Assembly: GCA_977016875.1 (NCBI GenBank) | Contig: CDRNST010000020.1 | Span: 5,952,001-6,016,000, forward strand | Length of the DNA: 64,000 nt | Source of the DNA: Pavona decussata | Lineage: Eukaryota | Direction of reading: 5' to 3' | Part shown: positions 1 through 64,000 of the stretch, in pieces | Numbering within the stretch: the stretch's first letter is position 1 | Layout of the letters: every line of letters starts with the position of its first letter | Notes under the pieces: model-generated | What the model was told of the DNA's origin: nothing | The model's database searches: none | What the model saw: the letters and a program-made list of their open reading frames with translations, nothing else | Translations under genes and position numbers: made by a program

Positions 1-3000
1 CTCAGTCCCTTGAACCATAGTACGTTGAGTTTACCAGATGCTGACCCTCGAGTTCCAAAATCGCTTGGGTTTTCCTTTGTTGGGACGTAGTTCCATGTTG
101 CATCCGTCAGTTCACCGATCTTCTTCACTCGATTGCCTACGAAAGTTGTCCATTCTCCACGATTTGCCAGTCAGCATAGCACTGTAATGCTGTCCACCCA
201 GTTGTGGTAGAATGAAATGGGGAATGAAACCAACGCTTTGCTCGCATTGCTCTGAAGTTTAGCCAATGTGTGTGCTGCGACCAACTCCAGTCGTGGGATG
301 CTCATCTCTTTGGGCGCTACTCTGGACTTAGCCACAAGTAGGTTTTGGTCTACCGGTGTGGAGTCTTGAAATGTCACAATGTACAATGCAGCACAAACGG
401 CAACCTTGTTGGCATCTGAGAACCCATGAACCTCAAAGTGTGTTCGTTGATGCCTGAAAACACAGCGTGGTACTGTAACAGTTGGAGCTTTTTGTAAGCT
501 GGTGACCCATGCATCCCATTTCCTTTGAACCTCGTTTGGCACCTCTTCGTCCCTTTGTAGTTTGAGCAGACACACTTCGCTGAAGATCAGCTCTGCAGTA
601 ATTGTCACCGGAGCACTCCAACCAAGTACGTCATAGACGCTGTTTATCGCCGAGATTATTTTCCTCTTTGTCAACGGCTTCGACACCTTGAGGCATGTCT
701 TGAAGTCAACAGCAAGCGTGTCCTTTGTCTTGTTCCAGAGGGTACCGAAAACCTTCGTCTCACTGTTCTCCTTGTGACCAACCAAAGCTTTGGCATATGT
801 TTCCTCCTCGCCAGGTTTTTTGTTCGAGTTCAGGCCTGCCGCGTTGCTATGCCACTTGTGTAGTGAGAAACCGCCTTCCGATAGAATCTTGGTCAACTCT
901 TCTTTGAACGCGATGGCGTTATCAACTTCATTGACGCTTCTTTGAACGCGACGGCGTCTTCAACTTCATTGACTCCTCCTTGGATGTCGTCAACGTAAGT
1001 ATCTTCCAGTAATGCTTTTGCCGTGGGGGTAATTTTTTCCTGGTAATCTCTGATGTGCTTCTGTAGTGTCGCTCTAAGGATGTATGGACTGGACGTGGCC
1101 CCAAAGATCACTCTCGTAAATCGGTACTCTGTTACATTCCGGCTAGCAAGATTGTCGTACCATAAGATTCTTTGTGCTTCCCTGTCCTTTTCGTCTACTC
1201 TGATCTGAAGGAACGCCTTCTTGACATCTCCTGTGATGCAGAATTTCCTCATTCTGTTTCAAAGAAGGATGTCGAGCTGGAGAGGTTGCAACGGTGGTCC
1301 AGTGTCCAAGCAATCATTTAAGGATGGACTTTGGCTGTTCTCTCGTGCAGAACAATCGTACACGATCCTCATCTTTGTTGTCTCAGCATTTTCGTGAATG
1401 ACTGCTTGGTGAGGAATGTAATGTACCACCTCCCCCGTTGGCTGTGGGGGCACTGGCTCGATGATTCCCTCAGTGATCTGGTCCTGCATGATCTTATCGT
1501 ACTCTGGTAGCTTCCTGGTCCTTTCAAGCTTCCTCACCGTGCTGTTAAGTCGAGCTGCCGATAGATTCCTGTTTGAGGGAAGGGGGACATGCCCCTCTTT
1601 CCATGGCAACTTTGTGTTGGAGAAAATCTGCGTGAACTATAGCGTTCGTTTTCGTCTCGGCGTCCGAAAGTCCTAGTACGTCTAATGAGCACAACTTCCC
1701 AAATTCTTCCGGTCCAGTCTTCAGTAGAAATTGTTTCTCCGGTCCACATTCTGTCACCAGCTGTCGTCCGAAGATGGTCCAACCAAGCATCATGAATTCA
1801 GCGCCACGGTCCTTGTCTGGATTCGCTCCCAAGATCAGTGGTTCTGTTGTCCCTATCCTTTGGTAATCTGCCGCTCCGAGAATGATATGGACTGGAATGG
1901 AATCGTCCTTTGTTTCTTCCTCGCTGAAGGTTAGTCTTCTTAAACGGCCATGTTTTCTTTTCAAGGACTGGACACTTGGATTGGGCAGGTAAGTGAGTGT
2001 TTCCTTCTCAGCATTGATACATTCCACGTTTAGGGCAAACCCTTCCACAGCAAGTGATTGTATTGTCATGCTGTAACTTCCACGTTCCTTCTAGTTGTTC
2101 CGAACATCTGCTCAATGCAGCGTTGTTCTTTTCTGGCGGGCTTCGGGTTAACCTTCGTTTTCACGTTGGTACACACGTAGGAGCTTCCCACTCCCGAGTC
2201 GAACATCACACGCACGGTTTCCGATCCCACTTTGGCCAGCACGGTAGGGTGCAGGGTGCTTGAGTGACTCATCAGCGAGCTCATGCTCTTTTCCATCCTT
2301 GAATTATGAGCCAGTCAACGGTCGATTTCACGTTGTCACAAATAGAAGTGTGATGTTTTCCCTGGCAGTTTCTGCATCCTCTTGACTAACACTGAGATGC
2401 TGCGTGTCCTGTGCCTGTACAGTTCCAGCACAACCCATTTCTATGTATGATTGCTCGCCTGGCAGCTATGTCGAGAACCTTCGTGCAGTTGTGGCTGTAA
2501 TGATCGCACGAGTTGCAGTACACACAGGTCGGCTTCTGATTTGACCTTGGCCTCCTATTGTTTCCAAAAAGCATCTTTGCTCTCTCTCTATCCCTTCTCC
2601 ATGGGCGGAGCTTCTGGCTGTCATCTTGACGGTTCTTAGAGGTGTCGTCTTTCGTACCTGTGTCCTCATTTGCTCTCAAGGGATTCCTTTCCACGTACTT
2701 CCGAAGGTTTTCCACAAGCTCTTCTAGGCCCCATTCCTCCCAGTTGTCATCTTTCTGAACCAGTACTTCTCGAACAGGTCCCAGCCTATCCATCAAAGTG
2801 TACACCAGGCTTTGAGCAGAATGCAACCTTTTCATAGTGATGAGTGTTCGCCCCACGCTGGAGAGCTTGTTGTAGAAGTCGTGGATATTGCTGAGCCTGT
2901 GGATACTTGTGATTCCGGCAAGATCTTCGAGTTCCTTGATGAGTGCCCTGTGCACCTTGGTGGCCTTCCCCTAGGTCTGCTCCAGGATCCACTTGGCCTC

Positions 3001-3728
3001 CCTGAAACCATCTTCGCTATGTGGAAGTCCTAAGATATCATCCTCAGGTTTCCCCTTCACGAGCTCCAGTAAGTGATTAAATTTGCTAATTTCCGATATT
3101 GTCGAGCCGTCTTCTTCTACTGAGAATTGGTTCCAAAACAGCAGCCAATCTTTGTAGTCTCCTTTGAAGGGTGTATTTTTGCAATTTTACTGACTGTGGC
3201 GAGGATTTGTCGGGTTTTTCCGAAATCCGCCCCTTTAGCGTGTTCCGCATGACTTTGCCCGATTTGTTTTTCGAAGTCTAGTTTTCGAAGATACCATTCT
3301 TCCTCCCGTTGTTGCTGTTCCATTACCGCGTTCTCGATTTCCTTTTGTTGACGTAATTTGAGCCTCGTTTGCTCTTCATTTATCTTTTGTTGAACGTACA
3401 ATTGCTTATCGAGTTCCGCTTGGTTATCTGCCCTAATAAATTCGTCCAATTTCTTTTTAATGTCGAGACGAGCATCTCGAAAGGGCTGGAAGGCCCCCTT
3501 GTTTTCTGTTTGCCATCTTTTGATGTACTCTAAGTCCTTATCTGACTCTATCAAATATTCAACTGTCCCCTCCTTCGATTTCTCAAGCCTTGTGATTAAT
3601 GCTCCAATTTGGTCATGAGCTAGTGAAATGTCCTCTATATGCTCACTCAGCGACAGTTCCCTTATTTCCTCGAGTTTGAGTTAAGCTACCTCTAGTTGCT
3701 TGTTAAATTTGTCCTCTGTGAAAGCCAT
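1..3728 (-). pseudogene. BEL/Pao gag-pol, broken into ORFs 3117-3554, 2386-2955, 2066-2296, 1545-2069, 1259-1609, 893-1252 and 171-896
   Basis: Collinear domain motifs spread over different frames. Confidence 0.92.
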
Positions 3729-3850
3729 ATTTCTGATGATTTCGCTACTCAGCTGATTACGCAACAAAGGAATTTGCAGTGTACCTATTTTCAGCTATTG
3801 TTTACATTGAAGTCCGTGTGAAGAAGTCTGTAAAGGCCGATCCAATACTG

Positions 3851-3867
3851 TCCTGGCAGGGTCGCCA
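3851..3867 (-). promoter_or_regulatory. Primer binding site, probably tRNA-Arg(ACG)
   Basis: The + strand reads TCCTGGCAGGGTCGCCA, resembling the 3' end plus CCA of invertebrate tRNA-Arg(ACG) (TCCTGGCAGGATCG-CCA). Confidence 0.8.
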
Positions 3868-3875
3868 CCATTCAG

Positions 3876-4213
3876 TGTGGGGAATTTTCCTAGTTGCTCT
3901 GTCCCTAATTCCCAGTGACACTGAAGACTCACAAGTATGATTTGAACACGATCTGTATTTCTCTTTCGATCAACTGAAACCTAGATTTCACAACAACTCA
4001 TCTGTCAATAAAAGTCACGCGTACCGGAAAAGGTTTGATTACAAGTTATTTTGAGTCCTTCTGGAATGTTCTAGAATGTTCTATGTAAACAATGAACCCT
4101 ATGCATCGCCCTATTAATAACTTAATCAACATTTAATCAACACGAAAATCAGATAATAGCTTAAAGATTACAAAACAAAACAAAGTCTTTATGTCCGATT
4201 AACGTTCTCCACA
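3876..4213 (-). repeat. 5' LTR of the BEL/Pao element (338 bp)
   Basis: Bounded by TGTGGGGAA (3876) and TTCTCCACA (4213), an 8/9 terminal inverted repeat of TG...CA type, lying 8 nt from the PBS. Confidence 0.85.
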
Positions 4214-4406
4214 AGTATGAAACTACATATTTGAATCATTTACATACATGTACATTCCCATACCTTAAAACAAGGAAACAGTTTTTCTTATGATGACTTA
4301 TTTTATCCATATTACGTTCTGTAAGCTTGCTTGTACAAACTAGCAAGAATGTTGCTGCCAGATGTCAGCAGAGTTAAGTCTACAAATTGAACATGTAACG
4401 TCTCAC

Positions 4407-4802
4407 CTTGATAAATCCCTAGTTAAATTACTCTCGTCCTCCCAACTGCATGATTCAAACGGCCATCCACGCCACTTAATTAGATATTCGAAGTTCCGAA
4501 AATTACGAAAATGTAATTGCATTGCAGGAAGGTACTCTACTCTAAGCCTTAAGTAAGGAAATTAAGCGAAAAAGTAAAAACAAGACGATGAATACACGCG
4601 GCACAACTAAAATTCTTTACGGCGGGAAACGCATACTTACCCAACGAACCTTCCGTCTGCTGATTATCCTTTCCACTTGGTATAGCTTATCTTTTCTTCT
4701 TCTACTTGCGCTAGGTGCACTATTGTACAAAACCACCGAAGAGACTGAATTCAACTGTCTGTAGTCCACCTTACTACACTTTTGACGGCTTCGATCTGCC
4801 AT
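4407..4802 (-). pseudogene. Small spliced chromodomain gene (exons 4802-4641 and 4495-4407)
   Basis: Joined exons read LYQVERIISRRKVRW|NFEYLIKWRGWPFESCSWEDESNL, a chromodomain with a Y/W/W aromatic cage. Donors GTAAGT and GTGAGA; the acceptor reads TTTCGG (AG apparently mutated). Confidence 0.8.
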
Positions 4803-5044
4803 CTTTCCTAGTTATGGTTTTCTTTATTTTTTGGTTATAAACTGCCGACACCCCTGCGTGTTCAATTGTCCGAAATTTCTGCCAATGAGGTATGTTTACG
4901 TTTACAAAATGAGATATAAAATACCTTACTGTTAATCACATCTTGTTGGGTAATTTAATATGCAGGGATGTGCTCTAGCAGAGATGTGCGGGACTTGGAT
5001 TCCTCAGGCTACTGGTTTTTATCCTTGTATGACCAGATCAAACA

Positions 5045-6496
5045 ACATCGCTGGTTTCTGGCTTAAACATATTGTGCAATTTTGGCGGCAATTCTTTTAA
5101 AAGTGTCTTCTTGTCAGAACCATCAAGCTTGTGAAGTCATCGCAACCGGTTCCTTTCCTGTCAGCATTTTTCTTCTCCCATACATTAAAGGACACACCAC
5201 AACTGTTAATAGCAGCTTTGAGTGAATCCAAGTGTTTGCTTGTTCTTTGGCTGGGGGGTTTGTTTAAATTTTCCTTTTGGTCCCGGGCGAGTGCTTCTTC
5301 AATTAAGTTGTTAGTCAAAACATCTGTAGATACAAGTAAACTGTAAATCATTAGTAACTTCTCCTACAGCTGTAGTTTCCAGGAGTTATTTTTTGCCTCA
5401 TTAAGAAAGCAAAGTTTTCCCTTCTATTTCCCTAACATTTCAAACAATGTCAGTAGGATGAGTTAATTATAAAAAAAAAAAAAACCAAAAGAGTTTGACA
5501 AAACAGACTACATGTACCTGTTACTCTCGGCATCAAGTGAAGCTCATCAAGTGTAACATTTTGTAATGGAATTTCAAGCAAGGGCTGGTGGACACAAGAC
5601 AACTTCTTGCTCTTCGCAGAGTCCCTCATGGTTTGAAGAGTTCTCACAAGAGATTCTTGCCAGTAGTAATCTCTGTACACACAAGAGAAATAAAAAAATA
5701 TTGAGTTTATTTCATAACCGAACAATTCATTTAGGCAAACTGCTAGAATGAGTAGGATGTTAATTTACCTGTCTCTCTTGTGAAATGTACACCAAAGGCA
5801 TGAATAATTGGAGGTTGCATCCTTCATACCTAGTATCAGTAGAAGAAACTGAAAAAACAAACAAGGGTAATAAGGACATAACAAAATCAACACAGTTTTT
5901 TGCCATTGTAGCTAATCAGGAGGGAATTTTGAAATGGTCCAAACTTAATTAGTTATTTACACATAAATGCAATTAGATACTTTACCTTGTAGTCTCCACC
6001 CAGAAACATTTCAATCGATATCTCCTTTCCATCAACTGTTACCTTGCCTTCCCTTAAAATCTTGTTAATGGCATTAAACAAATCTTTACATGAGGCCTTC
6101 AGAAGATCATAGCTTTCTTGACCCTTTTTTATTGCAACTGTATTATTCTCAAATAAAGAAAAATACTAAGTAAATGAAAGAGATGAAAGGAACTTCACAG
6201 GGAACAACAAATTGCCATTCACTGCATGATGTGGTACCTTTTGATGACATAACATCATCATTCTCCACAAGTGAGTATGACATAATGACTAAGTTTGTAA
6301 GTCTGGATATTCTTGCACAATCTCCACTGATCTTAACTTTACGTTTTGCATCTGGTTCATCTTGGATTTTCTGCAGATCATGATCATGATTACTATTATT
6401 GACATGATCATTAACATCATTAATATTGCTATTATAATATTGTGATCATTTCATATTATTAGTATTACTCTATCATTATGATAAATTATTGTGATT

Positions 6497-6529
<33 letters not shown>

Positions 6530-7657
6530 ATTATTACTATTATCATACCAGGCATACCAGTTAAATGACTGGCACTGGTTTACAGAACACTAAATCGAAA
6601 TGCTTACCAGTTTCCTTATTGTGTTCTGAAGTTCACTCTCAAAGTCAAGTTGAGCTCCTTTGCTGTACCAGTGGATCTTCGTGTGTGGATCAGCTCATTT
6701 AGCTGGTTCTTGCTTTGTCTCAACAGGTAAGGCCTAGGTAGACTTCCCCCCCACATGCTAATGTGAGTTCATGATAAGCTGCTCTCTTTAATTTTGTCTT
6801 GGTCTTCTTTGGGCAACTCTTTGAATGATTTAGGTCCTTGTCCATGGCAATTGATGTTGTGAGTCTTACCATTGTCATCTAGAAATTCCATAGAGCTTAA
6901 CCTAAGGCCAAAAGTCTCTGCGAAGCATAGAGCTCTTTCAGCCTTAGTTTTTAGCTCTCTTAGCTTCCTCTGCTGTTGTTTTTCTTGGACTTCAGTAAAT
7001 TTCTTGCCTGTGTTTTCTAATTTCTCAAGTTCCTCCAATTTTTCTACATACTGAGACAAATGGGCATTCTCCTCCTTTACCAGTTTTAAATCATCATACA
7101 TCTCCTCTACTCTCTCTTTTGCTTTACGTTGTAGTTCCTGGGCTTCATTTATTTATTTCCAAAGTTGATCCATTAGCTCTTGAAGATCTTCATTATCGGG
7201 TAACAATTGTTCATTTTTCTCTTGCAATATTTTGTTTTGTTTCTTCTGTTCTTTCAACTCCTCCTCGACTTCAGCAATGTTTCGCACTTCCTCCTTACGT
7301 ATGGCTATCTTTTTAACCTTGCTTCCAAATTTTTCATATTTTTTTGCCGGAAATTCCAACAAACCCCCTCTTCACTGTGGACGCGAGCCTCCTAAAAGTG
7401 GTTTTCAATTCTTTCGCAGTCTCTCCTTATCAAAATCCCAAACCTTTCACCAATCAATGCATTTGCGATGTGAATAAAGTTAACGTCTGCTCCAGTGCTT
7501 TCCAGTTGATGACACGGTTTCGAAGCGCTTTTCAGAGTTCTTTTTCATGCTTTTCCACATCACTAGCATCACTGACGTCATTGACATCACTGTCAGAGAG
7601 TTCTTGAAATTTATCTTTTTGCCACTTTAAATATTTGAGTATCTCTTTAACATTCAT
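5045..7657 (-). pseudogene. Intron-containing RAG1/Transib/Chapaev-like (CMC clade) DDE transposase, 3'-truncated
   Basis: Exon motifs KVKISGD (~6320), FLGGDYK|FLLLILGMKDATSNYSCLWC (~5990-5790) and LDELHLMPRVT|DVL (~5545) parallel RAG1 VKESCDG / GYDEK..CTLC / DALH. N-terminal coiled coil; stops and frameshifts; third catalytic E region not seen. Confidence 0.75.
6497..6545 (+). repeat. (GAT)n/(TAT)n microsatellite in a transposase intron
   Basis: Direct reading. Confidence 0.9.
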
Positions 7658-7984
7658 TCATTGTCGCAATCGATTATGTTGCAATCGACAATGAATGGTT
7701 ATACAATTTTCAGAGGTACAGTAAATTTATTGACTCAAAAACTCGAAATTATTCACAAAATTGGACTTGTACCAACAACTAGTTTCATTGTGTATGACTC
7801 CCATCAAAATTCTCAGTTTCAGCAAGAGAGCAAAACTGATTATTCCCACCCACCAACTAGCAAGTGGACTATGGACTAGAAAACCCTCCCAAAATATATA
7901 TTTACATGTTCAAATAATACTGAGTGAACTTCCCGGCATTTAAAACGTGATAATTTTCCACTTTTGACTAACAATATGCAACGT

Positions 7985-8110
7985 GTTGCTCCAGAAAGTA
8001 TCCATACTCCCTCAAAGAGGGTTTTTTTGGTTTGCACCCACCCCCACTCTTTTCCCTCGGAATTTCTAATGGCCCTTAGGGTGGGTATGGATATTTGCTG
8101 GGACCAAAGA
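7985..8110. mobile_element. Degenerate MITE (same family as 49031-49189)
   Basis: Inverted ends CCAGAAAGTATCCATAC ... GTATGGATATTTGCTGG. Confidence 0.55.
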
Positions 8111-8585
8111 TTTGTGAAATTGCACAAGGTCTATTTACATAACAATATATATTATACTACAGGATATTTACAGCCTTGTAGAACTTTGCATGAGTGTAAG
8201 TTTACAATGTCTAAAAACGTGAGATATAATGGAAAATATCTTATTTGTTTCAATAATGGCCTGTTCGGATAAAGAGTGCAATTGTTTTCGTTTTCTCAGA
8301 GTAATTTCTTTAGGCTTTGAAACTGCGTCTCCACTCTGCCCCTCCCCGTTGAAAATTACAAACTTTGGTTTGAATGCCAAATACTTTTCTTGAGGTATCA
8401 CACCGTTTTAACTCATTTATACGCAAGCCCCTTTTAACCAACTCACATTCCTCTTAGGGCATTATTTTGAAATCTCAATTTTGAACTCTCAACTGAAAGT
8501 GTGGATCACTGAAACAAACAATGAAAGAATTGAAATTCAAAGGTTCAAAGGTAACTAATAGTAGGAACAGAACAGATGGAAATTC

Positions 8586-9080
8586 CTACACCATATGTAT
8601 TTCTAATATTTGGTTGAACCACATCGAAAACCACTGGGCTTGTCGTCCAGAGTGAGGGACACTTCTCGCAATTAATGCTCCATGGCAACCTTGCCGATGA
8701 GAGTCCACAAAAATTAAATTGCCACCACAGTCAACAATTAAAAGTACTGCCTTTGCATTTAACACAAAGATGTTAAAGGAAGGTTTTACTTGAAGAAGTG
8801 ACTGTGTGACATCTTCTAGCTGGTCTACAGGATTGGCTCTGAAGATATTGTACTCCTGCAAGACTCCACAAGCTCGACATTGTTCTCCAACTGCAGATGT
8901 GGCCTCCTCTGCAGTTACATCAATGCCTTGTCCATCAAACAGTTCATCGTGAATGTCATTGCCAATCCTGATGGCATCTTGTAGGGCAGTCTGCCATTGT
9001 TCATTAAGGAATTGTCCCGAAAGACGTGGGAAACTGTACGCTTGGTAGAGCAGACCAAAGTGCAAAGCAATAAACACACA
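8586..9080 (-). pseudogene. Papain-fold cysteine protease fragment (Peptidase C76 / herpes tegument deubiquitinase-like), N-terminally deleted
   Basis: Cys helix C-VFIALHFG, then AIRIGNDIHD, and C-terminal LIFVDSH; sequence upstream of the Cys is replaced by an inverted duplication. Confidence 0.6.
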
Positions 9081-9601
9081 GTGTTTATTGCTTTGCACTT
9101 TGGTCTACACTGCCATGCGGCTCAGAATTCTTGGAGTTTCCACCGAAGGCTGGTCATGAGACCTACACATAGATGTGGATGCAGGTGGATCTACTGCTGC
9201 CATTCTGGATGTTCCTGCAGGTGTTTCGGGCTCAGACACTCTGACTGCCCACCCTAATCCATTCACAGGAGGGCCTCTTCCTGATGGCTGTGGATGCACT
9301 CTCCTTGGCAGCACATTTGCCCTTACTCTTGGAGACAAACTTGTGAGGTATGTCTTATCCAATGCCTTCTTAACACTCTGGAGGGCACTCCTCTCCCATG
9401 TCAACTTCTTCACTAAGTAACCATGGAGGCAGCTACCATTTTCATCCTCGGATACATCTGATTTGTCAGAGCTTGTGTAATCCCATGTGAGGGCCCTTTT
9501 AATTGTTACTTTTTTTTTCCTCAAACCAGGGCATGGTTTTCAATAAAGATAGTTTCTCGTAATTTTCTGAAATAAATAAATATAAAATATCTGTCAGCTT
9601 C

Positions 9602-9663
<62 letters not shown>

Positions 9664-9735
9664 GGGCTAGGGCTGGCCGCCCAATCATTGTTTCGGTAAT
9701 CTGAGCATCCAGAAGGTTTTACTGCCAAAATAATA
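9602..9735 (-). repeat. (TTA)n tail with short upstream sequence, probably the 3' end of a truncated LINE
   Basis: About 20 TAA units at 9602-9663; source of the poly-Tyr ORF. Confidence 0.6.
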
Positions 9736-10200
9736 GTTTCCCTGCAAGGAGGCCAAAACCTGGGGGGGGGGGGGGGATCATTGTATTCCATGTGTACACA
9801 TACAAATATTGATGTATACATACAAGTTGATGTCATATCAAACATTTGAGCGCGCTTGAGGTTGTGGGAGTTGGTGAGGTGCTTCAAATATATGGAGAAT
9901 AGCAATTGTGGACACAGAACCACGTCTTTTTTTAGTTTAAGAAATTGACAGTTATACTTTTGGAATAAGAAACCATGGGACATTTGAAGCAGAAGCTTAC
10001 AGGACAGGAGAACTGATCCAAAAACATACAAGTCAATTGTCAAGTCAACTGACAGAAGCTGAAAGACCTATTTCAAAACGATGAGTTGTCAGACAAATAA
10101 CCCTCAGTGACTGAAAGACTTCACTAGCAGTGTTCCAGATGAGAGGGGAGTCTCAGGTCAAAAACTCTACAAGGTCAGCTACGTGACCCGACAGATCAAT

Positions 10201-11339
10201 ACAAGCATCAAGAGTTTGGCGCTTCCGGTTGTGACACAATGCATTATGGGATAGGCTCTCCAGAAAAGTGGGCACCAACTCTCGAATGTCCGCCATAATG
10301 AATACATCCTGTCCCGATCGCGTTTGTTTACCTCCGATTGATACTGCGTTTTTCCACCATCGAACACTCCCGTTAAACCTTGAATATTAGTCAGCATATA
10401 AAGTGGTGAGTTAATCTATTTTGTGGCTATTGATGTTTTTCTCACGAAAATATTGCGGTAAAACTACATGAATTTCGAGTAGGATGTTGGCTGGTGATCG
10501 ATATGCCTCACGTCTAAAGTCATTCTGTTTTGATTTATTCTCTAGGTATGGGATTTGGGCACCCGAATTGTGTAGTTGTTCGATGTCCCAACAGCGATAA
10601 AAAGCTGAATAAATGGGCCAAACAGACCTGTTCATGAATGTTTGAACAGGACACAGACATAGGCATGCGACTGTGAGCCACCATTCAAGCTGTTTCCCTT
10701 TCCCACGTCCTTTCCCGGGTGATCTTCCACAAGAAATACGGTAATATAACTAAGAAAAATCGGTGGTGAGGATGTTATGGCATCACTTTCACGAAGCCAG
10801 TCTTTCAGAGTAGATGGATCGGGTAAAGAAGATCCATTTCCCATATCTAACAACCAAGCTTTCTCGTTCGCAGTGGTTGCGATCCTTTCTTCAGCAGTCG
10901 GTTGGACAGGAGTTCCCATTTCCGAGGCTGCAAACACACGAGCAAACAGTTCTTGCTTGCTTCCGGAAACTTTCCAACATCGTTTACGGCAATAAAGCTT
11001 TAGAGCGTCTGAATGCCAAGTTTTAACTTCTTCCTAAGTTAGAGACTCCTCACAACTCATTTCAAACACAAGTTCTTGGCCTAAAATCACGACTTAAAAT
11101 GTAATTGGTTCCCTCAAACTTATTCACAAAACTTCACTTAAATCTTTAGCCGTACTTAGCTGATTACGAATGCCAGTAGATGAATTGAAGAAGCAGAAAT
11201 AAGCCAAGATACAAGGTAATCAAACGCGACCGGATATATTCACTATGGCGGACATTCGGGAGTTGGTGCCCACTTTTCTGGAGAGCTATCCCATAAGGCA
11301 TTGTGTTGCAACCGGAAGCGCCAAACTCTTGATGCTTGT
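10201..11339. mobile_element. ISL2EU-type DNA transposon, internally deleted
   Basis: ~110-bp TIRs starting ACAAGCATCAAGAGTTTGGCGCTTCCGGTTG; AT on both flanks (10199-10200, 11340-11341). Contains a THAP-like start on + (CDCEPPFKLFPFP) meeting a SAP-like start on - (VSGSKQELFARVFAASEMG), as in transposase + YqaJ ISL2EU elements. Confidence 0.8.
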
Positions 11340-12235
11340 ATAAAAAATTTAAAATGGTTTGGTGTGAGCACTGGAAATTTAACCCAATGGAATTCCTTGT
11401 TGACATGCTGCCTTAAAATCTTATCGGGAACCCTGTAATCGAGGCCTACAGCTGAATTTGAAGCCAGCTGTTGCATGACCAGTCACACAACCGTTCAAGA
11501 GACCTTGTTAGTCAGTTTGTAGCTCGAATAGTACATTTTGTATTACTGTTTACTTATGTTCATACCATTGTTGCTTGTAGGAAAACATTCAATTCTCATT
11601 TTCGCAGAAAAGTCAGAAAATTTACAGAATGCTCGCTCAGTTTATGATTCTGTCTTCGAGAAACATGGAATTTATTCTTGTGCAGTTGATTGTTCTTGAT
11701 TTCACACCTTTCCATGAGAACAACAAATGGTTGTTTTCCTTCAAGCAACAAATGGTATAAATATAAGTAAACAGCAATACAAAATGTTTTATTATTCTTA
11801 CCAGCGGGGGCAGTTTTAGTGTAAGCTACTCTTAATTATAACATGAGAATGACCATCACAGTTATGGACTCTACTTGAGCAGTACTGAATATAAGGCCTG
11901 AAAACAAATTGTATGGGCAGGGTTCCAGATAAGCTTGTAAGGCAGGAAGAGAACTACCAAATTTGTTGGGTCATGAAGCTGACCTTGCAGAGCTTTTGAG
12001 CAAGACCCTCTCTTATCTGGAACCAGGACGGGAATTGAACCCATGACCTCTGCGATCAAATATATGATTTTCATATGTATTCACTCTTCAAGTTATATTA
12101 AACATTTCAAAGGTTTCCAAGTTCGAACACTGTCTTAGAACAATAAAAATGGCCACAAAAATAAATCCTTTCTTCAGGTGGATAGCCTAAGTCGCAGATG
12201 TAAACTTACCTCAGTTAGCAAGGTCTGTGAAGCAG

Positions 12236-12378
12236 CAGCAAATTCCTTGTTCTGAATTGCTATATGTACCAGAATTTGAGCATGTGCTGTGATTAGCCCA
12301 TCAAAGAAAGACTTCTGTTGACAGACCAATCATGGCACATACTCAAATTCTGGTACACAGAACAAGGAATTTGGTGCT
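12236..12378. mobile_element. Palindromic MITE-like element
   Basis: Arms GCAGCAAATTCCTTGTTCTG..GTACCAGAATTTGAG and CTCAAATTCTGGTAC..CAGAACAAGGAATTTGGTGC. Confidence 0.55.
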
Positions 12379-13679
12379 GAATTGCAGACATTACTAACCA
12401 GGGTTAGCGTACATCTGCAATGCATGCTGCAATTGGAAATAAATAAATTTTAAAACCCACAGAAAAATGGAACCACAAAGGCCAAAGAGCCAGACTATTT
12501 CCACGTTTCTCAATTGTACTATAGTTATTGACCAATTACTCCCTCCTAGGACAGCTAAATTCCTGCTGTATTTTATGAAAACAACCATGGTAATTGCCTA
12601 TTTTCTATGCCCTCTGTTCATATGTAAAAATGACGAAAACGAAATTTCCAGGGTAACACTTTTTCAAAACAAAATATGATTTAGCAACTTACATCACGCA
12701 TTCTCTCCTGCCTTCTGCAAATGATTCTATGTTCTTCTTCCTTTCCTTTTTCCGTCCTGGCCAAGGCATTGGTTAAACTCTTGAAGTATGTGGTAGCAGC
12801 ACCTTAAAATAGAAAATTAGTCATCCTGGGTTTATGAAAATACCATAAGAAGCAGGAGCTGAGCCACTGGGCCACTTGATATGAGACCATCAATAGTTGC
12901 ATGTATGTCATGTAAGTCACTTAGAACATATCGTTTCCAAAACTCTTCCCACACACATTTCTGGTTTGCACACATAATCAGAATTCAAGATATGTGTCAT
13001 GGAACACCAGCTCATTTTTGTTTTTATTTTTAAGTTTCCCCAATTACCCATCCTTAGATGAAAATAAAACTAGGGATTCCATCCATTCAAAACATTGGAA
13101 AAAACCACAGTAAAAGTTAACAAAATGACTACAGCCCAACACAATTATTTTAGAATTTCTCTTTTACCCTCCTAAAGCAGACAATGGCTTGGTTGGTTTC
13201 CAGTCTTCTTTTACTGTTTTTATATTACCGGTATATACATTTTTGTTCATGTTAACATGTTTTGGAGAAGTAAAGTTATGTTTATTTAAAACCAAAATGA
13301 ACCAGGCAAAATTTTCCAAGTTCAAAGTTGACACTAGAGCATTATATAAAATCTTGCCTGAAACACAGAGTTCCACTTGATTAAATATGCTTAATACTGA
13401 CATACTTTTCATTTCTTTTTTTTTTTTATTTATTTATTTATTTTTTATTTATTTAAAGCAAATTTAATTTACAGGGTACAACTTTTACACAACACACAGT
13501 AGTAATACGTAAACTACACGTACATTGATACTTGCGCAAACAATCTACACTACTAAAACAATTTTACATGCGCTAGTAAGGATGCATACATTACAATACA
13601 AACACTACTTGAATTAGGGTATATTAATAACATTGCTAATTTTATTACAGATAATCATTAACATCAGCAGCATATAAAA

Positions 13680-15078
13680 TTAAAGTAAAAGATTCCATGT
13701 GCGATGAAAATTCGGGAGTGCTTTTTTAGCAACTGCAATTTCTTTAAGGATTTCAAGTTTTCCGGAAATGGACAAAAGAAAGGTTTGAAAATCCAAAACA
13801 TCTCCGCGAAGGCTTGTGTAAAAAATGCAATGCTTGGCTATTAATAAACAATAATTTAGGACTTGCCAATGCTTTGCGCTATCATGCCAGCCGCAGAGTA
13901 TATGGCTTGTGGATAATGCTATTGTTTCATTTGTTTTTTGGTACCACCAGTCTTGAAACAGCATCCAGAAATCGATTGTTAGTGTACAATTTATTAGCAG
14001 GTGGTGCAACGTTTGTTCTTCTGCGTTGCATAAGTTACATATGGGGCTTTCTGAAATGCCGTCTCGATAAAGTGTAGCACGGGTTGGAAGAATGTTATGA
14101 ATAACTTCATACTGGAACATTATTATTTGTACTTCATTTGTGACTGCAAATGGCATGAGATAAACTTTCTGGATGGAATTTTCTGTAAATCCGTGTCGTA
14201 GAATTTTGGTTTCAGCAGTGGGAGGAACGAAGATGATGTTTAAAAGAGAGGAGTAAATAGAACAAGTCGGAAATTAGCCTTACACTTTCACCGATGTAGC
14301 GGCCTTTAACATAACCTGTTTGATCGGGGTTTATTAAAGTTGGCAGGACTTTTTCAATTCTCTTGGCTATAACTTTAGTGAGAATCTTGTAGTCGACGTT
14401 CAGGAGAGAGATGGGCCTTAGATTTTCCAGAATAGTTTTATCCTTGGATTTTTTTGGGATAAGCGAGATTATTCCATGCTGAGAAGCGAAGTTGTAGCTG
14501 GCTAGTAGCGCATGACAGATGTCGGGCCAAAAGAATCGATAAAATTCAGCCGGAAAACCATCAGTGCCCGGGGTTTTGTTATTGTCGAAGTCCTTGAGCG
14601 CATTTATGCATTCTTCTTCGCTTTACTACTCCTTCGCAAGATTTTTTTTCTTCTTCGCTTAGTGCGGATACATTTTCTGGGTTAAAAAAAGGCGAGTTTT
14701 TGAAAATTTCGGGATTGATGTTGGTGGAACAGTATAACGACTCATAAAACTTTTTTTCTTCTTCTAAGATTTCGAACTGATCTTCTAAGTAACAATTTTC
14801 CCCGACTTTGAGTTTTGTGACTGATTTAATATCATGATGACGTTTTTCTAAGCTGTAGAAATACTTTGTGTTGCGTTCCCCTTCTTCGTGCCATCTCACT
14901 TTGCTTCTTAGAATTGCGCCTTTGGTTTTCGTTAACCAAATTTTTTGAAGACGTGATCTAGCACGTTGAAGTTCCAGTACGATGTTTTTGTTGTGCGGAT
15001 TGTTTTCTGCCTTAGCCTGAAGGTCATTTACTTTTTTGTGCAGTGATATTTCTTCATCCCGGTATTTTTTCGCTTTTC
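13680..15078 (-). pseudogene. L1 ORF2 remnants (pre-RT region, RT start and C-terminal CCHC)
   Basis: RWHEEGERNTKYF, PGTDGFPAEF, NVDYKILTK, GRYIGE, then a jump to CNLC..LHHLLINC; endonuclease and YADD core absent. Confidence 0.88.
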
Positions 15079-15698
15079 ATTTAGAATACTTGATTGTGAA
15101 ACCTCTTATTTCCATTTTTATGAGGTCCTAAAGAAAGCCTTGCCACCCCATTCGTTTTCCCAGATAGTTTCAAGCTCTTTGGAGCAGTATGATTCTTGCA
15201 AAAGCATGACACAATGATTTTGATTGTGTAGCCAGCGAGAAACAGTTCGGCGTTTGATCGATTTATTAAGACCTCTAACATTTAGCGACAGGCATTTTAG
15301 GTCGAAAGCATTGGCAGTATTGTCAGCGTTCAGTTTGTTGGCGGATTAAAGGAACACAAGCCAGGCGGAGTGATAAATAAACACAGGTTTCTACCCACGG
15401 AATTTTGTTGGCACATTGTAAATTGGGACAAAAAATAATTTAACTTTTTCGTTAAATGCATGCTGCAGGAATATGAAGGAACGAAAGAAGAAAACGCATA
15501 TTTCAAGCGAAGTGGGTTACTGTAACATATAACGTAAACGAAGTATAGCAAAATAGACATACAGACCACAACTGCATAGCGCTTATATAAAAACATGAAC
15601 AAAGCACTTAGCTTGATGAGATAGAGCCATTTCCCCGGCTCGGTTTTGTCTTTGCTCAAATTTGTCGTGTTGGAATGTTCGGTAAACGAATCAGTATA

Positions 15699-16646
15699 TT
15701 AAGTAGAAGTTACTCGATACTCAAGTGGAATATTTGAGATGTTAAAAACGTTGTTATCAATAAAGAGAGATCTGTTGACTACCTTCGCGTCACGACCAGC
15801 TTGTTTGGCAGCAAACATGGCTTGTATCAGGGTTTTCCTTTCTTTCTGAATTTCCCGGGCAAAGTCTTGGGTAATATAGGCATTACCGTATCTGGCTGAG
15901 GACTTGAGCCGGTTTTTTACATTGAACACAGCATCCCTGTCCTCTCTCACAACAAATCTTGCGATGATCGGACGAGGGCGAGTAGGCGTAGCAACATTGT
16001 TTGGTGGTTTGCCAACGCGGTGAACCGCATGGAAACGTATGCCCTCGACGTTCATTTTGAGATCATTTTCTAAAACATCATAAATGATATCCTGGCAGTT
16101 TTCGCCTCGACTTTCGGGAATATTCATGAAACGCAAGTTTTTACGTCTTGTATAATTCTCAAGAGCGGCGAGGTTCTCTTGGGCTTCTTTCAAAGTGGGT
16201 TTAAGCTTCTCGTTCTCGGCTTGGATCTTTATCAGAGCAGCGTTTAGACTTTGGATTTCGGTAATTTGCTCGTCCAACATGTTTTGATGAGTGGATTTGG
16301 AGTCTTTAAGGGCTTTGGACTCTTGTTGTAAGTCCTCGATGCTTGTCCACGCGTCGTTCAGAGATTTCTCGAGTGCATTCAGTGTTGATTTGACGCCAGC
16401 AATTTCAAGTTTAAATTCATTAGAAAGTTCAGCGATCTGTGTGTGTAGATTAGAGAAGTTTTCTGCCATACGAGATTCTATGGCAGTTAATTTATCGAGG
16501 AGTATTTCCATGGAATTAAGCGAGTCGGTCTCTGCCATTTCCTTGCCTTTCTGTTTGTTTCGTTTCGGAGTTGGCTTGTCGGCGGAGCTTGAACTTGACG
16601 AACGTTCCGAACGCTTTGGCATGAATACTGGCGGCCAAAACGACAA
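15699..16646 (-). CDS. L1 ORF1p (coiled coil + RRM + CTD; Transposase_22-like)
   Basis: 315-aa ORF with LENYTRRKNLRFMNIPE, AVHRVGK, RPIIARF, ITQDF. Confidence 0.9.
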   Translation of the reverse strand: MSFWPPVFMPKRSERSSSSSSADKPTPKRNKQKGKEMAETDSLNSMEILLDKLTAIESRMAENFSNLHTQIAELSNEFKLEIAGVKSTLNALEKSLNDAWTSIEDLQQESKALKDSKSTHQNMLDEQITEIQSLNAALIKIQAENEKLKPTLKEAQENLAALENYTRRKNLRFMNIPESRGENCQDIIYDVLENDLKMNVEGIRFHAVHRVGKPPNNVATPTRPRPIIARFVVREDRDAVFNVKNRLKSSARYGNAYITQDFAREIQKERKTLIQAMFAAKQAGRDAKVVNRSLFIDNNVFNISNIPLEYRVTST

Positions 16647-18189
16647 GAGTTTTCTATTGCCCGTGTGTTAATGTTAAAAGGACATCACTGGTTGCATTTA
16701 AGTGGGCCTCAATGGCCGGGTATGACTCTTCTCAACAGCGGAATCACAGAGCGCGGAGAATACGTCCTTCGGCCATGATTCCCAGCGGATTGCCCACAGC
16801 AATCTACTTTTCATTTCTGCTGGAGACCAAGGACAGTTGTCAGCTCCACCTTGATCAGCCACCACTGCTTCAATGACTGCTTTCGTCACATTATCATTCT
16901 CTTGTGAAGAAACCCTGGATAAAAGAAAGATAATGTAAAATGTAAATAGAACAATCAAACCTGGACATTGAGACAGTACCGGGTATCAAACCAAACTTCT
17001 AAACTGTCCAGCTTCCAGTGTGGTGATAAATTTTGGGGCAAGACAGAACAATGAATATTACCTCTCAGATAAAATAAATCCAGCAAAGCCTTCTCCTCTT
17101 TTCATGACTTTATACATCTTCCTGAAGTCTTGCTGTGGTCAGAAATAAGAAACAAAGTGGGAAATTTGACATATTATCTAGCCAATTCCACATATCTAAG
17201 ATGGATTATAGCAAATAAGCTGCCAAATCAGGTTTTACCATAAATGGTTCAGATTACAATCCACTATCATGCCGAAATTGTTGAAAATTTAAAGCAGACA
17301 AAAAGTGTGAATTATTTTGAACAGTATCATTTTGAATGCCACCTTTAGCAAATTACACTTTCCTGCAGATTTTCCCACACACAATCTCAGCTTTTCAGCA
17401 ATGGCAGGACAACATTTCGACCCAGGCTGAAACTCACCAAATAATAAAATTATTGGCAATCAAGAATAAATGACCACTTGTGATTTTTTCAGAAACTAAC
17501 TAAATTGTGAGAATAATTAACTAACTAACTAAATTGTGAGAACAATTTATGGTCTTTGACAAATTTATCTGTCCTCATTCAAATAATGTAATGATTTATA
17601 CAAATATTTAAGCCCTGGCTAAACGATCAATTAACATTTTCATCCAACATCATGTTCTTCAAATATACATATAACAATGGGTGGCTAAATGCACAAACAA
17701 CGTTAGACCAAACACCAGACAAAGTGAGTCCACAGAGCAATTTTTTGCGTAGTAACGCTGAGATTTTGGTCTCTCGCTGACATCACCACTGACAGTTGGG
17801 TCTGACCAAACCAAGAATGTCATGGTGATTTTTATGGCTTGGAAGTCAAATTAAAACCAAGCACTGTCATGTACCATTACTCATAACCGAAATGCCCCTA
17901 GAACAACCAAAAGAAAGATATAAAGGCATTTTGCCAAAGGGGAAGCAAACCATAATCTGTAACTTATTTCCCTACTTTTCCAAAACCTATGAGGAAACTA
18001 TGCCCAATTTTATCAAGTTGCAATCCATTTCAATCCTTGCCATCCGCAGCCAAAGATGCTTATTTATGGTTTTGCTAAATTGGTAAAATAATAATTATTT
18101 AAACAAAACTGAACCATTACTTTTTAGTTTTCATTGCTTTCAATATCTTCTCCAGCTTTTCAAAGTAAGACTAAAAACTCGTGACATAG

Positions 18190-18492
18190 CACAGGTATCC
18201 CAAGCTGTATGAGCGTTAAAATAAAGACCTCTGTTTGACCTTTGTAATTTGAGTGTCACAATGAGCGTTATGCAATGGCGTAAATTATAAGGGTTTGTAT
18301 GGGAATTTACGTATGGCGTTTTAGGTTCAATTCATACCCTTTACATGTATTTTCGATTCCAAAACAAGTTCGTAAATTCCTAGACAAACCCTTATAATTT
18401 ACGCCATTGCGTAACACTCATCGTGACACTCAAATTACAAAGGTCAAACAGAGGTCTTTATTTTTACGCTCATACAGCTTGGGATACCTGTG
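18190..18492. mobile_element. Foldback MITE, P-element-like
   Basis: ~120-bp inverted arms beginning CACAGGTATCCCAAG; 7-bp TSD GACATAG (18183-18189, 18493-18499). Confidence 0.85.
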
Positions 18493-18539
18493 GACATAGC
18501 TTCTTTAAACAACGCAATGGCGTGTGTTCTGCTGTAACA

Positions 18540-18903
18540 TATACCTGCCAAGTTTTTCTGAGTCAAACGCTTGAGATTTTTGTCTCATCATGACCGGGAT
18601 TTCCGAAAACGTACGAGCCACTTCCGAATATTTCCGACGATTTTCCGAAAGCTTCCGAACGTTGCCGAAAATGTCCGACGATATTCCGACGACCTTTGAA
18701 CACTTACGATTCAAGGGGATTGTAGACATATGAAAGCTTTTGCGATTGTTATAAGGAGCAAATAAATAATACATAACAAATCTGAAATGAAATGAAGATT
18801 TTTTAGAGCAACTGGTCCGGATTTGTGAGTCAGGCGTGAGATATTGTCCTTGACGCGTGAGATCGATGTCTCTAGTCCCCAGGCGTGAGAGTTGGCAGGT
18901 ATA
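18540..18903. mobile_element. MITE with TATACCTGCCAA ends and internal CCGAA repeats
   Basis: TATACCTGCCAA ... TTGGCAGGTATA; TSD unclear. Confidence 0.6.
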
Positions 18904-19393
18904 GTAACGCAAAAAGAATCCCAACGAACAGAAGATTTGCAAAAAGATCAGCTTTCATTTAAATACAATAAGAGGAAGGATTGACTGCTAATTATGAAAC
19001 AATAACGGCCCAATGGTTTCGGTGACATTTGATCGTGCACATGTAAACACAACGAAGGCACCAGGGAAAGTTAAATGTCTCACATTCAAGAGCTTTTGTT
19101 TTCTGATAGTACATATAGTTTAAACTAGTCAGTGATCAGAATGCTAAAAACATACTTATGCGACACTGTTTCGGCACAGCGACCTCTTTCTTTTTTTTCC
19201 TACCTACTGCACTGTTTCCCGATGTGTCCTCGTCGAGTTTCGCCGAGACTCGCTGCAACAGTCTTTCTTGTTCTGCGTCACGCGTTTCAATCATCTTCCA
19301 AAGACGACGGTTTTCATTTACGACGTTTTCAAGCATTTGGATGAATCGATCATTTGAGCAGACCGGAATCTCTTCCTCCATTTCAAAATCCAA

Positions 19394-19636
19394 ACCTTTC
19401 CAGTATTTCTGTCAACAGAGCTTACAAAACCTGTGTTTGAAAGCTTTTCATCCCCAAACAGAGTGCTTTAGAAAGGACGCCAAAAAATGGCGTCAATTAT
19501 TCTCTCACCTTATGATTGGCTTCTTGTGATTTCAAACTTTCTGATTGGACAAGTGTTCATAGGTACATCATTTATGTGGGCTTTTTTTATGATGCAGAAT
19601 CAGTGTCAAGAGAGAAAGCGAGAAACAATCGTGGAA
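19394..19636. promoter_or_regulatory. Probable bidirectional promoter of the CACTA gene pair
   Basis: Short interval between divergent genes with two ATTGG (CCAAT) boxes and AAAATGGCG (YY1-like). Confidence 0.45.
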
Positions 19637-20034
19637 ATGTTTTCGAGAAAGCGATCCCGGTCGAGAAAGCAAAATAAGATTTTCTGTAGCCATTGTAACG
19701 AGTATTTATCAAAGTCAGCTTTTTGGAAACACCGCAGGTCCTATTATGATGTGCAAAATGAACGATGGATAACTGGTGTAAATAGTACGGAATCTGGCAA
19801 TGAACAAGATGCAAAGAGAGCGAGGCATATTGCTACTGGCCATGTAGAGGAAAGCCCTGTTTATTCTTCGGGGGAAGAGGAGCTTGAGGAAGCTGCATTG
19901 CATGAATTTGGAGGTACTGACTGACTGAACATTTTAATAAAGGGTTCCCAAAATAGTTTGTAATCCCGCTATTCCGACAAAATTTTCCCACAATTCCGTT
20001 TGTTTTTATAAGGTTATCCAAGGTCCAAAAATTA

Positions 20035-20533
20035 TGCCCCTATCAATGTTAGTCCCGAGGGAGTGGGGATACAGGATGAGGTGGGGACTTTGATTGACAT
20101 TCCCTGCCCTGGGTGGGGAATTTTGACAAACTTGGTAGAGAATGTTGCCCCCAGGGTGGGGAAGTTTGATCAAACTTTTAAACTGAGATAAGCTTGGACT
20201 TGACCATGGTAAAATACAAACTGCGATGCTGCCTTCTTAAAAATCGGTAGAGCAGAGCCAGGATATAAGTGTTAAGACAAACCATTGGTTTCTTTCGGTG
20301 TTCTTTCATCCCATTGAAAAAATTAAACTGAGATTTATAAACCTGAAGTGTTTGTATTGTTTAAGCATTTAACAGGTCAGCCTCTTGGATCTCAATCCCT
20401 ACAGTAGGGAACTTTGAACTCGAAACGTTACCCCAAGGGTGGGGAGGTTTGACTCAAAATTTACATTTCGGATCAAAGTCCCCACCTCATCTTGATCCCC
20501 CCACCCCTCTCGGGACTAACATTGATAGGTGCA
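20035..20533. mobile_element. PIF/Harbinger-like MITE in the CACTA intron
   Basis: TIR TGC(C/A)CCTATCAATGTTAGTCCCGAG; TTA on both flanks. Confidence 0.8.
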
Positions 20534-21891
20534 TTAAGGATAGCAAACATGTTGACTGAGGTAGGAGGGTGTTACCAACATGGCACATTTGCTTTGACCG
20601 CGACAGTTGTTCCAAGTTTGAAAAAAAGGTCTGCCGTGGATAGTACGTCGTTTTCAAGGGAACTATCCTAACACCCATACCCTACACAGAGGCACATACA
20701 CTATGAAAAAGGTTTCTGTTGCTGAAATAGAAGACTACCCTTGACTCAATGAGCAACCTCATCTTCTGAATTGTGTACAGCTGTATCTGACCATATCCCA
20801 GAGTCCATATCAGGTTTTATGCATGTGTTCTCTTTTTTTTTTTTCACCGTAAATTGCACCATAACACAAGTGGCTATGGAACCACATGCTGCAAGGGAGT
20901 TGTTCCACAGCAAACATTGACAATGTTATGACATAGTTTGTCAGTTTTAAACTGACATTATTTTGTAATTAGCAGTAAACCTGGTAAACGTAAATTGTTA
21001 AAAATGTTGCAGAAGTTGTCAATGGCTTTTCTTGATTTCTGGTTGACTACTAAAAGACAATTAAGGGAATTTCATTGACTCAAAAGTTGACAGCTGACAT
21101 GAGCTCTATGCTTTGCATAAATTAAAATTTTTACTTACTGCAGAAAGTTAAATCAAATTCAAAATAGAACCTGGAAAAAAAAGCCTTGGAGAGATGTAAA
21201 TTTAAATATGTCTGTACATGTAGTTTATTGATGAAAAAATAGCCAATCGGTGCACAGGAATCTTCACAGTCATTGTAAAAACTAAAATATAACATTTTAT
21301 TTTTGTTCTTATAGGTTCCCAAGAGGATGTCAATGACTTGATAGGTGATGATAAAGAGTTTATGAGTGCAATGAATGATAGCAGAGAGGACTTAAAATCT
21401 GATGAGGTAAATAAGTACATGTATAGTCTCTGAAATTACTGTCTGATTTATTCAATTGAAAGAGAAGTAAATGTTTGCCAGTGGAGCAATGTTTTTTATT
21501 TTTTTTAATTTTTTTTAATTTTTTTATTAAAATAAACTTTATTGACAAATCAACAAACCGTACAACATTACATAATCTTTTACAATACTCTAGTTATAGC
21601 TGGAAGCACAAAAAAATAAATATGATAATAGTAATAATAATACAGTATAATAAAAACAATTATAATAATAACAATAACAATAGTCGTGATAGTAAAAGAA
21701 TGGTGATGACCGATTTTAGCAGTAAACACTTCTCTTTTAGTAAATTGGAAAATCAAAAACACAGTAGTGAGCAGTGCCAAGAACGAAAATTAGAAGAAAA
21801 TTAATGAATGCTGTAAAAAACAATAGCTTCTCAAAAGCAAGGAGGCCAATTGGGAAAAGCATACTAATTTGTTAAAGGCTTGTCATAGAAA

Positions 21892-24800
21892 CTAACAATA
21901 ATTATTGAAGAGGGGCATTAAAGGATCCCACTTCTTCGAAGTAGGAGCTTGTTTGTAGGATTCAATTTTAAATTGGGACTTGAGGACCGCCAAAAACATA
22001 TTTAGTTGAGGGACCTTGTTACTGGTTTTGCAGCGCCATATGTAATGTCTGGCAATTAGAAAACAGAAATTCAATTGAAGAGCAAACTTTGTTGTGTCCG
22101 GCTTTAGTCCCAAAAAGATTGCGATGTCCTTCAAATAGTCGTGAGGTATAAGTTCACATTCAAGAAGTTTAACAGTCAGAACCCTCCAGAAAAAACTAAC
22201 TTTTGGACAATACCAGAAAAGATGAATAATATTTTCAGGAGCTTTACTGCAAAAAGAGCATTGTGGGTCTTGTTTGATACCAATTTTTGTTAGAAAAAAG
22301 TTAGTAGGAAGAATTCTGTGCAAGAGTCTGTATTGAAAGTTAATGAGGGTCGAACTTTTAGTGCCCTTGGATGCCAAGGTGTAAGCTGCTTTCCAATCAG
22401 CCTTACAACCTTCCTGGGAAACGATGGTGTTCCATTTTAATTGGCTTTTCTCTGGTGCATAGCTATTAAGAGAGACAAGTTTCTTGTAAACTATTCTATT
22501 ACCTTTGGAGCTTTCAAGAAATGAGTTAAGGAAAGAATCCGGTTTAACCGAAACATCTGTACTGGATTCATTTGGGAAATTTTTATTATAAAGACATTTA
22601 AGGGCAGATATAAGTCCACAAAATTTCAAGGGGTTTATTTGTATTTTATATAATTCAATAAAATCTTTGAAACAAAGAAACTTGCAAGGTTCTTTCATTA
22701 AATCTTTGACTTTTAAAATTCCTCGCAAAAAGAGTTCTTTCTCATAAATTGGCTTGTTATCAATTCTTATTAGCGAGTTATGCCATAAAGGCTGTTCAAG
22801 AAACTGTTGTTTTGTTTTTATAAGACCTTCAAAATTGACCTCAGACCAAATTTCTAACAGTTCTGTCGTGAAGTTGTTCTTTACTGGAAAAGTCTTGAGG
22901 GAATCAGTCTTGTTTAAATTGCCCTTAAAGATAAAGCTGCCGCCATGTTTTTCGAGCTCAAGGAAGACAATTTCTTTCCATTTTGCTTGGTTCAAAGTAT
23001 CCAGATACTTTCCAATCCAAGTAGTTTTTAGCGATTTGTTAAAAGAAGATAAGTCAACCATTTTTAGACCGCCATTCTCGTAATCATTTATCAACACGGT
23101 TCGTTTAATCTTATCACCCTTGTTGTTCCAAAGAAATCTATAAAAAATGTCATTTATCTCATTAATAAAACTTTGGTTTGTCGCAAGAGGTGTTAAAATA
23201 TAAGTGAGTTGGGATAAGACTAGACTCTTGATAACCTGAATTTTGCCAATTAAAGTTAAACGTCGGTATTCCCAACAGCTCAGAATATTTCTTATCTTGT
23301 CCACCTTTTCTGTATAATTCATATTTAAAGTGACAGCTGGGTCAGTAGAAATCCATACTCCAAGGACTTTGGTTTTAATCTCGGGCCATTTAAAATTCTT
23401 TTTGGGGGAGAGTTTTTCTTTCTTACCCTTCCTTGACCCGATCCATAGAGCTTCAGTTTTCTTGTCATTAAGTTTGAGTCCAGAAGATTTACCGAAGCTA
23501 TTAATTGTATCAAGGGCCGTGGATAAGGAATCTTTGTTACCGTTAAGGATCAGGGTTGTGTCGTCCGCGTATTGGCTTAATTTTATTTCTGTTTTATTCA
23601 CGGTGATTCCTTTAATGTTAGTATTAGCTCTGATAGCTTTTCCTAGGACTTCAACTGAAAGTATGAAAAGGTATGGCGACAAAGGGCAGCCTTGTCGAAC
23701 ACCTCTTTGTAACTTAAAGAATTTACTTGACCATCCATTGTTTAAAACGTAGCTTTCAATATTGTTATAAAACGTTCGAATCCAAGATATCAAAGAGGGG
23801 CCGAATCCAAAGTATTCAAGCGTACGATCGACAAATGCCCACTCAAGTGAATCAAAAGCTTTTTCGAAATCAATAAATAGTAACAACCCAGGGATGTGCT
23901 GTTCTGCTGCATAGTTTATGATACTGTCAATCAGTCTAATATTTTCTCCAATAAATCTGCCTTTTAGAAAGCCCGTCTGATCATTGTTAACAAGTTTTGG
24001 AATAACCTTCTTTATTCGATTAGCAATGGCTTTCGTAGCTATTTTAAGGTCACAGTTCAGGAGAGTTAAAGGACGCCAGTTTTTAATAAAGTGTGGATCA
24101 GCGTCTTTTTTTGGTATAAGTTTAATGATGCCTCGTCTCTGTGATACTGAAAGAGTCCCCTGATCATAGGCGTAGTTAAAGGCACTAATCAAACTAGAAG
24201 CTAACTCGTCCCAAAAGGTTTTATAAAACTCGGCTGGCAAACCATCGGTCCCAGGTGTTTTTTCTGAATCCATATCTTTTAAGGCTTCTAGGCATTCCTC
24301 TTCAGTTAAAAAACCTTCACAACTCGCGGCTTCGTGATAATCAAGGTGTGTGTCATTCTCGAGTTGAAAGAATTCTCTATCTGGAGGTATTGTGTTTCCT
24401 TGAGATGTGTAAAGGGTTTTATACAAGGTTTCACATTCTTCTAGGATTCCAGTTTCAGAGGTGATAAATTCGTTCTCGTTGATTTGGAGTTGACTTGTAG
24501 TGTTAAGTTTATAATGCCTCTTTTCAAGGTTAAGAAAGTACTTTGAATTTTTTTCACCTTCATTATACCATCTTGCTTTGCATCTTAGAATCGCCCCTTG
24601 AGTGCGCCACCTTACAAATTCCTCTAATTCTTTTCTGTACAATTCCAATTTTTCTATTAAGATATTTTTGTACTGTGTCGTGATCGATGGCAAGTCTAAT
24701 TCTTTTTCAAGTGTTGCAATTTTTTCTTCTAAAATATGTTCTCTATCATTCTCTTTGCGTTTTTTCCCAATCGCGTAACTGACGGATTTCTCCCGAACTT

Positions 24801-25710
24801 TCATTTTGATCATTTCCCAAAGAAGAAAGGTGTTAACTGAATTATCGTCTGTATATTCTTCCTTTGTCTGCTCGATAGTTTGTTTAATTATGTCAATATA
24901 GCCAGCGTCACTTAATAACGATACATTTAGCTTCCAAAAACCACGACCCCTTGGATTTGTATGCAATGATATGTTCAGTGTTATCAAGGAGTGATCTGTT
25001 TTAAAACCTGGTATGATATCGGCTGAGACAACATTACCCATGAGGTTTTGGGAGACCAGGAAAAAATCTAGTCTGCAATGAACTTCTGGTTGCTTTCGGC
25101 GCCAAGTGTATCTGCTAGTATCTGGATTCAAAAGTCTCCAAGCGTTAACAAGATCAAATTGTTCGGCAATCTCGCACACGGTTTTTCTTGCCTTGTTATG
25201 CGTTCTGGGGAGGCCACCTTTCTTATCTTTCTCTACGTTTAAAACAAGATTAAAATCACCTCCAATTACAACTTCGTCCTTTTGAAAGTCTTCAATGTGT
25301 TCAGCAACAGTTTTAAAGAAATCTGGATCATCTTCATTTGGGGCGTAAACATTTACCAGGGTTACGAGTTTTCCATTTGCCATTAAATCGCATATTATAT
25401 AACGTCCTGCAGGATCAATATAATTTTTCATGATTTGAAGTTCGAAATTGTTGTTGAATAGGATGCCTCTACCTACTTTAGTACTTGACGTGGTGCTAAA
25501 AAGGCATTTGTAGCCCCATTCTGTGGCCCATAGATCTTTTGTTTTTTCAGAACAGTGGATTTCTTGTAGCAAATAGATGGAAAACTGTTTGGAACGCAAC
25601 CAGCTGAAGGTTTCTCTTCTTTTTGTATCATTCCCAAGGCCCCGCACGTTAAGAGAAGCTATTGTAATAACATTCTTTTCCGTTTTGAAAGCAAGTGATA
25701 AAAGCGACAT
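21892..25710 (-). CDS. L1 ORF2p: APE endonuclease + reverse transcriptase + CCHC finger (1272 aa, open)
   Basis: NVRGL, LLQE, VYAPN, GDFN, RLDFF, TDHS; GVRQGCPLSP, QYADD; CSFC...HLFWYC. Confidence 0.97.
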   Translation of the reverse strand: MSLLSLAFKTEKNVITIASLNVRGLGNDTKRRETFSWLRSKQFSIYLLQEIHCSEKTKDLWATEWGYKCLFSTTSSTKVGRGILFNNNFELQIMKNYIDPAGRYIICDLMANGKLVTLVNVYAPNEDDPDFFKTVAEHIEDFQKDEVVIGGDFNLVLNVEKDKKGGLPRTHNKARKTVCEIAEQFDLVNAWRLLNPDTSRYTWRRKQPEVHCRLDFFLVSQNLMGNVVSADIIPGFKTDHSLITLNISLHTNPRGRGFWKLNVSLLSDAGYIDIIKQTIEQTKEEYTDDNSVNTFLLWEMIKMKVREKSVSYAIGKKRKENDREHILEEKIATLEKELDLPSITTQYKNILIEKLELYRKELEEFVRWRTQGAILRCKARWYNEGEKNSKYFLNLEKRHYKLNTTSQLQINENEFITSETGILEECETLYKTLYTSQGNTIPPDREFFQLENDTHLDYHEAASCEGFLTEEECLEALKDMDSEKTPGTDGLPAEFYKTFWDELASSLISAFNYAYDQGTLSVSQRRGIIKLIPKKDADPHFIKNWRPLTLLNCDLKIATKAIANRIKKVIPKLVNNDQTGFLKGRFIGENIRLIDSIINYAAEQHIPGLLLFIDFEKAFDSLEWAFVDRTLEYFGFGPSLISWIRTFYNNIESYVLNNGWSSKFFKLQRGVRQGCPLSPYLFILSVEVLGKAIRANTNIKGITVNKTEIKLSQYADDTTLILNGNKDSLSTALDTINSFGKSSGLKLNDKKTEALWIGSRKGKKEKLSPKKNFKWPEIKTKVLGVWISTDPAVTLNMNYTEKVDKIRNILSCWEYRRLTLIGKIQVIKSLVLSQLTYILTPLATNQSFINEINDIFYRFLWNNKGDKIKRTVLINDYENGGLKMVDLSSFNKSLKTTWIGKYLDTLNQAKWKEIVFLELEKHGGSFIFKGNLNKTDSLKTFPVKNNFTTELLEIWSEVNFEGLIKTKQQFLEQPLWHNSLIRIDNKPIYEKELFLRGILKVKDLMKEPCKFLCFKDFIELYKIQINPLKFCGLISALKCLYNKNFPNESSTDVSVKPDSFLNSFLESSKGNRIVYKKLVSLNSYAPEKSQLKWNTIVSQEGCKADWKAAYTLASKGTKSSTLINFQYRLLHRILPTNFFLTKIGIKQDPQCSFCSKAPENIIHLFWYCPKVSFFWRVLTVKLLECELIPHDYLKDIAIFLGLKPDTTKFALQLNFCFLIARHYIWRCKTSNKVPQLNMFLAVLKSQFKIESYKQAPTSKKWDPLMPLFNNYC

Positions 25711-26093
25711 TCCTCAGCACTGCTCTTTTGTTAAAATGTGAAAGTGTTGTCTCTGTTGGTTGGTAATTTGAATACTGCTTTGGTTGAAATGTAAAATAGG
25801 TTATGTTCATTTATCGATAATTTTCATGAGTGAAGTTTTGATGACAAGAATAAAAGAAAGATAAGGTTACATTTAAAATAAAGGGAAAAAAAGGTAAACA
25901 CATACAAAAACGAGCGACTGAAAGCGACACAAAAACAAAGAAAACCTTTTTAAAAAAACTCATCGGTCTTCGGTCTTAATGTCTTGAAAGCACAAAACAA
26001 GGCTCTGCAATCACTGAAAGAAGAAGATTTGCTCGCCAGGCCACCTAATAGGACAATGTTATAGTACAGATACAATGTTGCAACACAGTTATC

Positions 26094-27033
26094 TTACTCA
26101 TTTGCTTGATCACTTGTTTCTAGCAGTTTTCCATAGGGCCAGAATTTGCCATTTATAAAAAGCTTGTCAGGTTGACTCTTACTAAAAGAAACCCTCATAC
26201 CGTTTCTCTGTGCTTTCTTGAATGTTGGCATCTGCTCTCTTCTGCGTTTGATTATTTCTTGTGGAAGATCCTGGAACATCTGGTATTCGGTCCCTTTAAG
26301 GCGCCTTCCCAGCGAAAAAATATCCTCTACATCTTTATACCGAAGGAACCTAGCAATTATTGGCCGCGGACCAGAGTCGCTGCGTCTTCCAGGGAGTCGA
26401 TGTACACGTTGCATTTCAACTGTGCGGGCATTTCTGTGTTCAAGGTTGTCTTCCATGAAGTTTCTTAACGTTTCCCCGGTGTTCTCATCATCTTCCTCGG
26501 GGATGGAAAAAAATTTGATATTTTCTCGTCTGGAATATGCTTCAAGATAGAGGTTTTTAAACCTGAGTTCGTTCATTTGATCGCGAAGCATCTTTTCGCT
26601 TTCCAACAGCGAGTTTATTTTTGTGTTATTTTCATCCATCCGATCCTGAATTTCTTTGCAGCTGTCGCCATTAAAGATGCATGATTGTTTCAAGTCCTTT
26701 ATATCCTTTGCTGCCGTTATTTCAAATTGCTCAAGTTTAGCTGTTCGAGCTTTAAGATTTGCTAGATTGGCTTCGATGCTTTTAACTGAATTCTCGATAG
26801 TGTCGAGCTTGTTTAGCCTTTCCAATATTGACTTCAGTTGTTCAGAGATAGATTCAATCTTATTTAAAGCCTCCATCACTTCTTCGCTCGACTCATGCTG
26901 CTTCGCTGCCAAGGTCGCCGATTTTGGTGTCCTTTAGTTTTTTCGCGTCAGGGGAAATTGAGATTTTCTCGTCGGAGCTTGTTGAGGATCTGTTTCTGCG
27001 TTTTCTGATGAAGCCAGATACAATTTCAGCCAT
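26094..27033 (-). CDS. L1 ORF1p; N-terminus offset by an apparent frameshift near 26900
   Basis: LEAYSRRENIKFFSIPE, RVHRL, RPIIARFL, FQDLP; the upstream basic Ser-rich leader MAEIVSGFIRKRRNRSSTSS is in another frame. Confidence 0.85.
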
Positions 27034-30000
27034 GTGTTGCGCAAATGATTTGTGGAAAAGGCGGCCGGCTATCGAAGCAATGCTCACGCCGCCATCACTT
27101 GACCGAGCAATGTTAAAGACTCAATATTTTTGGTTTAACAGACATGGAGAACACTAAGATGAAGTGGTAGTCATGATATAAAGCCCTGTGTGACATTTAA
27201 TAAACTGTTAGAATTTCAGCAGGAATTTGATATTAGGTCATAAGTCACTTGGAGCCTTATTCCACACCATTCTTCCTTTTGCACTTCTGGCTTTTAGATT
27301 CTCTTGCTGTAAATTTACATGTGCCATATGCTGTGAACAAGGGCCTGCAATTTTCACATTATCTCATTTTTTACACAAGGTGTTACATGTATGTTCTTCT
27401 TTATGGAAGGGGCATTTAGAGAACACTTTTGAAATTATTGCTAGTATTTCACTGATTTAACTAAGGATTTTAACTCTTGTTCAGGCAACTACCTGCAACA
27501 ATGCTGGGTCTGACCTGGACAGTTCTGACTCCTGCACCTCCTGTAGTGATGATACAAGTGATACCGAGAGCCTTGTTGGTGACGAAGATCCTGATATGTG
27601 GAGTGACATACCAGAAGATCATCTCCTTCAAGATATTACAAATGATGAACCGCTTCCAAAGCCTAAGCAACATTAGTCACCTGTACAGGCAGTTACAGTA
27701 ATACTTCAGTGGTTGGTTTATTTTCTGTTATTCTGGCAACTTGGCCTGAAGATTATTATTCAAGCAACTTGCAAGATTAGCGACAATGGTCTGGAATGGT
27801 TGTTGCGCTTTATGTTTCAGTTTCTTCACATGGCAGGTATAAGCTGCAACAATGATTACATCCGTCAAATGGCCTTTATGTTCCCAAGTTCATTGTATCT
27901 TCTAAGGAAATTTATCATGTTTAAACGTGATAACTTTGTTAAGATGGCTGTTTGTTCAAAATGTGCATCACTCTACAACCTTGAAAACTGCACAAGAAAA
28001 GTAGGGGGACAGATTGTCTCAAACATTTGTTCCAACAAACCTTTCAAGAAAGGTAAAGAATGTGGAGTATCATTGGCAAAGAAAGTCATCCTGAGCTCTG
28101 GAAAAGTGTGTTTTTATCCACATAAACTCTACTGTTTTAACAGTGTAATTGATCAGGTTGAAGGATTGTTGAAAAGGCCAGGAGTTCCAGAAATGTGTGA
28201 ACAGTGGCGAGAACGTGAAGTGAAAGAGGACATTTTTGCAGATTTCTATGATGGTGGCATCTGGAAAGATTTTCTTAAATACAAGGGAGAAGTTTTCTTG
28301 GCTGTACCCAGAAACCTTGCCTTTGCAATTAATGTTGATTGGTTTCAACCTTTTAAGAGGAGAAAAGATAGATCCGTGGGAGTCATTTATTTAGTTCTTC
28401 TCAACCTACCCAGGGAGCAACGGTTCAGGTGGGAGAACATCATAGTTGCAGGCATCATACCCGAAATGAGCAAGGAACCTAAATCACTCAATTCATTTTT
28501 GGTACCAATTTTTGTAGATGAATTACAGGCATTGTGGAAAGGTGTCGAACTTTCAACCAGTTTAAGCAATACCCCTCTTACATACCGTGGTGCACTTCTT
28601 TCAGCGGCAGCAGACCTCCCTGCTATACCAAAGCTAGGTGGTTTCAAAGGATATGCGGCACATCGGGGCTGTTCAAAGTGTTTCAAGTACTTTCCTGGAA
28701 GGTTTAAAGACAAGACAGACTATTCTGGTTTTGACAGGGATACTTGGCCCTCAAGACATATTAGCAGTCATAGAATGCATGCAGAAATGGTACGAAAAGC
28801 TTCAACTCAAACACAGCGAGAGCGTCTAGCCACAAAGTATGAAGTTTATTACAGTTCTTTATTACAACTTGAGTACTTTGATGCAGTGAAATTTACAGCT
28901 ATTGATCCCATGCATAATCTGTTTCTGGGAACAGCAAAGCATGTGTTCAAACTATGGACTAAGAAAAACTTGTTAACAAAGAAAGATCTCAAGGTGCTAG
29001 AAGAGCGTATCCACTCCTTTGATGTTGGAACTGGTTTTGGTCGTCTTCCCCATCGTATTGCCTCTAACTATGGTGGTTATACTGCTTCACAATGGAAGAA
29101 CTGGACACTTGTGTATTCAATGTATTGTCTGCAAGGTCTACTTCCTGTATCCATTTGAGATGCTGGCAAACATTTGTCTTTGCTTACCAGTATTTATCTT
29201 CACCAGTTGTTTCTAAGGTTGACATTCTGAAGGCTGATAGGCTGTTTGTAAAGTTTGGGGAACGATTTGAAAGTTTGTAAGACACCAAACATGCACCTTC
29301 ATTGTCACTTGAAAGAATGCATTACTGATTGTGGACCAGTTCATGCATTCTGGTGCTTCAGCTTTGAGCGTTTTAATGGAATTCTGGGATCAATGCAGGT
29401 GAATGGAAGGTCAGTTGAGGTACAGTTAATGAGAAAACTTCTGGCTGGACGATTTGTCTGGGATGCTAAATTTCCTACCGAGTTCAAAGATACCTTTATG
29501 CCTCTTTTTACCCAGGAAAGGAGTGACACTGCTGAAAGTTTAATTGTGGAAAATGCTACTGCACTATTTAATAGTGCATGTTGCTTGAAGTTAGGAGACT
29601 TTCAGTGGAGTGATCTTACGCATGTTACTCTTCCTAGATTATTCAAGCACTTTGCTTTGGATCTTGATGAGCTAAGGGTGCTTCTTCACTGCTACAAAAC
29701 GTTGTATCCTCATGAAACAATTGAACTGCCCTTTTTGTCCAGGGTTGCTAGGAAGTATTCAAACATCATGCTTGGCACTTGAAAAGTTTGGTTCAAAGAT
29801 GGACTGTCGTAATCGGCGCTCAGCTCGAATAATGGCTTCTTGGGCTGCCTCTGATCGCTTGAATGATATTTCTACAGTTAGAAGACCGGGAATAGTAACC
29901 TTCTATATTGTGCACAGTGTAAAGATTAATGAAAAATTTGTTCAGCATGTGTTTGCTGTTGTTTGGTGGAATAAAGGTGATAAAGACCAAGATTTCTTTG

Positions 30001-31827
30001 GAAAACCTGTCCAGGTTTGGAAGTTTGATGAATATGAACCCTGTGGACCTGCTCTTTTTATGCCTGTGCAACGAATTGCACAAAAGTATGCTTGCTGTTC
30101 AGTGACACTACATGGACACACTAAATTAGTAACCAGTCCACTTCCTAGATTGTTTCATTAAGTTTGTGTTGCAGCAGAAGACCTATTGAGTTTAAAGGGG
30201 CTATGCCATGGTGATTGTTACATTTTTGAGCTCAAATAAGAACAAAGGATCTCTTAGTATTATTGCTTAAAACCAAAATTCCCCTAGTTCAAGATATCAG
30301 CTAAGCTATTTTCTCAAAAGGGGAAGATGACCCTGATCTGTATTTGGCTATCTTTACCCAGTACAGGAGAATTTCAAAAAGTTGGCCTCCTTGAAAGCGG
30401 GCGGGTGTCACAAAAATCTGGGACGGCTCTTGGTGAAGAGGGGCATGCTGTACATTTCTTGGTTTGGGGCTTGATTTGGAGCTTGTTGAGTAGAAACAGA
30501 AAGTTCATCCGATGTCACAGCACCAGTTGCTCCAGCGATTGGCCTTGCTGGATTTGATAGACCTTGCAGTTGCTGGTTTTTTTTTTTTTTAGTTCCTTGC
30601 ATTTCCCGGCTATGGACCTGGCAACCAGCCCTCCAGAGGGTGGAAACTCAAAGCTGCCAAACAGCGATATGTCCTTCAGGGTGCCAAGTTTCTCTGGTGC
30701 CTTTTGCCTCTTGATCATCAGTTTCCGGCAGGTGACACTCTTCATTGACTACACAAACAGAAAGCAAATTAAATTGAAGGGGAATTTGAAGGCGACATTA
30801 TCTTAAAATTTTCATGATAGGGTAATAAAAAGGCAGTCAACTCCAACGTCTTTGTTGCACTTAAAATACGCTTACTTTGTTCTGTTTATTACAACCATCT
30901 AGGGGAGGGAAAGAAAAAGAAAAGAGCCACAATGATATAAGTGACAGTACCGTACTACACGTATTTCAATGTCATTGATTTCTTCATATATAATCATGTA
31001 TACCCTATGTGATATTCCCTTATATGGTCATGAACATGTGCTCTCAGACAGAAGAGATGCCATGTTGGATTCTATGTAGAATGAAGTTGTTGTATTCATT
31101 TTTGTCCTGTAAATTAAAAAATTAAAAAAACAACAATATGCTAGTCCCTTTTTGTAATCAACCACTGATAAAGAGCCTGAGATCTCAGAACATAAAGTAA
31201 CATAAAACACTGGTAATCATAGTATAAATCATGATGTTATGCTACATCATGAACACAATTTAAACAATAACAGCAAACTATTCAAGATAAGAACAGGGAT
31301 TTTTCTATTTTTCTGATTTGACCTTGACTCCTTTACTCATACACAAAATGCTTCTATAAAATTCCAAAGGAAAACAAAAAATGGCCAATGCTTTCAAGTT
31401 ACAATCAGTGCAGTGAATAGTCTGTGTTAACAAAACCAGACCACTCTTTGTTGGTTTCCATTGATATGAAGTAAAACTTGCTGCATTTGACAGTGATAAA
31501 GTAGCGTGATAGTGCCCCTTGAAAATTTGTAAAATACAATTGATAAATCATTGTTTCTAGTTGCAACATAAGTAAAAGTGGCAACATATGCAGACGCAGT
31601 AATGTGCTTTTCATTAGATGCTTTCATTCCTAACAAAGGAACAAATGATCCACATGTTACTGCTTATCCATATGTTGCTAAGTGTCTCTAGTGTGAACCA
31701 TGCCTAAAGTTTGCTCAATAGCAGCTGACTCGTCCCCAGTCGTCTCTCTTGTCACGCGTGACGGGGAGCGTAAAGGGTGATGGGAAGGCGGAAAGGAGAG
31801 AGACGACTGGCAGAACCTGTTTTCAAG

Positions 31828-34572
31828 ATGGCGGACAGAATAATGGCGGACGGAGGGGGAATTTCTAATTTTGAAAATAGACCCTTCCATCATGCTTATT
31901 TGGATCGGAAGTTACCCTGCCCTCATATATCTTGCAGAAATGAGGCCGGTAAAGTGTTTTTCCAAGAGATAGGGCTCGCACAACATTTTAGAGTGAAACA
32001 CGCGGCCGTTTCCTTCGACGAAGAAAAATATAATCGAGAAGCGTGGCGGATGTTTAAGTTGTTTCATGGTGAAGAAACTAAGCGACACTTGGATTGGCTT
32101 TCCGCAGAATGCCTACTTCAGGTTTGTTTTTATATTACTTCTCTTGTATGTATGTATGTATTTTACGGTCTAGTTGGCAATGAATATTCATGGTGGAACT
32201 AGTTTTTGTTTATAATTTTCCCACGTCGCAGATTTTTGTTCAAAACTATACCCCTATTTCTTTTTTTTCCTTCAAATAGGGAAGTTGTTACGAACGTTTT
32301 ACTGTTGCGACTGCATATGAAGGTTGCCGAGTCCTTGAACTGGTGGCCAAATCTCCAAGAGAATGTGCCAAGCTAGCAGGCATCATGTTAATGCATTTCG
32401 GTCGACTGAACGCATATGGCAATGGTGCGCCAGAAGTAATCGAGGTCAACAAGCCAGGGCTGGCCGTCCACTTTAATGTCTGGTTCTCCAAACGATCTGT
32501 CAGTGGCAGTGGCAAGTTAATAACAATAGTGGTGCCAGAGGCTATTCTTATCAAACGGGTAGGCGATTCTGTTTCAGTGATACTTGAAATATTTATTTAC
32601 TAAAACAGTTGTCATCTCAGACCAAAATAGATGTCAGTCTTTTGCAAAAAAGGCACAACGTTTGACTTGTTTAGACCAATTAACTGCAGCCAGGGGAAAA
32701 AAGTCCCGCAGATAGGCCTGTTGTTTGCACATTTCTGGAACCGATCCAATAAGATCAAAAGATGGACCTGATATTTAGTTTTAGATATACCCAAGAATGG
32801 TTCCAGAAATGTCCCGTGAAAACACCTGGACCATTTGGATTTCTCCATGTAAATGTATCTTATGTAAATTTATCTTATCATGTAAATTTATCTTATCATT
32901 AATAAGGGTTGCTTTCCTGCAGGACCTTACAGTGGATTCACTACAGGACTGTACCATGCCAGTTGATATTCCAGGAATCGACATTGAACTCTCTGGAAAT
33001 AAGGCACTACACATACTAAGAGGAGTATTTCATTTACAACAATTCAGAGCAAGTCAGCAAGAGGCAATAGAAAGTATTTTAAATGACAAAAATACTGTGC
33101 TGATCATGCCAACAGGTGGTGGGAAAACCATTTGTTATGCCATTCCTGCCCTGATGAAACAGAAAATAACTGTTGTAATTTTTCCCCTGTTGGCACTGTT
33201 GCTTGATCAGGTCGAGCGGATGCGGTCGCAAGGACTCAATGTCTGCTATTTTATGTCTGACATGGATCCTACTGAGAAAGAGAATATCATGCACAAACTT
33301 AATTTGACCCCACCAGAGTACACTTTCTTGTTTCTAACTCCAGAAACTGTCTTGTCACCAACTGTGTTTGAATTAGTGCAAAAATTGTCTGCAAACAATC
33401 TTCTTAATTTTTTAGTTATTGATGAAGCCCATTGTATCGACACATGGGGTTTTCATTTCCGTCCCGCCTATGCAGAGTTATGGAAACTTGGAACTTTTGG
33501 TCGTCCTATTTTGGCAATGACTGGCACAGCAACGAGACGGACAGAGGATGTCATTTTACGCAATTTGAGATTGTCAACAGAAACCAAGGTGATTCGCCAG
33601 TCTGCAAATCGTGCAAATATATTGTATCATGTATTGAACAAAAAGTCAGATGGGAAAGTTGCACTTGTTGAACTCATAAAGAAAGAATATCCAGAGCAGT
33701 GTGGTATTGTCTACTGTGCTGAAAGGAGCGAGACTGTGGATGTTGCCTACTGTCTTCAAACAGTGGGAATCAATGCTGTCTTCTTTCATGCTGGCATGGA
33801 TGTCATTACCAAACAACAAACTGTTGAAAGATGGAAATCGGGAACTGCCCATGTCATGTGTGCTACAGTGGCATTTGGCATGGGTATCGACAAGCCAAAT
33901 GTTCGATTTGTTATCCACCACAGTGTGCCAAAGGATTTGGAGAGTTATGTACAGGAATCTGGAAGGGCTGGTCGGGATGGCAATGATGCACATTCGTACA
34001 TCCTTTTTCGGTTTGAGGACAGAACAAAACATTTGAGGAACATTTCGTCTCTTCCCAACAGTGACCGCAAAATCATTTGTCTAGATGGGCTTAATGATGT
34101 GGTTAAATACTGTATAACCCCTGTTTGCAGAAGGCAACAAATAGTGACCTACTTTGATGGTAGTGATATCTCTGGCAACCCATGCAACAAGTCATGCGAT
34201 GTCTGTTCTGCAAACAAACATTTTGCCTCTGTGGACCACAGTGAAGATGCAATTGAGGTTATAAATTGCCTTGAATCAATGCAGCAACTTCATGAGAAAG
34301 TCACAACAAAGTTTTTGGTGCTAACCCTTCGAGGGTCAAAGGCAAACACTGTAACTAGTAAGGGATTTCAAAATGTAAGAGAGTATGGGGAGGGAAAAAC
34401 TAAATTTAGCGAGAAGGAATTACTGAAATTCATACAATACTTAATCACTGAAAGTATTTTACATGAACAGCTGCGCCCTGTAAATGAGAACAGTACCACG
34501 CCTTATCTTGTGAAAGGAACCAATGCTAACAAACTCATCAGCAAAGAAATCAGGTTTTCTTTCTATAAATAA
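31828..34572 (+). CDS. Transposon-borne RecQ-family helicase with N-terminal C2H2-like finger (3 exons, ~740 aa, intact)
   Basis: Exons 31828-32121, 32280-32558, 32923-34572, all GT-AG and phase 0. CPHISC...HFRVKH; MPTGGGKT, DEAHC, WGFHFRPAY, ATVAFGMGIDK, QESGRAGRDG, CRR...CNKSCDVC, then an RQC winged-helix-like region. Confidence 0.93.
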
Positions 34573-34753
34573 TTACGTGTTTTAATAGTGAAATTTTGTC
34601 TTGAGGCTTAGCGAAAAATGATAATGACATAAGATACATTGTAATTTGTATTCTAATTTCGTTTGTTGTTTTTGTTAAAGCCTGAGAGCCACGTTAAAAT
34701 GTACATATTTATTTCATTAGCAAGTAGGCACCTTTTGTGCCAGCTGGCATAAT

Positions 34754-34924
34754 AGGCCATTTCCGAGTTGTTTTGAAACTCATTATTAAAGTGAGGCTTC
34801 GTGCATAGTTTTTGTTAAGAAAATTAGTTTTCATTCATATGCAAACAATACTAATTTTCTTAACAAAAACTATGCACGAAGCCTCGCTTTAATAATGAGG
34901 TTCAAAGCAACTCGGAAATGGCCC
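34754..34924. mobile_element. Palindromic MITE with AT TSD, inside AcademH
   Basis: AT|AGGCCATTTCCGAGTTG ... CAACTCGGAAATGGCCC|AT, nearly a full hairpin. Confidence 0.85.
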
Positions 34925-36964
34925 ATTGAATGTGTGAATTAACTAGATACAATATACTTGCTTCACAGGCTTTGACTCAAGTGAGTGTGTACAGTTTCCT
35001 CCCATCACTTCTAATGCGAAAATATTTGATTTTTAGTAACGTACCCCGTCCAAAGAACGCTTGTTATGCTAATTTACCAAATGTTAATGTTGTTGCTGTG
35101 TGTACATTTCTTGAGAGGAATGGTCATTCTATGTATCTGGGCTTGAGACCAGCTGGAAATATGATTTTCCAGGCGGATTTAAAAACTGCCAGGGGTGTCC
35201 TTGCAATTGACCACTGTGGTCGAGATATGAGCTCTCTCCGCAGAGAAACCAGAGCCTTACTTCATTCTCACTGACTCGACCTTGAGACCTTGAGACCTCT
35301 CATCCCGCAGGATTACCACACTAATTTCTCACACCCCTTCTTCCACATCCTCATCCAGTTCATGGTTGCTTGGGTTTTCACCCTCTGGGAGAACATGAAA
35401 AGTGCTATACAACTTGCGCCCAAAGTTTTCAGTCACTTTGCTTTTGCCCTTCTTGTACACGTCTACCAGTGTGTTGGAAACCTTGCCATTTTCTTCACCC
35501 TTGTTTGAGAGCTTTGGAATGAAGTCTTGATCTCCAGGAGGATCTAAGAACTTCTGTTTGAGGCAGAACCACATTCCCTGCAGTTGATCTGGAAAAGGGT
35601 CTTGCTCACTGTGGTGAGTAGTGGGATGAACATTGAAAGCCTCGTGCCCTCCAAATGCATTTCGTACTGCTCCAAGGCAATCCAAGTTGACTGCAAGTAG
35701 CTTGAGAACTTCCACACTTGAATGTCCTAACAATAACATGAAGGAAAAGTTGAATCTATTCTTCTCTGGGGGGGGGGGGGGGGGGGCATAAGAGAGCATT
35801 ATTATTTTTTGGAAAAGAGGGTGAGGAATCTGGCTCTGTCTAATTTTCCATGTGATCACAAAGCTCCTGCTTCAAGATGATATTCATGTCACCTGCATCT
35901 TGTGACAAAGACTTCAATAGGAGACCAGTCTTCAGGGCCAATTAAAAATAAGAATGTGTAACTTACCTGATGCATAATTCTTCAGTGGTTGCACCAAGTA
36001 CGCCTCCACCCATTCATCAAGTGCAATGTTGTGACCGTCCTTCCCTTTCACATTAACAGAACAGTTGTGCTGCAACACCTTCCGGGTCACACTAGGCCAG
36101 GCTGCGATAAAATTTACAACATGGACAAAAGCTTCTGTCCAATAATTGCGTTTCTGCAGCTGAGCAAACAGTGGTAGCATTACCATCCAAACAGCTTCAC
36201 GACCAACACCATCGCCAAACTTCACACTGGACAGGTACAATTCTCTTAAGGGACCAAAGAGGGTAAATAGCTGGCTATGGTAACGGAACTGGACTTTTCT
36301 GCTCTCAGATTCTAACCATTCCTTGAAAGAACTCAACAACAGTTCATGATGGTTTTCATTAGTTTTGTCATGAGCAGCAAGTGAGGCCTCGGATGGAAAC
36401 AATTCACTCTCTTTAAAGGTCTGCACTGCAGCCAGTCCATAGGCCATTGCCACATCCCGTACTGCTTCGTCTATTCTGTTGAGGTTCTGGTGCTGAAATT
36501 TCTTGTCTCCAAATGCATCATCTGTTACCTTGTCTCGCTTCATCACAGTCTGTGCGACACACATGAATCCCCCAGGCCCCATAGTTTTCTTGCACACCTC
36601 ATAAAGGTAACCTTAGAAATAAAAGAGGAAAACGTCTTAAATTTGAATGGTTCTTGCAGCTGGACAAGTCTCCTATTCTTTACCATTTCAATTTGATATT
36701 TTGGATTAGCAATGCACAGTATGAAAATTAATCCTTTCTGGCTTGCTATATCAGTGGATAATGCCCTTGGCTGAGACTGATGGTCCTTACGATTTGACAT
36801 TTGCCCTTAAAGCTTCACATTTTTTGGACCACCACATCGCGGGTATTGTCAATATACAAGCCGCCTGAAGGAATTACTGTCTTCGCTAAATACCCAGCTT
36901 TCACTTGTGGAATAAATGTCAATCATCATACAACTGTAGCCAACCTACAGAAACCATTTTTATA

Positions 36965-37079
36965 CTGACCCTTCCTAAGTCATCTCTCTTGTTGGGAAAT
37001 GCAAAGCGCGAAGGGTGATGGGAAGGAAGAAAGCGTGATACGTCATGCGAGAAAAGAGAGACGACTGGGGCCGAGTCAG
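36965..37079. mobile_element. 115-bp MITE of the AcademH family, in a transposase intron
   Basis: Ends are decayed copies of the host TIR; subterminal motif GCGCGAAGGGTGATGGGAAGG; flanks ATTTTTATA / GTTTTTATG (7/9). Confidence 0.8.
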
Positions 37080-39674
37080 GTTTTTATGGATAAATGGTTT
37101 GTGTATTATGATTGTAATCGAGAATTGGAAAAAGGGATTATAGAGTCCAGGCTGTCTGTACTCTTGTGAATCTAGCTTAAAGGCATACACCAGAAAACCA
37201 ACACAGACTCAATTCCCGAGAATGAGTCAGGTTAGTTGTTTGATAGTTTGCATGTGTCTTACCTCTAGCATGTAAATCTCCAGGAACCTCTGCTGCCCAT
37301 CCATATGCTGACAAGGACTTTTCTTTCACGCTTCTGGTGATCTTGTTGGTGCCCTGGTCACCAACAAGAAGTGTTTTGCAACTCTTTGAGCCTCTGCTGT
37401 ACACTTTGTCTTCATCGTCTGGTCCAGGAAAATGATCAGCAACAGGGGGATCAGTTGTGGCAAGTTCTGTTGCCTCCCAAACTTTCAAATCCTCTTCATC
37501 CTCTTGAGCCAAACTGTTTTTGAGTAATTGGCTGATATTAGCCAGTCCCAATTTGTCTGCAATTTGTTTCGGTCCTGGTACTGACGAGAAAAACTCGTTG
37601 TTGCAAATTGCAAAATTCTCCAGTAGAATTTTCACCATTTGTTCATCTCCCTTTAAAACGGCTAATGTCAGTGGAGTTGCTCCGCACCTCTCCTTTACAT
37701 TGGGATTAATCCCAGCATTTATCAGGGTCTGTACTAATGGCACATTTCCATTCTGAACAGCATGGTGCAGTACAGTGCATCCATGATGATCTGTGGCATT
37801 CTCCCACTGTTCACGGTTGTTGCGCAGATATTGCTTAAATTCAACAGCAGCTGCTGCATCAACTGATTGGTTTGCTTGCCACATTTTGTCTGTTAGTTTT
37901 GTAAAAACTTTCTTAAATTTCCCATCAATTTTCTGGAATGTGCTTGCATTAGCCATGTTGTTTGACTCATCTTCAGCTTCTCTGTCACCGTCTTCTTCCA
38001 AAATTCCTCTGTCAACATCAGGGATTTGTTTTTCAACACGTGCCAATTGTTCTTCAAGCTGAACCATTTGATTTTTATGTTCTTGAAGCAAGTAAAGAAA
38101 CTCGTGATGCTTCCTCGCAGCTTCGATGTTGAAGGTCTTCAGATTCTCGTCATATGGCAAAACCACTTTCGAATGATTGCACGGCATGCCAAATTCTTTA
38201 CCAAAATGTTCAAGTACTGCAGCTGTTCCAGTTATGGTGGCATTGTTTTCAATGGAAAGAGGCAGGGTGATCGTTTTACTTTGTCCTTGGTTGTTCTTTT
38301 TGGGCACTGGTTGTTTAAGCTTGTATTTCTTCAAGTTGCTTTTGCTGAGGTCCTGTTTCTTCAACCAGGTTTTGAACTCGTGTTCACTCATGGCAGCAAT
38401 GGGTTTCTCTGACAAAGGGACTGAATTAAGACCAACATCAAGCAGCTTTGTGAAGTATTGATCTTTAGCCTTTTCAAACACTTCCAGCTGGACAGGATTT
38501 GAATCTAAAAACAACAGAAACTGCCTTTAATCAATGCAAATGTACAAATTTGCCATGTTCATTTAAAAAATTGCCACAGAAAGTATAATAATACATGTAA
38601 TTGCTAGGGCTGTGCTCTAGCAGTGACCAGGACTGCAGACTTCTAGAAACCCCACATTTCTTAATAAAGAGTCTCTCTGTGATTGTTTTGATGGCACACC
38701 CTTGGATGATACACAATTATTGTACGTCATGTACTTATATTAAATTAATTGACAAATTTCTGAAATAAATAAATAAATAAATAAATAATATATTGAAATT
38801 AGAAATTTGAGGTTAATAAAGGGAGAAGAGCCATGGAAAAATCCCTCAGGTTCACAAAAAAGTCAGAATTTAACACTTTATTTCAACGTACCAATGAGGA
38901 GATCATCAGCAGTTAACAGTGAAACTGGTCTCTGCGGTTCTTGCGAGGCTTCTTTATCAACTAGCAAATCCTCAAATGCATCGCAATTGGGAATGATGGC
39001 ACCACGGATAGTGAAGTTCCACATCTTTGGTGCTGTAGACCTGAATAGTCTCTGATGGCGTGCTGTACCTCTGTACATGTTGATGTTGTCCATCAGCAGC
39101 ATAACTGGAATTTCATTTGGAGCATGTTTCGCCAAGATTTCTGTGTAATTTTCCAGTCGTTTTTTCAAGTAATTTTTTCTGCAAAAAAAGGGTTAACATT
39201 TATTAGGTCATAGTTAAGTAAGAAACTGTGGGCAGTGTATGTGTTGTGATTTAATAGAATTTTTCAAGCCGGTTTCAAATCAATTTTAATTTTCCCATGT
39301 TAATTACCATAACCTGGAACAAAGGGAAATAAAATTAATCTGGTTTGTAAAATTTCGAACCACATGTGCTGATTCAAATATAGTGTAAGTAATAATCCTG
39401 ACTCATCTCCAGTTATCATTTTTGTTGGATCAAACAAACAAGGTATGATGAGAACCATCAGCTCTTTATTCACTAACACCTGTGCCTCCTAACAAAATAG
39501 TCATTTTACAGCCAAACTTTTACAGCCACCATTTGTTTGCATTGTTACTCGCCAAGACCAGGGTCTCTCCAGTCATGTTTCATATTAAATAATCATTTCT
39601 ATCTAACCTCAGGTATTGGACATGTTCTTACATAATGATTGAGTGATACCATACGTGTTGTCCCAGTACTTATA

Positions 39675-39809
39675 TATTTTTTGTGGTTCAATTTTATCCT
39701 TGGTTTAAATTTTATTTCCCTTTGTTTTGAGGTATGGTAATGTATGATAATGAGTTTAAAACAATGGGAAATAAAAATTAAACCAGGGATAAAATTGAAC
39801 CACAACATA
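39675..39809. mobile_element. Palindromic MITE
   Basis: TTGTGGTTCAATTTTATCC ... GGATAAAATTGAACCACAA. Confidence 0.75.
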
Positions 39810-41166
39810 TTCAATACTTGTTACAGAGGGAAGGGGTTTTTACTTACATAGACACACTTAATAGTGAATAATTATTTCTAAATAAAAAGGTAACTCACAT
39901 GGAATCATAATGAAGAGACAACCCAATTGACTGGAGCATGTTGATGAACTGTTTCCCTGCCCCATATGACATGCAGAGTAGGCCAAATAGAAGTGGGAAG
40001 TCGTTGCGACATTTTGAATTTCTGACATTCAACAAGAGAGCCAAGGCATGGTGTCCACGGAGCACTTTCTGTTCATTTGTTTTTTTAACATTTCTTTCAC
40101 CAGTAGGGTTGCTAACAACCAAAGTCTCCACGATATTCCTCAGCAAGGGGCATCTTTCCTTGACAGCATCAACAAATTCTTTAAACATTGATGTGATGAG
40201 TTCATCCACATCTGAATATTGTAAGCTTCTAATACCAATGTTGCAAATGCCTTCCAGGATTTTAATTTCTTGGGCAATTCGTTCTGTTTGCTGTATGGTC
40301 AACTTTGCATTTTCAACATCCTTTGCTTGGGCCAGTTCTGCCTCGAAAGCAGTCAGCAGTGTCTTCATAAGACGGTCTCTTTCTTGTGCCTCTCGAGTAA
40401 ATTCTGCCAGGAGCACTTGAACTTGTAGCATACCCTGAGTGGCAATGGATAACTGCTGCCAGATTTGTGTCATGACTTCTTCAGTTGCTTGAAGTCTCCG
40501 CTGGATATTGACCATCTCAGCTGTGAGAAAGAATTCCAAAGATAAATGTATATTTAAAAATAAAAACTGAAATTTTTTAGCTACAACACCAAAGTTTCAA
40601 TACATAAACACATCATGTGCTGCAAGAAGTTTTGTACCCATGATAAAGAGTTCCTGTTTTGCATGACCCAGTTCAGATCACCTGTAACAGCAATGTCACA
40701 TTTGCATTTACATGTACTTGGGTTATGAAGGAAAATAGAGTCAAAATTTAGAAAGTATCAGGAATATCTTTTTAAACAATGATAGGATTAAATCAATGGC
40801 ACCAAACAATAAACTTTAATATGTGTTTACATCACCCATTGTTCATTGTTTGGTACAAAAATTCGTCAATAAATGTTATACAGTACCTGGCAATCCAGTT
40901 GTACACTCAGCATTAGTGCAAGATATAAAATGAGACTTGGCTTTTAGATTGACGTAAAAGGTTCTACAAATGCAGTTAAGGCATCATAACAATTTACCAC
41001 AACTTGCATTAATATCAATTACAAATATTCAATAAGCTGGAAAGAAAATTAAGTAGCACTGCATGTAAGAGGTTTATAACAAAAACAACAAGGCCACAGC
41101 TCTGGGCAAAATCAGAAAATATAATTAATGTAGGTGTCATTTCATTCACACTCCACTCTGCACAGG

Positions 41167-41274
41167 CTGACCCCAGTTGTCTCTCTCAGTGAGAAGAGGA
41201 GTGATTGGAAGCATCACTTTTTGTGCTGCCCTGACCACACTTTCTTTTAAGAGAGACGACTGAGGACGAGTCAG
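41167..41274. mobile_element. Second AcademH-family MITE
   Basis: CTGA-CCCCAGTTGTCTCTCT ... AAGAGAGACGACTGAGGACGAGTCAG; TSD not clear. Confidence 0.7.
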
Positions 41275-42060
41275 CCTACACGCCATGTTCCAGCAGGAGA
41301 GTGGTCGTGTAGTTTTGTACTCCAGTTGACACTTACATACTATAGACTATGACACAAATTGTCACCAATTCATCAGTTGTAACCGTTAGCATCATTTTAG
41401 AATACTTAAGACAGAATTAACCAACACTGTGAAATGAGAAAAGCTCATTTGAAACCTTTGTAACTTTATCCGCCCACAAAATAATTTCAAAAGATGAAGA
41501 GACAATACATCGAGACAAAAACTTCCTTTGTTAGCAATTTTCGGAACTATGTTAAACAATCGCCCATCTTTGTAAAGAAATCCCAATGGAAATGCTTTCT
41601 GGCCAATTGGAACCTCAGATTTTTGTGAGTAATTATGCAAATGACAAGGATACGTTCCATCTTCTCTCCTACGCCTGGTTGATACTGTAGGAAATACACG
41701 TTTCAGGGTGCGTGTAACTAATGGTGCTGATGCTTCATCAAGGGCAACATAGGCCAACACAATTTCCCGACTGACTTCACATCCTTGCTCCTCCACAAAT
41801 CCAGTAGTTAAATAGCACTCTAGTTTGGAGCTTCTTTGTTTTACTTCTTTGCCAGATGGTTTACCACCTGAAACATTGGAGCAAGATTAGCCTGGTCACT
41901 TATTTACACTGAGTTCTGATAAGGCAAATAAGACAAATAATCCATGGTACGAGTATTGTCTGAATATTATTCATTGTTATTTCTGTCACATTTAAATTTC
42001 ACACCAGTTATATTTTCAATGTCTCAGGTTCTGTGAACTAAGAATAATACAAATTAACTG

Positions 42061-42177
42061 GGCTGAGTTGCTCGAAGCATGGTTAGCGCTAACCATTAGT
42101 TAAGAGGTATTAAAACCTATAGGTTGTTATGGTAATTAACCCGGGTTAGCGCTAACCATGCTTCAAGCAACTGGGCC
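42061..42177. mobile_element. Harbinger-like MITE
   Basis: Inverted arms AGTTGCTCGAAGCATGGTTAGCGCTAACC; CTG on both flanks. Confidence 0.8.
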
Positions 42178-42252
42178 CTGGGCTGTAAAATTTCAAACCA
42201 TAAAAAAGTTATTCCTTCCCCAGTCTCTATTTTCAGTTATCATACATTAAAC

Positions 42253-42517
42253 GAATACTGGTCAACTCGCCTACGTGCAAACTCGCCTATGCCAACTCAC
42301 CTACGCCTACTGGTTAACTCGCCTACGTAGGCGAATTTAGAACATAGCACGCTTGTTTAGGTTTATGGATTAAAGAACGAGTTAGATAGAACATAAAGTT
42401 ATTTAAAAGGCATACATTACTTGAGTGAACTCGCCTATGTCAGGAAGAGAAGTCGCCTACGTAGGCGAGCTGACAGGTTGTAGGCGAGTTTGCACGTAGG
42501 CGAGTTGACCGGATACC
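42253..42517. mobile_element. MITE with internal ACTCGCCTAC repeats
   Basis: Inverted arms GGTCAACTCGCCTACGTGCAAACTCGCCTA; flanking direct repeat CATTAAAC (TSD 6-8 bp, ambiguous). Confidence 0.75.
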
Positions 42518-44951
42518 CATTAAACATAACGAAACACAAAGGATATCGAATAGATCGAATACAAAGACAAAGGACAGCAAAGGAAATTAAGTAGGAAATA
42601 CTAGTACTTGGGTTACCAACAAGAAAGCGTTTTGACTTGGGCTGACTTGGGTTCTGTTTCGAACCATGCTTTGTGCCCCTTCTACTGTCATCTTTGTCGC
42701 TGCCGTTTTGTGAACGATCAAAATGGCATGCCAGCCTTCTCCTCGCTTTCACAGGCGTGCTTGATGATGGCACACGAGGTTCATCATCTATACGGAAAGA
42801 AATCACACCTTTGCCTTTCAACTAGGCTTTAAAATCTGCAACAAGCAACTGTGTATAAGCCTTAATATGAAATGTATTACCATATGTATTATTTTTATAT
42901 ACATACCACAAATACTAAGCTCGTCTATGGAGTCATTCAGTTCTTGCAATGTGTCTTGCAACGTGCAATCTTCCTGGCCTCCGGACGCCATCTTGGATTT
43001 TAAAAAAGTTTCGCCAAAATACTTCTAGTTGCGACACAGATCACAAAAACACGTCAACTTGGCCAGTGAATCGTTATTGAACGCATCTAAGGCGAAAGGA
43101 ATCGCTGAAACGCCTTCGCACAACTTTTCGACTCTTCTCGCAGCTTTTCGACTCAAGATCTACCAGTCGTTTCTCTCTTTCCCTTTCCTCCTTCCCATCA
43201 CCCCTTGCGCTTCGCTTTCTTCCCTCCCATCACTCTTCGCGCTCTCCGTTTCCCAACAAGAGAGACGACTGGGGACGAGTCAGCAATAGCAGTAAGATAT
43301 AACACTTAACAAATGCATAGAACCACTTGCTTGAAGAATTCTTCAATGGAGAATGTTTTTTACAGACCAAAGAATACAACTTTAATATGTGTGTACATAC
43401 CCCAATTAAAGTTACCGTGTACGTTCAGGGAAAAAAATTTTGGATTTTCGTTTTTTTTTATGGAAATAAACTTTCCAATAAGATCTTTCGAATAAAAAGA
43501 AAACTTTTTGAAAAAGAGTGAATATTTGCCCAGAAATTGGGATGAAAGCGATTTCCACCGGAAGTTAAACTCCACTTTGATTGACAGCACGTTGCTGCCA
43601 ATGTAACCGCCCTGTGCGATTATCGTGCGAAGTTTTGTTTACACTGTAGCCGCCATTAGCTGAGTGGTTGTACTTATAGAAAGTCTTCCTCAGATCCATC
43701 CGTTGTTGTACTGAAAATCATTCAATAATGCTGCTGAGGCATGGAATCCCACAAGCCATGGAAGTGTCCGTGGACAAGTTCCAAAAAACGGACGGAAAAA
43801 GAGAAAAAGTAAAGGAAAAGAATGCATAGATGAAGAAGTGAGACGAGGTCTTTCAGAGTCCAACAAAGGTTCCTACTATCAGGAGTGGTCCTCGGATACT
43901 CCTGAAAAACAGGACAGTTGTGGAGCCAGTAGGCAGACGCTTCTTGGGATCGAAGAAAGAGGCTCGGTCAAGATTTGGACCGATCTTGACAACACTAGTA
44001 CCGGTGACAGTGATTCATCAGATGACTGAGAAGAAGATGATGACACCGTAGGTGACGAATCTTTGCTAGAGACGCTCAACTTTCTCGATGCTGAGCTTCT
44101 CCAGGATGCCTTGAAGGAATCTGCCATTTGCAGAGACTGCAAAACTAGTGAATTAGAGCTTTTGGAGGAGAAGGAAACAAGGAGTGGGCAAGGGCAGGTT
44201 TGGGTTCTTCGATGTAAACATGCTGACTGTAAACCGCACAAGCATCCAATGCGTTTTCACACATCACCGAAGAATTCGCGATTTTACGATGTGAATCGCG
44301 CCATCGTTTTGGCCTTTAGAGCGATAGGTCATGGCTATTCAGCAGCCCAAAAGTTTTGCAGCATTGTTAACTTGCCAAATCCAGTAGGGAAAAAGCCCTT
44401 GTCTCAGCATACAAAGGCGATCTTGAAAGTCGCAGAAGCAATGCTTGAGGAAGAACTCTGTGATGCTGCCTTTGAAGTGAAAAAAATTCTCAGGGATGTG
44501 GGAGACATCGAAGATTGTTCGGATGACGCACTAAAAGAAAAACTAGCGGATGCTGGTGCAAGTTTTGATGGTTTGTGGAGCAGCAGGGGCTGGACAGGGC
44601 GCGATGGCCTTGTGGCTGCAATCTTGGTCGAATCGGGCAAAGTTGTGGATGTTGTGTATCTGAGCAGTGCATGCAACCAATGCACAAAAATGGAAGAAAA
44701 AAGGAAACGCGGGGAAATTTCGAGGCGACAGTTTACAGAATGGTATCTAGGCCACGATGAAAACTGCTTCATGAACCATGAAGGAAGTTCAGGGGTAAGT
44801 TTACGAATTGTTTCATTTTTTGTTTATCCTTTGCTCATGAGGGGCACATATTTTTAATAATTGTATGTGAATTCTAGTTTTAGCCCTTTTATCTCTTTTC
44901 ATATGGATGATTTCTCGTTTCTCGATTTCTTATAATTTAGCTTTTTAGATC

Positions 44952-45052
44952 TATGTTTTTTTGTTTTTGTTTTTGTTGTTTTGTAACGCAGGACCCATGT
45001 TGATAGCAGTTTTTATAACTGAAATGCTCATCCTGCATAAATATGTTATTAC

Positions 45053-45089
<37 letters not shown>

Positions 45090-45182
45090 GTGATTGTGAT
45101 TGTGATTGTGATTGTGATAGTGATTGTGATTGTGATTGTGATTGTGATTGTGATTGTGATTGTGATTGTGATTGTGATTATG

Positions 45183-45235
<53 letters not shown>
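44952..45235 (+). repeat. LINE-like 3' end followed by compound microsatellite (ATT)n(GTGATT)n(ATT)n
   Basis: Direct reading; explains the poly-Ile/Val/Thr ORFs. Confidence 0.75.
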
Positions 45236-46373
45236 GAGTTGAACATTCCAGGCTTGCATTTGATTGATTCTCGGCTTGATTTTCGGTGTGGGTTTCAAGA
45301 GTTTAGTAAGAATGTGACTTGAGATATTGAGGGGTATCCTAGGGCAGTGGACTTAGCATTCAGGTATTATGTTGTTGTTTTTTTTTCCATATAAAGCCAA
45401 CTAAAACATAATCAGTAGAGTAGAGTTTTAACACTGCTGCATTGAAGTAGTACACACATCAGACTGTATTTCATATTGCCTGTGGAAGCTAAGGTCTGGA
45501 TTATTATTCACAGACTTGTTATTTCAACTTCTGTTTTGAATTCACTTACCTTAGAAGGATTAATTTTTAATAGCCCCCAAGTGGCAAATGGTTTCCAGGT
45601 ACTGTTTTTCAAATACAGCTGTAGCAGTAATTATTGTTATTTCCGGATTAAACGTATCAAAACCTTAGATGACTGTTGATCTGAAATATGATTATTCTGA
45701 GCTGCCTCTTTACGTTTTTTTTTTTTTTGAAGAACCAACGTACAAATTCTAATTTAATCTGACATGGCCAACATTAGCTCTTTTGGCCTTGGACTAAGTA
45801 AATAATTTATGTGCACATGTTATTACATGTCTTTGTAGGCAATGGAAGTAGAAGGTGCTGTGCGCATTTATCAGTGGTCAGAAGAGAAACACAAGCTCCG
45901 TTGCATCCCATATGTTGGTGATGGCGACAGTGAAAGCTACACCATAGTGAAGAATGCAGCTCCTTATGGACCTGCAGTATACATAGACAAAGAGGAGTGC
46001 ATTGCTCATGTCACAAAGAGGATGGGGTCCAACTTGAGAGCTCTTGTAAATAAATATAGTGGTAAGCTACAACAATGATAAATTTTCACCTATTTGTTAT
46101 CATCCTGTTTCCACCTCATTTCAGTATAATTGGAAGTTTATGCTTATTAGTTTGCCAACAGGTGCACAAATGTACCTCCTAGTGTCACCCACACCTGTGC
46201 GCAACAGACATGCAGCTACTTGAAATCATGCAGGTCATAAAAAAGCCAGTCATATATTTAACAATTTATTATACCACGTGTGCACGTTGGATATAAGATG
46301 ATAGATAGCCAATGAGGTGCACAGTGCCGAGTTTGCTATAATCATCTAATATCCAACAAGGGCAAGTGGAATA

Positions 46374-46551
46374 CAGTGGAACCTCGCCTTACGGAAACCT
46401 CTATAATACGGACACCTCTCTATTACGGACAGTTCACTTGGTCCCTGAGAGACTGAAATCCATATAAAGCCTACCTCTCTAAAACGGACACCTCTATAAT
46501 ACGGACACTTATTCCTGGCCCCTTGGTGTCCGTAATAAAGAGGTTTGACTG
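46374..46551. mobile_element. Tc1/mariner (pogo/Tigger-like) MITE
   Basis: TA|CAGTGGAACCTC ... GAGGTTTGACTG|TA with internal TACGGACACC repeats; sits at the edge of another imperfect palindrome (46262-46560). Confidence 0.8.
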
Positions 46552-49030
46552 TAATTGTTTTTTAAAACAATCAAGTAATATTGGTAGGCCTTGCTGATTT
46601 TCTTTTCAAGAGCAACCAGAAAACAATTATGGTCGCGACTTTTTGGGCATAGTATAATTACACGGTAGATCTCAATTGTCAATACCCTTGTAGTGTTGAT
46701 AATTCCCTTTGTTTCCCAAAACTGCTACAAGCTGACAGAACTGAAATTTAATCACTTTCTGAGTTCACCTTACATAGAAAGGGTGCATAATGGTTCCTTA
46801 AAAATTCATCATGAATCGTTGTCATCATTGTTAGCTTTATTCAAAATTACAGTACTCCATTCATTACAAATGCTTCTCGAGAGAATCATGCTAATTAATC
46901 ATAGCCCTATACAACAGAAGAAAAGAACTAACCTAGCCCCATCTAACCTAAACAAACCAACACAAAAAAAGGGATAAGTAAAAAATGCAAATAGTAATGT
47001 TTTCATAGGCGAAGTCTTAAAAAGGCTTAATTCTGACCTGGTCCCGGTTGTTCAAAGAGCGGATAACTACCCAGCAGATAAATTGCTATCCAGCGGATAA
47101 AATATACTCCAACCTAGTCATTTTATCCACTGGATAGCGACTTATCCACCGGATAGAGTTATCCAATCTGTAGAAGTGATGACATAGCCTTAACCTTCAC
47201 ATAACTATTGCTTTGCTTAACTGTTGTGATGCATGGTCTTGGAATATCCAAGATCTCAGAAACTTTAGGCAAAGTATGAGTATCACAGATTTTGTAGAAT
47301 GACCTTGCTATGTATTGTATAAACACAGTGAATGCACTGGGCTGTTAATAGAGATTTGCAAACAAGTGAGAGTAGAAAGAAAATATTTCTATAACAAGAG
47401 GTTTTTAAACTAAATTAAGTTGTATTGATCTCAACACAGGAAAGAAACTGTCAGATGGCCAAGGCGCTGGTAGACTGACAATCAGCAGAATTGATGCGAT
47501 GCAAAGCTTTTATGGGAAAGTCCTCCGGGATAACAGAGGAAATGCAAAGGAGATGGCAAAAGCCACAAGAGCGATTTTGAAGCATTATGCCAGTACCCCA
47601 GAGAACCCCCAGCACGAGGACTGCCTCATTGGTAGAGATTCTTGGTGCAGCTTCCAGAAAGATATTGCTTGGAACACTCGCGAACACAAGCCAATTAAAG
47701 ATCCTCTTCCACCTGCAGTGGGTGAAGTCGCCCAGGAAGTTTTCACTAAGCTTGGAAGTGAGTCATTTTTAGCTGGTTGTGAACGAGTTTCTACACCATG
47801 TCACATGGGGCTTAGCACCCAAAGAACGGTATGTCTCACCACAGGAGACTTACTTGGCTGTATGCATCAGCATTCTTTCGTTTAATGCAGGAGCCCAGGC
47901 TACCTACAGGAAGTTATGTCCAGCTGTAGGAGGGTTGGAAGAGAATTGATAATGAGCGCATGCGTGGTAGTGACTATAAGGATCAAGCAGAAGTGAAAGC
48001 AAGGAGAAAGAAACTGAAAAAGCAGAAGGTAAAGAAGCAAGATGGTTTTGTCCACAAAGAGGGCACAACGTACAGTTCAGGATCTTTTTATGCACCATGA
48101 ACCCTCAGTGATCTGTGAAACAATTATTATAATACCTCTCTGTCAAAGATTCTGTGGCATTTAAAGCATTTGGTGCTAGATTGGAAGGCCTAATAACAAC
48201 AGTTTTCCTGTTTGTCTAAAGTAAAAATTGGAAAATCTCCAAACCTTTTCATGTTGGCATGCCCAGGTTTGTTGTTACCCTATGTAGATTTGAGATTTTT
48301 TTCCAAAGGCTGAAACTATCATTGCTATTCCTGAGGTAAATTCATCGAAGGATTTTATTGTTGGAAAAAATCCTTTTACACTCCTATGCACCATGCTGTA
48401 AAGTTATAACTAATAATTTATGACGAGACATTGTCAGCACCCACTTGTGGGATAATATGTTAAATAACAGAAAATGCTTTCGTTGACAGGCACTGTATAT
48501 ACATGTAAATTTATTCTTTATGACCTTGTCCTCTTAAGAATTGCAAGGCTACGGTCAAATTATTTCTCTTCACAATGATAATCAAACTTGGCCAAATGTC
48601 TTTTATATTGTCACTTCCACCAGAATCCTTGGGATTGTTATTGACTAATGTAAATTTGGGACATTGCCATTAAAATACTCTTGATTAAAAAAGTGATAAT
48701 GTTTTTTTTTAAAGGAATTCCATCTAGGTGAAAAATATGCAAAGTCATTATAGGTTCTCCTTTATTTATTTATTTGGTTTAGATGCATCTTGCATCCTGA
48801 TTGTTTCTAAATTTCAAGGATAAAAAAATCTGGGCAGTGGTCTCCATCCCTGCTTTTAAAGGGTGTATGTAGATATTTTTTTTTTTTTTGGGGGGGGGGG
48901 GGGGTACACAGGAATTCACTTAGTCATGTTGAGAAAATAATCGGTAATCTAGTTAGTAGTTTCAGTTATTTTTTGTATAACACATTGAACTTTTGTTTCA
49001 TTAAAAATTTTCTGACACGTGTACATAATA

Positions 49031-49189
49031 GGCAGTCCCAGAAAAAATTCATACCCACCCCATAGAGGGTCATTGGAAATCCCTAAGGGGAGGGGGCTCT
49101 AAGGAGCCAAAATTTTAGAAGCAAAGTATGAAGTTAAACCGGGTGGAGTTGGGAGGGGGTGGGTATGAATATTTTCTGGGACTGTGCAA
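49031..49189. mobile_element. MITE
   Basis: CAGTCCCAGAAAAAATTCATACCCACCCC ... GGGGTGGGTATGAATATTTTCTGGGACTG. Confidence 0.7.
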
Positions 49190-49599
49190 TATGCATGAGT
49201 TGAAATGTCTAAAAATGTTTTTTAACAAAGGGGTCCCAATCTGGTACCCATAGTCTTTAGGACAGCGTTAGTTGCCAGGAGAGACTGTAGGGAACTGGAA
49301 GTGGATTTCTGGGGTAAAACAATACAAGCCGTTACGGGGCAACCACTCCAATTGTCTTTCTTTGAATTCCCCAGAGTCTCCTGGCGACCAATAGCTTGCA
49401 AAATAGCTAATTTTGAGCCTAATTTGTTCAGGCCTCAAGTGGTCTCATTTCCATAACTCTACAGAAATTTTGCAGGGTAACTTTAAATGCATCCTGTGCA
49501 GATAAAAGTTGAAATACATATGTTCAAATACTTGACTTTGCAATGTTTACCGCCTACACGTTTCCCTTCGGTTGCAATGTATAGCCTGTATATGCCCGA

Positions 49600-50478
49600 A
49601 AATATGCCCCCCCCCCCCCCTCCCCTTTCCTGTCCAAAAACAAGATCCCTGATGTAGTTCAACACTTGTTCTGGAAACGCATACTCGCAATCCTCTGGAC
49701 CCACTTCGTTTCGCTGAAAACAAAAAAGCCTACAAATTTAAGGATGGGTTTTTCCATTAATATTAAATTCTCACATGCGCTTACCGAAATTCCGGTCATT
49801 TTTGATAATTGCTTCGCATGGCTAAACGAGGTTATTTATATGTGCGTATTTTCATAAGAAGGAAGTATTTAGCAGATACTCGGCAACGGAAAATAATATT
49901 ATGTCACTGTATAACTTCAAATTGCTATCCGGACATGGAGTTAAATCTGGAGAATTGGAGTATAAGTATCCATTGTTCAGAAACGATTGGTGTCAGCACT
50001 ACATATAGACGAGAGGGATTTAGGGATTAATTGCTTTTACTTACCATCAACACGTGGGCCCAGGAACAATAATGCTAGTAGCGGTTCTTCCTCGCCGGCT
50101 TCCCCTTTTTTTTCTGTCTGCAGTGCTCTTTTCAAGCATGTCGGCGAAGAAATTTGCGTCGTACCTATTCAAGATCGAATTCATCAAGGAGAATTCCAGA
50201 GCATTGGCATTTTTGCCTGTGCGTGCTGTTACTAAGGCAGCAGTAATATTTAAGGACTTTTCTTTAGGAGTTACAATCGTGTGACAAAATGGAAAGCACA
50301 TTTACAAGCAATAAGCATACCTAATTTCTGCTATTGCCGTAACCATGCGGTCACGGTGATTCACCGGTACTAGTGTTTCCGCCGCTCTTTCTTCTGATGC
50401 TTTATCCCGCGTTTGTCGCTTTGGCTTGGGCCCAACAGCTTTGTGTGATGAAGCCTTTCCTCGTTTAGTTTTTTCCAT
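49600..50478 (-). pseudogene. Kolobok second gene, function unknown
   Basis: ATG 50478; ORFs 50302-50526 and 50047-50301 are contiguous in frame across a stop; donor GTAAGT at 50044; last exon RNEVGPEDCEYAFPEQVLNYIRDLV. Confidence 0.55.
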
Positions 50479-53400
50479 GATGATTACAAAATACAATATC
50501 GTAAAATAAACACCGCAAATATCCAACGAAATGGCGAAGGAATTGATTACTCTGTAATGCGAGTACGTTCAAAATTGCGGGAAAATCTTCACAGGAGGTG
50601 ACCGGAAGAAAAAGTGCCTTGCAGAATGATTGGCTAATTTTTCGCAAAGGCGTTAGGGGGCGGTACCTGTTTGTGTAGCGAGAATTTTCTTCAAGCGCTG
50701 TTTTCTCGAACTTTGATTTCTGCTTCGAGGAGACACTTTCAAGAGTTACAACTCGACAACAATTTGGCCGATTTCTGTAAAATTTGGCCAGATGCTAGAA
50801 AAATGTATAATCAACAAAAGCGTGTCGGGGAATTCGACAATTCTTAAAACTCTTTCCTTGACAGCCATTTCTGTGCGTTCACTCCGCATGTTTTTCTTGC
50901 AGTTTTAAAAAAATGTTCTGTAACTTTTAAACGCAATCGAATTAAGGAAAACCGCGACACGCTGTTTTAGCCTTTGGGATCCTGACCGTGAGGAAAAAAA
51001 ATAACATATAAAAATCGCGTTGAGTTGAAAATCTAAAAAGACGAACCGTGCCTTCAAGTTTCGACACTGCAGAAACCTTAGGAATTTATTTTCTTGAAAA
51101 AGCAATGGAATATTTGAATACCCAGTTCTATAAACTTTAATTTGATATAGGGTTTTGGGTATCTGTGATGTAACCGAGAGGCGCTACATCCGTTACACTG
51201 GAGCCACCCCTGAAGGTACACGGTAACCTTAACTCCCCGAGTTGACTTCCAGTTTCCAAATTGTTGCCGACTCTGACCCCGCGAACGATCTTGTGGCTAA
51301 TGTGCGCAAAATGCGTATCCAGCTTTGACTTGCCTTCGCCAGCCTCAAAGTTGTTGTATTCAACAAGCCTCAAATTGAACACTTCATTGACTTCAGCGAG
51401 GTGGAGAATGAAGGCAGTGTTGTGGTAGTGAGGGCCATTGTCTAGGGAAAGAGAATAAACAACACTTTTGACATTATTTTGTGTAAAAACAACTTGATAA
51501 AATCAATACTATAGTCGTATCAGGGGGGATAATATAAAACCTACTGGTACCACACATACAGTGTCAATATTATAAACTAGGTTTGGCAGCCAGCTTTACT
51601 ATTCCACACAAAAATTCAGAGATGAGACTTTTACCCTGTTTACACTTAAAAGACAAAAGCATTGCATTTCTTTCTGAGGAGATATTTTGTTATCATCTTT
51701 TACATTCACTTATCAATTACCCGCTACAGTACTTGTGAATATCTAACATTTTAGGCACTAACTTAGGACTGCTGAAATAATAATACACGTTATAACAGTT
51801 CCATCATATGTCCACTCATTGGTTGCATAGCTGTTTTATGAAAGCTTATGCACACATGGGTGTGCCGTAAAAATAGGAAACAGCTGATGCCAACACCTGA
51901 GGCTGATGCAAACACACGAGGGATTTTAAGAGAATTCAAAAGTACTCAATGTAAACCATTGGCCACAGCTCAGTTTTATACTTTGTAATTCTCCCGAACT
52001 CCTTGTCGTGTTTACATAAGGTTATACACAGAATACCATTTTTCTATTGCTTAAATGTACAGTATACTTATCAGAGAACAAATACACCCGGAAATTAGGT
52101 AGTTCGTTCTCCATCCACCGAAAGCCGACATCCATTGCACTCTGATTAAATCAGGCGTCTTGTTTAGTATCTTCGCTCCACAGGTCAATGACCTCTGTAA
52201 TCTTCTTGTCTTCTTCAACTTGCGCAATGACAAGGAGGCTATGTTACGAAATGCCCCGTTTCTCATACCAATCGCGTTGGATCTCCCGTGTACGGACACC
52301 CAGCTCCAATTTCATCTTGTAATCCACTATGACCAATGCCTCTCCAGGCTGTAGATTGTTCAAGACAAACTGGTGATATCCTCCCTGGTGCTTGGTACGC
52401 AACAAATGTGCCACATATTGTTCATGCACTTTCATGATGTCATCCAGATCTTTAGTGAATTGGTCTGTACTGGCGACGGATCAAGACAACACACCACTGA
52501 CAGTCTTGAAGACATCGTAAATGGCAGTGGCATCTGGACAGGATTTGTCGTGAGACTGTGCACATGAACCAAATGCATGATCCATACAAAGTTCTAAGCA
52601 AGGGAAGTGCCTCTCTGCTTGCTTACTAAATTGCGTCTTCATGTAACGTTGATGGTGCTCCAGTTTGGACTTCACATCTTTTATTGGCACAGATGTAGCC
52701 TTTTCAACATCTGTGCGAAGGGCTGAGAATTTGTCGTAGTTTAAGTGCCCAACCTCATCGCAAAGATTGCACAGCCCTGCCAGCATGGTGTTGTATCGGA
52801 AGTTTGCAGGAAGGTGTGTATAGTTGTATGTACGTTTCACCCCATTGGGAAATTCCCAAAGATACTGGTTGATAAGGTCTTTGACATTGTCTTTCCAATA
52901 TCTGAGTGGTGTTTCCACATTGTCCACGATCACGCTCCCGCACGATGATGTTCTCGACACACTGTCTCTTTCAAAAAACTCTGAAAGTTCTTTCAACAAT
53001 TCAGGGCTGACGCACTGCCTGGTGAACTTGAACTTAAAGGGAGGGGCCCCCCAATGGCCAAATAAGATTTGATGCACTTTTGCAGCAGTCACTGTCTTAG
53101 ATGAACAACCAAACATTTCCTGTAAAAGGCATTACGGATAATCTGAAACAACAATAGACAACAGCCGTCTTCTTTCATCTGCCCCTGTTGTGAGTCTGTC
53201 AATGGATTTGGCAGCTCCAGTTCGGTTCTTAAACTGATTTCCATTTTTCTCATCGGTCATCGATATTCTGGAGTCATTTAGTGTATTGCCAATGCAGATC
53301 TCTCCTTTCAAGTTTGACAACCTTCTTCTTGTTTCTCTTAACTTTTCCTTTGACCTAGAATCCTTGTATTCTTTGGTTAATGCTTTCAGAGTGGGGTTTA

Positions 53401-53892
53401 GTGCAGCATCTCCAAACTTTCCAGAAAGTCCAAATGCTGAATCACATTTTTTGCTGTTGACTGTATCTCGGACAAACTCTGGCACATTATCATTTACAAA
53501 GCAGACATATTTCATTGTTGTATCTTTGAAAGTGTCAATAGCTTCTGCTCTCATTTTCCTTCTTTTACGTTCGCACTGATCCTTGATGGGGACTGTGGGC
53601 ACCACAGGCGTTTGTGTTCCTTTATCAACCCTTGCAGGTTGACTTGCTACACAGTCCTCTGCTGCAAAGACACCATCCTCAGTAGAGACATCATTATCAT
53701 GGTACTCCACCTCCCGCTCTGCTGCTTCAGTAGCACCACCACTGACATTTTCACACTGCTCCAAGGCGCCCGCCTGTATAAATATATGCAAAGTATTACA
53801 TAAGATGGCACAACCAAGTGTAAATTAAGATTGTGAAAAACAAACCCGACATTCTGTCTACAGTTAAGTACAGTTTACAGGCACTCTCTGCT

Positions 53893-54370
53893 GTTGTGTT
53901 GTTTCCTTAGACAAGACACTTTACTCCACATTGTTTATCTCCACCCAAGGCCCAGTTGTTCGAAGCCCGATTAAGCTAATCCTGGATTAACGTGAACTTT
54001 GATTCGGGTTTAATAACTAAGCGATAAAGATTCTTCCTAAAGAGTTTTGGCCGTCAGTTTTGACTTAGGCTTTTCTTTGCCTTTAGCTTGAAATTAGGCT
54101 TTGAAATCACTTTTAAAGAGCGAAATGAAAACCTCCATTAATTTTAAATCGCAGATTAGCGTTAATCGGCTTTCGAACAACCCGCCCCAGGTGTATAAAT
54201 GGTACCAGCGAATGTAAGGTAAAAACCTAACAACATGCTGGGAGGGGGACCCTGCGATGGACTAACATCCCATCCAGGGTGAAGTAGTGATGCTCCTTGT
54301 TCATTCCTGCTACGGAAACCAGAGCTAGGGTCTGGCCGTGTGGGCCAGTGGTCCGAGTGCGACTTTACTT
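53893..54370 (+). mobile_element. 5'-truncated SINE with Deu/Nin-type core, interrupted by a MITE
   Basis: Rejoined core CTCCACCCAG|GTGTATAAATGGTACC, then ACCCTGCGATGGACTAACATCCCATCCAGGG and an ACTTT-repeat tail. Confidence 0.7.
53949..54187. mobile_element. Harbinger-like MITE inside the SINE
   Basis: GGCCCAGTTGTTCGAA ... TTCGAACAACCCGCCC; flanks CAA / CAG. Confidence 0.75.
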
Positions 54371-54496
54371 TATAATGTACTGGCACAATACACGCATGTA
54401 AATAAAAACCCCACTTGTTTAGGCTGGAGCTTAGTTTCTGTAGGGTCATTTTCAATAATACTAAATAATCATGGATCAACATGCTACACGCCCAAA

Positions 54497-54793
54497 AGGC
54501 TGGTTCTTAGGCTTCTCACTAGCGCGTAAGCATAACATAAACGTAAGCAAGTGAGAACTCCAGTGACAAAAGCGTATCAGAAGAACGAACCTAGCATAAG
54601 CATAAGAAGAACAAACACACTTGTTTTTCTTGTGTCCACTTATGCTTATGCTTATGTCGCTCTAGTTTCAAGTGAAAAAAGCACGAAGAAAATGAGTGAG
54701 TTTGTTCTGCTTATTTTTATGCTTATGTCCCTGGTGGTCTCACGTGCATGCTTATGTTTGTTATGCTTGTGCTGTGCTAGTGAGAAGCAGCCT
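54497..54793. mobile_element. MITE with GCATAA repeats
   Basis: Ends CTTCTCACTAGC ... GCTAGTGAGAAG; internal AGCATA / TATGCT repeats. Confidence 0.65.
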
Positions 54794-55944
54794 TAACAGA
54801 GAAATAATCTCATGCATTCAATACTTCATGCATACGGGCATGTCAGTTAAAGCACTACTATAACTCAGGAACTATTTTCATGATCAAACATGCCATTCTT
54901 GACAGATGTAAACAAATTCGGTCCTTTTAAAAAAACCCTTCATATCTAAAGAAGAACACAATTTTCTAACTAAAGTCGCATGCCATGCTAAATTCCTAAA
55001 GGTTTTTTCGACTCACATTTATTTGATTGACCTACCTCAAGTTTTTTATACTTGACTTCCATTTCCAGCCAAGATCTACAGGGCTCACAGATCTTCCGCT
55101 TTCTATTCTTGTTTCTCTCATCCACGCCAAACTCTTCTTCAATCCATCGCTTTTCCTCGCGACTACACTACCGTAACTGCTCGCTTGGGACATGAACATC
55201 GCCCTGCTTCCACTCCACGTGGCGTGGACAATGACACTTCGGCTTAAACATCAGTTACAGTGACTCCGGTGGCTGTAATCACAAATATTTACACTAATTA
55301 ATAAAATATGCAAGGCTATATACAAATTTACAACAATGTAAGGCAGTTTTCGTTGATTTAGAACGAGGGAAAAAACGAGAAGTTTTTCAAAACAAGATGG
55401 CGGTGGCGCTGCGAAATTTGACACGCGAGACGAAAGCTTCGTCACAGCTTACCCCATCGTGACCCATTGATTCTATATTCGGTACATTTCCGGATGCAAT
55501 CGACCGATTTCTGGGAAATAATCGGCCAAAAATGGATTTCGACCAATCCGAACATCGTATTTTAATTACTTAAGCCAATTAATAGCGGTCAGAAAACGGA
55601 TGCTTTACATTCCTGGGGCCGTTCGTGCTTTCCCTCTTAGCCGCACCGCTACTTAAATGAAAATTCCCTCACTTGTGTTAGTTAGAAATATAATTTCACA
55701 GACTAAATGAATGCAAAAAAAAAAAAAAAAAAGAAACAAACAAAAAAACACACACAACAAAAGCAGCCCTCGACTCCCCCTGACAGACGTCCCTTACATC
55801 AATTCAATAACAAAAACTGATGAAAATTTTGAAGACACACCCAGTAAATTGAGCAACAGGTGATATGTGATGATAAAATAATTTGAACAGTGGCGCCAGC
55901 AAATGTGGCCCTCATCCTTTATAGCAACGACATTCAAAACATAC

Positions 55945-57612
55945 CCAGTGCTGGAATTCTATCCCATCTTGCCACAAAGGAGTTCTTGTATCTCTTAATA
56001 CAGGCACTTTCTCATACAATAGTTCAGCGACTTCCTCAAAGGATTTGGAGTTGATACGGTCACCAAGATAAACCAGAACACATGTTACCTTTCATTAATC
56101 TTCGTCGAGATAGGAAGCCTAGCTTGAAATCCTGGCCTAGAGGCTGCTGTTTGGCTTTCTTTTGAAAAGGTTCTGAATATTCTCTTGGTTTTGTCCTCTT
56201 CAAAGGTGCCTCTACAGGAGAAGACAGCGACTGGAAAGAGGTAACTCTTTATCTATACTAGATAGGGGGCTCAATGTTGACGCATTTGATGCAGGGGATA
56301 ATCGACAAGACAGACTTGGAGAACAGGCAGAGTTCTGGAACAAGTGTTAAAAAATATACGTAGAATAAGCATTGAGACAGAAAAATAATTATAAAGCATA
56401 AAGTCAAGAAAATGACTAGAAGGGAAAGAAGACACAGCAAATGAGTGTTTCTTTATTTGTCTTAAGTGCTGTTGACACTCACAGTGTAGGGTATGCAGCC
56501 GTGTCTTGAGGAAGCCTAACAACAACCGTGTGAGACAAGTCACCACTAAATATCATCTGCTCCATTGGTGGGCGGGTCAGAATTGGTTGTTTCTGGGACA
56601 GGTTTTTACCCAAGACTTAACTCACCACATTATCGAGAAAGTCCCATTGCTTCTTTCTTGTAGAGAAGTTGAAAGGAAACAGATCCTTTAAATCTGATCG
56701 TGATAAACAAAGGAACATTTTTCCGTCCACTTTATTTTCTAAAGTAAAGGAAACAATTTGACATACGTAAGCATGTATAAACAGCAGTCCCTTGCGAGTG
56801 AACAGCAATCAATTAACACCACACCTTTTTCTTGGCTTTACTAATTTGCAAGCGTACTTTCTAGTGGTATTGATGGAATTTTTGCAGTACCCAGCAGATC
56901 AAATTAACTATCTATAAGACATTTATTTTGGTTTGAATCCATGTTTTGACTGTGGCATAATGGATTAAGAAAGCTTAATTTCAGACAAAGTTACCCCCAC
57001 CCGCCCCAGGCTTCGGAATAGTAGGTTGTTTTTACAGTTCACATTCCACAGGTCAGAGTTCAGAGTACAGGTCACCGTACTACAGATGAATAATGGCTAC
57101 TATGCATGTAAGTATCTCCTAGTCCTAATCAATATCCAAAATGTTGTTTCAGATCTAGGAGAAACTGTTTTGTTTAGTTACCGATCGATAAAATAGTGAC
57201 TTGTTCTCGTGGCCTGTGGAATGTGAACTGTAAAAGAAACCTCCCTTTTTACCAGAGATAAAATCGCCAAACATCCCCAAAAGACTACAGTGCATAGCAA
57301 AAATTAATACTGTATAAATAAAAGAGAAGTTACACTTTCTGTATTGATAAATATAGACACTCTTTGTGCAAACGAAGCTCATTTTCGTCGGTGCTAAATT
57401 TTGGCTGGAAACTCGCTTGTCAAGAAAGCATAGAATCTACCGTTAAATGGGCGGCTCAAAAGCTTACCTTCGAGAACTTGACATTGATCTAATGGAAAGC
57501 ATTTCTTTAGCAAAAAAGAAGACAATTCTTGTACTGTAAATAGCTGGAGGTCTTCTGGTTGTGGAGACTGTTGTGGAGAAGGTATTGACGAAACCTCCTC
57601 ATCTTCCGCCAT
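55945..57612 (-). pseudogene. SAM-domain gene of CACTA accessory type
   Basis: Exons 57612-57468 and 56738-56626 splice in phase to FTVQELSSFL...VLE|ENKVDGKMFLCLSRSDLKDLFP; downstream exons degraded. Confidence 0.65.
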
Positions 57613-57864
57613 GCTTGCAAAATGAGCAGCCCATCCTTTATCCAATGAAAGAGCGTGATCTATTTCGCGTCAGCCAATGAGCGAAGCTGTACTAAACTTA
57701 ATTGTTTTACCGCGCTAACTCGCTTCAGCGCGATAAACTCTGGAGGTAGTTTTCAAAATCAGCAAACAATCAGTAAAATTTTAGAATGGTAAATTGGCAT
57801 TGCGCTTTTTGCGCCTTCTGTGCTGTCTTCCTCCCTCTTTTGTCATATTAACACGAGCCACAAC

Positions 57865-58690
57865 GATGACAGCGATTTTTTCGCATACTGTGGAATTGGA
57901 GAGTGCGATAGACGCTTTCAAAAAGGCGAACTCATTTGCAAAGCACGTGCGAGAAAAGCATGTGTTGTATTTATATAGTTCCAGGGAAAATCTGACGTTG
58001 AAAACTACGGAAAACGGAACTGGTAAGTACGATTTACGTTGAGTAGTAGGTGTAAGAGAATATCTCAATTTAAATTGAGCCAGATCTACGTTTCGCGGAT
58101 GTAATGTATTGCGGGAGTGGTGGTGGGGTTGCGGGGTGGGGGTGCGATTAGTGTGATCTGTTACAGGCTGGTGTGCTCACATTTATATCTATAGACATAT
58201 AACACGGGTTCTGTCTTCCTCAGAGGGTGAGAGGGGAAGTGGTACTCCAGGGTGTTATCCAGGGTTTTTGGATGGGGGGGGGGGGGTTGCTTTTTTTTGG
58301 GCCCTAGAGTTTTGTACTTATTTGTAAAGTTTAATTCACCTTAATTCTGGATAACCCCGCTGGACGCTCTCACTCAATAATTAAGTATTTAAGTAGGTTA
58401 CTTCAATAATTAAGTATTTGAAAGAAAGGTTGACTACCTTTCTGTGAAGTTTTCAAAGCAACAAAAACATTATTTTAATTGCAGGCTGTTGCTTTGCTGA
58501 TGATGGCCCAGTTGCCCATGCCTCATATCAAGAAGTGCAAAACAACAATCTCAGTGCCGCAGAAGATTTTAGTTCTATTCCAGAAGGTCCTCATTCTCCC
58601 GTTCTAGCCACTAATTTTGAAAACAGCTCACCAAACATAATTCCTGAGATGGCTCGGAATATACACATTCCCCAGTTCTAAACACCAGTG
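57865..58690 (+). pseudogene. 5' remnant of a C2H2-finger gene, probably a CACTA transposase N-terminus
   Basis: YCGIGECDRRFQK / ANSFAKHVREKH across a frameshift; donor GTAAGT near 58023; head-to-head with the SAM gene, CCAAT boxes in between. Confidence 0.55.
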
Positions 58691-59256
58691 TTGGGAATAG
58701 CTTAGAGGAGGCAACAATCTTGTGAGTTTTTTCGCCCTAGTCAGCACAGGCAAATTGTCTGAACTAAAAGCATGTTTCTATAGAGATTGTAGACTAACCT
58801 TTGCTTGTTGTCCATTTCCGTGGTGTCAAGGCTATTTGCTTATGACTTGGACATTTTAGTTTTCAGACAATGGAACACTGCTCCCGTGGGCTCCATAACA
58901 AAACTCTGGGAAATAGAAGACCTTTTTGCCGTCTTCCGAACCGCTGGAGGAACGATGACGTCTGAAACCCTCGGGTCACTTTCATCTTTGTAAAACTGAA
59001 ATATCGGTAGATTTCCTCAATGAACACCAACTTAGCAAATTTAACATCAAATAAGGATAACAAAATGCTTCCTCCCATGCCGTACACGACACGTGCAGTT
59101 AATAATGAATGAATCTTGCAAGTGCTGAACATCAGTACACATAGTGTGCAGGCATACATTATGGATTTAAATTATGTAATCACAACAAACAAGTAGACAC
59201 TGTTTTTAGCACTCTTTGATCGGCTACTTAAACTTGTGATTTTGCAAGTAAGTAAT

Positions 59257-59551
59257 TGAAGGCGGGTGGATGTAAATGAAGATGGATGAAAGAAAATGAA
59301 GGTGGATGGGCGTAAATGAAGCTGTATGAAGACAAATGAAGGTGGGTGAACGTAAATGAAGTTAGATGAACGTGAATGAAACTGGGTGAGTGTAAATGAA
59401 ACTGGATGAACCTAAATGAAGGTGGATGAACGCAAATGAAGGAGGATGAAGGTGAATCGAGTCAAATGAAGACGAATGAAGGTGAGTATAGCGATATGAA
59501 GGTAAGTCAAGGTGAATAGAGACAAGTGAAAAAAAATGAAGGGTGGTTGGG
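59257..59551. repeat. Degenerate 20-bp tandem array (GTAAATGAAGGTGGATGAAC), ~14 units
   Basis: Direct reading; ends in GGGTGGTTGGG. Confidence 0.85.
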
Positions 59552-60937
59552 TTATTTAAAAGTGGATGAAATTAAGATATACATACCGTATACCAACTTG
59601 CAGTGTCTATCTGAACAATACCAGTGCATCCATGGAATTGTGACATGGAGTATATTGAATACATTACCGTGTAAGACGGGAGACTGGGGATAGTAGGGTT
59701 GTGACGTCAATACAAGATCGCTAGTTTCATGGTTTCTCTGTTCCTCAGTTTTTCTCGTGTGGAAGAAATATTCCGAGGACATTTTGCCTGGGAATGTTGA
59801 GTGCCCACAACTAAACAACTGAGAAATAGAGAAACCGCGAAAGTTGAGATCCTGTATTGACGTCACATCTGTACAATCCCCATTCTCTCATCTTGCGCAG
59901 TATTGTATCCAACTGGAATTTAAACTTCTCCTTTTTATACGCTTCAAACGCGGGATCAGAAAATGGATTGTGTGTCTTCTCTTCAAACTATATTGTAATG
60001 TCAGGTGACGACTGATAACAGTGAAATTTTACTAAAACATATATATATATTTACATCCGGACACATCGAGAAATATTGAAAGAAACTTTCGAGATCTTGA
60101 TCATTTTTTGTTGCATTACAACAGAGATCAGGAGTCATTTACATAAAACTTTTATTTCGGACATACGTGCTCAGCCAAAAATCTATCGTTTAACGCCGGA
60201 CTTTATGAAACAGACCCAGATTTCGACCCAAGTTAGGTGATCCCTTGCCTTATTCCACTTGATAATGGCGGTTGCGGCGTTGATTCTAATCCTTGACCAT
60301 GTGAATCATACTTGGGTGTAACGCATCCTGCAAATAGAGATCCCTGAGATATTGCCAGATAAATCACAAGACGAAGGGAATCAATTTGTCTTGAAAGATT
60401 GAAGGGATCTCTGTTTGCATGGTGCGCCTTACGTTGCAGAGTCCAACCATTCAAAGATGTTTTATTCAAGTTTGTCAGGGTAATAAGATTTTGCTTCTGT
60501 TTTGCTTTTGTAATGCATTAGGCCTTAACACTCTTGGCCGCTTTAAAGAGGTTCCTTATTTTACAGAAAGGTTTGTTCAGGGAGAAGAGCTTAATCTTCT
60601 TGAGGCCCTTATACACCTTAAGACAAGATTTGTCGCCACGAAAGTCAGTCTTTTTTCCCATACGGAACATCTAAGGTCGGTTAATAAAACCAAGTTGTCG
60701 GAGATTCGTAACCTACAGCCAAGCAGAAAGCTTGCCACAAATCATTGGCAGCCACTGCGATAACATACGGGATTTTGGTAAATACGGTTATAATTTTAAA
60801 AAACGTCAAGTTCACGAAAAGTGCGGTACGAGGTAAGTTCGATAACTCACCGAGCTTACTTTTCGGGTAATCTAATGTCGCCTCTACAGTGTAGCTAAAG
60901 AGTTTTTTTTTTTACCTCTCTCAATGTGTTTCCTTAA

Positions 60938-61930
60938 CCCTTTCACCGCTAAAGGCGACTAATGTCGCCGTTTTAGAGGCTACCACTTTAAAGATTGGCC
61001 ACGTTCTCAAATCCAGAAATCTGGTTATTATGGTCTACTAATAGTGTTAATTAGTAAGTGTTTTAGGCGTTAAGAGCAAATAAACTGAGTTTATCTTCCG
61101 TTTGCCGTTCCATATCAACATTTATTTTCAAGCAAAACCAAAAATGCCCGTTTTCTGCGGCATCGACAAAGCTGAAAAACACACATCTTTGCTTCCAATT
61201 TTTTAATTCAAAATCTCATTTTAAAACCAAAATTCCTTCATGACAGCAAACCTTAATCTCATGACTAAGCATTTATCTCCAATTTTGCCTCTCACGCGCA
61301 CAGCTGCTCGAACATCAGCCATTTGATTCGAGCCACTTTTCAAAGCCCGAAATTTCCCCTTTGCATCCGAGTTGCATTCTGGGTAATTTTGATACAACGA
61401 CGAAATGGAGGTCCCGCCATCTTAATTCAGTAGTTACCCGGTCCTACTGGCAAAATATCGCACACATCGTTTTCTTTGCAAGTCAAATCTCCCCCAAATT
61501 GCCTGGGTAGGTCCGAGAATCCACCCACAGAACGGCCAGAGAGACAACTTCACTCGTGAGCCACTATGACTCGATACGAACACTTTTGGCGTCCCAGTCG
61601 CTATGAAATCATCTCTCACCTCTGGATTCTTTCAGAGGATTGCCTCTACTCTCCATTCCAGCTTTATGATGCCAGCCTGGGAGCTTCTGCAGTGCAAAAT
61701 GGCCCGAAAGTACACTTAAAACCGACAACTTACCGATTAGAATGTGTTTGTGCTCGCGAGCAAAACAACAACGGTTCAAATAGGTGACGTCACAAAAAAA
61801 CTTGAGTCCTCGTTATTGCAGAGCAGCGAACATTTCAAAGGAGATCTTCATATAGGAGAACTAAATCCGTTTTGGTCATCTACATCGAGATAATTGTCCA
61901 GAGAGACCAGGAAATTTGGCAGTGAAAGGG
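60938..61930. mobile_element. Non-autonomous piggyBac-like element (993 bp)
   Basis: TTAA|CCCTTTCACCGCTAAA ... TTTGGCAGTGAAAGGG|TTAA; no transposase ORF. Confidence 0.8.
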
Positions 61931-63582
61931 TTAAAAAATATGTCTACCTTGTTCAACCAAAGAAAAGAGCAGCGGCAGCAGTTGATTTTCAAACAAGTTT
62001 TCTTTAGTTTAATAATAAAAAATCAACAACAATATTTTAAGAGGAGGCCTCCAATCACCTGACGGTGGTTTTCAGGAGGGTCCTGAGTTCGCTTCCGTTT
62101 ATATCACTTCTGTGCAATTTTACCGACGATCACAGCACTACTCGCGAATAATCAGGCGAGCAGTGGACAATAACAGAGAGACTCAGAGGTATTACTGTAA
62201 ACGAAATGGTGCATAGCGATATTTTTAAAAGATCCACGAATCGTTTGGTGACATTCAATACGATATTGTGAGATGGAATAGTGATGAACAAAACAGTCGC
62301 TAGCCTCACGTTAGTAAATGAACGAAAGGAACATAAGACCTATTTGTTGCATCGTAGGACTGGTGTGATAGCTTGCACGAACGGAAAATCATTCTGAACA
62401 ACGAGGCCAACACGTGACTGAGAGCGACGGTTAAAGCCGCGACAAGGCTGAGAACGTGAAACAAGACGAGCTGACTGCCAACAGCGAGTAAGAACTTCGC
62501 GGCTTTTTGCGACTACTAGCGCAAGAATGCCGGCAGTTGCGAGGAAGCCCAAATAGAAACGAAATAAGTTTTGTGGCTTTTGTCTTTCTAAACGCAAAGA
62601 AATGATGAAAGAAAGCGCAGCAGAGGCTTAGCTCGTTGATTTCACATTTTTTGTTCTTAAGTCTCAATAACAAGTCGCGGGTTATTTTTATCAGCTTCTT
62701 TGCAGCTGATTAAAAACGCGTAGATAAAATTGTACATTGTACTAGTGTACTGGTATTTTTGGGTAGTTTTAATATTTGCATTTTAGTTTGTATTATGACA
62801 GTCACAGGTTCGTTAGCACTGTTTTCTAATTGGCGACACCCTCTTTAAACAAAGTTTGATTGAAAAGTGGTGTTTCAATTTACTTAATTGTCCCATTTCC
62901 GTTCGTTATAAGTGTTCAGTCATCAATCTTAACCATCCGCTATATTCGACTTTCCTGCTTTCTTTAACGAAACAGTTAACACGGAGAAACAGCCACCTGC
63001 CCACCAGCCCATGGTTAAATGGTTACATACATTGTAGCCCCCAAAGAATGGCACTCTGCATAAGTCACGTCCCTGGATCTAAACAGGCTTGGAAGTAACA
63101 CGAACATACATTTTTGTGTTTTGTCACTGAAATCTAAACTCAGTAAAGTAAAAGTGATTTTCTTACTGCGATAATCTTGTATGATTCACATAGGTAATTT
63201 TACGAAGGCAATGTGCGTGTAGGTCCGAAAAATTAACGGAATAGAAGTTACAAGATGGTGACCTTGCCTTTCGATTAGCCTTCAATAGACCACCTCGTTA
63301 GCCATTTTTTTAGGAGTAAATAGATCCCCCATTCACTCAGCTTCTTAACTGCGTTAATGGTAACGCCATGCTAGCACTGGACCATCACAGTTTCTTAGAA
63401 AGTAACCCCGTTACACATTAAATGGGCAGACAGTGCTCCGTTCACAATTTGTCCGTAACATTGGCTCTTGGGCCATATGTACTTTATGCCTGCTCATATT
63501 GTAAGGGCATCAGACAAGACATGGATACTTTTCTGTTCAGCGCACTTGGCTTACTCAGAATTTTCAGAATCCCTTACAGTTA

Positions 63583-63608
63583 AAAAAAAATAAAAAATAA
63601 ATAAATAA

Positions 63609-63663
<55 letters not shown>

Positions 63664-63968
63664 GTAATAAAAAAAATAAAAAATCTTTCTTTATTATAAT
63701 ATTCCAAGCAAAATTGATATTTACAAGTTAAAAGTAGAAAAAAAGAGCTATTAAAACCTATTTACAATTCAATATTTAAAATTCATTTCGATTAAAAAAA
63801 AAGCGACTATTTCCAAGTACAACAGAGCTATTTTCAAGCACAATTTTTTAACAATAGTAAGACTAAAATTTTGATGAAATAAAAAAGTTGTTAAAAAGAT
63901 CCTAAAATACTAATTTACAACGTCACGCCATCATTCACTTTCTAATAATAATAATAATAATAATAATA

Positions 63969-64000
<32 letters not shown>
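63583..64000 (+). repeat. A-rich and (TAA)n microsatellites (63583-63685, 63943-64000)
   Basis: Direct reading. Confidence 0.85.

Follow-up and report, generated by a model that had tools for sequence, protein, structure and literature searches.

A three-exon RecQ helicase gene carried by a probable AcademH-type DNA transposon of Pavona decussata

Gene model and splicing

In the genome of Pavona decussata, a three-exon gene encoding a RecQ-type helicase is located in the window, which denotes here the whole stretch of 64,000 nucleotides that was analysed (GCA_977016875.1, contig CDRNST010000020.1, positions 5,952,001 to 6,016,000). The exons and introns of this gene are arranged as follows.

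31828–32121, plus strand: exon 1, 98 aa, with the start codon, a Cys2-His2 finger and then a long helix (residues 65–96)
32122–32279, plus strand: intron 1, 158 nt, GT..AG, phase 0
32280–32558, plus strand: exon 2, 93 aa (279 nt), a compact beta-beta-alpha-beta-beta-beta domain of unrecognised family
32559–32922, plus strand: intron 2, 364 nt, GT..AG, phase 0, including the ATG at 32797
32923–34572, plus strand: exon 3, 549 aa and the stop codon, with the RecQ helicase core, zinc module and RQC winged helix

When the three exons are joined, their 98, 93 and 549 codons are translated into 740 aa with zero internal stops, and all junctions are read in phase 0 with both introns bounded by GT..AG, in agreement with the three phase-0 exons and approximately 740 aa proposed in the first-pass annotation. 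The same annotation had stated that the ORF track begins inside an intron, and the long ORF listed for this region does start at ATG 32797, within intron 2. The start codon is conserved, with no in-frame ATG further upstream in the relatives C15, L080 and L081.

Transcript evidence was obtained from Logan contigs of four runs belonging to three studies, the runs being presumed RNA and the contigs carrying no information on strand, ends or expression level. Both proposed junctions, 32121/32280 and 32558/32923, were found as exact joints in assembled transcript contigs of the three studies. The first appears as 32119>32278 (GT..AG, a cut shifted by +2 giving 32121|32280) in runs X1, X3 and X7, and the second as 32557>32922 (GT..AG, a cut shifted by +1 giving 32558|32923) in runs X1, X3 and X4. 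Additionally, a single 866-nt contig covers all three helicase exons, and contig depth is 0 over 32572–32839, inside intron 2, in all four runs. As the genome yielded no intron-less DNA copy of the gene, these joints are most simply explained by spliced RNA. The bases 33939C and 34390A of the expressed copies are not those of the window copy. The three-exon gene is intact in the window copy, while its family is spliced and present in transcript assemblies.

The shorter exon 2 of two NCBI coral models, P0006 and P0046, was rejected as the true structure: at the Desmophyllum locus all of exon 2 is present, though interrupted by a frameshift, and in the transcripts the exon has its full length of 279 nt. 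Prokaryote-style ORF calls, and even NCBI models, cut this helicase gene short, which is a point of practical relevance for annotation.

The only other full-length copy in the genome (C90, 99% identical) is located on another contig. Two positions distinguish the copies.

32371–32377, plus strand: indel hot spot in exon 2, with the frame kept in the window; the stretch is shorter by 4 bp in C90 and in the deletion derivatives
32110, plus strand: substitution of T for C, changing Arg to Cys at residue 94, found in the window copy alone among the genomic copies compared

The earlier description of the gene as intact consequently holds for the window copy, which is open, and not for C90, which is broken in exon 2 by the 4-bp shorter stretch; the frameshift of the Desmophyllum copy lies close to the same site. 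The 4-bp difference had at first cast the window copy as broken; this was rejected because the window frame is kept across the site by divergent paralogues, by L084/L085 and in the transcripts, and is hence the conserved one. At 32110, C is present in all other genomic copies, and coral relatives have Arg at residue 94.

The RecQ core

Each exon was analysed on its own. In exon 3, the following features were located by Pfam or by direct reading.

33049–33549, plus strand: DEAD (Pfam)
33520–33528, plus strand: motif III, reading T-G-T (direct reading)
33661–33981, plus strand: Helicase_C (Pfam)
34018–34206, plus strand: RecQ_Zn_bind (PF16124), E 1.3e-9
34228–34557, plus strand: RQC (PF09382), E 2.2e-12

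Motifs 0, I, Ia, II, III, IV, V and VI are all present and align with those of BLM-type and bacterial RecQ helicases, an aromatic-rich loop is located between motifs II and III, and the four cysteines of the zinc module occupy columns that are invariant across the clade described below. Pfam and the motif table thereby confirm the complete motif set, aromatic loop, cysteine zinc domain and winged-helix-like C-terminus that had been read from the sequence, and on these features the protein belongs to the RecQ family (SF2). The TGT reading of motif III was likewise correct. It is found in 19 of the 28 clade sequences, with TAT in 7, whereas the BLM-type and bacterial RecQ helicases compared all read TAT; TGT is typical of the clade and nothing peculiar to the window copy.

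The best solved relative of exon 3 is the BLM core (E 3.8e-84, residues 29–547), and the chains of RECQL1, RECQL5, WRN and RECQL4 score below it. The window protein has motifs 0–VI, aromatic loop, four-Cys module and RQC winged helix in common with BLM/Sgs1-type and bacterial RecQ helicases, at approximately 35–39% identity and alignable over residues 29–547 of exon 3. In contrast to them, the window helicase is transposon-encoded and has its own N-terminal finger and alpha/beta domain, while the N-terminal domains of BLM are absent from it and Pfam returned no HRDC match.

The host element

The helicase gene is located, together with a convergent transposase gene, inside the terminal inverted repeats (TIRs) at 31725 and 43283.

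31716–31724, no strand: left target-site duplication (TSD), 9 bp, CAATAGCAG, identical to the nine bases at 43284–43292
31725–31752, plus strand: left TIR, 28 bp, a perfect match to the right end; genomic copies begin aligning at 31725
34751–34927, no strand: palindromic MITE-like repeat in the spacer between helicase and transposase, matching itself on both strands
35329–38514, minus strand: 3' part of the convergent transposase gene, with DUF6589 pieces and ankyrin repeats, continuing towards 43 kb
43256–43283, minus strand: right TIR, pairing with the left end
43284–43292, no strand: right TSD, 9 bp, directly outside the inverted end

The element, 31725–43283, is thus 11.56 kb long; its 28-bp inverted ends match perfectly and its target duplication is 9 bp. 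Within the transposase, Pfam identified DUF6589 in 35932–36594 and 37177–38511 and Ank in 37177–38511. Elsewhere in the genome there are internally deleted derivatives, some holding pieces of the helicase gene, and many short MITEs consisting of a TIR pair. For the MITE-like repeat in the spacer, a first look gave over 1200 candidates genome-wide, and the repeat accounts for a contig depth spike of several thousand.

DUF6589 is taken here to be the core of Academ transposases, the assignment resting on layout and TSD. The helicase is very probably encoded by an accessory gene of this element, a young cut-and-paste DNA transposon of AcademH type. DUF6589 is also mentioned for Puccinia, a fungal genus with known Academ elements. 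The AcademH group (Kojima 2020, Mob DNA 11:15) is cited in PMC10045372 and PMC10799480. AcademH elements likewise comprise two genes, for a DDE-type transposase and a DEAD/Helicase_C helicase, and TIRs, and the 9-bp TSD of the window element falls within the 9–10-bp range given in PMC10045372, which cites Kojima 2020. The finger exon, exon-2 domain, RQC and ankyrin insertion of the transposase are features seen in the window element.

That a host RecQ paralogue merely came to lie between transposon ends, or that the gene has been domesticated, is barely credible. Its introns, the purifying selection and the presence of transcripts would suit a host gene; against this, it is located inside perfect TIRs and a TSD, another contig has a second copy of the entire element, helicase gene included, at 99% identity, fragments of the gene are left in internally deleted copies, and its relatives retain this neighbour in other genomes. 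With its verified gene model, perfect ends and TSD, the locus represents a clean and apparently active example of a helicase-bearing transposon.

Relatives and evolutionary history

A maximum likelihood (ML) tree was constructed from clade helicases, BLM/Sgs1-type proteins and bacterial RecQ, with RECQL1, RECQL5, WRN, RECQL4 and the Repbase/fungal AcademH helicases outside its sampling. The window helicase is placed deep within a clade of 22 rows (UFBoot 99, SH-aLRT 97), separate from BLM/Sgs1-type and bacterial RecQ, and the helicases of this clade show 40–85% identity. In 7 of the 8 clade members located on long contigs, a convergent DUF6589 gene adjoins the helicase; downstream of the helicase in L084 no DUF6589 match was found, and three distant representatives are on 2-kb contigs that hold no neighbour context. 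Judged against the DUF6589-linked helicases, the window protein appears to group with AcademH-type helicases, the outcome that the first-pass annotation had itself named as refuting its reading. The phylogeny proposed in that annotation has thereby been carried out for the BLM-type and bacterial comparisons.

The gene structure is also shared across considerable distances. Three matching exons, delimited by GT..AG introns at equivalent positions (intron 1 among them), are present in the C15 paralogue (46% identical), L084 and L085. Per-exon dN/dS values of 0.06–0.15 (0.06–0.15 in exon 1, 0.06–0.09 in exon 2), which are rough because dS is saturated (>1), point to purifying selection on all three exons. 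The three-part layout and the pairing with a convergent DUF6589/ankyrin gene are of long standing in a separate RecQ lineage carried by transposons. One candidate full-length relative, P0194, was rejected, as its 192-aa N-terminus is unlike exons 1 and 2 and the protein is BLM-type with HRDC.

It had been suggested that the protein is closer to cellular RecQ1/BLM-type enzymes than a minimal core and was captured independently. The first part stands insofar as the core, zinc module and RQC are complete and BLM is the best solved match; the window protein was rejected as a BLM/RECQL1 orthologue, being without HRDC and, in the tree of clade, BLM/Sgs1-type and bacterial sequences, outside the BLM/Sgs1-type group. 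A recent independent capture of a host RecQ1/BLM-type gene by the element or its close ancestors could draw on the BLM match and on the full zinc and RQC extension in place of a bare core. Additionally, word, profile and exhaustive phmmer searches added no fungal or other distant clade members, which is compatible with an ancient capture at the root of a lineage confined to animals. Such a recent capture is nevertheless very improbable, because the helicase is nested in a transposon clade, linked to a DUF6589 transposase in 7 of the 8 members on long contigs, whose distant families share its intron positions and N-terminal exons even at 40–47% identity. Furthermore, BLM-type and bacterial RecQ fall outside the clade with approximately 300–330 bits, compared with at least 378 for clade members, and HRDC and the BLM N-terminal domain are missing. 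The helicase is accordingly most probably a long-standing accessory gene of the transposon family and not a fresh host capture. RecQ-like ORFs of coral assemblies are often transposon genes rather than host repair genes.

The N-terminal module

The finger encoded by exon 1 has the arrangement C31-x4-C36-x16-H53-x4-H58 (31918–32001), with a C-to-H spacing of 16 (14 in C15) compared with x12 in the classical C2H2 pattern. These four ligands, conserved in intact relatives, agree with the C2H2-like finger described earlier. Neither exon 1 nor exon 2 has a Pfam match even at E 10 or a PDB sequence match. The AlphaFold2 (AF2) model of exon 1 has a pLDDT of 77, and its best Foldseek row is a C2H2 pair with an insignificant E of 3. 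The exon-2 model has a mean pLDDT of 91.3 and a pTM of 0.80; the description of exon 2 as a beta-rich domain of 93 aa without a known family thus agrees with a confidently predicted fold that lacks a Pfam or PDB relative.

Searches with exon 2 returned little. A Foldseek comparison of the model with the PDB, as the first-pass annotation had proposed, produced no match at E <= 0.001, a PDB-wide VIA search reached a best Z of 5.8 (PurS), which is under the usual chance level, and an ESM Atlas feature search gave noise (<= 0.82). A word search identified only five close relatives. Homologues of exon 2 are located upstream of the helicases in C15, L080, L081, L082, L084 and L085, and finger homologues likewise in L080, L081 and L082; both the finger exon and the exon-2 domain recur upstream of helicases with just 40–47% identity.

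The exon-2 model can be superposed on an ESM-Atlas model of the archaeal chromosomal protein MC1 with TM 0.66/0.64 over 76 residues (rmsd 2.4), and the strand-helix order of MC1 (PF05854) is equal to that of the predicted domain. The MC1 HMM (PF05854) has no match in the genome or in 15 exon-2 homologues, and the 50 top-scoring rows of the structural search across the PDB, which extend down to a Z of 3.6, contain no MC1 chain. Membership of exon 2 in MC1 was rejected, as the HMM tests were negative and the fold-level TM of 0.66 was the sole support; the model-based likeness serves only as a lead. The conserved N-terminal module is possibly the only part of the protein not described before, and the exon-2 domain, predicted to be well folded and unmatched, provides a small, defined target for structural and binding work.

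Proposed function

Few eukaryotic DNA transposons have been studied as little as the helicase-bearing Academ elements, whose helicase is not known to have an established role. The overall explanation that best fits the locus is probably that of an accessory AcademH helicase, for which a role in transposition or repair would be reasonable. The predicted 3'-to-5' DNA helicase may work with the DDE transposase of the element on transposition intermediates, opening either the element ends or the target DNA, while recruitment to element DNA or to the transposase would be the task of the N-terminal finger and exon-2 domain. According to PMC10045372, TSDs are 9–10 bp in AcademH and 3–4 bp in AcademX, a difference linked there to the presence of a helicase versus a nuclease, and opening of DNA by the helicase would fit the long TSDs that distinguish helicase-bearing Academ elements. 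The prospects of this mechanism are rated slightly below even.

A post-excision function, in which the helicase steers donor-site repair to synthesis-dependent strand annealing from the sister copy and thus restores the element and raises copy number, is rather unlikely. BLM promotes such repair at P-element gaps in Drosophila, the RecQ/BLM-like engine carries an RQC winged helix, a module used by RecQ enzymes on forks and junctions, and the gene is conserved alongside a cut-and-paste transposase. On the other hand, the host presumably has BLM already, and repair would leave the link between helicase and TSD length, as given in PMC10045372, unaccounted for. The locus is well suited to production of the protein, with which one could ask whether a RecQ motor sets the long TSD or aids donor repair.

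With regard to the transposition mechanism, the finger, long helix and exon-2 domain could together form an undescribed adaptor of transposon RecQ helicases, coupling the RecQ motor to the DDE transpososome via MC1-like binding of bent or branched DNA or via docking on the ankyrin insertion, an idea that is speculative and quite unlikely in this specific form. Accessory RecQ helicases are also carried by the DNA transposons KolobokH and Kolobok-1_CCri, according to PMC9587614. These elements belong to another transposase superfamily; in contrast to KolobokH, the window helicase is encoded by a separate gene, convergent with that of the transposase.

Gene structure and host element

In the window (contig C20:5952001-6016000), the RecQ-type helicase gene, read directly from the sequence, consists of three exons joined by two GT..AG introns with phase 0 at every junction; the coordinates below give a clean translation, in agreement with the three phase-0 exons proposed in the first-pass annotation.

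Features of the element and its helicase gene (window positions)
31725-31752, + strand: left inverted end, first 28 bases, perfect inverted repeat at the right end
31828-32121, + strand: exon 1, 98 codons, translated without a stop
32280-32558, + strand: exon 2, 93 codons, translated without a stop
32923-34572, + strand: exon 3, 549 codons plus stop
43256-43283, - strand: right inverted end, perfect inverted match to the first 28 bases from 31725

The mechanical ORF list opens the long frame at 32797, in intron 2, so the earlier remark that this track begins within an intron was correct. The ATG at 31828 is the conserved start; three diverged relatives contain no further in-frame ATG upstream in the homologous frame.

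Alignments of other genomic copies start at 31725, and the same nine bases, CAATAGCAG, are found outside both ends; together with the perfect inverted ends, they define an element of 11,559 bp (31725-43283) with a 9-bp target duplication. This duplication falls within the 9-10 bp of AcademH, unlike the 3-4 bp of AcademX, according to PMC10045372, citing Kojima 2020. The opposite-strand ORFs downstream of the helicase, matching DUF6589 and ankyrin repeats in Pfam, are the transposase gene; its putative assignment to Academ is based on layout and target duplication. Besides the window copy, the genome has one that is full-length (contig C90, 99% identical across the helicase region) and five with internal deletions, as well as many short elements built of inverted ends.

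Transcript support

The stretch is present, whole or in part, in 19 public runs of one organism, of which four runs from three studies were compared as Logan contigs; that these runs are RNA is a guess, and such contigs carry no strand, end or expression-level information. Both junctions predicted in the first-pass annotation are matched exactly in contigs of the three studies: 32119>32278 (GT..AG, cut +2, equivalent to 32121|32280) in runs X1, X3 and X7, and 32557>32922 (GT..AG, cut +1, equivalent to 32558|32923) in X1, X3 and X4. One 866-nt contig covers exon 1, all of exon 2 and the beginning of exon 3, and depth across 32572-32839 in intron 2 is zero in all four runs compared. Spliced RNA is the reasonable source of these contigs, because a search of the 602-Mb assembly found no intron-less DNA copy of the helicase gene. 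Expression is shown at the level of the helicase family: the contigs carry 33939C and 34390A, as in C90 and unlike the window copy. In X1, two contigs run leftwards into non-window sequence from loose ends at 31723, on the edge of the element, and at 31764, 40 bases within it; that individual may have the element, or relatives with its TIRs, elsewhere in its genome, or the contigs may come from read-through transcripts.

Helicase core and N-terminal exons

The exons were searched and folded one at a time. Exon 3 matches DEAD, Helicase_C, RecQ_Zn_bind and RQC in Pfam, with no HRDC domain, and its best solved match is the BLM core (residues 29-547, E 3.8e-84), followed in order by bacterial RecQ, RECQL1, RECQL5, WRN and RECQL4. 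Motifs 0, I, Ia, II, III, IV, V and VI, the aromatic loop and the four zinc cysteines are present, so that Pfam and the motif alignment bear out the core architecture first described, including the winged-helix-like C-terminus. The reported TGT in place of TAT in motif III is indeed read at 33520-33528; within its own clade TGT occurs in 19/28 members and TAT in 7/28, while all BLM-type and bacterial RecQ compared have TAT. By sequence comparison, TGT is a tolerated habit of the lineage, not peculiar to the window copy.

Exon 1 contains a putative finger of spacing C31-x4-C36-x16-H53-x4-H58, whose two histidines never vary and whose cysteines intact relatives retain; its moderate model (pLDDT 77) predicts a finger-like part leading into a long helix, and no significant profile or fold match was found. 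The model of exon 2, built from a 15-row alignment, is confident (pLDDT 91.3, pTM 0.80) and predicts the order strand, strand, helix, strand, strand, strand. The description of exon 2 as a 93-aa beta-rich domain of no known family therefore holds: Pfam, PDB-sequence and Foldseek searches gave no match, and VIA scores were at chance level. The top hit of an Atlas fold search is a model of the archaeal chromosomal protein MC1 (TM 0.66/0.64, 76 residues, rmsd 2.4); the MC1 profile matches neither the genome nor the 15 exon-2 homologues, and the best 50 rows of a PDB-wide structural search contain no MC1 chain, so an MC1-like fold is treated only as a lead from modelling. The one portion of the protein that may be new is this conserved N-terminal domain without a structural match.

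Relative to the window copy, C90 and the deleted copies have 4 bp fewer at 32371-32377, which first suggested that the window copy might be the frame-shifted one. Four observations speak against this: diverged paralogues traverse the site in the window copy's frame, the relatives L084 and L085 align to all of exon 2 (residues 1-93) in a single frame, transcript contigs show no gap there, and the Desmophyllum locus has a complete exon 2 split by a frameshift close to the same site. Their agreement identifies the window copy as intact, and the site seems to acquire indels readily. The frameshift accounts for the shortened exon 2 of the Desmophyllum model at NCBI (P0006). At that locus (L079, Desmophyllum pertusum MU826387.1:263407-286700, gene at 10001-13294), NCBI protein OS493_031770 is modelled over a decayed copy of the same family and skips frameshifts in exons 2 and 3.

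Origin of the helicase

A word-based search yielded about 45 relatives at 40-85% identity, the closest being from corals (Desmophyllum, Porites and Paramuricea), beyond which scores fall to those of BLM-type and bacterial RecQ, about 35% identical; a profile search contributed no further members. Run exhaustively against 1.84 billion representatives, phmmer put only about ten above the cellular-RecQ plateau of 300-330 bits. One long candidate above it (P0194) was rejected as a clade relative, being a BLM-type protein with HRDC.

The 45-row maximum-likelihood tree, with which a quick tree agrees, places the window protein inside a 22-row clade (ultrafast bootstrap 99, SH-aLRT 97), with eukaryotic BLM/Sgs1-type and bacterial RecQ as separate groups; the order of these three is poorly supported (79/44). 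Of the eight clade members on long contigs, seven have a convergent gene for DUF6589, in most cases along with ankyrin repeats, 0.4-2.3 kb downstream of the helicase; the eighth has none on record. The diverged paralogous family on contig C15, whose helicase is 46% identical, has the same three exons and GT..AG introns at the same phase-0 positions, as do L084 and L085 in exons and intron positions. Upstream of the helicase, finger homologues occur at loci L080 and L081, and exon-2 homologues at L080, L081 and L082 (small HMM, E 5e-14 to 4e-18). In pairwise comparisons, all three exons have dN/dS values of 0.06-0.15, with dS saturated.

The supported clade, the linkage to DUF6589, the common exons and introns and the low dN/dS together establish, at the level of sequence, an old, selected, transposon-linked lineage of which the N-terminal module is an ancestral part. 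The independent capture suggested in the first-pass annotation is not supported, given this nesting and the N-terminal module and introns common to distant relatives; this is the outcome which that annotation had named as refuting it. Of the comparison set it had listed, the tree covered BLM-type and bacterial RecQ but not RECQL1, RECQL4, RECQL5, WRN or the Repbase and fungal AcademH helicases, so that one ancient capture at the root of an animal lineage may have taken place. Transposon-borne RecQ is a known general theme, since KolobokH transposons also carry RecQ helicases (PMC9587614), as the window element does.

Many other RecQ-like ORFs in the genome are intron-less (about 410-490 aa, 25-39% identical; e.g., C82:1856985-1858385, C8:4368898-4370295, C80:1362414-1363814 and C204:55445-56845), some as part of 1000-1900-aa open frames. 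They group far from the AcademH helicase clade, and other repeat families probably carry them.

Proposed role

The gene is intact, of RecQ type and conserved together with a DDE-type transposase gene. Its protein is predicted to unwind DNA 3' to 5' and could tentatively be placed within or beside the transpososome, where it would act on the target or on the ends of the element, with the finger and exon-2 domain as putative recruiters to DNA or transposase. The main alternative, that the helicase would take part in repairing the excision gap, is argued by analogy with BLM, which acts in the repair of P-element gaps in flies, and appears rather unlikely. For action at the transpososome, the sole outside hint is the association of helicase presence with long target duplications reported in PMC10045372.

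Other copies and neighbouring repeats

The deleted copies (C364:26583-28017, 132427-133731, 288500-289935 and 397050-398485; C114:2735961-2737398) lack window 32686-33005 and end near 33496. The four on C364 are spaced roughly 105-155 kb apart, which suggests segmental or tandem duplication carrying along a dead copy.

At 34751-34927, in the helicase-transposase spacer of both the window copy and C90, lies a MITE-like palindrome about 177 bp long that matches itself on both strands. A first look at the genome gave more than 1200 candidates for it; transcript assemblies reach contig depths of several thousand over it, and several miRNA hairpin models from plants and animals match it below threshold. 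The same spacer, at 35117-35185 (-) and upstream of the 3' end of the transposase, gives a weak type-P1 twister ribozyme match (33.4 bits versus a gathering score of 67.2, E 1.3e-4).

Outside the element, a Transposase_21 (CACTA/EnSpm-type) ORF lies just to the left (27713-29155, +), and a LINE ORF of 1271 aa with endonuclease and reverse transcriptase is also to the left (21892-25710, -); as these are separate insertions, the region is a nest of transposons.

Follow-up and report, generated by a model that had tools for sequence, protein, structure and literature searches.

Ankyrin repeats in one exon of a transposase gene of Pavona decussata raise the question of where in the enzyme they lie, whether they are a working part of it, and what they might bind. 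The window (the whole stretch of 64,000 nucleotides that was analysed) contains an open reading frame on the reverse strand (37177-38514) whose translation includes DHHGCTVLHHAVQNGNVPLVQTLINAGINPNVKERCGATPLTLAVLKGDEQMVKILLEN, precisely the ankyrin peptide quoted in the original prediction. Pfam ankyrin profiles matched residues 239-303 of this ORF (Ank_4 at 3.1e-15, 56.4 bits against a curated cut-off of 22.7; Ank at 1.1e-12, 47.9 bits against 21.1; Ank_2 at 3.4e-12, 47.2 bits against 27.3), and the FFSSVPGPKQIADKLGLANISQLL stretch that follows the Pfam-called repeats aligned as a third, degenerate repeat in a PDB sequence search, which bears out the two repeats and degenerate third that had been predicted. 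The matches of the module in the PDB sequence search were consensus-like with no specific relative, and a look-up in the ESM Atlas returned generic ankyrin clusters only.

The repeats belong to a complete transposon of 11,559 bp on the reverse strand (31725..43283), the limits of which are sharp when compared with a second copy on contig C90 that is 98.7-99.3% identical and has flanks unrelated to those of the window element. The element is bounded by 28-bp terminal inverted repeats, the left one (CTGACTCGTCCCCAGTCGTCTCTCTTGT, 31725..31752, forward strand) being the perfect reverse complement of the right one (43256..43283, reverse strand), and by an identical 9-bp target-site duplication, CAATAGCAG, on the left (31716..31724) and right (43284..43292); the C90 copy is flanked by its own 9-bp duplication, ATTTCGCAG. 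Within the inverted repeats, the transposase gene (reverse strand) is convergent with the main ORF of a RecQ-like helicase (32797..34572, forward strand; DEAD, Helicase_C, RecQ_Zn_bind, and RQC in Pfam). The duplications of both copies are of a length given for AcademH, namely 9 or 10 bp (PMC10045372, which cites Kojima, 2020, Mobile DNA 11:15, for AcademH). The superfamily-2 (RecQ-like) helicase is co-encoded within the element, and the transposase is of the Academ DDE type, with DUF6589 scoring 39.1 bits on exon 4, above its cut-off of 27, and 19.1 bits on the N-terminal part of exon 3; homologues score 53-58 bits. The AcademH label rests on these element features, as the transposase tree discussed below comprises sequences of the window genome and database homologues. 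The element resembles AcademH in its DUF6589 DDE transposase, RecQ-like superfamily-2 helicase, terminal inverted repeats, and target duplications, but differs in having an insert of ∼270-285 residues, made of helices and ankyrins, before the second catalytic Asp. All the exons examined, and the helicase ORF too, have open reading frames in the window and C90 copies, and divergent and decayed copies of the transposon are also present in the genome. Because of the 28-bp ends, the 9-bp duplications, the 99% identical copy elsewhere, and the open frames, the window element is apparently an intact AcademH element that is young and recently mobile.

The transposase gene could be followed through spliced contigs with GT-AG introns from four runs of three studies (runs presumed to be RNA), one of which, a contig of 3229 nt, spans four junctions; at 7 of the 9 sites where the two copies differ, the contigs match the variants of the C90 copy. 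All the exons lie on the reverse strand. An upstream exon (40887..40963, GT..AG intron) has its end at 40963 mapped on to 41654-41683, with the end of a further exon at 41654. It is followed by an exon for a coiled-coil and helical N-terminal region (39899..40520, collinear with residues 185-387 of a lancelet homologue) and by the exon that encodes strands beta1 and beta2 along with the first catalytic Asp (38892..39178; motif LMDNIN, Asp codon 39088-39090), the conserved MDNINMYRG...PKMWNFT of which is kept in 24 homologous exon ORFs. This exon is joined in frame to the ankyrin exon of 1244 nt (37261..38504), an open frame with hits to Pfam Ank and DUF6589 that encodes beta3, alpha1, the insert, beta4 with the second catalytic Asp (VGDQGT, codon 37357..37359, the same in all 18 homologues aligned and placed where beta4 ends by the model described below), and beta5. 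Downstream are the exon with an all-helical insertion domain and the catalytic Glu (35966..36609; LDEWVE, Glu codon 36013-36015; DUF6589 profile positions 283-360) and the last coding exon (35329..35725, stop codon 35329-35331), collinear with lancelet residues 1118-1226. The ankyrin exon had been placed at 38504-37263, within 2 nt of the spliced limits, and as both of its splice junctions are in frame, the repeats are an in-frame part of the transposase, as had been proposed. With two 99% identical copies, open frames, and spliced transcripts, the element is likely to be active.

Transcription and splicing of the locus (in contigs of presumed RNA) would also be expected of a domesticated host gene encoding a transposase-derived ankyrin protein, and RefSeq enters the lancelet homologues as ordinary genes, with one paralogue automatically named 'BARD1'. 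We regard domestication as very improbable, as the window copy retains perfect 28-bp inverted ends and 9-bp duplications, has a 99% identical counterpart at an unrelated site, and is accompanied by the divergent, decayed copies typed above. The lancelet copy and its helicase, moreover, lie within the span called for an Ig-domain gene of the host, which is on the other strand. A search for inverted ends around this lancelet element found none that were convincing.

The position of the repeats within the enzyme was then considered from spacing, profile, and structure. In the window protein, 448 residues separate the first catalytic Asp from the second, vs. 167-176 in ankyrin-less AcademH of the same genome, and the DUF6589 profile breaks at position ∼107 before the insert and restarts at 105-107 after it. 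As the window exons were searched and folded singly, a natural intronless lancelet ORF, ∼31% identical to the window protein across the ankyrin exon, served as the stand-in for the full-length protein. Its AlphaFold model (pLDDT 86, pTM 0.83) has the order beta1 (Asp417), beta2, beta3, alpha1, insert, beta4 (Asp873), beta5, helical domain, and a helix that begins with Glu1102, the equivalent of the catalytic Glu. In this lancelet model, the arrangement of an RNase H-like DDE fold was found (beta1-beta2-beta3-alpha1-beta4-alpha2-beta5, with Asp in beta1, Asp after beta4, and Glu in a later helix), and the sole non-ankyrin structural match was to the P element transposase (6p5a_A; Z 11.7, 279 residues, rmsd 4.7, model residues 7-737). 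The RNase H fold around the insert, which the original prediction had left to be checked, is thus predicted for the lancelet homologue. According to the model, the insert occupies a loop at the surface that connects helix alpha1 to strand beta4, ∼10 residues ahead of the second Asp, which agrees with the claim that the ankyrins lie between the first catalytic Asp (LMDNIN, upstream exon) and the second (LVGDQGT, downstream in the same exon).

This placement would fail if the first Asp were wrongly assigned, in which case the ankyrins would lie between the N-terminal and catalytic domains, outside the fold. The Pfam DUF6589 profile does start downstream of the DNxN/D motif, and in a first model, made from an alignment that was shallow over the first-Asp exon, that region stayed below pLDDT 50 and Foldseek matched ankyrin proteins only. 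A second alignment was supplemented with 27 exon sequences (the 24 database exon ORFs and three pieces of exons, taken from the window and loci), short and poorly placed exon fragments being left out, and in the model that it gave, the motif folds as strand beta1 with pLDDT above 80. Together with the P element alignment, which extends over model residues 7-737, and the ankyrin-less copies, which keep the motif at the usual spacing from the second Asp, this makes misassignment quite improbable, and we retain the position inside the fold.

The whole insert relative to ankyrin-less AcademH spans ORF residues 119-376 (37387..38160, reverse strand, as are all its parts), its limits, from the Asp-to-Asp spacing and the DUF6589 interruption, being approximate; the spacing implies ∼270-285 extra residues while the mapped span is 258. 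It opens with a long helix (residues 129-165, 38020..38130), equivalent to model helix 221-250 and with a mean identity to the window of 0.47, followed by a weakly conserved acidic linker (residues 166-193, 37936..38019; mean identity 0.17, low pLDDT in the model), so that a helical and acidic segment does precede the repeats where a coiled-coil/acidic one had been noted. A helical hairpin (residues 194-238, 37801..37935) packs against the ankyrins in structural alignments, extending them at the N-terminal side like additional repeats, and alignments to ankyrin domains of 4-5 repeats start near model residue 287. Next come two canonical ankyrin repeats and a third, degenerate cap (residues 239-334, 37513..37800), and a variable linker (residues 335-376, 37387..37512; mean identity 0.19, dN/dS 0.12-0.50) returns to the catalytic fold. 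Paired helices, as in a solenoid, are found at model residues 342-429 of the lancelet homologue, and the module aligns with solved ankyrin domains at Z 12-13.7 over model residues 287-435. In the model, the hairpin and the repeats form a single ankyrin-type solenoid of ∼130-150 residues.

Conservation of the module was compared with that of its surroundings and across families. The mean identity to the window is 0.62 for the ankyrins; the catalytic block has 0.68, and the linkers have 0.17-0.19. In three independent pairs, the dN/dS of the ankyrin segment was 0.094, 0.126, and 0.146, although dS in these pairs is 0.7-1.6 and therefore partly saturated. These comparisons indicate that the ankyrin module is kept by purifying selection. 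Positions of the repeats, Glu275 and Cys277 among them, do not vary between families that are just 31-69% identical. The sister families (C15, C104, C67, and lancelet) all have the module. When the insert columns are left out of the tree, 20 sequences with ankyrins fall on one side of a branch with an SH-aLRT of 98, which sustains the idea of a separate lineage in the form of a distinct clade of helicase-encoding Academ elements. Apart from four families of the window genome in all, the range of this clade includes cnidarians (Desmophyllum, Paramuricea) and at least three Branchiostoma genomes. No fewer than 15 further AcademH loci of the window genome lack the insert, and an HMM of the module run on the ankyrin-less AcademH loci retrieved found no ankyrins. 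A profile search of 1.84 billion representatives returned mostly giant ankyrin proteins and also recovered the full-length lancelet protein.

Transposons do pick up host fragments, and the ankyrins could accordingly be viewed as a host-gene fragment that was captured and is carried as a neutral passenger, without any role; one Desmophyllum gene model indeed has no repeats 1-2. Such a passenger would hardly show dN/dS of 0.09-0.15 in three pairs, be as conserved as the catalytic block, and be kept in four families of the window genome and in lancelets, and we consider this explanation extremely improbable. An ancestor of one AcademH clade gained in its alpha1-beta4 loop the insert of ∼270-285 residues, comprising the long helix, acidic loop, helical hairpin, three ankyrin repeats, and variable linker. 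Very probably, then, the ankyrins are a real and selected part of this transposase, gained in one clade within an RNase H-like fold and with a function that we infer, and the AcademH element that encodes it is intact and was mobile recently.

Large insertions in this fold have precedents at other positions. The P element transposase/THAP9 (PDB 6p5a) likewise has an RNase H-like fold broken by a large functional insertion domain, the GTP-binding insertion, which follows the second Asp; at that site, the window protein has an all-helical domain, whereas its ankyrin insert precedes the second Asp in the alpha1-beta4 loop and has a repeat fold of the protein-binding kind. The hAT, Transib/RAG1, and piggyBac transposases also carry extra domains in loops of the fold that are active in the reaction, but these are placed after the second Asp and before the Glu and are not known to consist of ankyrin repeats. 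Among ankyrin domains, the peptide-binding ones of ANKRA2/RFXANK and KANK1 are the top matches of the module (Z 12.9-13.7, ∼130 residues, rmsd 2.9-3.6), yet the identity is 16-18% and they are tied with dozens of other ankyrin domains; furthermore, they are stand-alone or terminal, whereas the window ankyrins are a loop insert in an enzyme.

Functionally, the solenoid would be a protein-docking arm next to the active site. Provided that the module is functional, we tentatively favor, at somewhat less than an even chance, an arm that binds a conserved host protein, e.g., a chromatin or repair factor, and this binding would govern where or when the element cuts and pastes. Since ankyrin domains are protein binders and a convergent RecQ-like helicase is present at every ankyrin-bearing locus examined (the window and five others), the module might instead recruit the element's own helicase to the transposition complex. 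This is unlikely in our assessment; the same helicase type is convergent in 8 of 8 ankyrin-less AcademH loci tested in the same genome, which speaks mildly against it and is indicative that cooperation with the helicase needs no ankyrins in general. A co-fold of the module (exon-3 residues 180-335) with the helicase ORF (residues 50-591; score 0.02, mark 0.34) counts neither way. The host partner is preferred over the helicase for this reason and for the invariance of Glu275 and Cys277 noted above. Somewhat more plausible than the helicase, and still a minority possibility, is that the long helix and solenoid link the protomers of the transposase to one another within the paired-end complex, with no external partner: insertion domains help complex assembly in other DDE transposases, and the insert opens with a conserved 30-residue helix and adjoins beta4 and the second Asp, but ankyrin-less relatives assemble without it. 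The structural matches of the module are generic and tied within 1 Z unit, and thus indicate no ligand.

Within the favored reading of a host partner, a more specific version is conceivable. TONSL, BARD1, and SLF1, DNA-repair proteins that read unmethylated histone H4 Lys20, have ankyrin domains of three to four repeats and in this resemble the window module. By analogy, the arm might read a conserved chromatin or repair mark of newly replicated DNA, which would time excision to S/G2, and with help from its RecQ-like helicase the element would be restored by copying from the sister chromatid; were this true, cut-and-paste would be turned into net gain. We rate this version as a long shot. The SLF1-H4 complex (8pef) is among the structural matches (Z 10.5, rmsd 2.0, 101 residues) and is no better than generic ankyrins, chains of TONSL, BARD1, or SLF1 are absent from the best 60 PDB sequence matches of the module, and of the three acidic residues that we take to form the BARD1 pocket, only one appears to have a counterpart in the window module.

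A literature search (Academ with ankyrin, DUF6589, and transposase with ankyrin insertion domain) retrieved no relevant description, the original AcademH paper and the Repbase consensus proteins being outside its scope. To our knowledge, the modules described so far in Academ are helicase and XPG nuclease only (the original prediction adds PHD), and we know of no characterized transposase that uses the alpha1-beta4 loop for an insertion domain. Few superfamilies of eukaryotic DNA transposons have been studied as little as Academ, and we are aware of no member characterized biochemically or structurally. The entry of lancelet transposon copies as ordinary genes, one of them as BARD1, emphasizes the caution to be exercised by annotators. 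In essence, the catalytic fold of this transposase carries a ready-made protein-binding domain, which is an unusual fusion. Should the arm bind a host factor, this would add a new case of a cut-and-paste element selecting its target or timing, and would also offer a handle for engineering.

The - strand ORF 37177-38514 gave a stop-free translation and contains, letter for letter, the peptide quoted in the original prediction, in which ankyrin repeats were placed within an Academ transposase. Pfam ankyrin matches were found at ORF residues 239-303 (Ank_4, E 3.1e-15; Ank, 1.1e-12; Ank_2, 3.4e-12), and the extent of the ankyrins found here, 37513-37800, agrees with the predicted 37520-37791; the stretch following the two canonical repeats, which had been read as a degenerate third repeat, was aligned as such by PDB sequence search. 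The same ORF carries the N-terminal part of DUF6589 (residues 45-118, profile positions 39-107), and profile positions 283-360 lie on the next downstream - strand ORF, 35932-36597. Spliced contigs from four public runs (three studies) map to the locus with GT..AG introns on the - strand and define transposase exons at 40963-40887, 40520-39899, 39178-38892 (LMDNIN, the first catalytic Asp), 38504-37261 (the ankyrins), 36609-35966 (the Glu motif), and from 35725 onwards; an additional upstream exon ends at 41654 in this 5'-incomplete gene model. Four of the junctions are spanned by a single 3229-nt contig, and reading frames are kept at every splice junction, so that the LMDNIN, ankyrin, and Glu-motif exons form one reading frame, as the claim of an in-frame module had it; translations of all five exons examined lack stops. 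The RNA nature of the runs is only a guess, for which the removal of canonical introns from the contigs argues. The contigs carry the letters of a second genomic copy at seven of the nine sites differing from the window; hence, the transcripts prove expression of the element family and not of the window copy itself. Within a transposase intron, a segment of ∼130 bp (39681-39810) reached a contig depth of 95-196, as against ∼18 for exons, and many contigs continue from it into sequence unrelated to the element, as would a short repeat of MITE or SINE-like type that is transcribed at many sites, which it probably is.

The second copy, on another contig of the genome (C90), is 98.7-99.3% identical across window 31725-43283, and the similarity ends sharply on both sides. 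Both copies are terminated by the same perfect 28-bp inverted repeat, outside which lies a 9-bp direct duplication particular to each copy (CAATAGCAG in the window, ATTTCGCAG on C90). A convergent + strand ORF within the element (32797-34572) encodes DEAD, Helicase_C, RecQ_Zn_bind, and RQC domains. With its DUF6589 transposase, its helicase of the RecQ type, and its duplications of 9 bp, the element fits AcademH as summarised in PMC10045372. Every examined transposase exon and the helicase ORF are open in both copies, and their ankyrin exon proteins are identical. The C90 copy carries a 391-bp insertion (∼1287443-1287833) in the intron that precedes the ankyrin exon, equivalent to window 38602-38611, with all exons still open. 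Between the 3' ends of the convergent genes, a 178-bp segment (34751-34927) is 90% identical to the C90 copy in an orientation opposite to the rest of the element, which suggests that an inverted duplication lies where the two genes converge. Other mobile elements were found nearby: an open LINE-type ORF of 1272 aa with endonuclease, reverse transcriptase, and zf-RVT domains (21892-25710, -), a 481-aa ORF with a Transposase_21 domain (tnp2, CACTA-like; 27713-29158, +), and, just beyond the right end of the AcademH element, a Mutator-like transposase divided into two or more ORF pieces (44063-46078, +) separated by an AT-rich microsatellite (∼44951-45298).

The first and second Asp motifs are 448 residues apart in the window and 456 in a lancelet homologue; in AcademH copies of this genome that lack ankyrins, the distance from the first (VNDNLN, TFDNFD, and similar) to the second (GGDQLT, AGDLLG) is 167 and 176 residues. 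The DUF6589 profile runs unbroken in the ankyrin-less copies; here, it is matched to position ∼107 before the insert and, in homologues, resumes at 105-107 after it. The natural full-length homologue XP_078591192.1 from Branchiostoma floridae x japonicum (1243 aa, one uninterrupted ORF) is collinear with the window exons, and alignment breaks coincide with the RNA-defined exon borders. Its residues 385-1135 were modeled from a 65-sequence alignment (mean pLDDT 86, pTM 0.83), giving beta1 (413-422, containing Asp417), beta2 (437-447) followed by a helical excursion, beta3 (555-562), alpha1 (569-582), the insert (583-867), beta4 (868-872) followed by Asp873, beta5 (894-898) followed by an all-helical domain, and then a helix starting at Asp1101/Glu1102. 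The sole non-ankyrin structural match among 48,161 PDB representatives searched was the P element transposase strand-transfer complex (6p5a_A; Z 11.7, rmsd 4.7, 279 aligned residues), with an alignment that spans the insert (model residues 7-737). The order of the modeled elements together with this match places the ankyrins in an RNase H-like fold, within the loop that joins alpha1 to beta4, which supports their predicted position inside the catalytic core, between the first and second Asp.

The insert comprises a long, conserved helix (ORF residues 129-165), a poorly conserved acidic loop (166-193), a helical hairpin (194-238), three ankyrin repeats (239-334), and a variable linker (335-376). 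Solved ankyrin domains of four to five repeats (ANKRA2, RFXANK, and KANK1) align over ∼130 residues (Z 12.9-13.7) beginning within the hairpin, which indicates that hairpin and repeats form one solenoid; dozens of further ankyrin domains match about equally well, and no ligand is indicated. About 48 database proteins (31-69% identical) have ankyrins at the same place adjoining DUF6589. In an 18-sequence alignment, mean identity to the window was 62% for the repeats, 68% for the second-Asp block, 45% for the N-terminal core, and 17-19% for the two linkers, and the invariant repeat positions include Glu275, Cys277, and Gly278. Nei-Gojobori dN/dS for the ankyrin segment was 0.094 between the window and a relative of 69% identity, 0.126 between two species of Branchiostoma, and 0.146 between another two relatives. 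The ratios are rough at dS of 0.7-1.6 but similar to the core, and in two of these pairs they are below that of linker 2. These ratios point firmly to purifying selection on the module in a clade of apparently active elements.

The module belongs to the mature reading frame and adjoins the strand bearing the second catalytic Asp, and we infer that the insert would serve as a docking arm. Such an arm could serve self-assembly of the transposase; yet ankyrin-less AcademH elements presumably multimerise without it, and we consider this rather unlikely. Recruitment of the element's own helicase appears more doubtful still, since a helicase of the same kind serves the ankyrin-less elements; the arm thus most likely adds something new. 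Glu275 and Cys277 sit in the finger loop of repeat 2, and such repeat residues remain invariant while the proteins diverge to ∼30% identity in hosts spanning two phyla, a pattern more readily explained by a host partner that is itself highly conserved than by one that the element encodes and that co-evolves with it. Provided that the module is functional, we therefore tentatively favor, over both alternatives, docking of the arm to a chromatin or repair protein that is conserved among hosts and would set target or timing.

More than 100 DUF6589 places were found in this genome. Four families are ankyrin-bearing: that of the window and C90, an intact one on contig C15 (38-43% identical, with its own helicase), and two broken ones on C104 and C67. 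The ankyrin module was absent within 3 kb of all ∼15 ankyrin-less loci fetched in this genome; the convergent helicase in 8/8 of those tested identifies them as AcademH too. It also accompanies the ankyrin-bearing transposase, as a RecQ-like helicase, in each of the five further loci with ankyrins that were examined (C15, L023, L036, L037, and L038). In an unrooted maximum-likelihood tree, built from the part that follows the second Asp, with the insert excluded and without Repbase references, a branch with SH-aLRT 98 separates the 20 ankyrin-bearing sequences from the others, a topology compatible with a single gain and in line with the proposal that the ankyrins mark a distinct lineage. The named carriers are two corals, Desmophyllum pertusum and Paramuricea clavata, and the lancelets B. 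floridae x japonicum, B. lanceolatum, and B. belcheri; 'BARD1' is the automatic name given to one of the lancelet proteins. Intron content varies widely within the clade, from at least six in the window gene to none in the lancelet genes (L036:10001-13732 and L037:3001-6864, single uninterrupted ORFs), and the intron that follows the ankyrin exon is also missing from the C15 family and many database homologues. The most divergent ankyrin-bearing family (L020, C67:3216000-3225900; 28% identity) contains stops, is split by a reverse-transcriptase-like insertion, and appears to lack the intron between the first-Asp and ankyrin exons. The annotated D. pertusum protein OS493_007270 (P0020) aligns with the window exon before and after the ankyrins (63% and 73% identity) but has a gap of ∼86 residues in place of repeats 1-2, owing either to a deletion in this copy or to an artefact of the gene model. 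The RQC domain was detected in the helicases of four cnidarian-type ankyrin-bearing elements (window 32797-34572, L015:2366-4084, L023, and L038) and not in eight ankyrin-less AcademH helicase ORF pieces tested (from the L016-L019, L024, L028, L031-L033 set), with no record for the lancelet helicase; this contrast may reflect divergence or a real domain difference.

No link between Academ or DUF6589 transposases and ankyrin repeats was found in the literature searched, which excludes the key paper on AcademH and a 2011 survey of catalytic domains in transposases. To our knowledge, helicase and XPG nuclease are the only Academ modules described (see also PMC10045372). Some Repbase consensus proteins probably carry the insert without comment, as expected from a clade common in cnidarians and lancelets; the sequence would then be less novel, and its recognition would still be new. 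In essence, the original observation and its structural reading are both correct, and the ankyrin module is an insertion domain that selection maintains and that defines a lineage within a known type of transposon.
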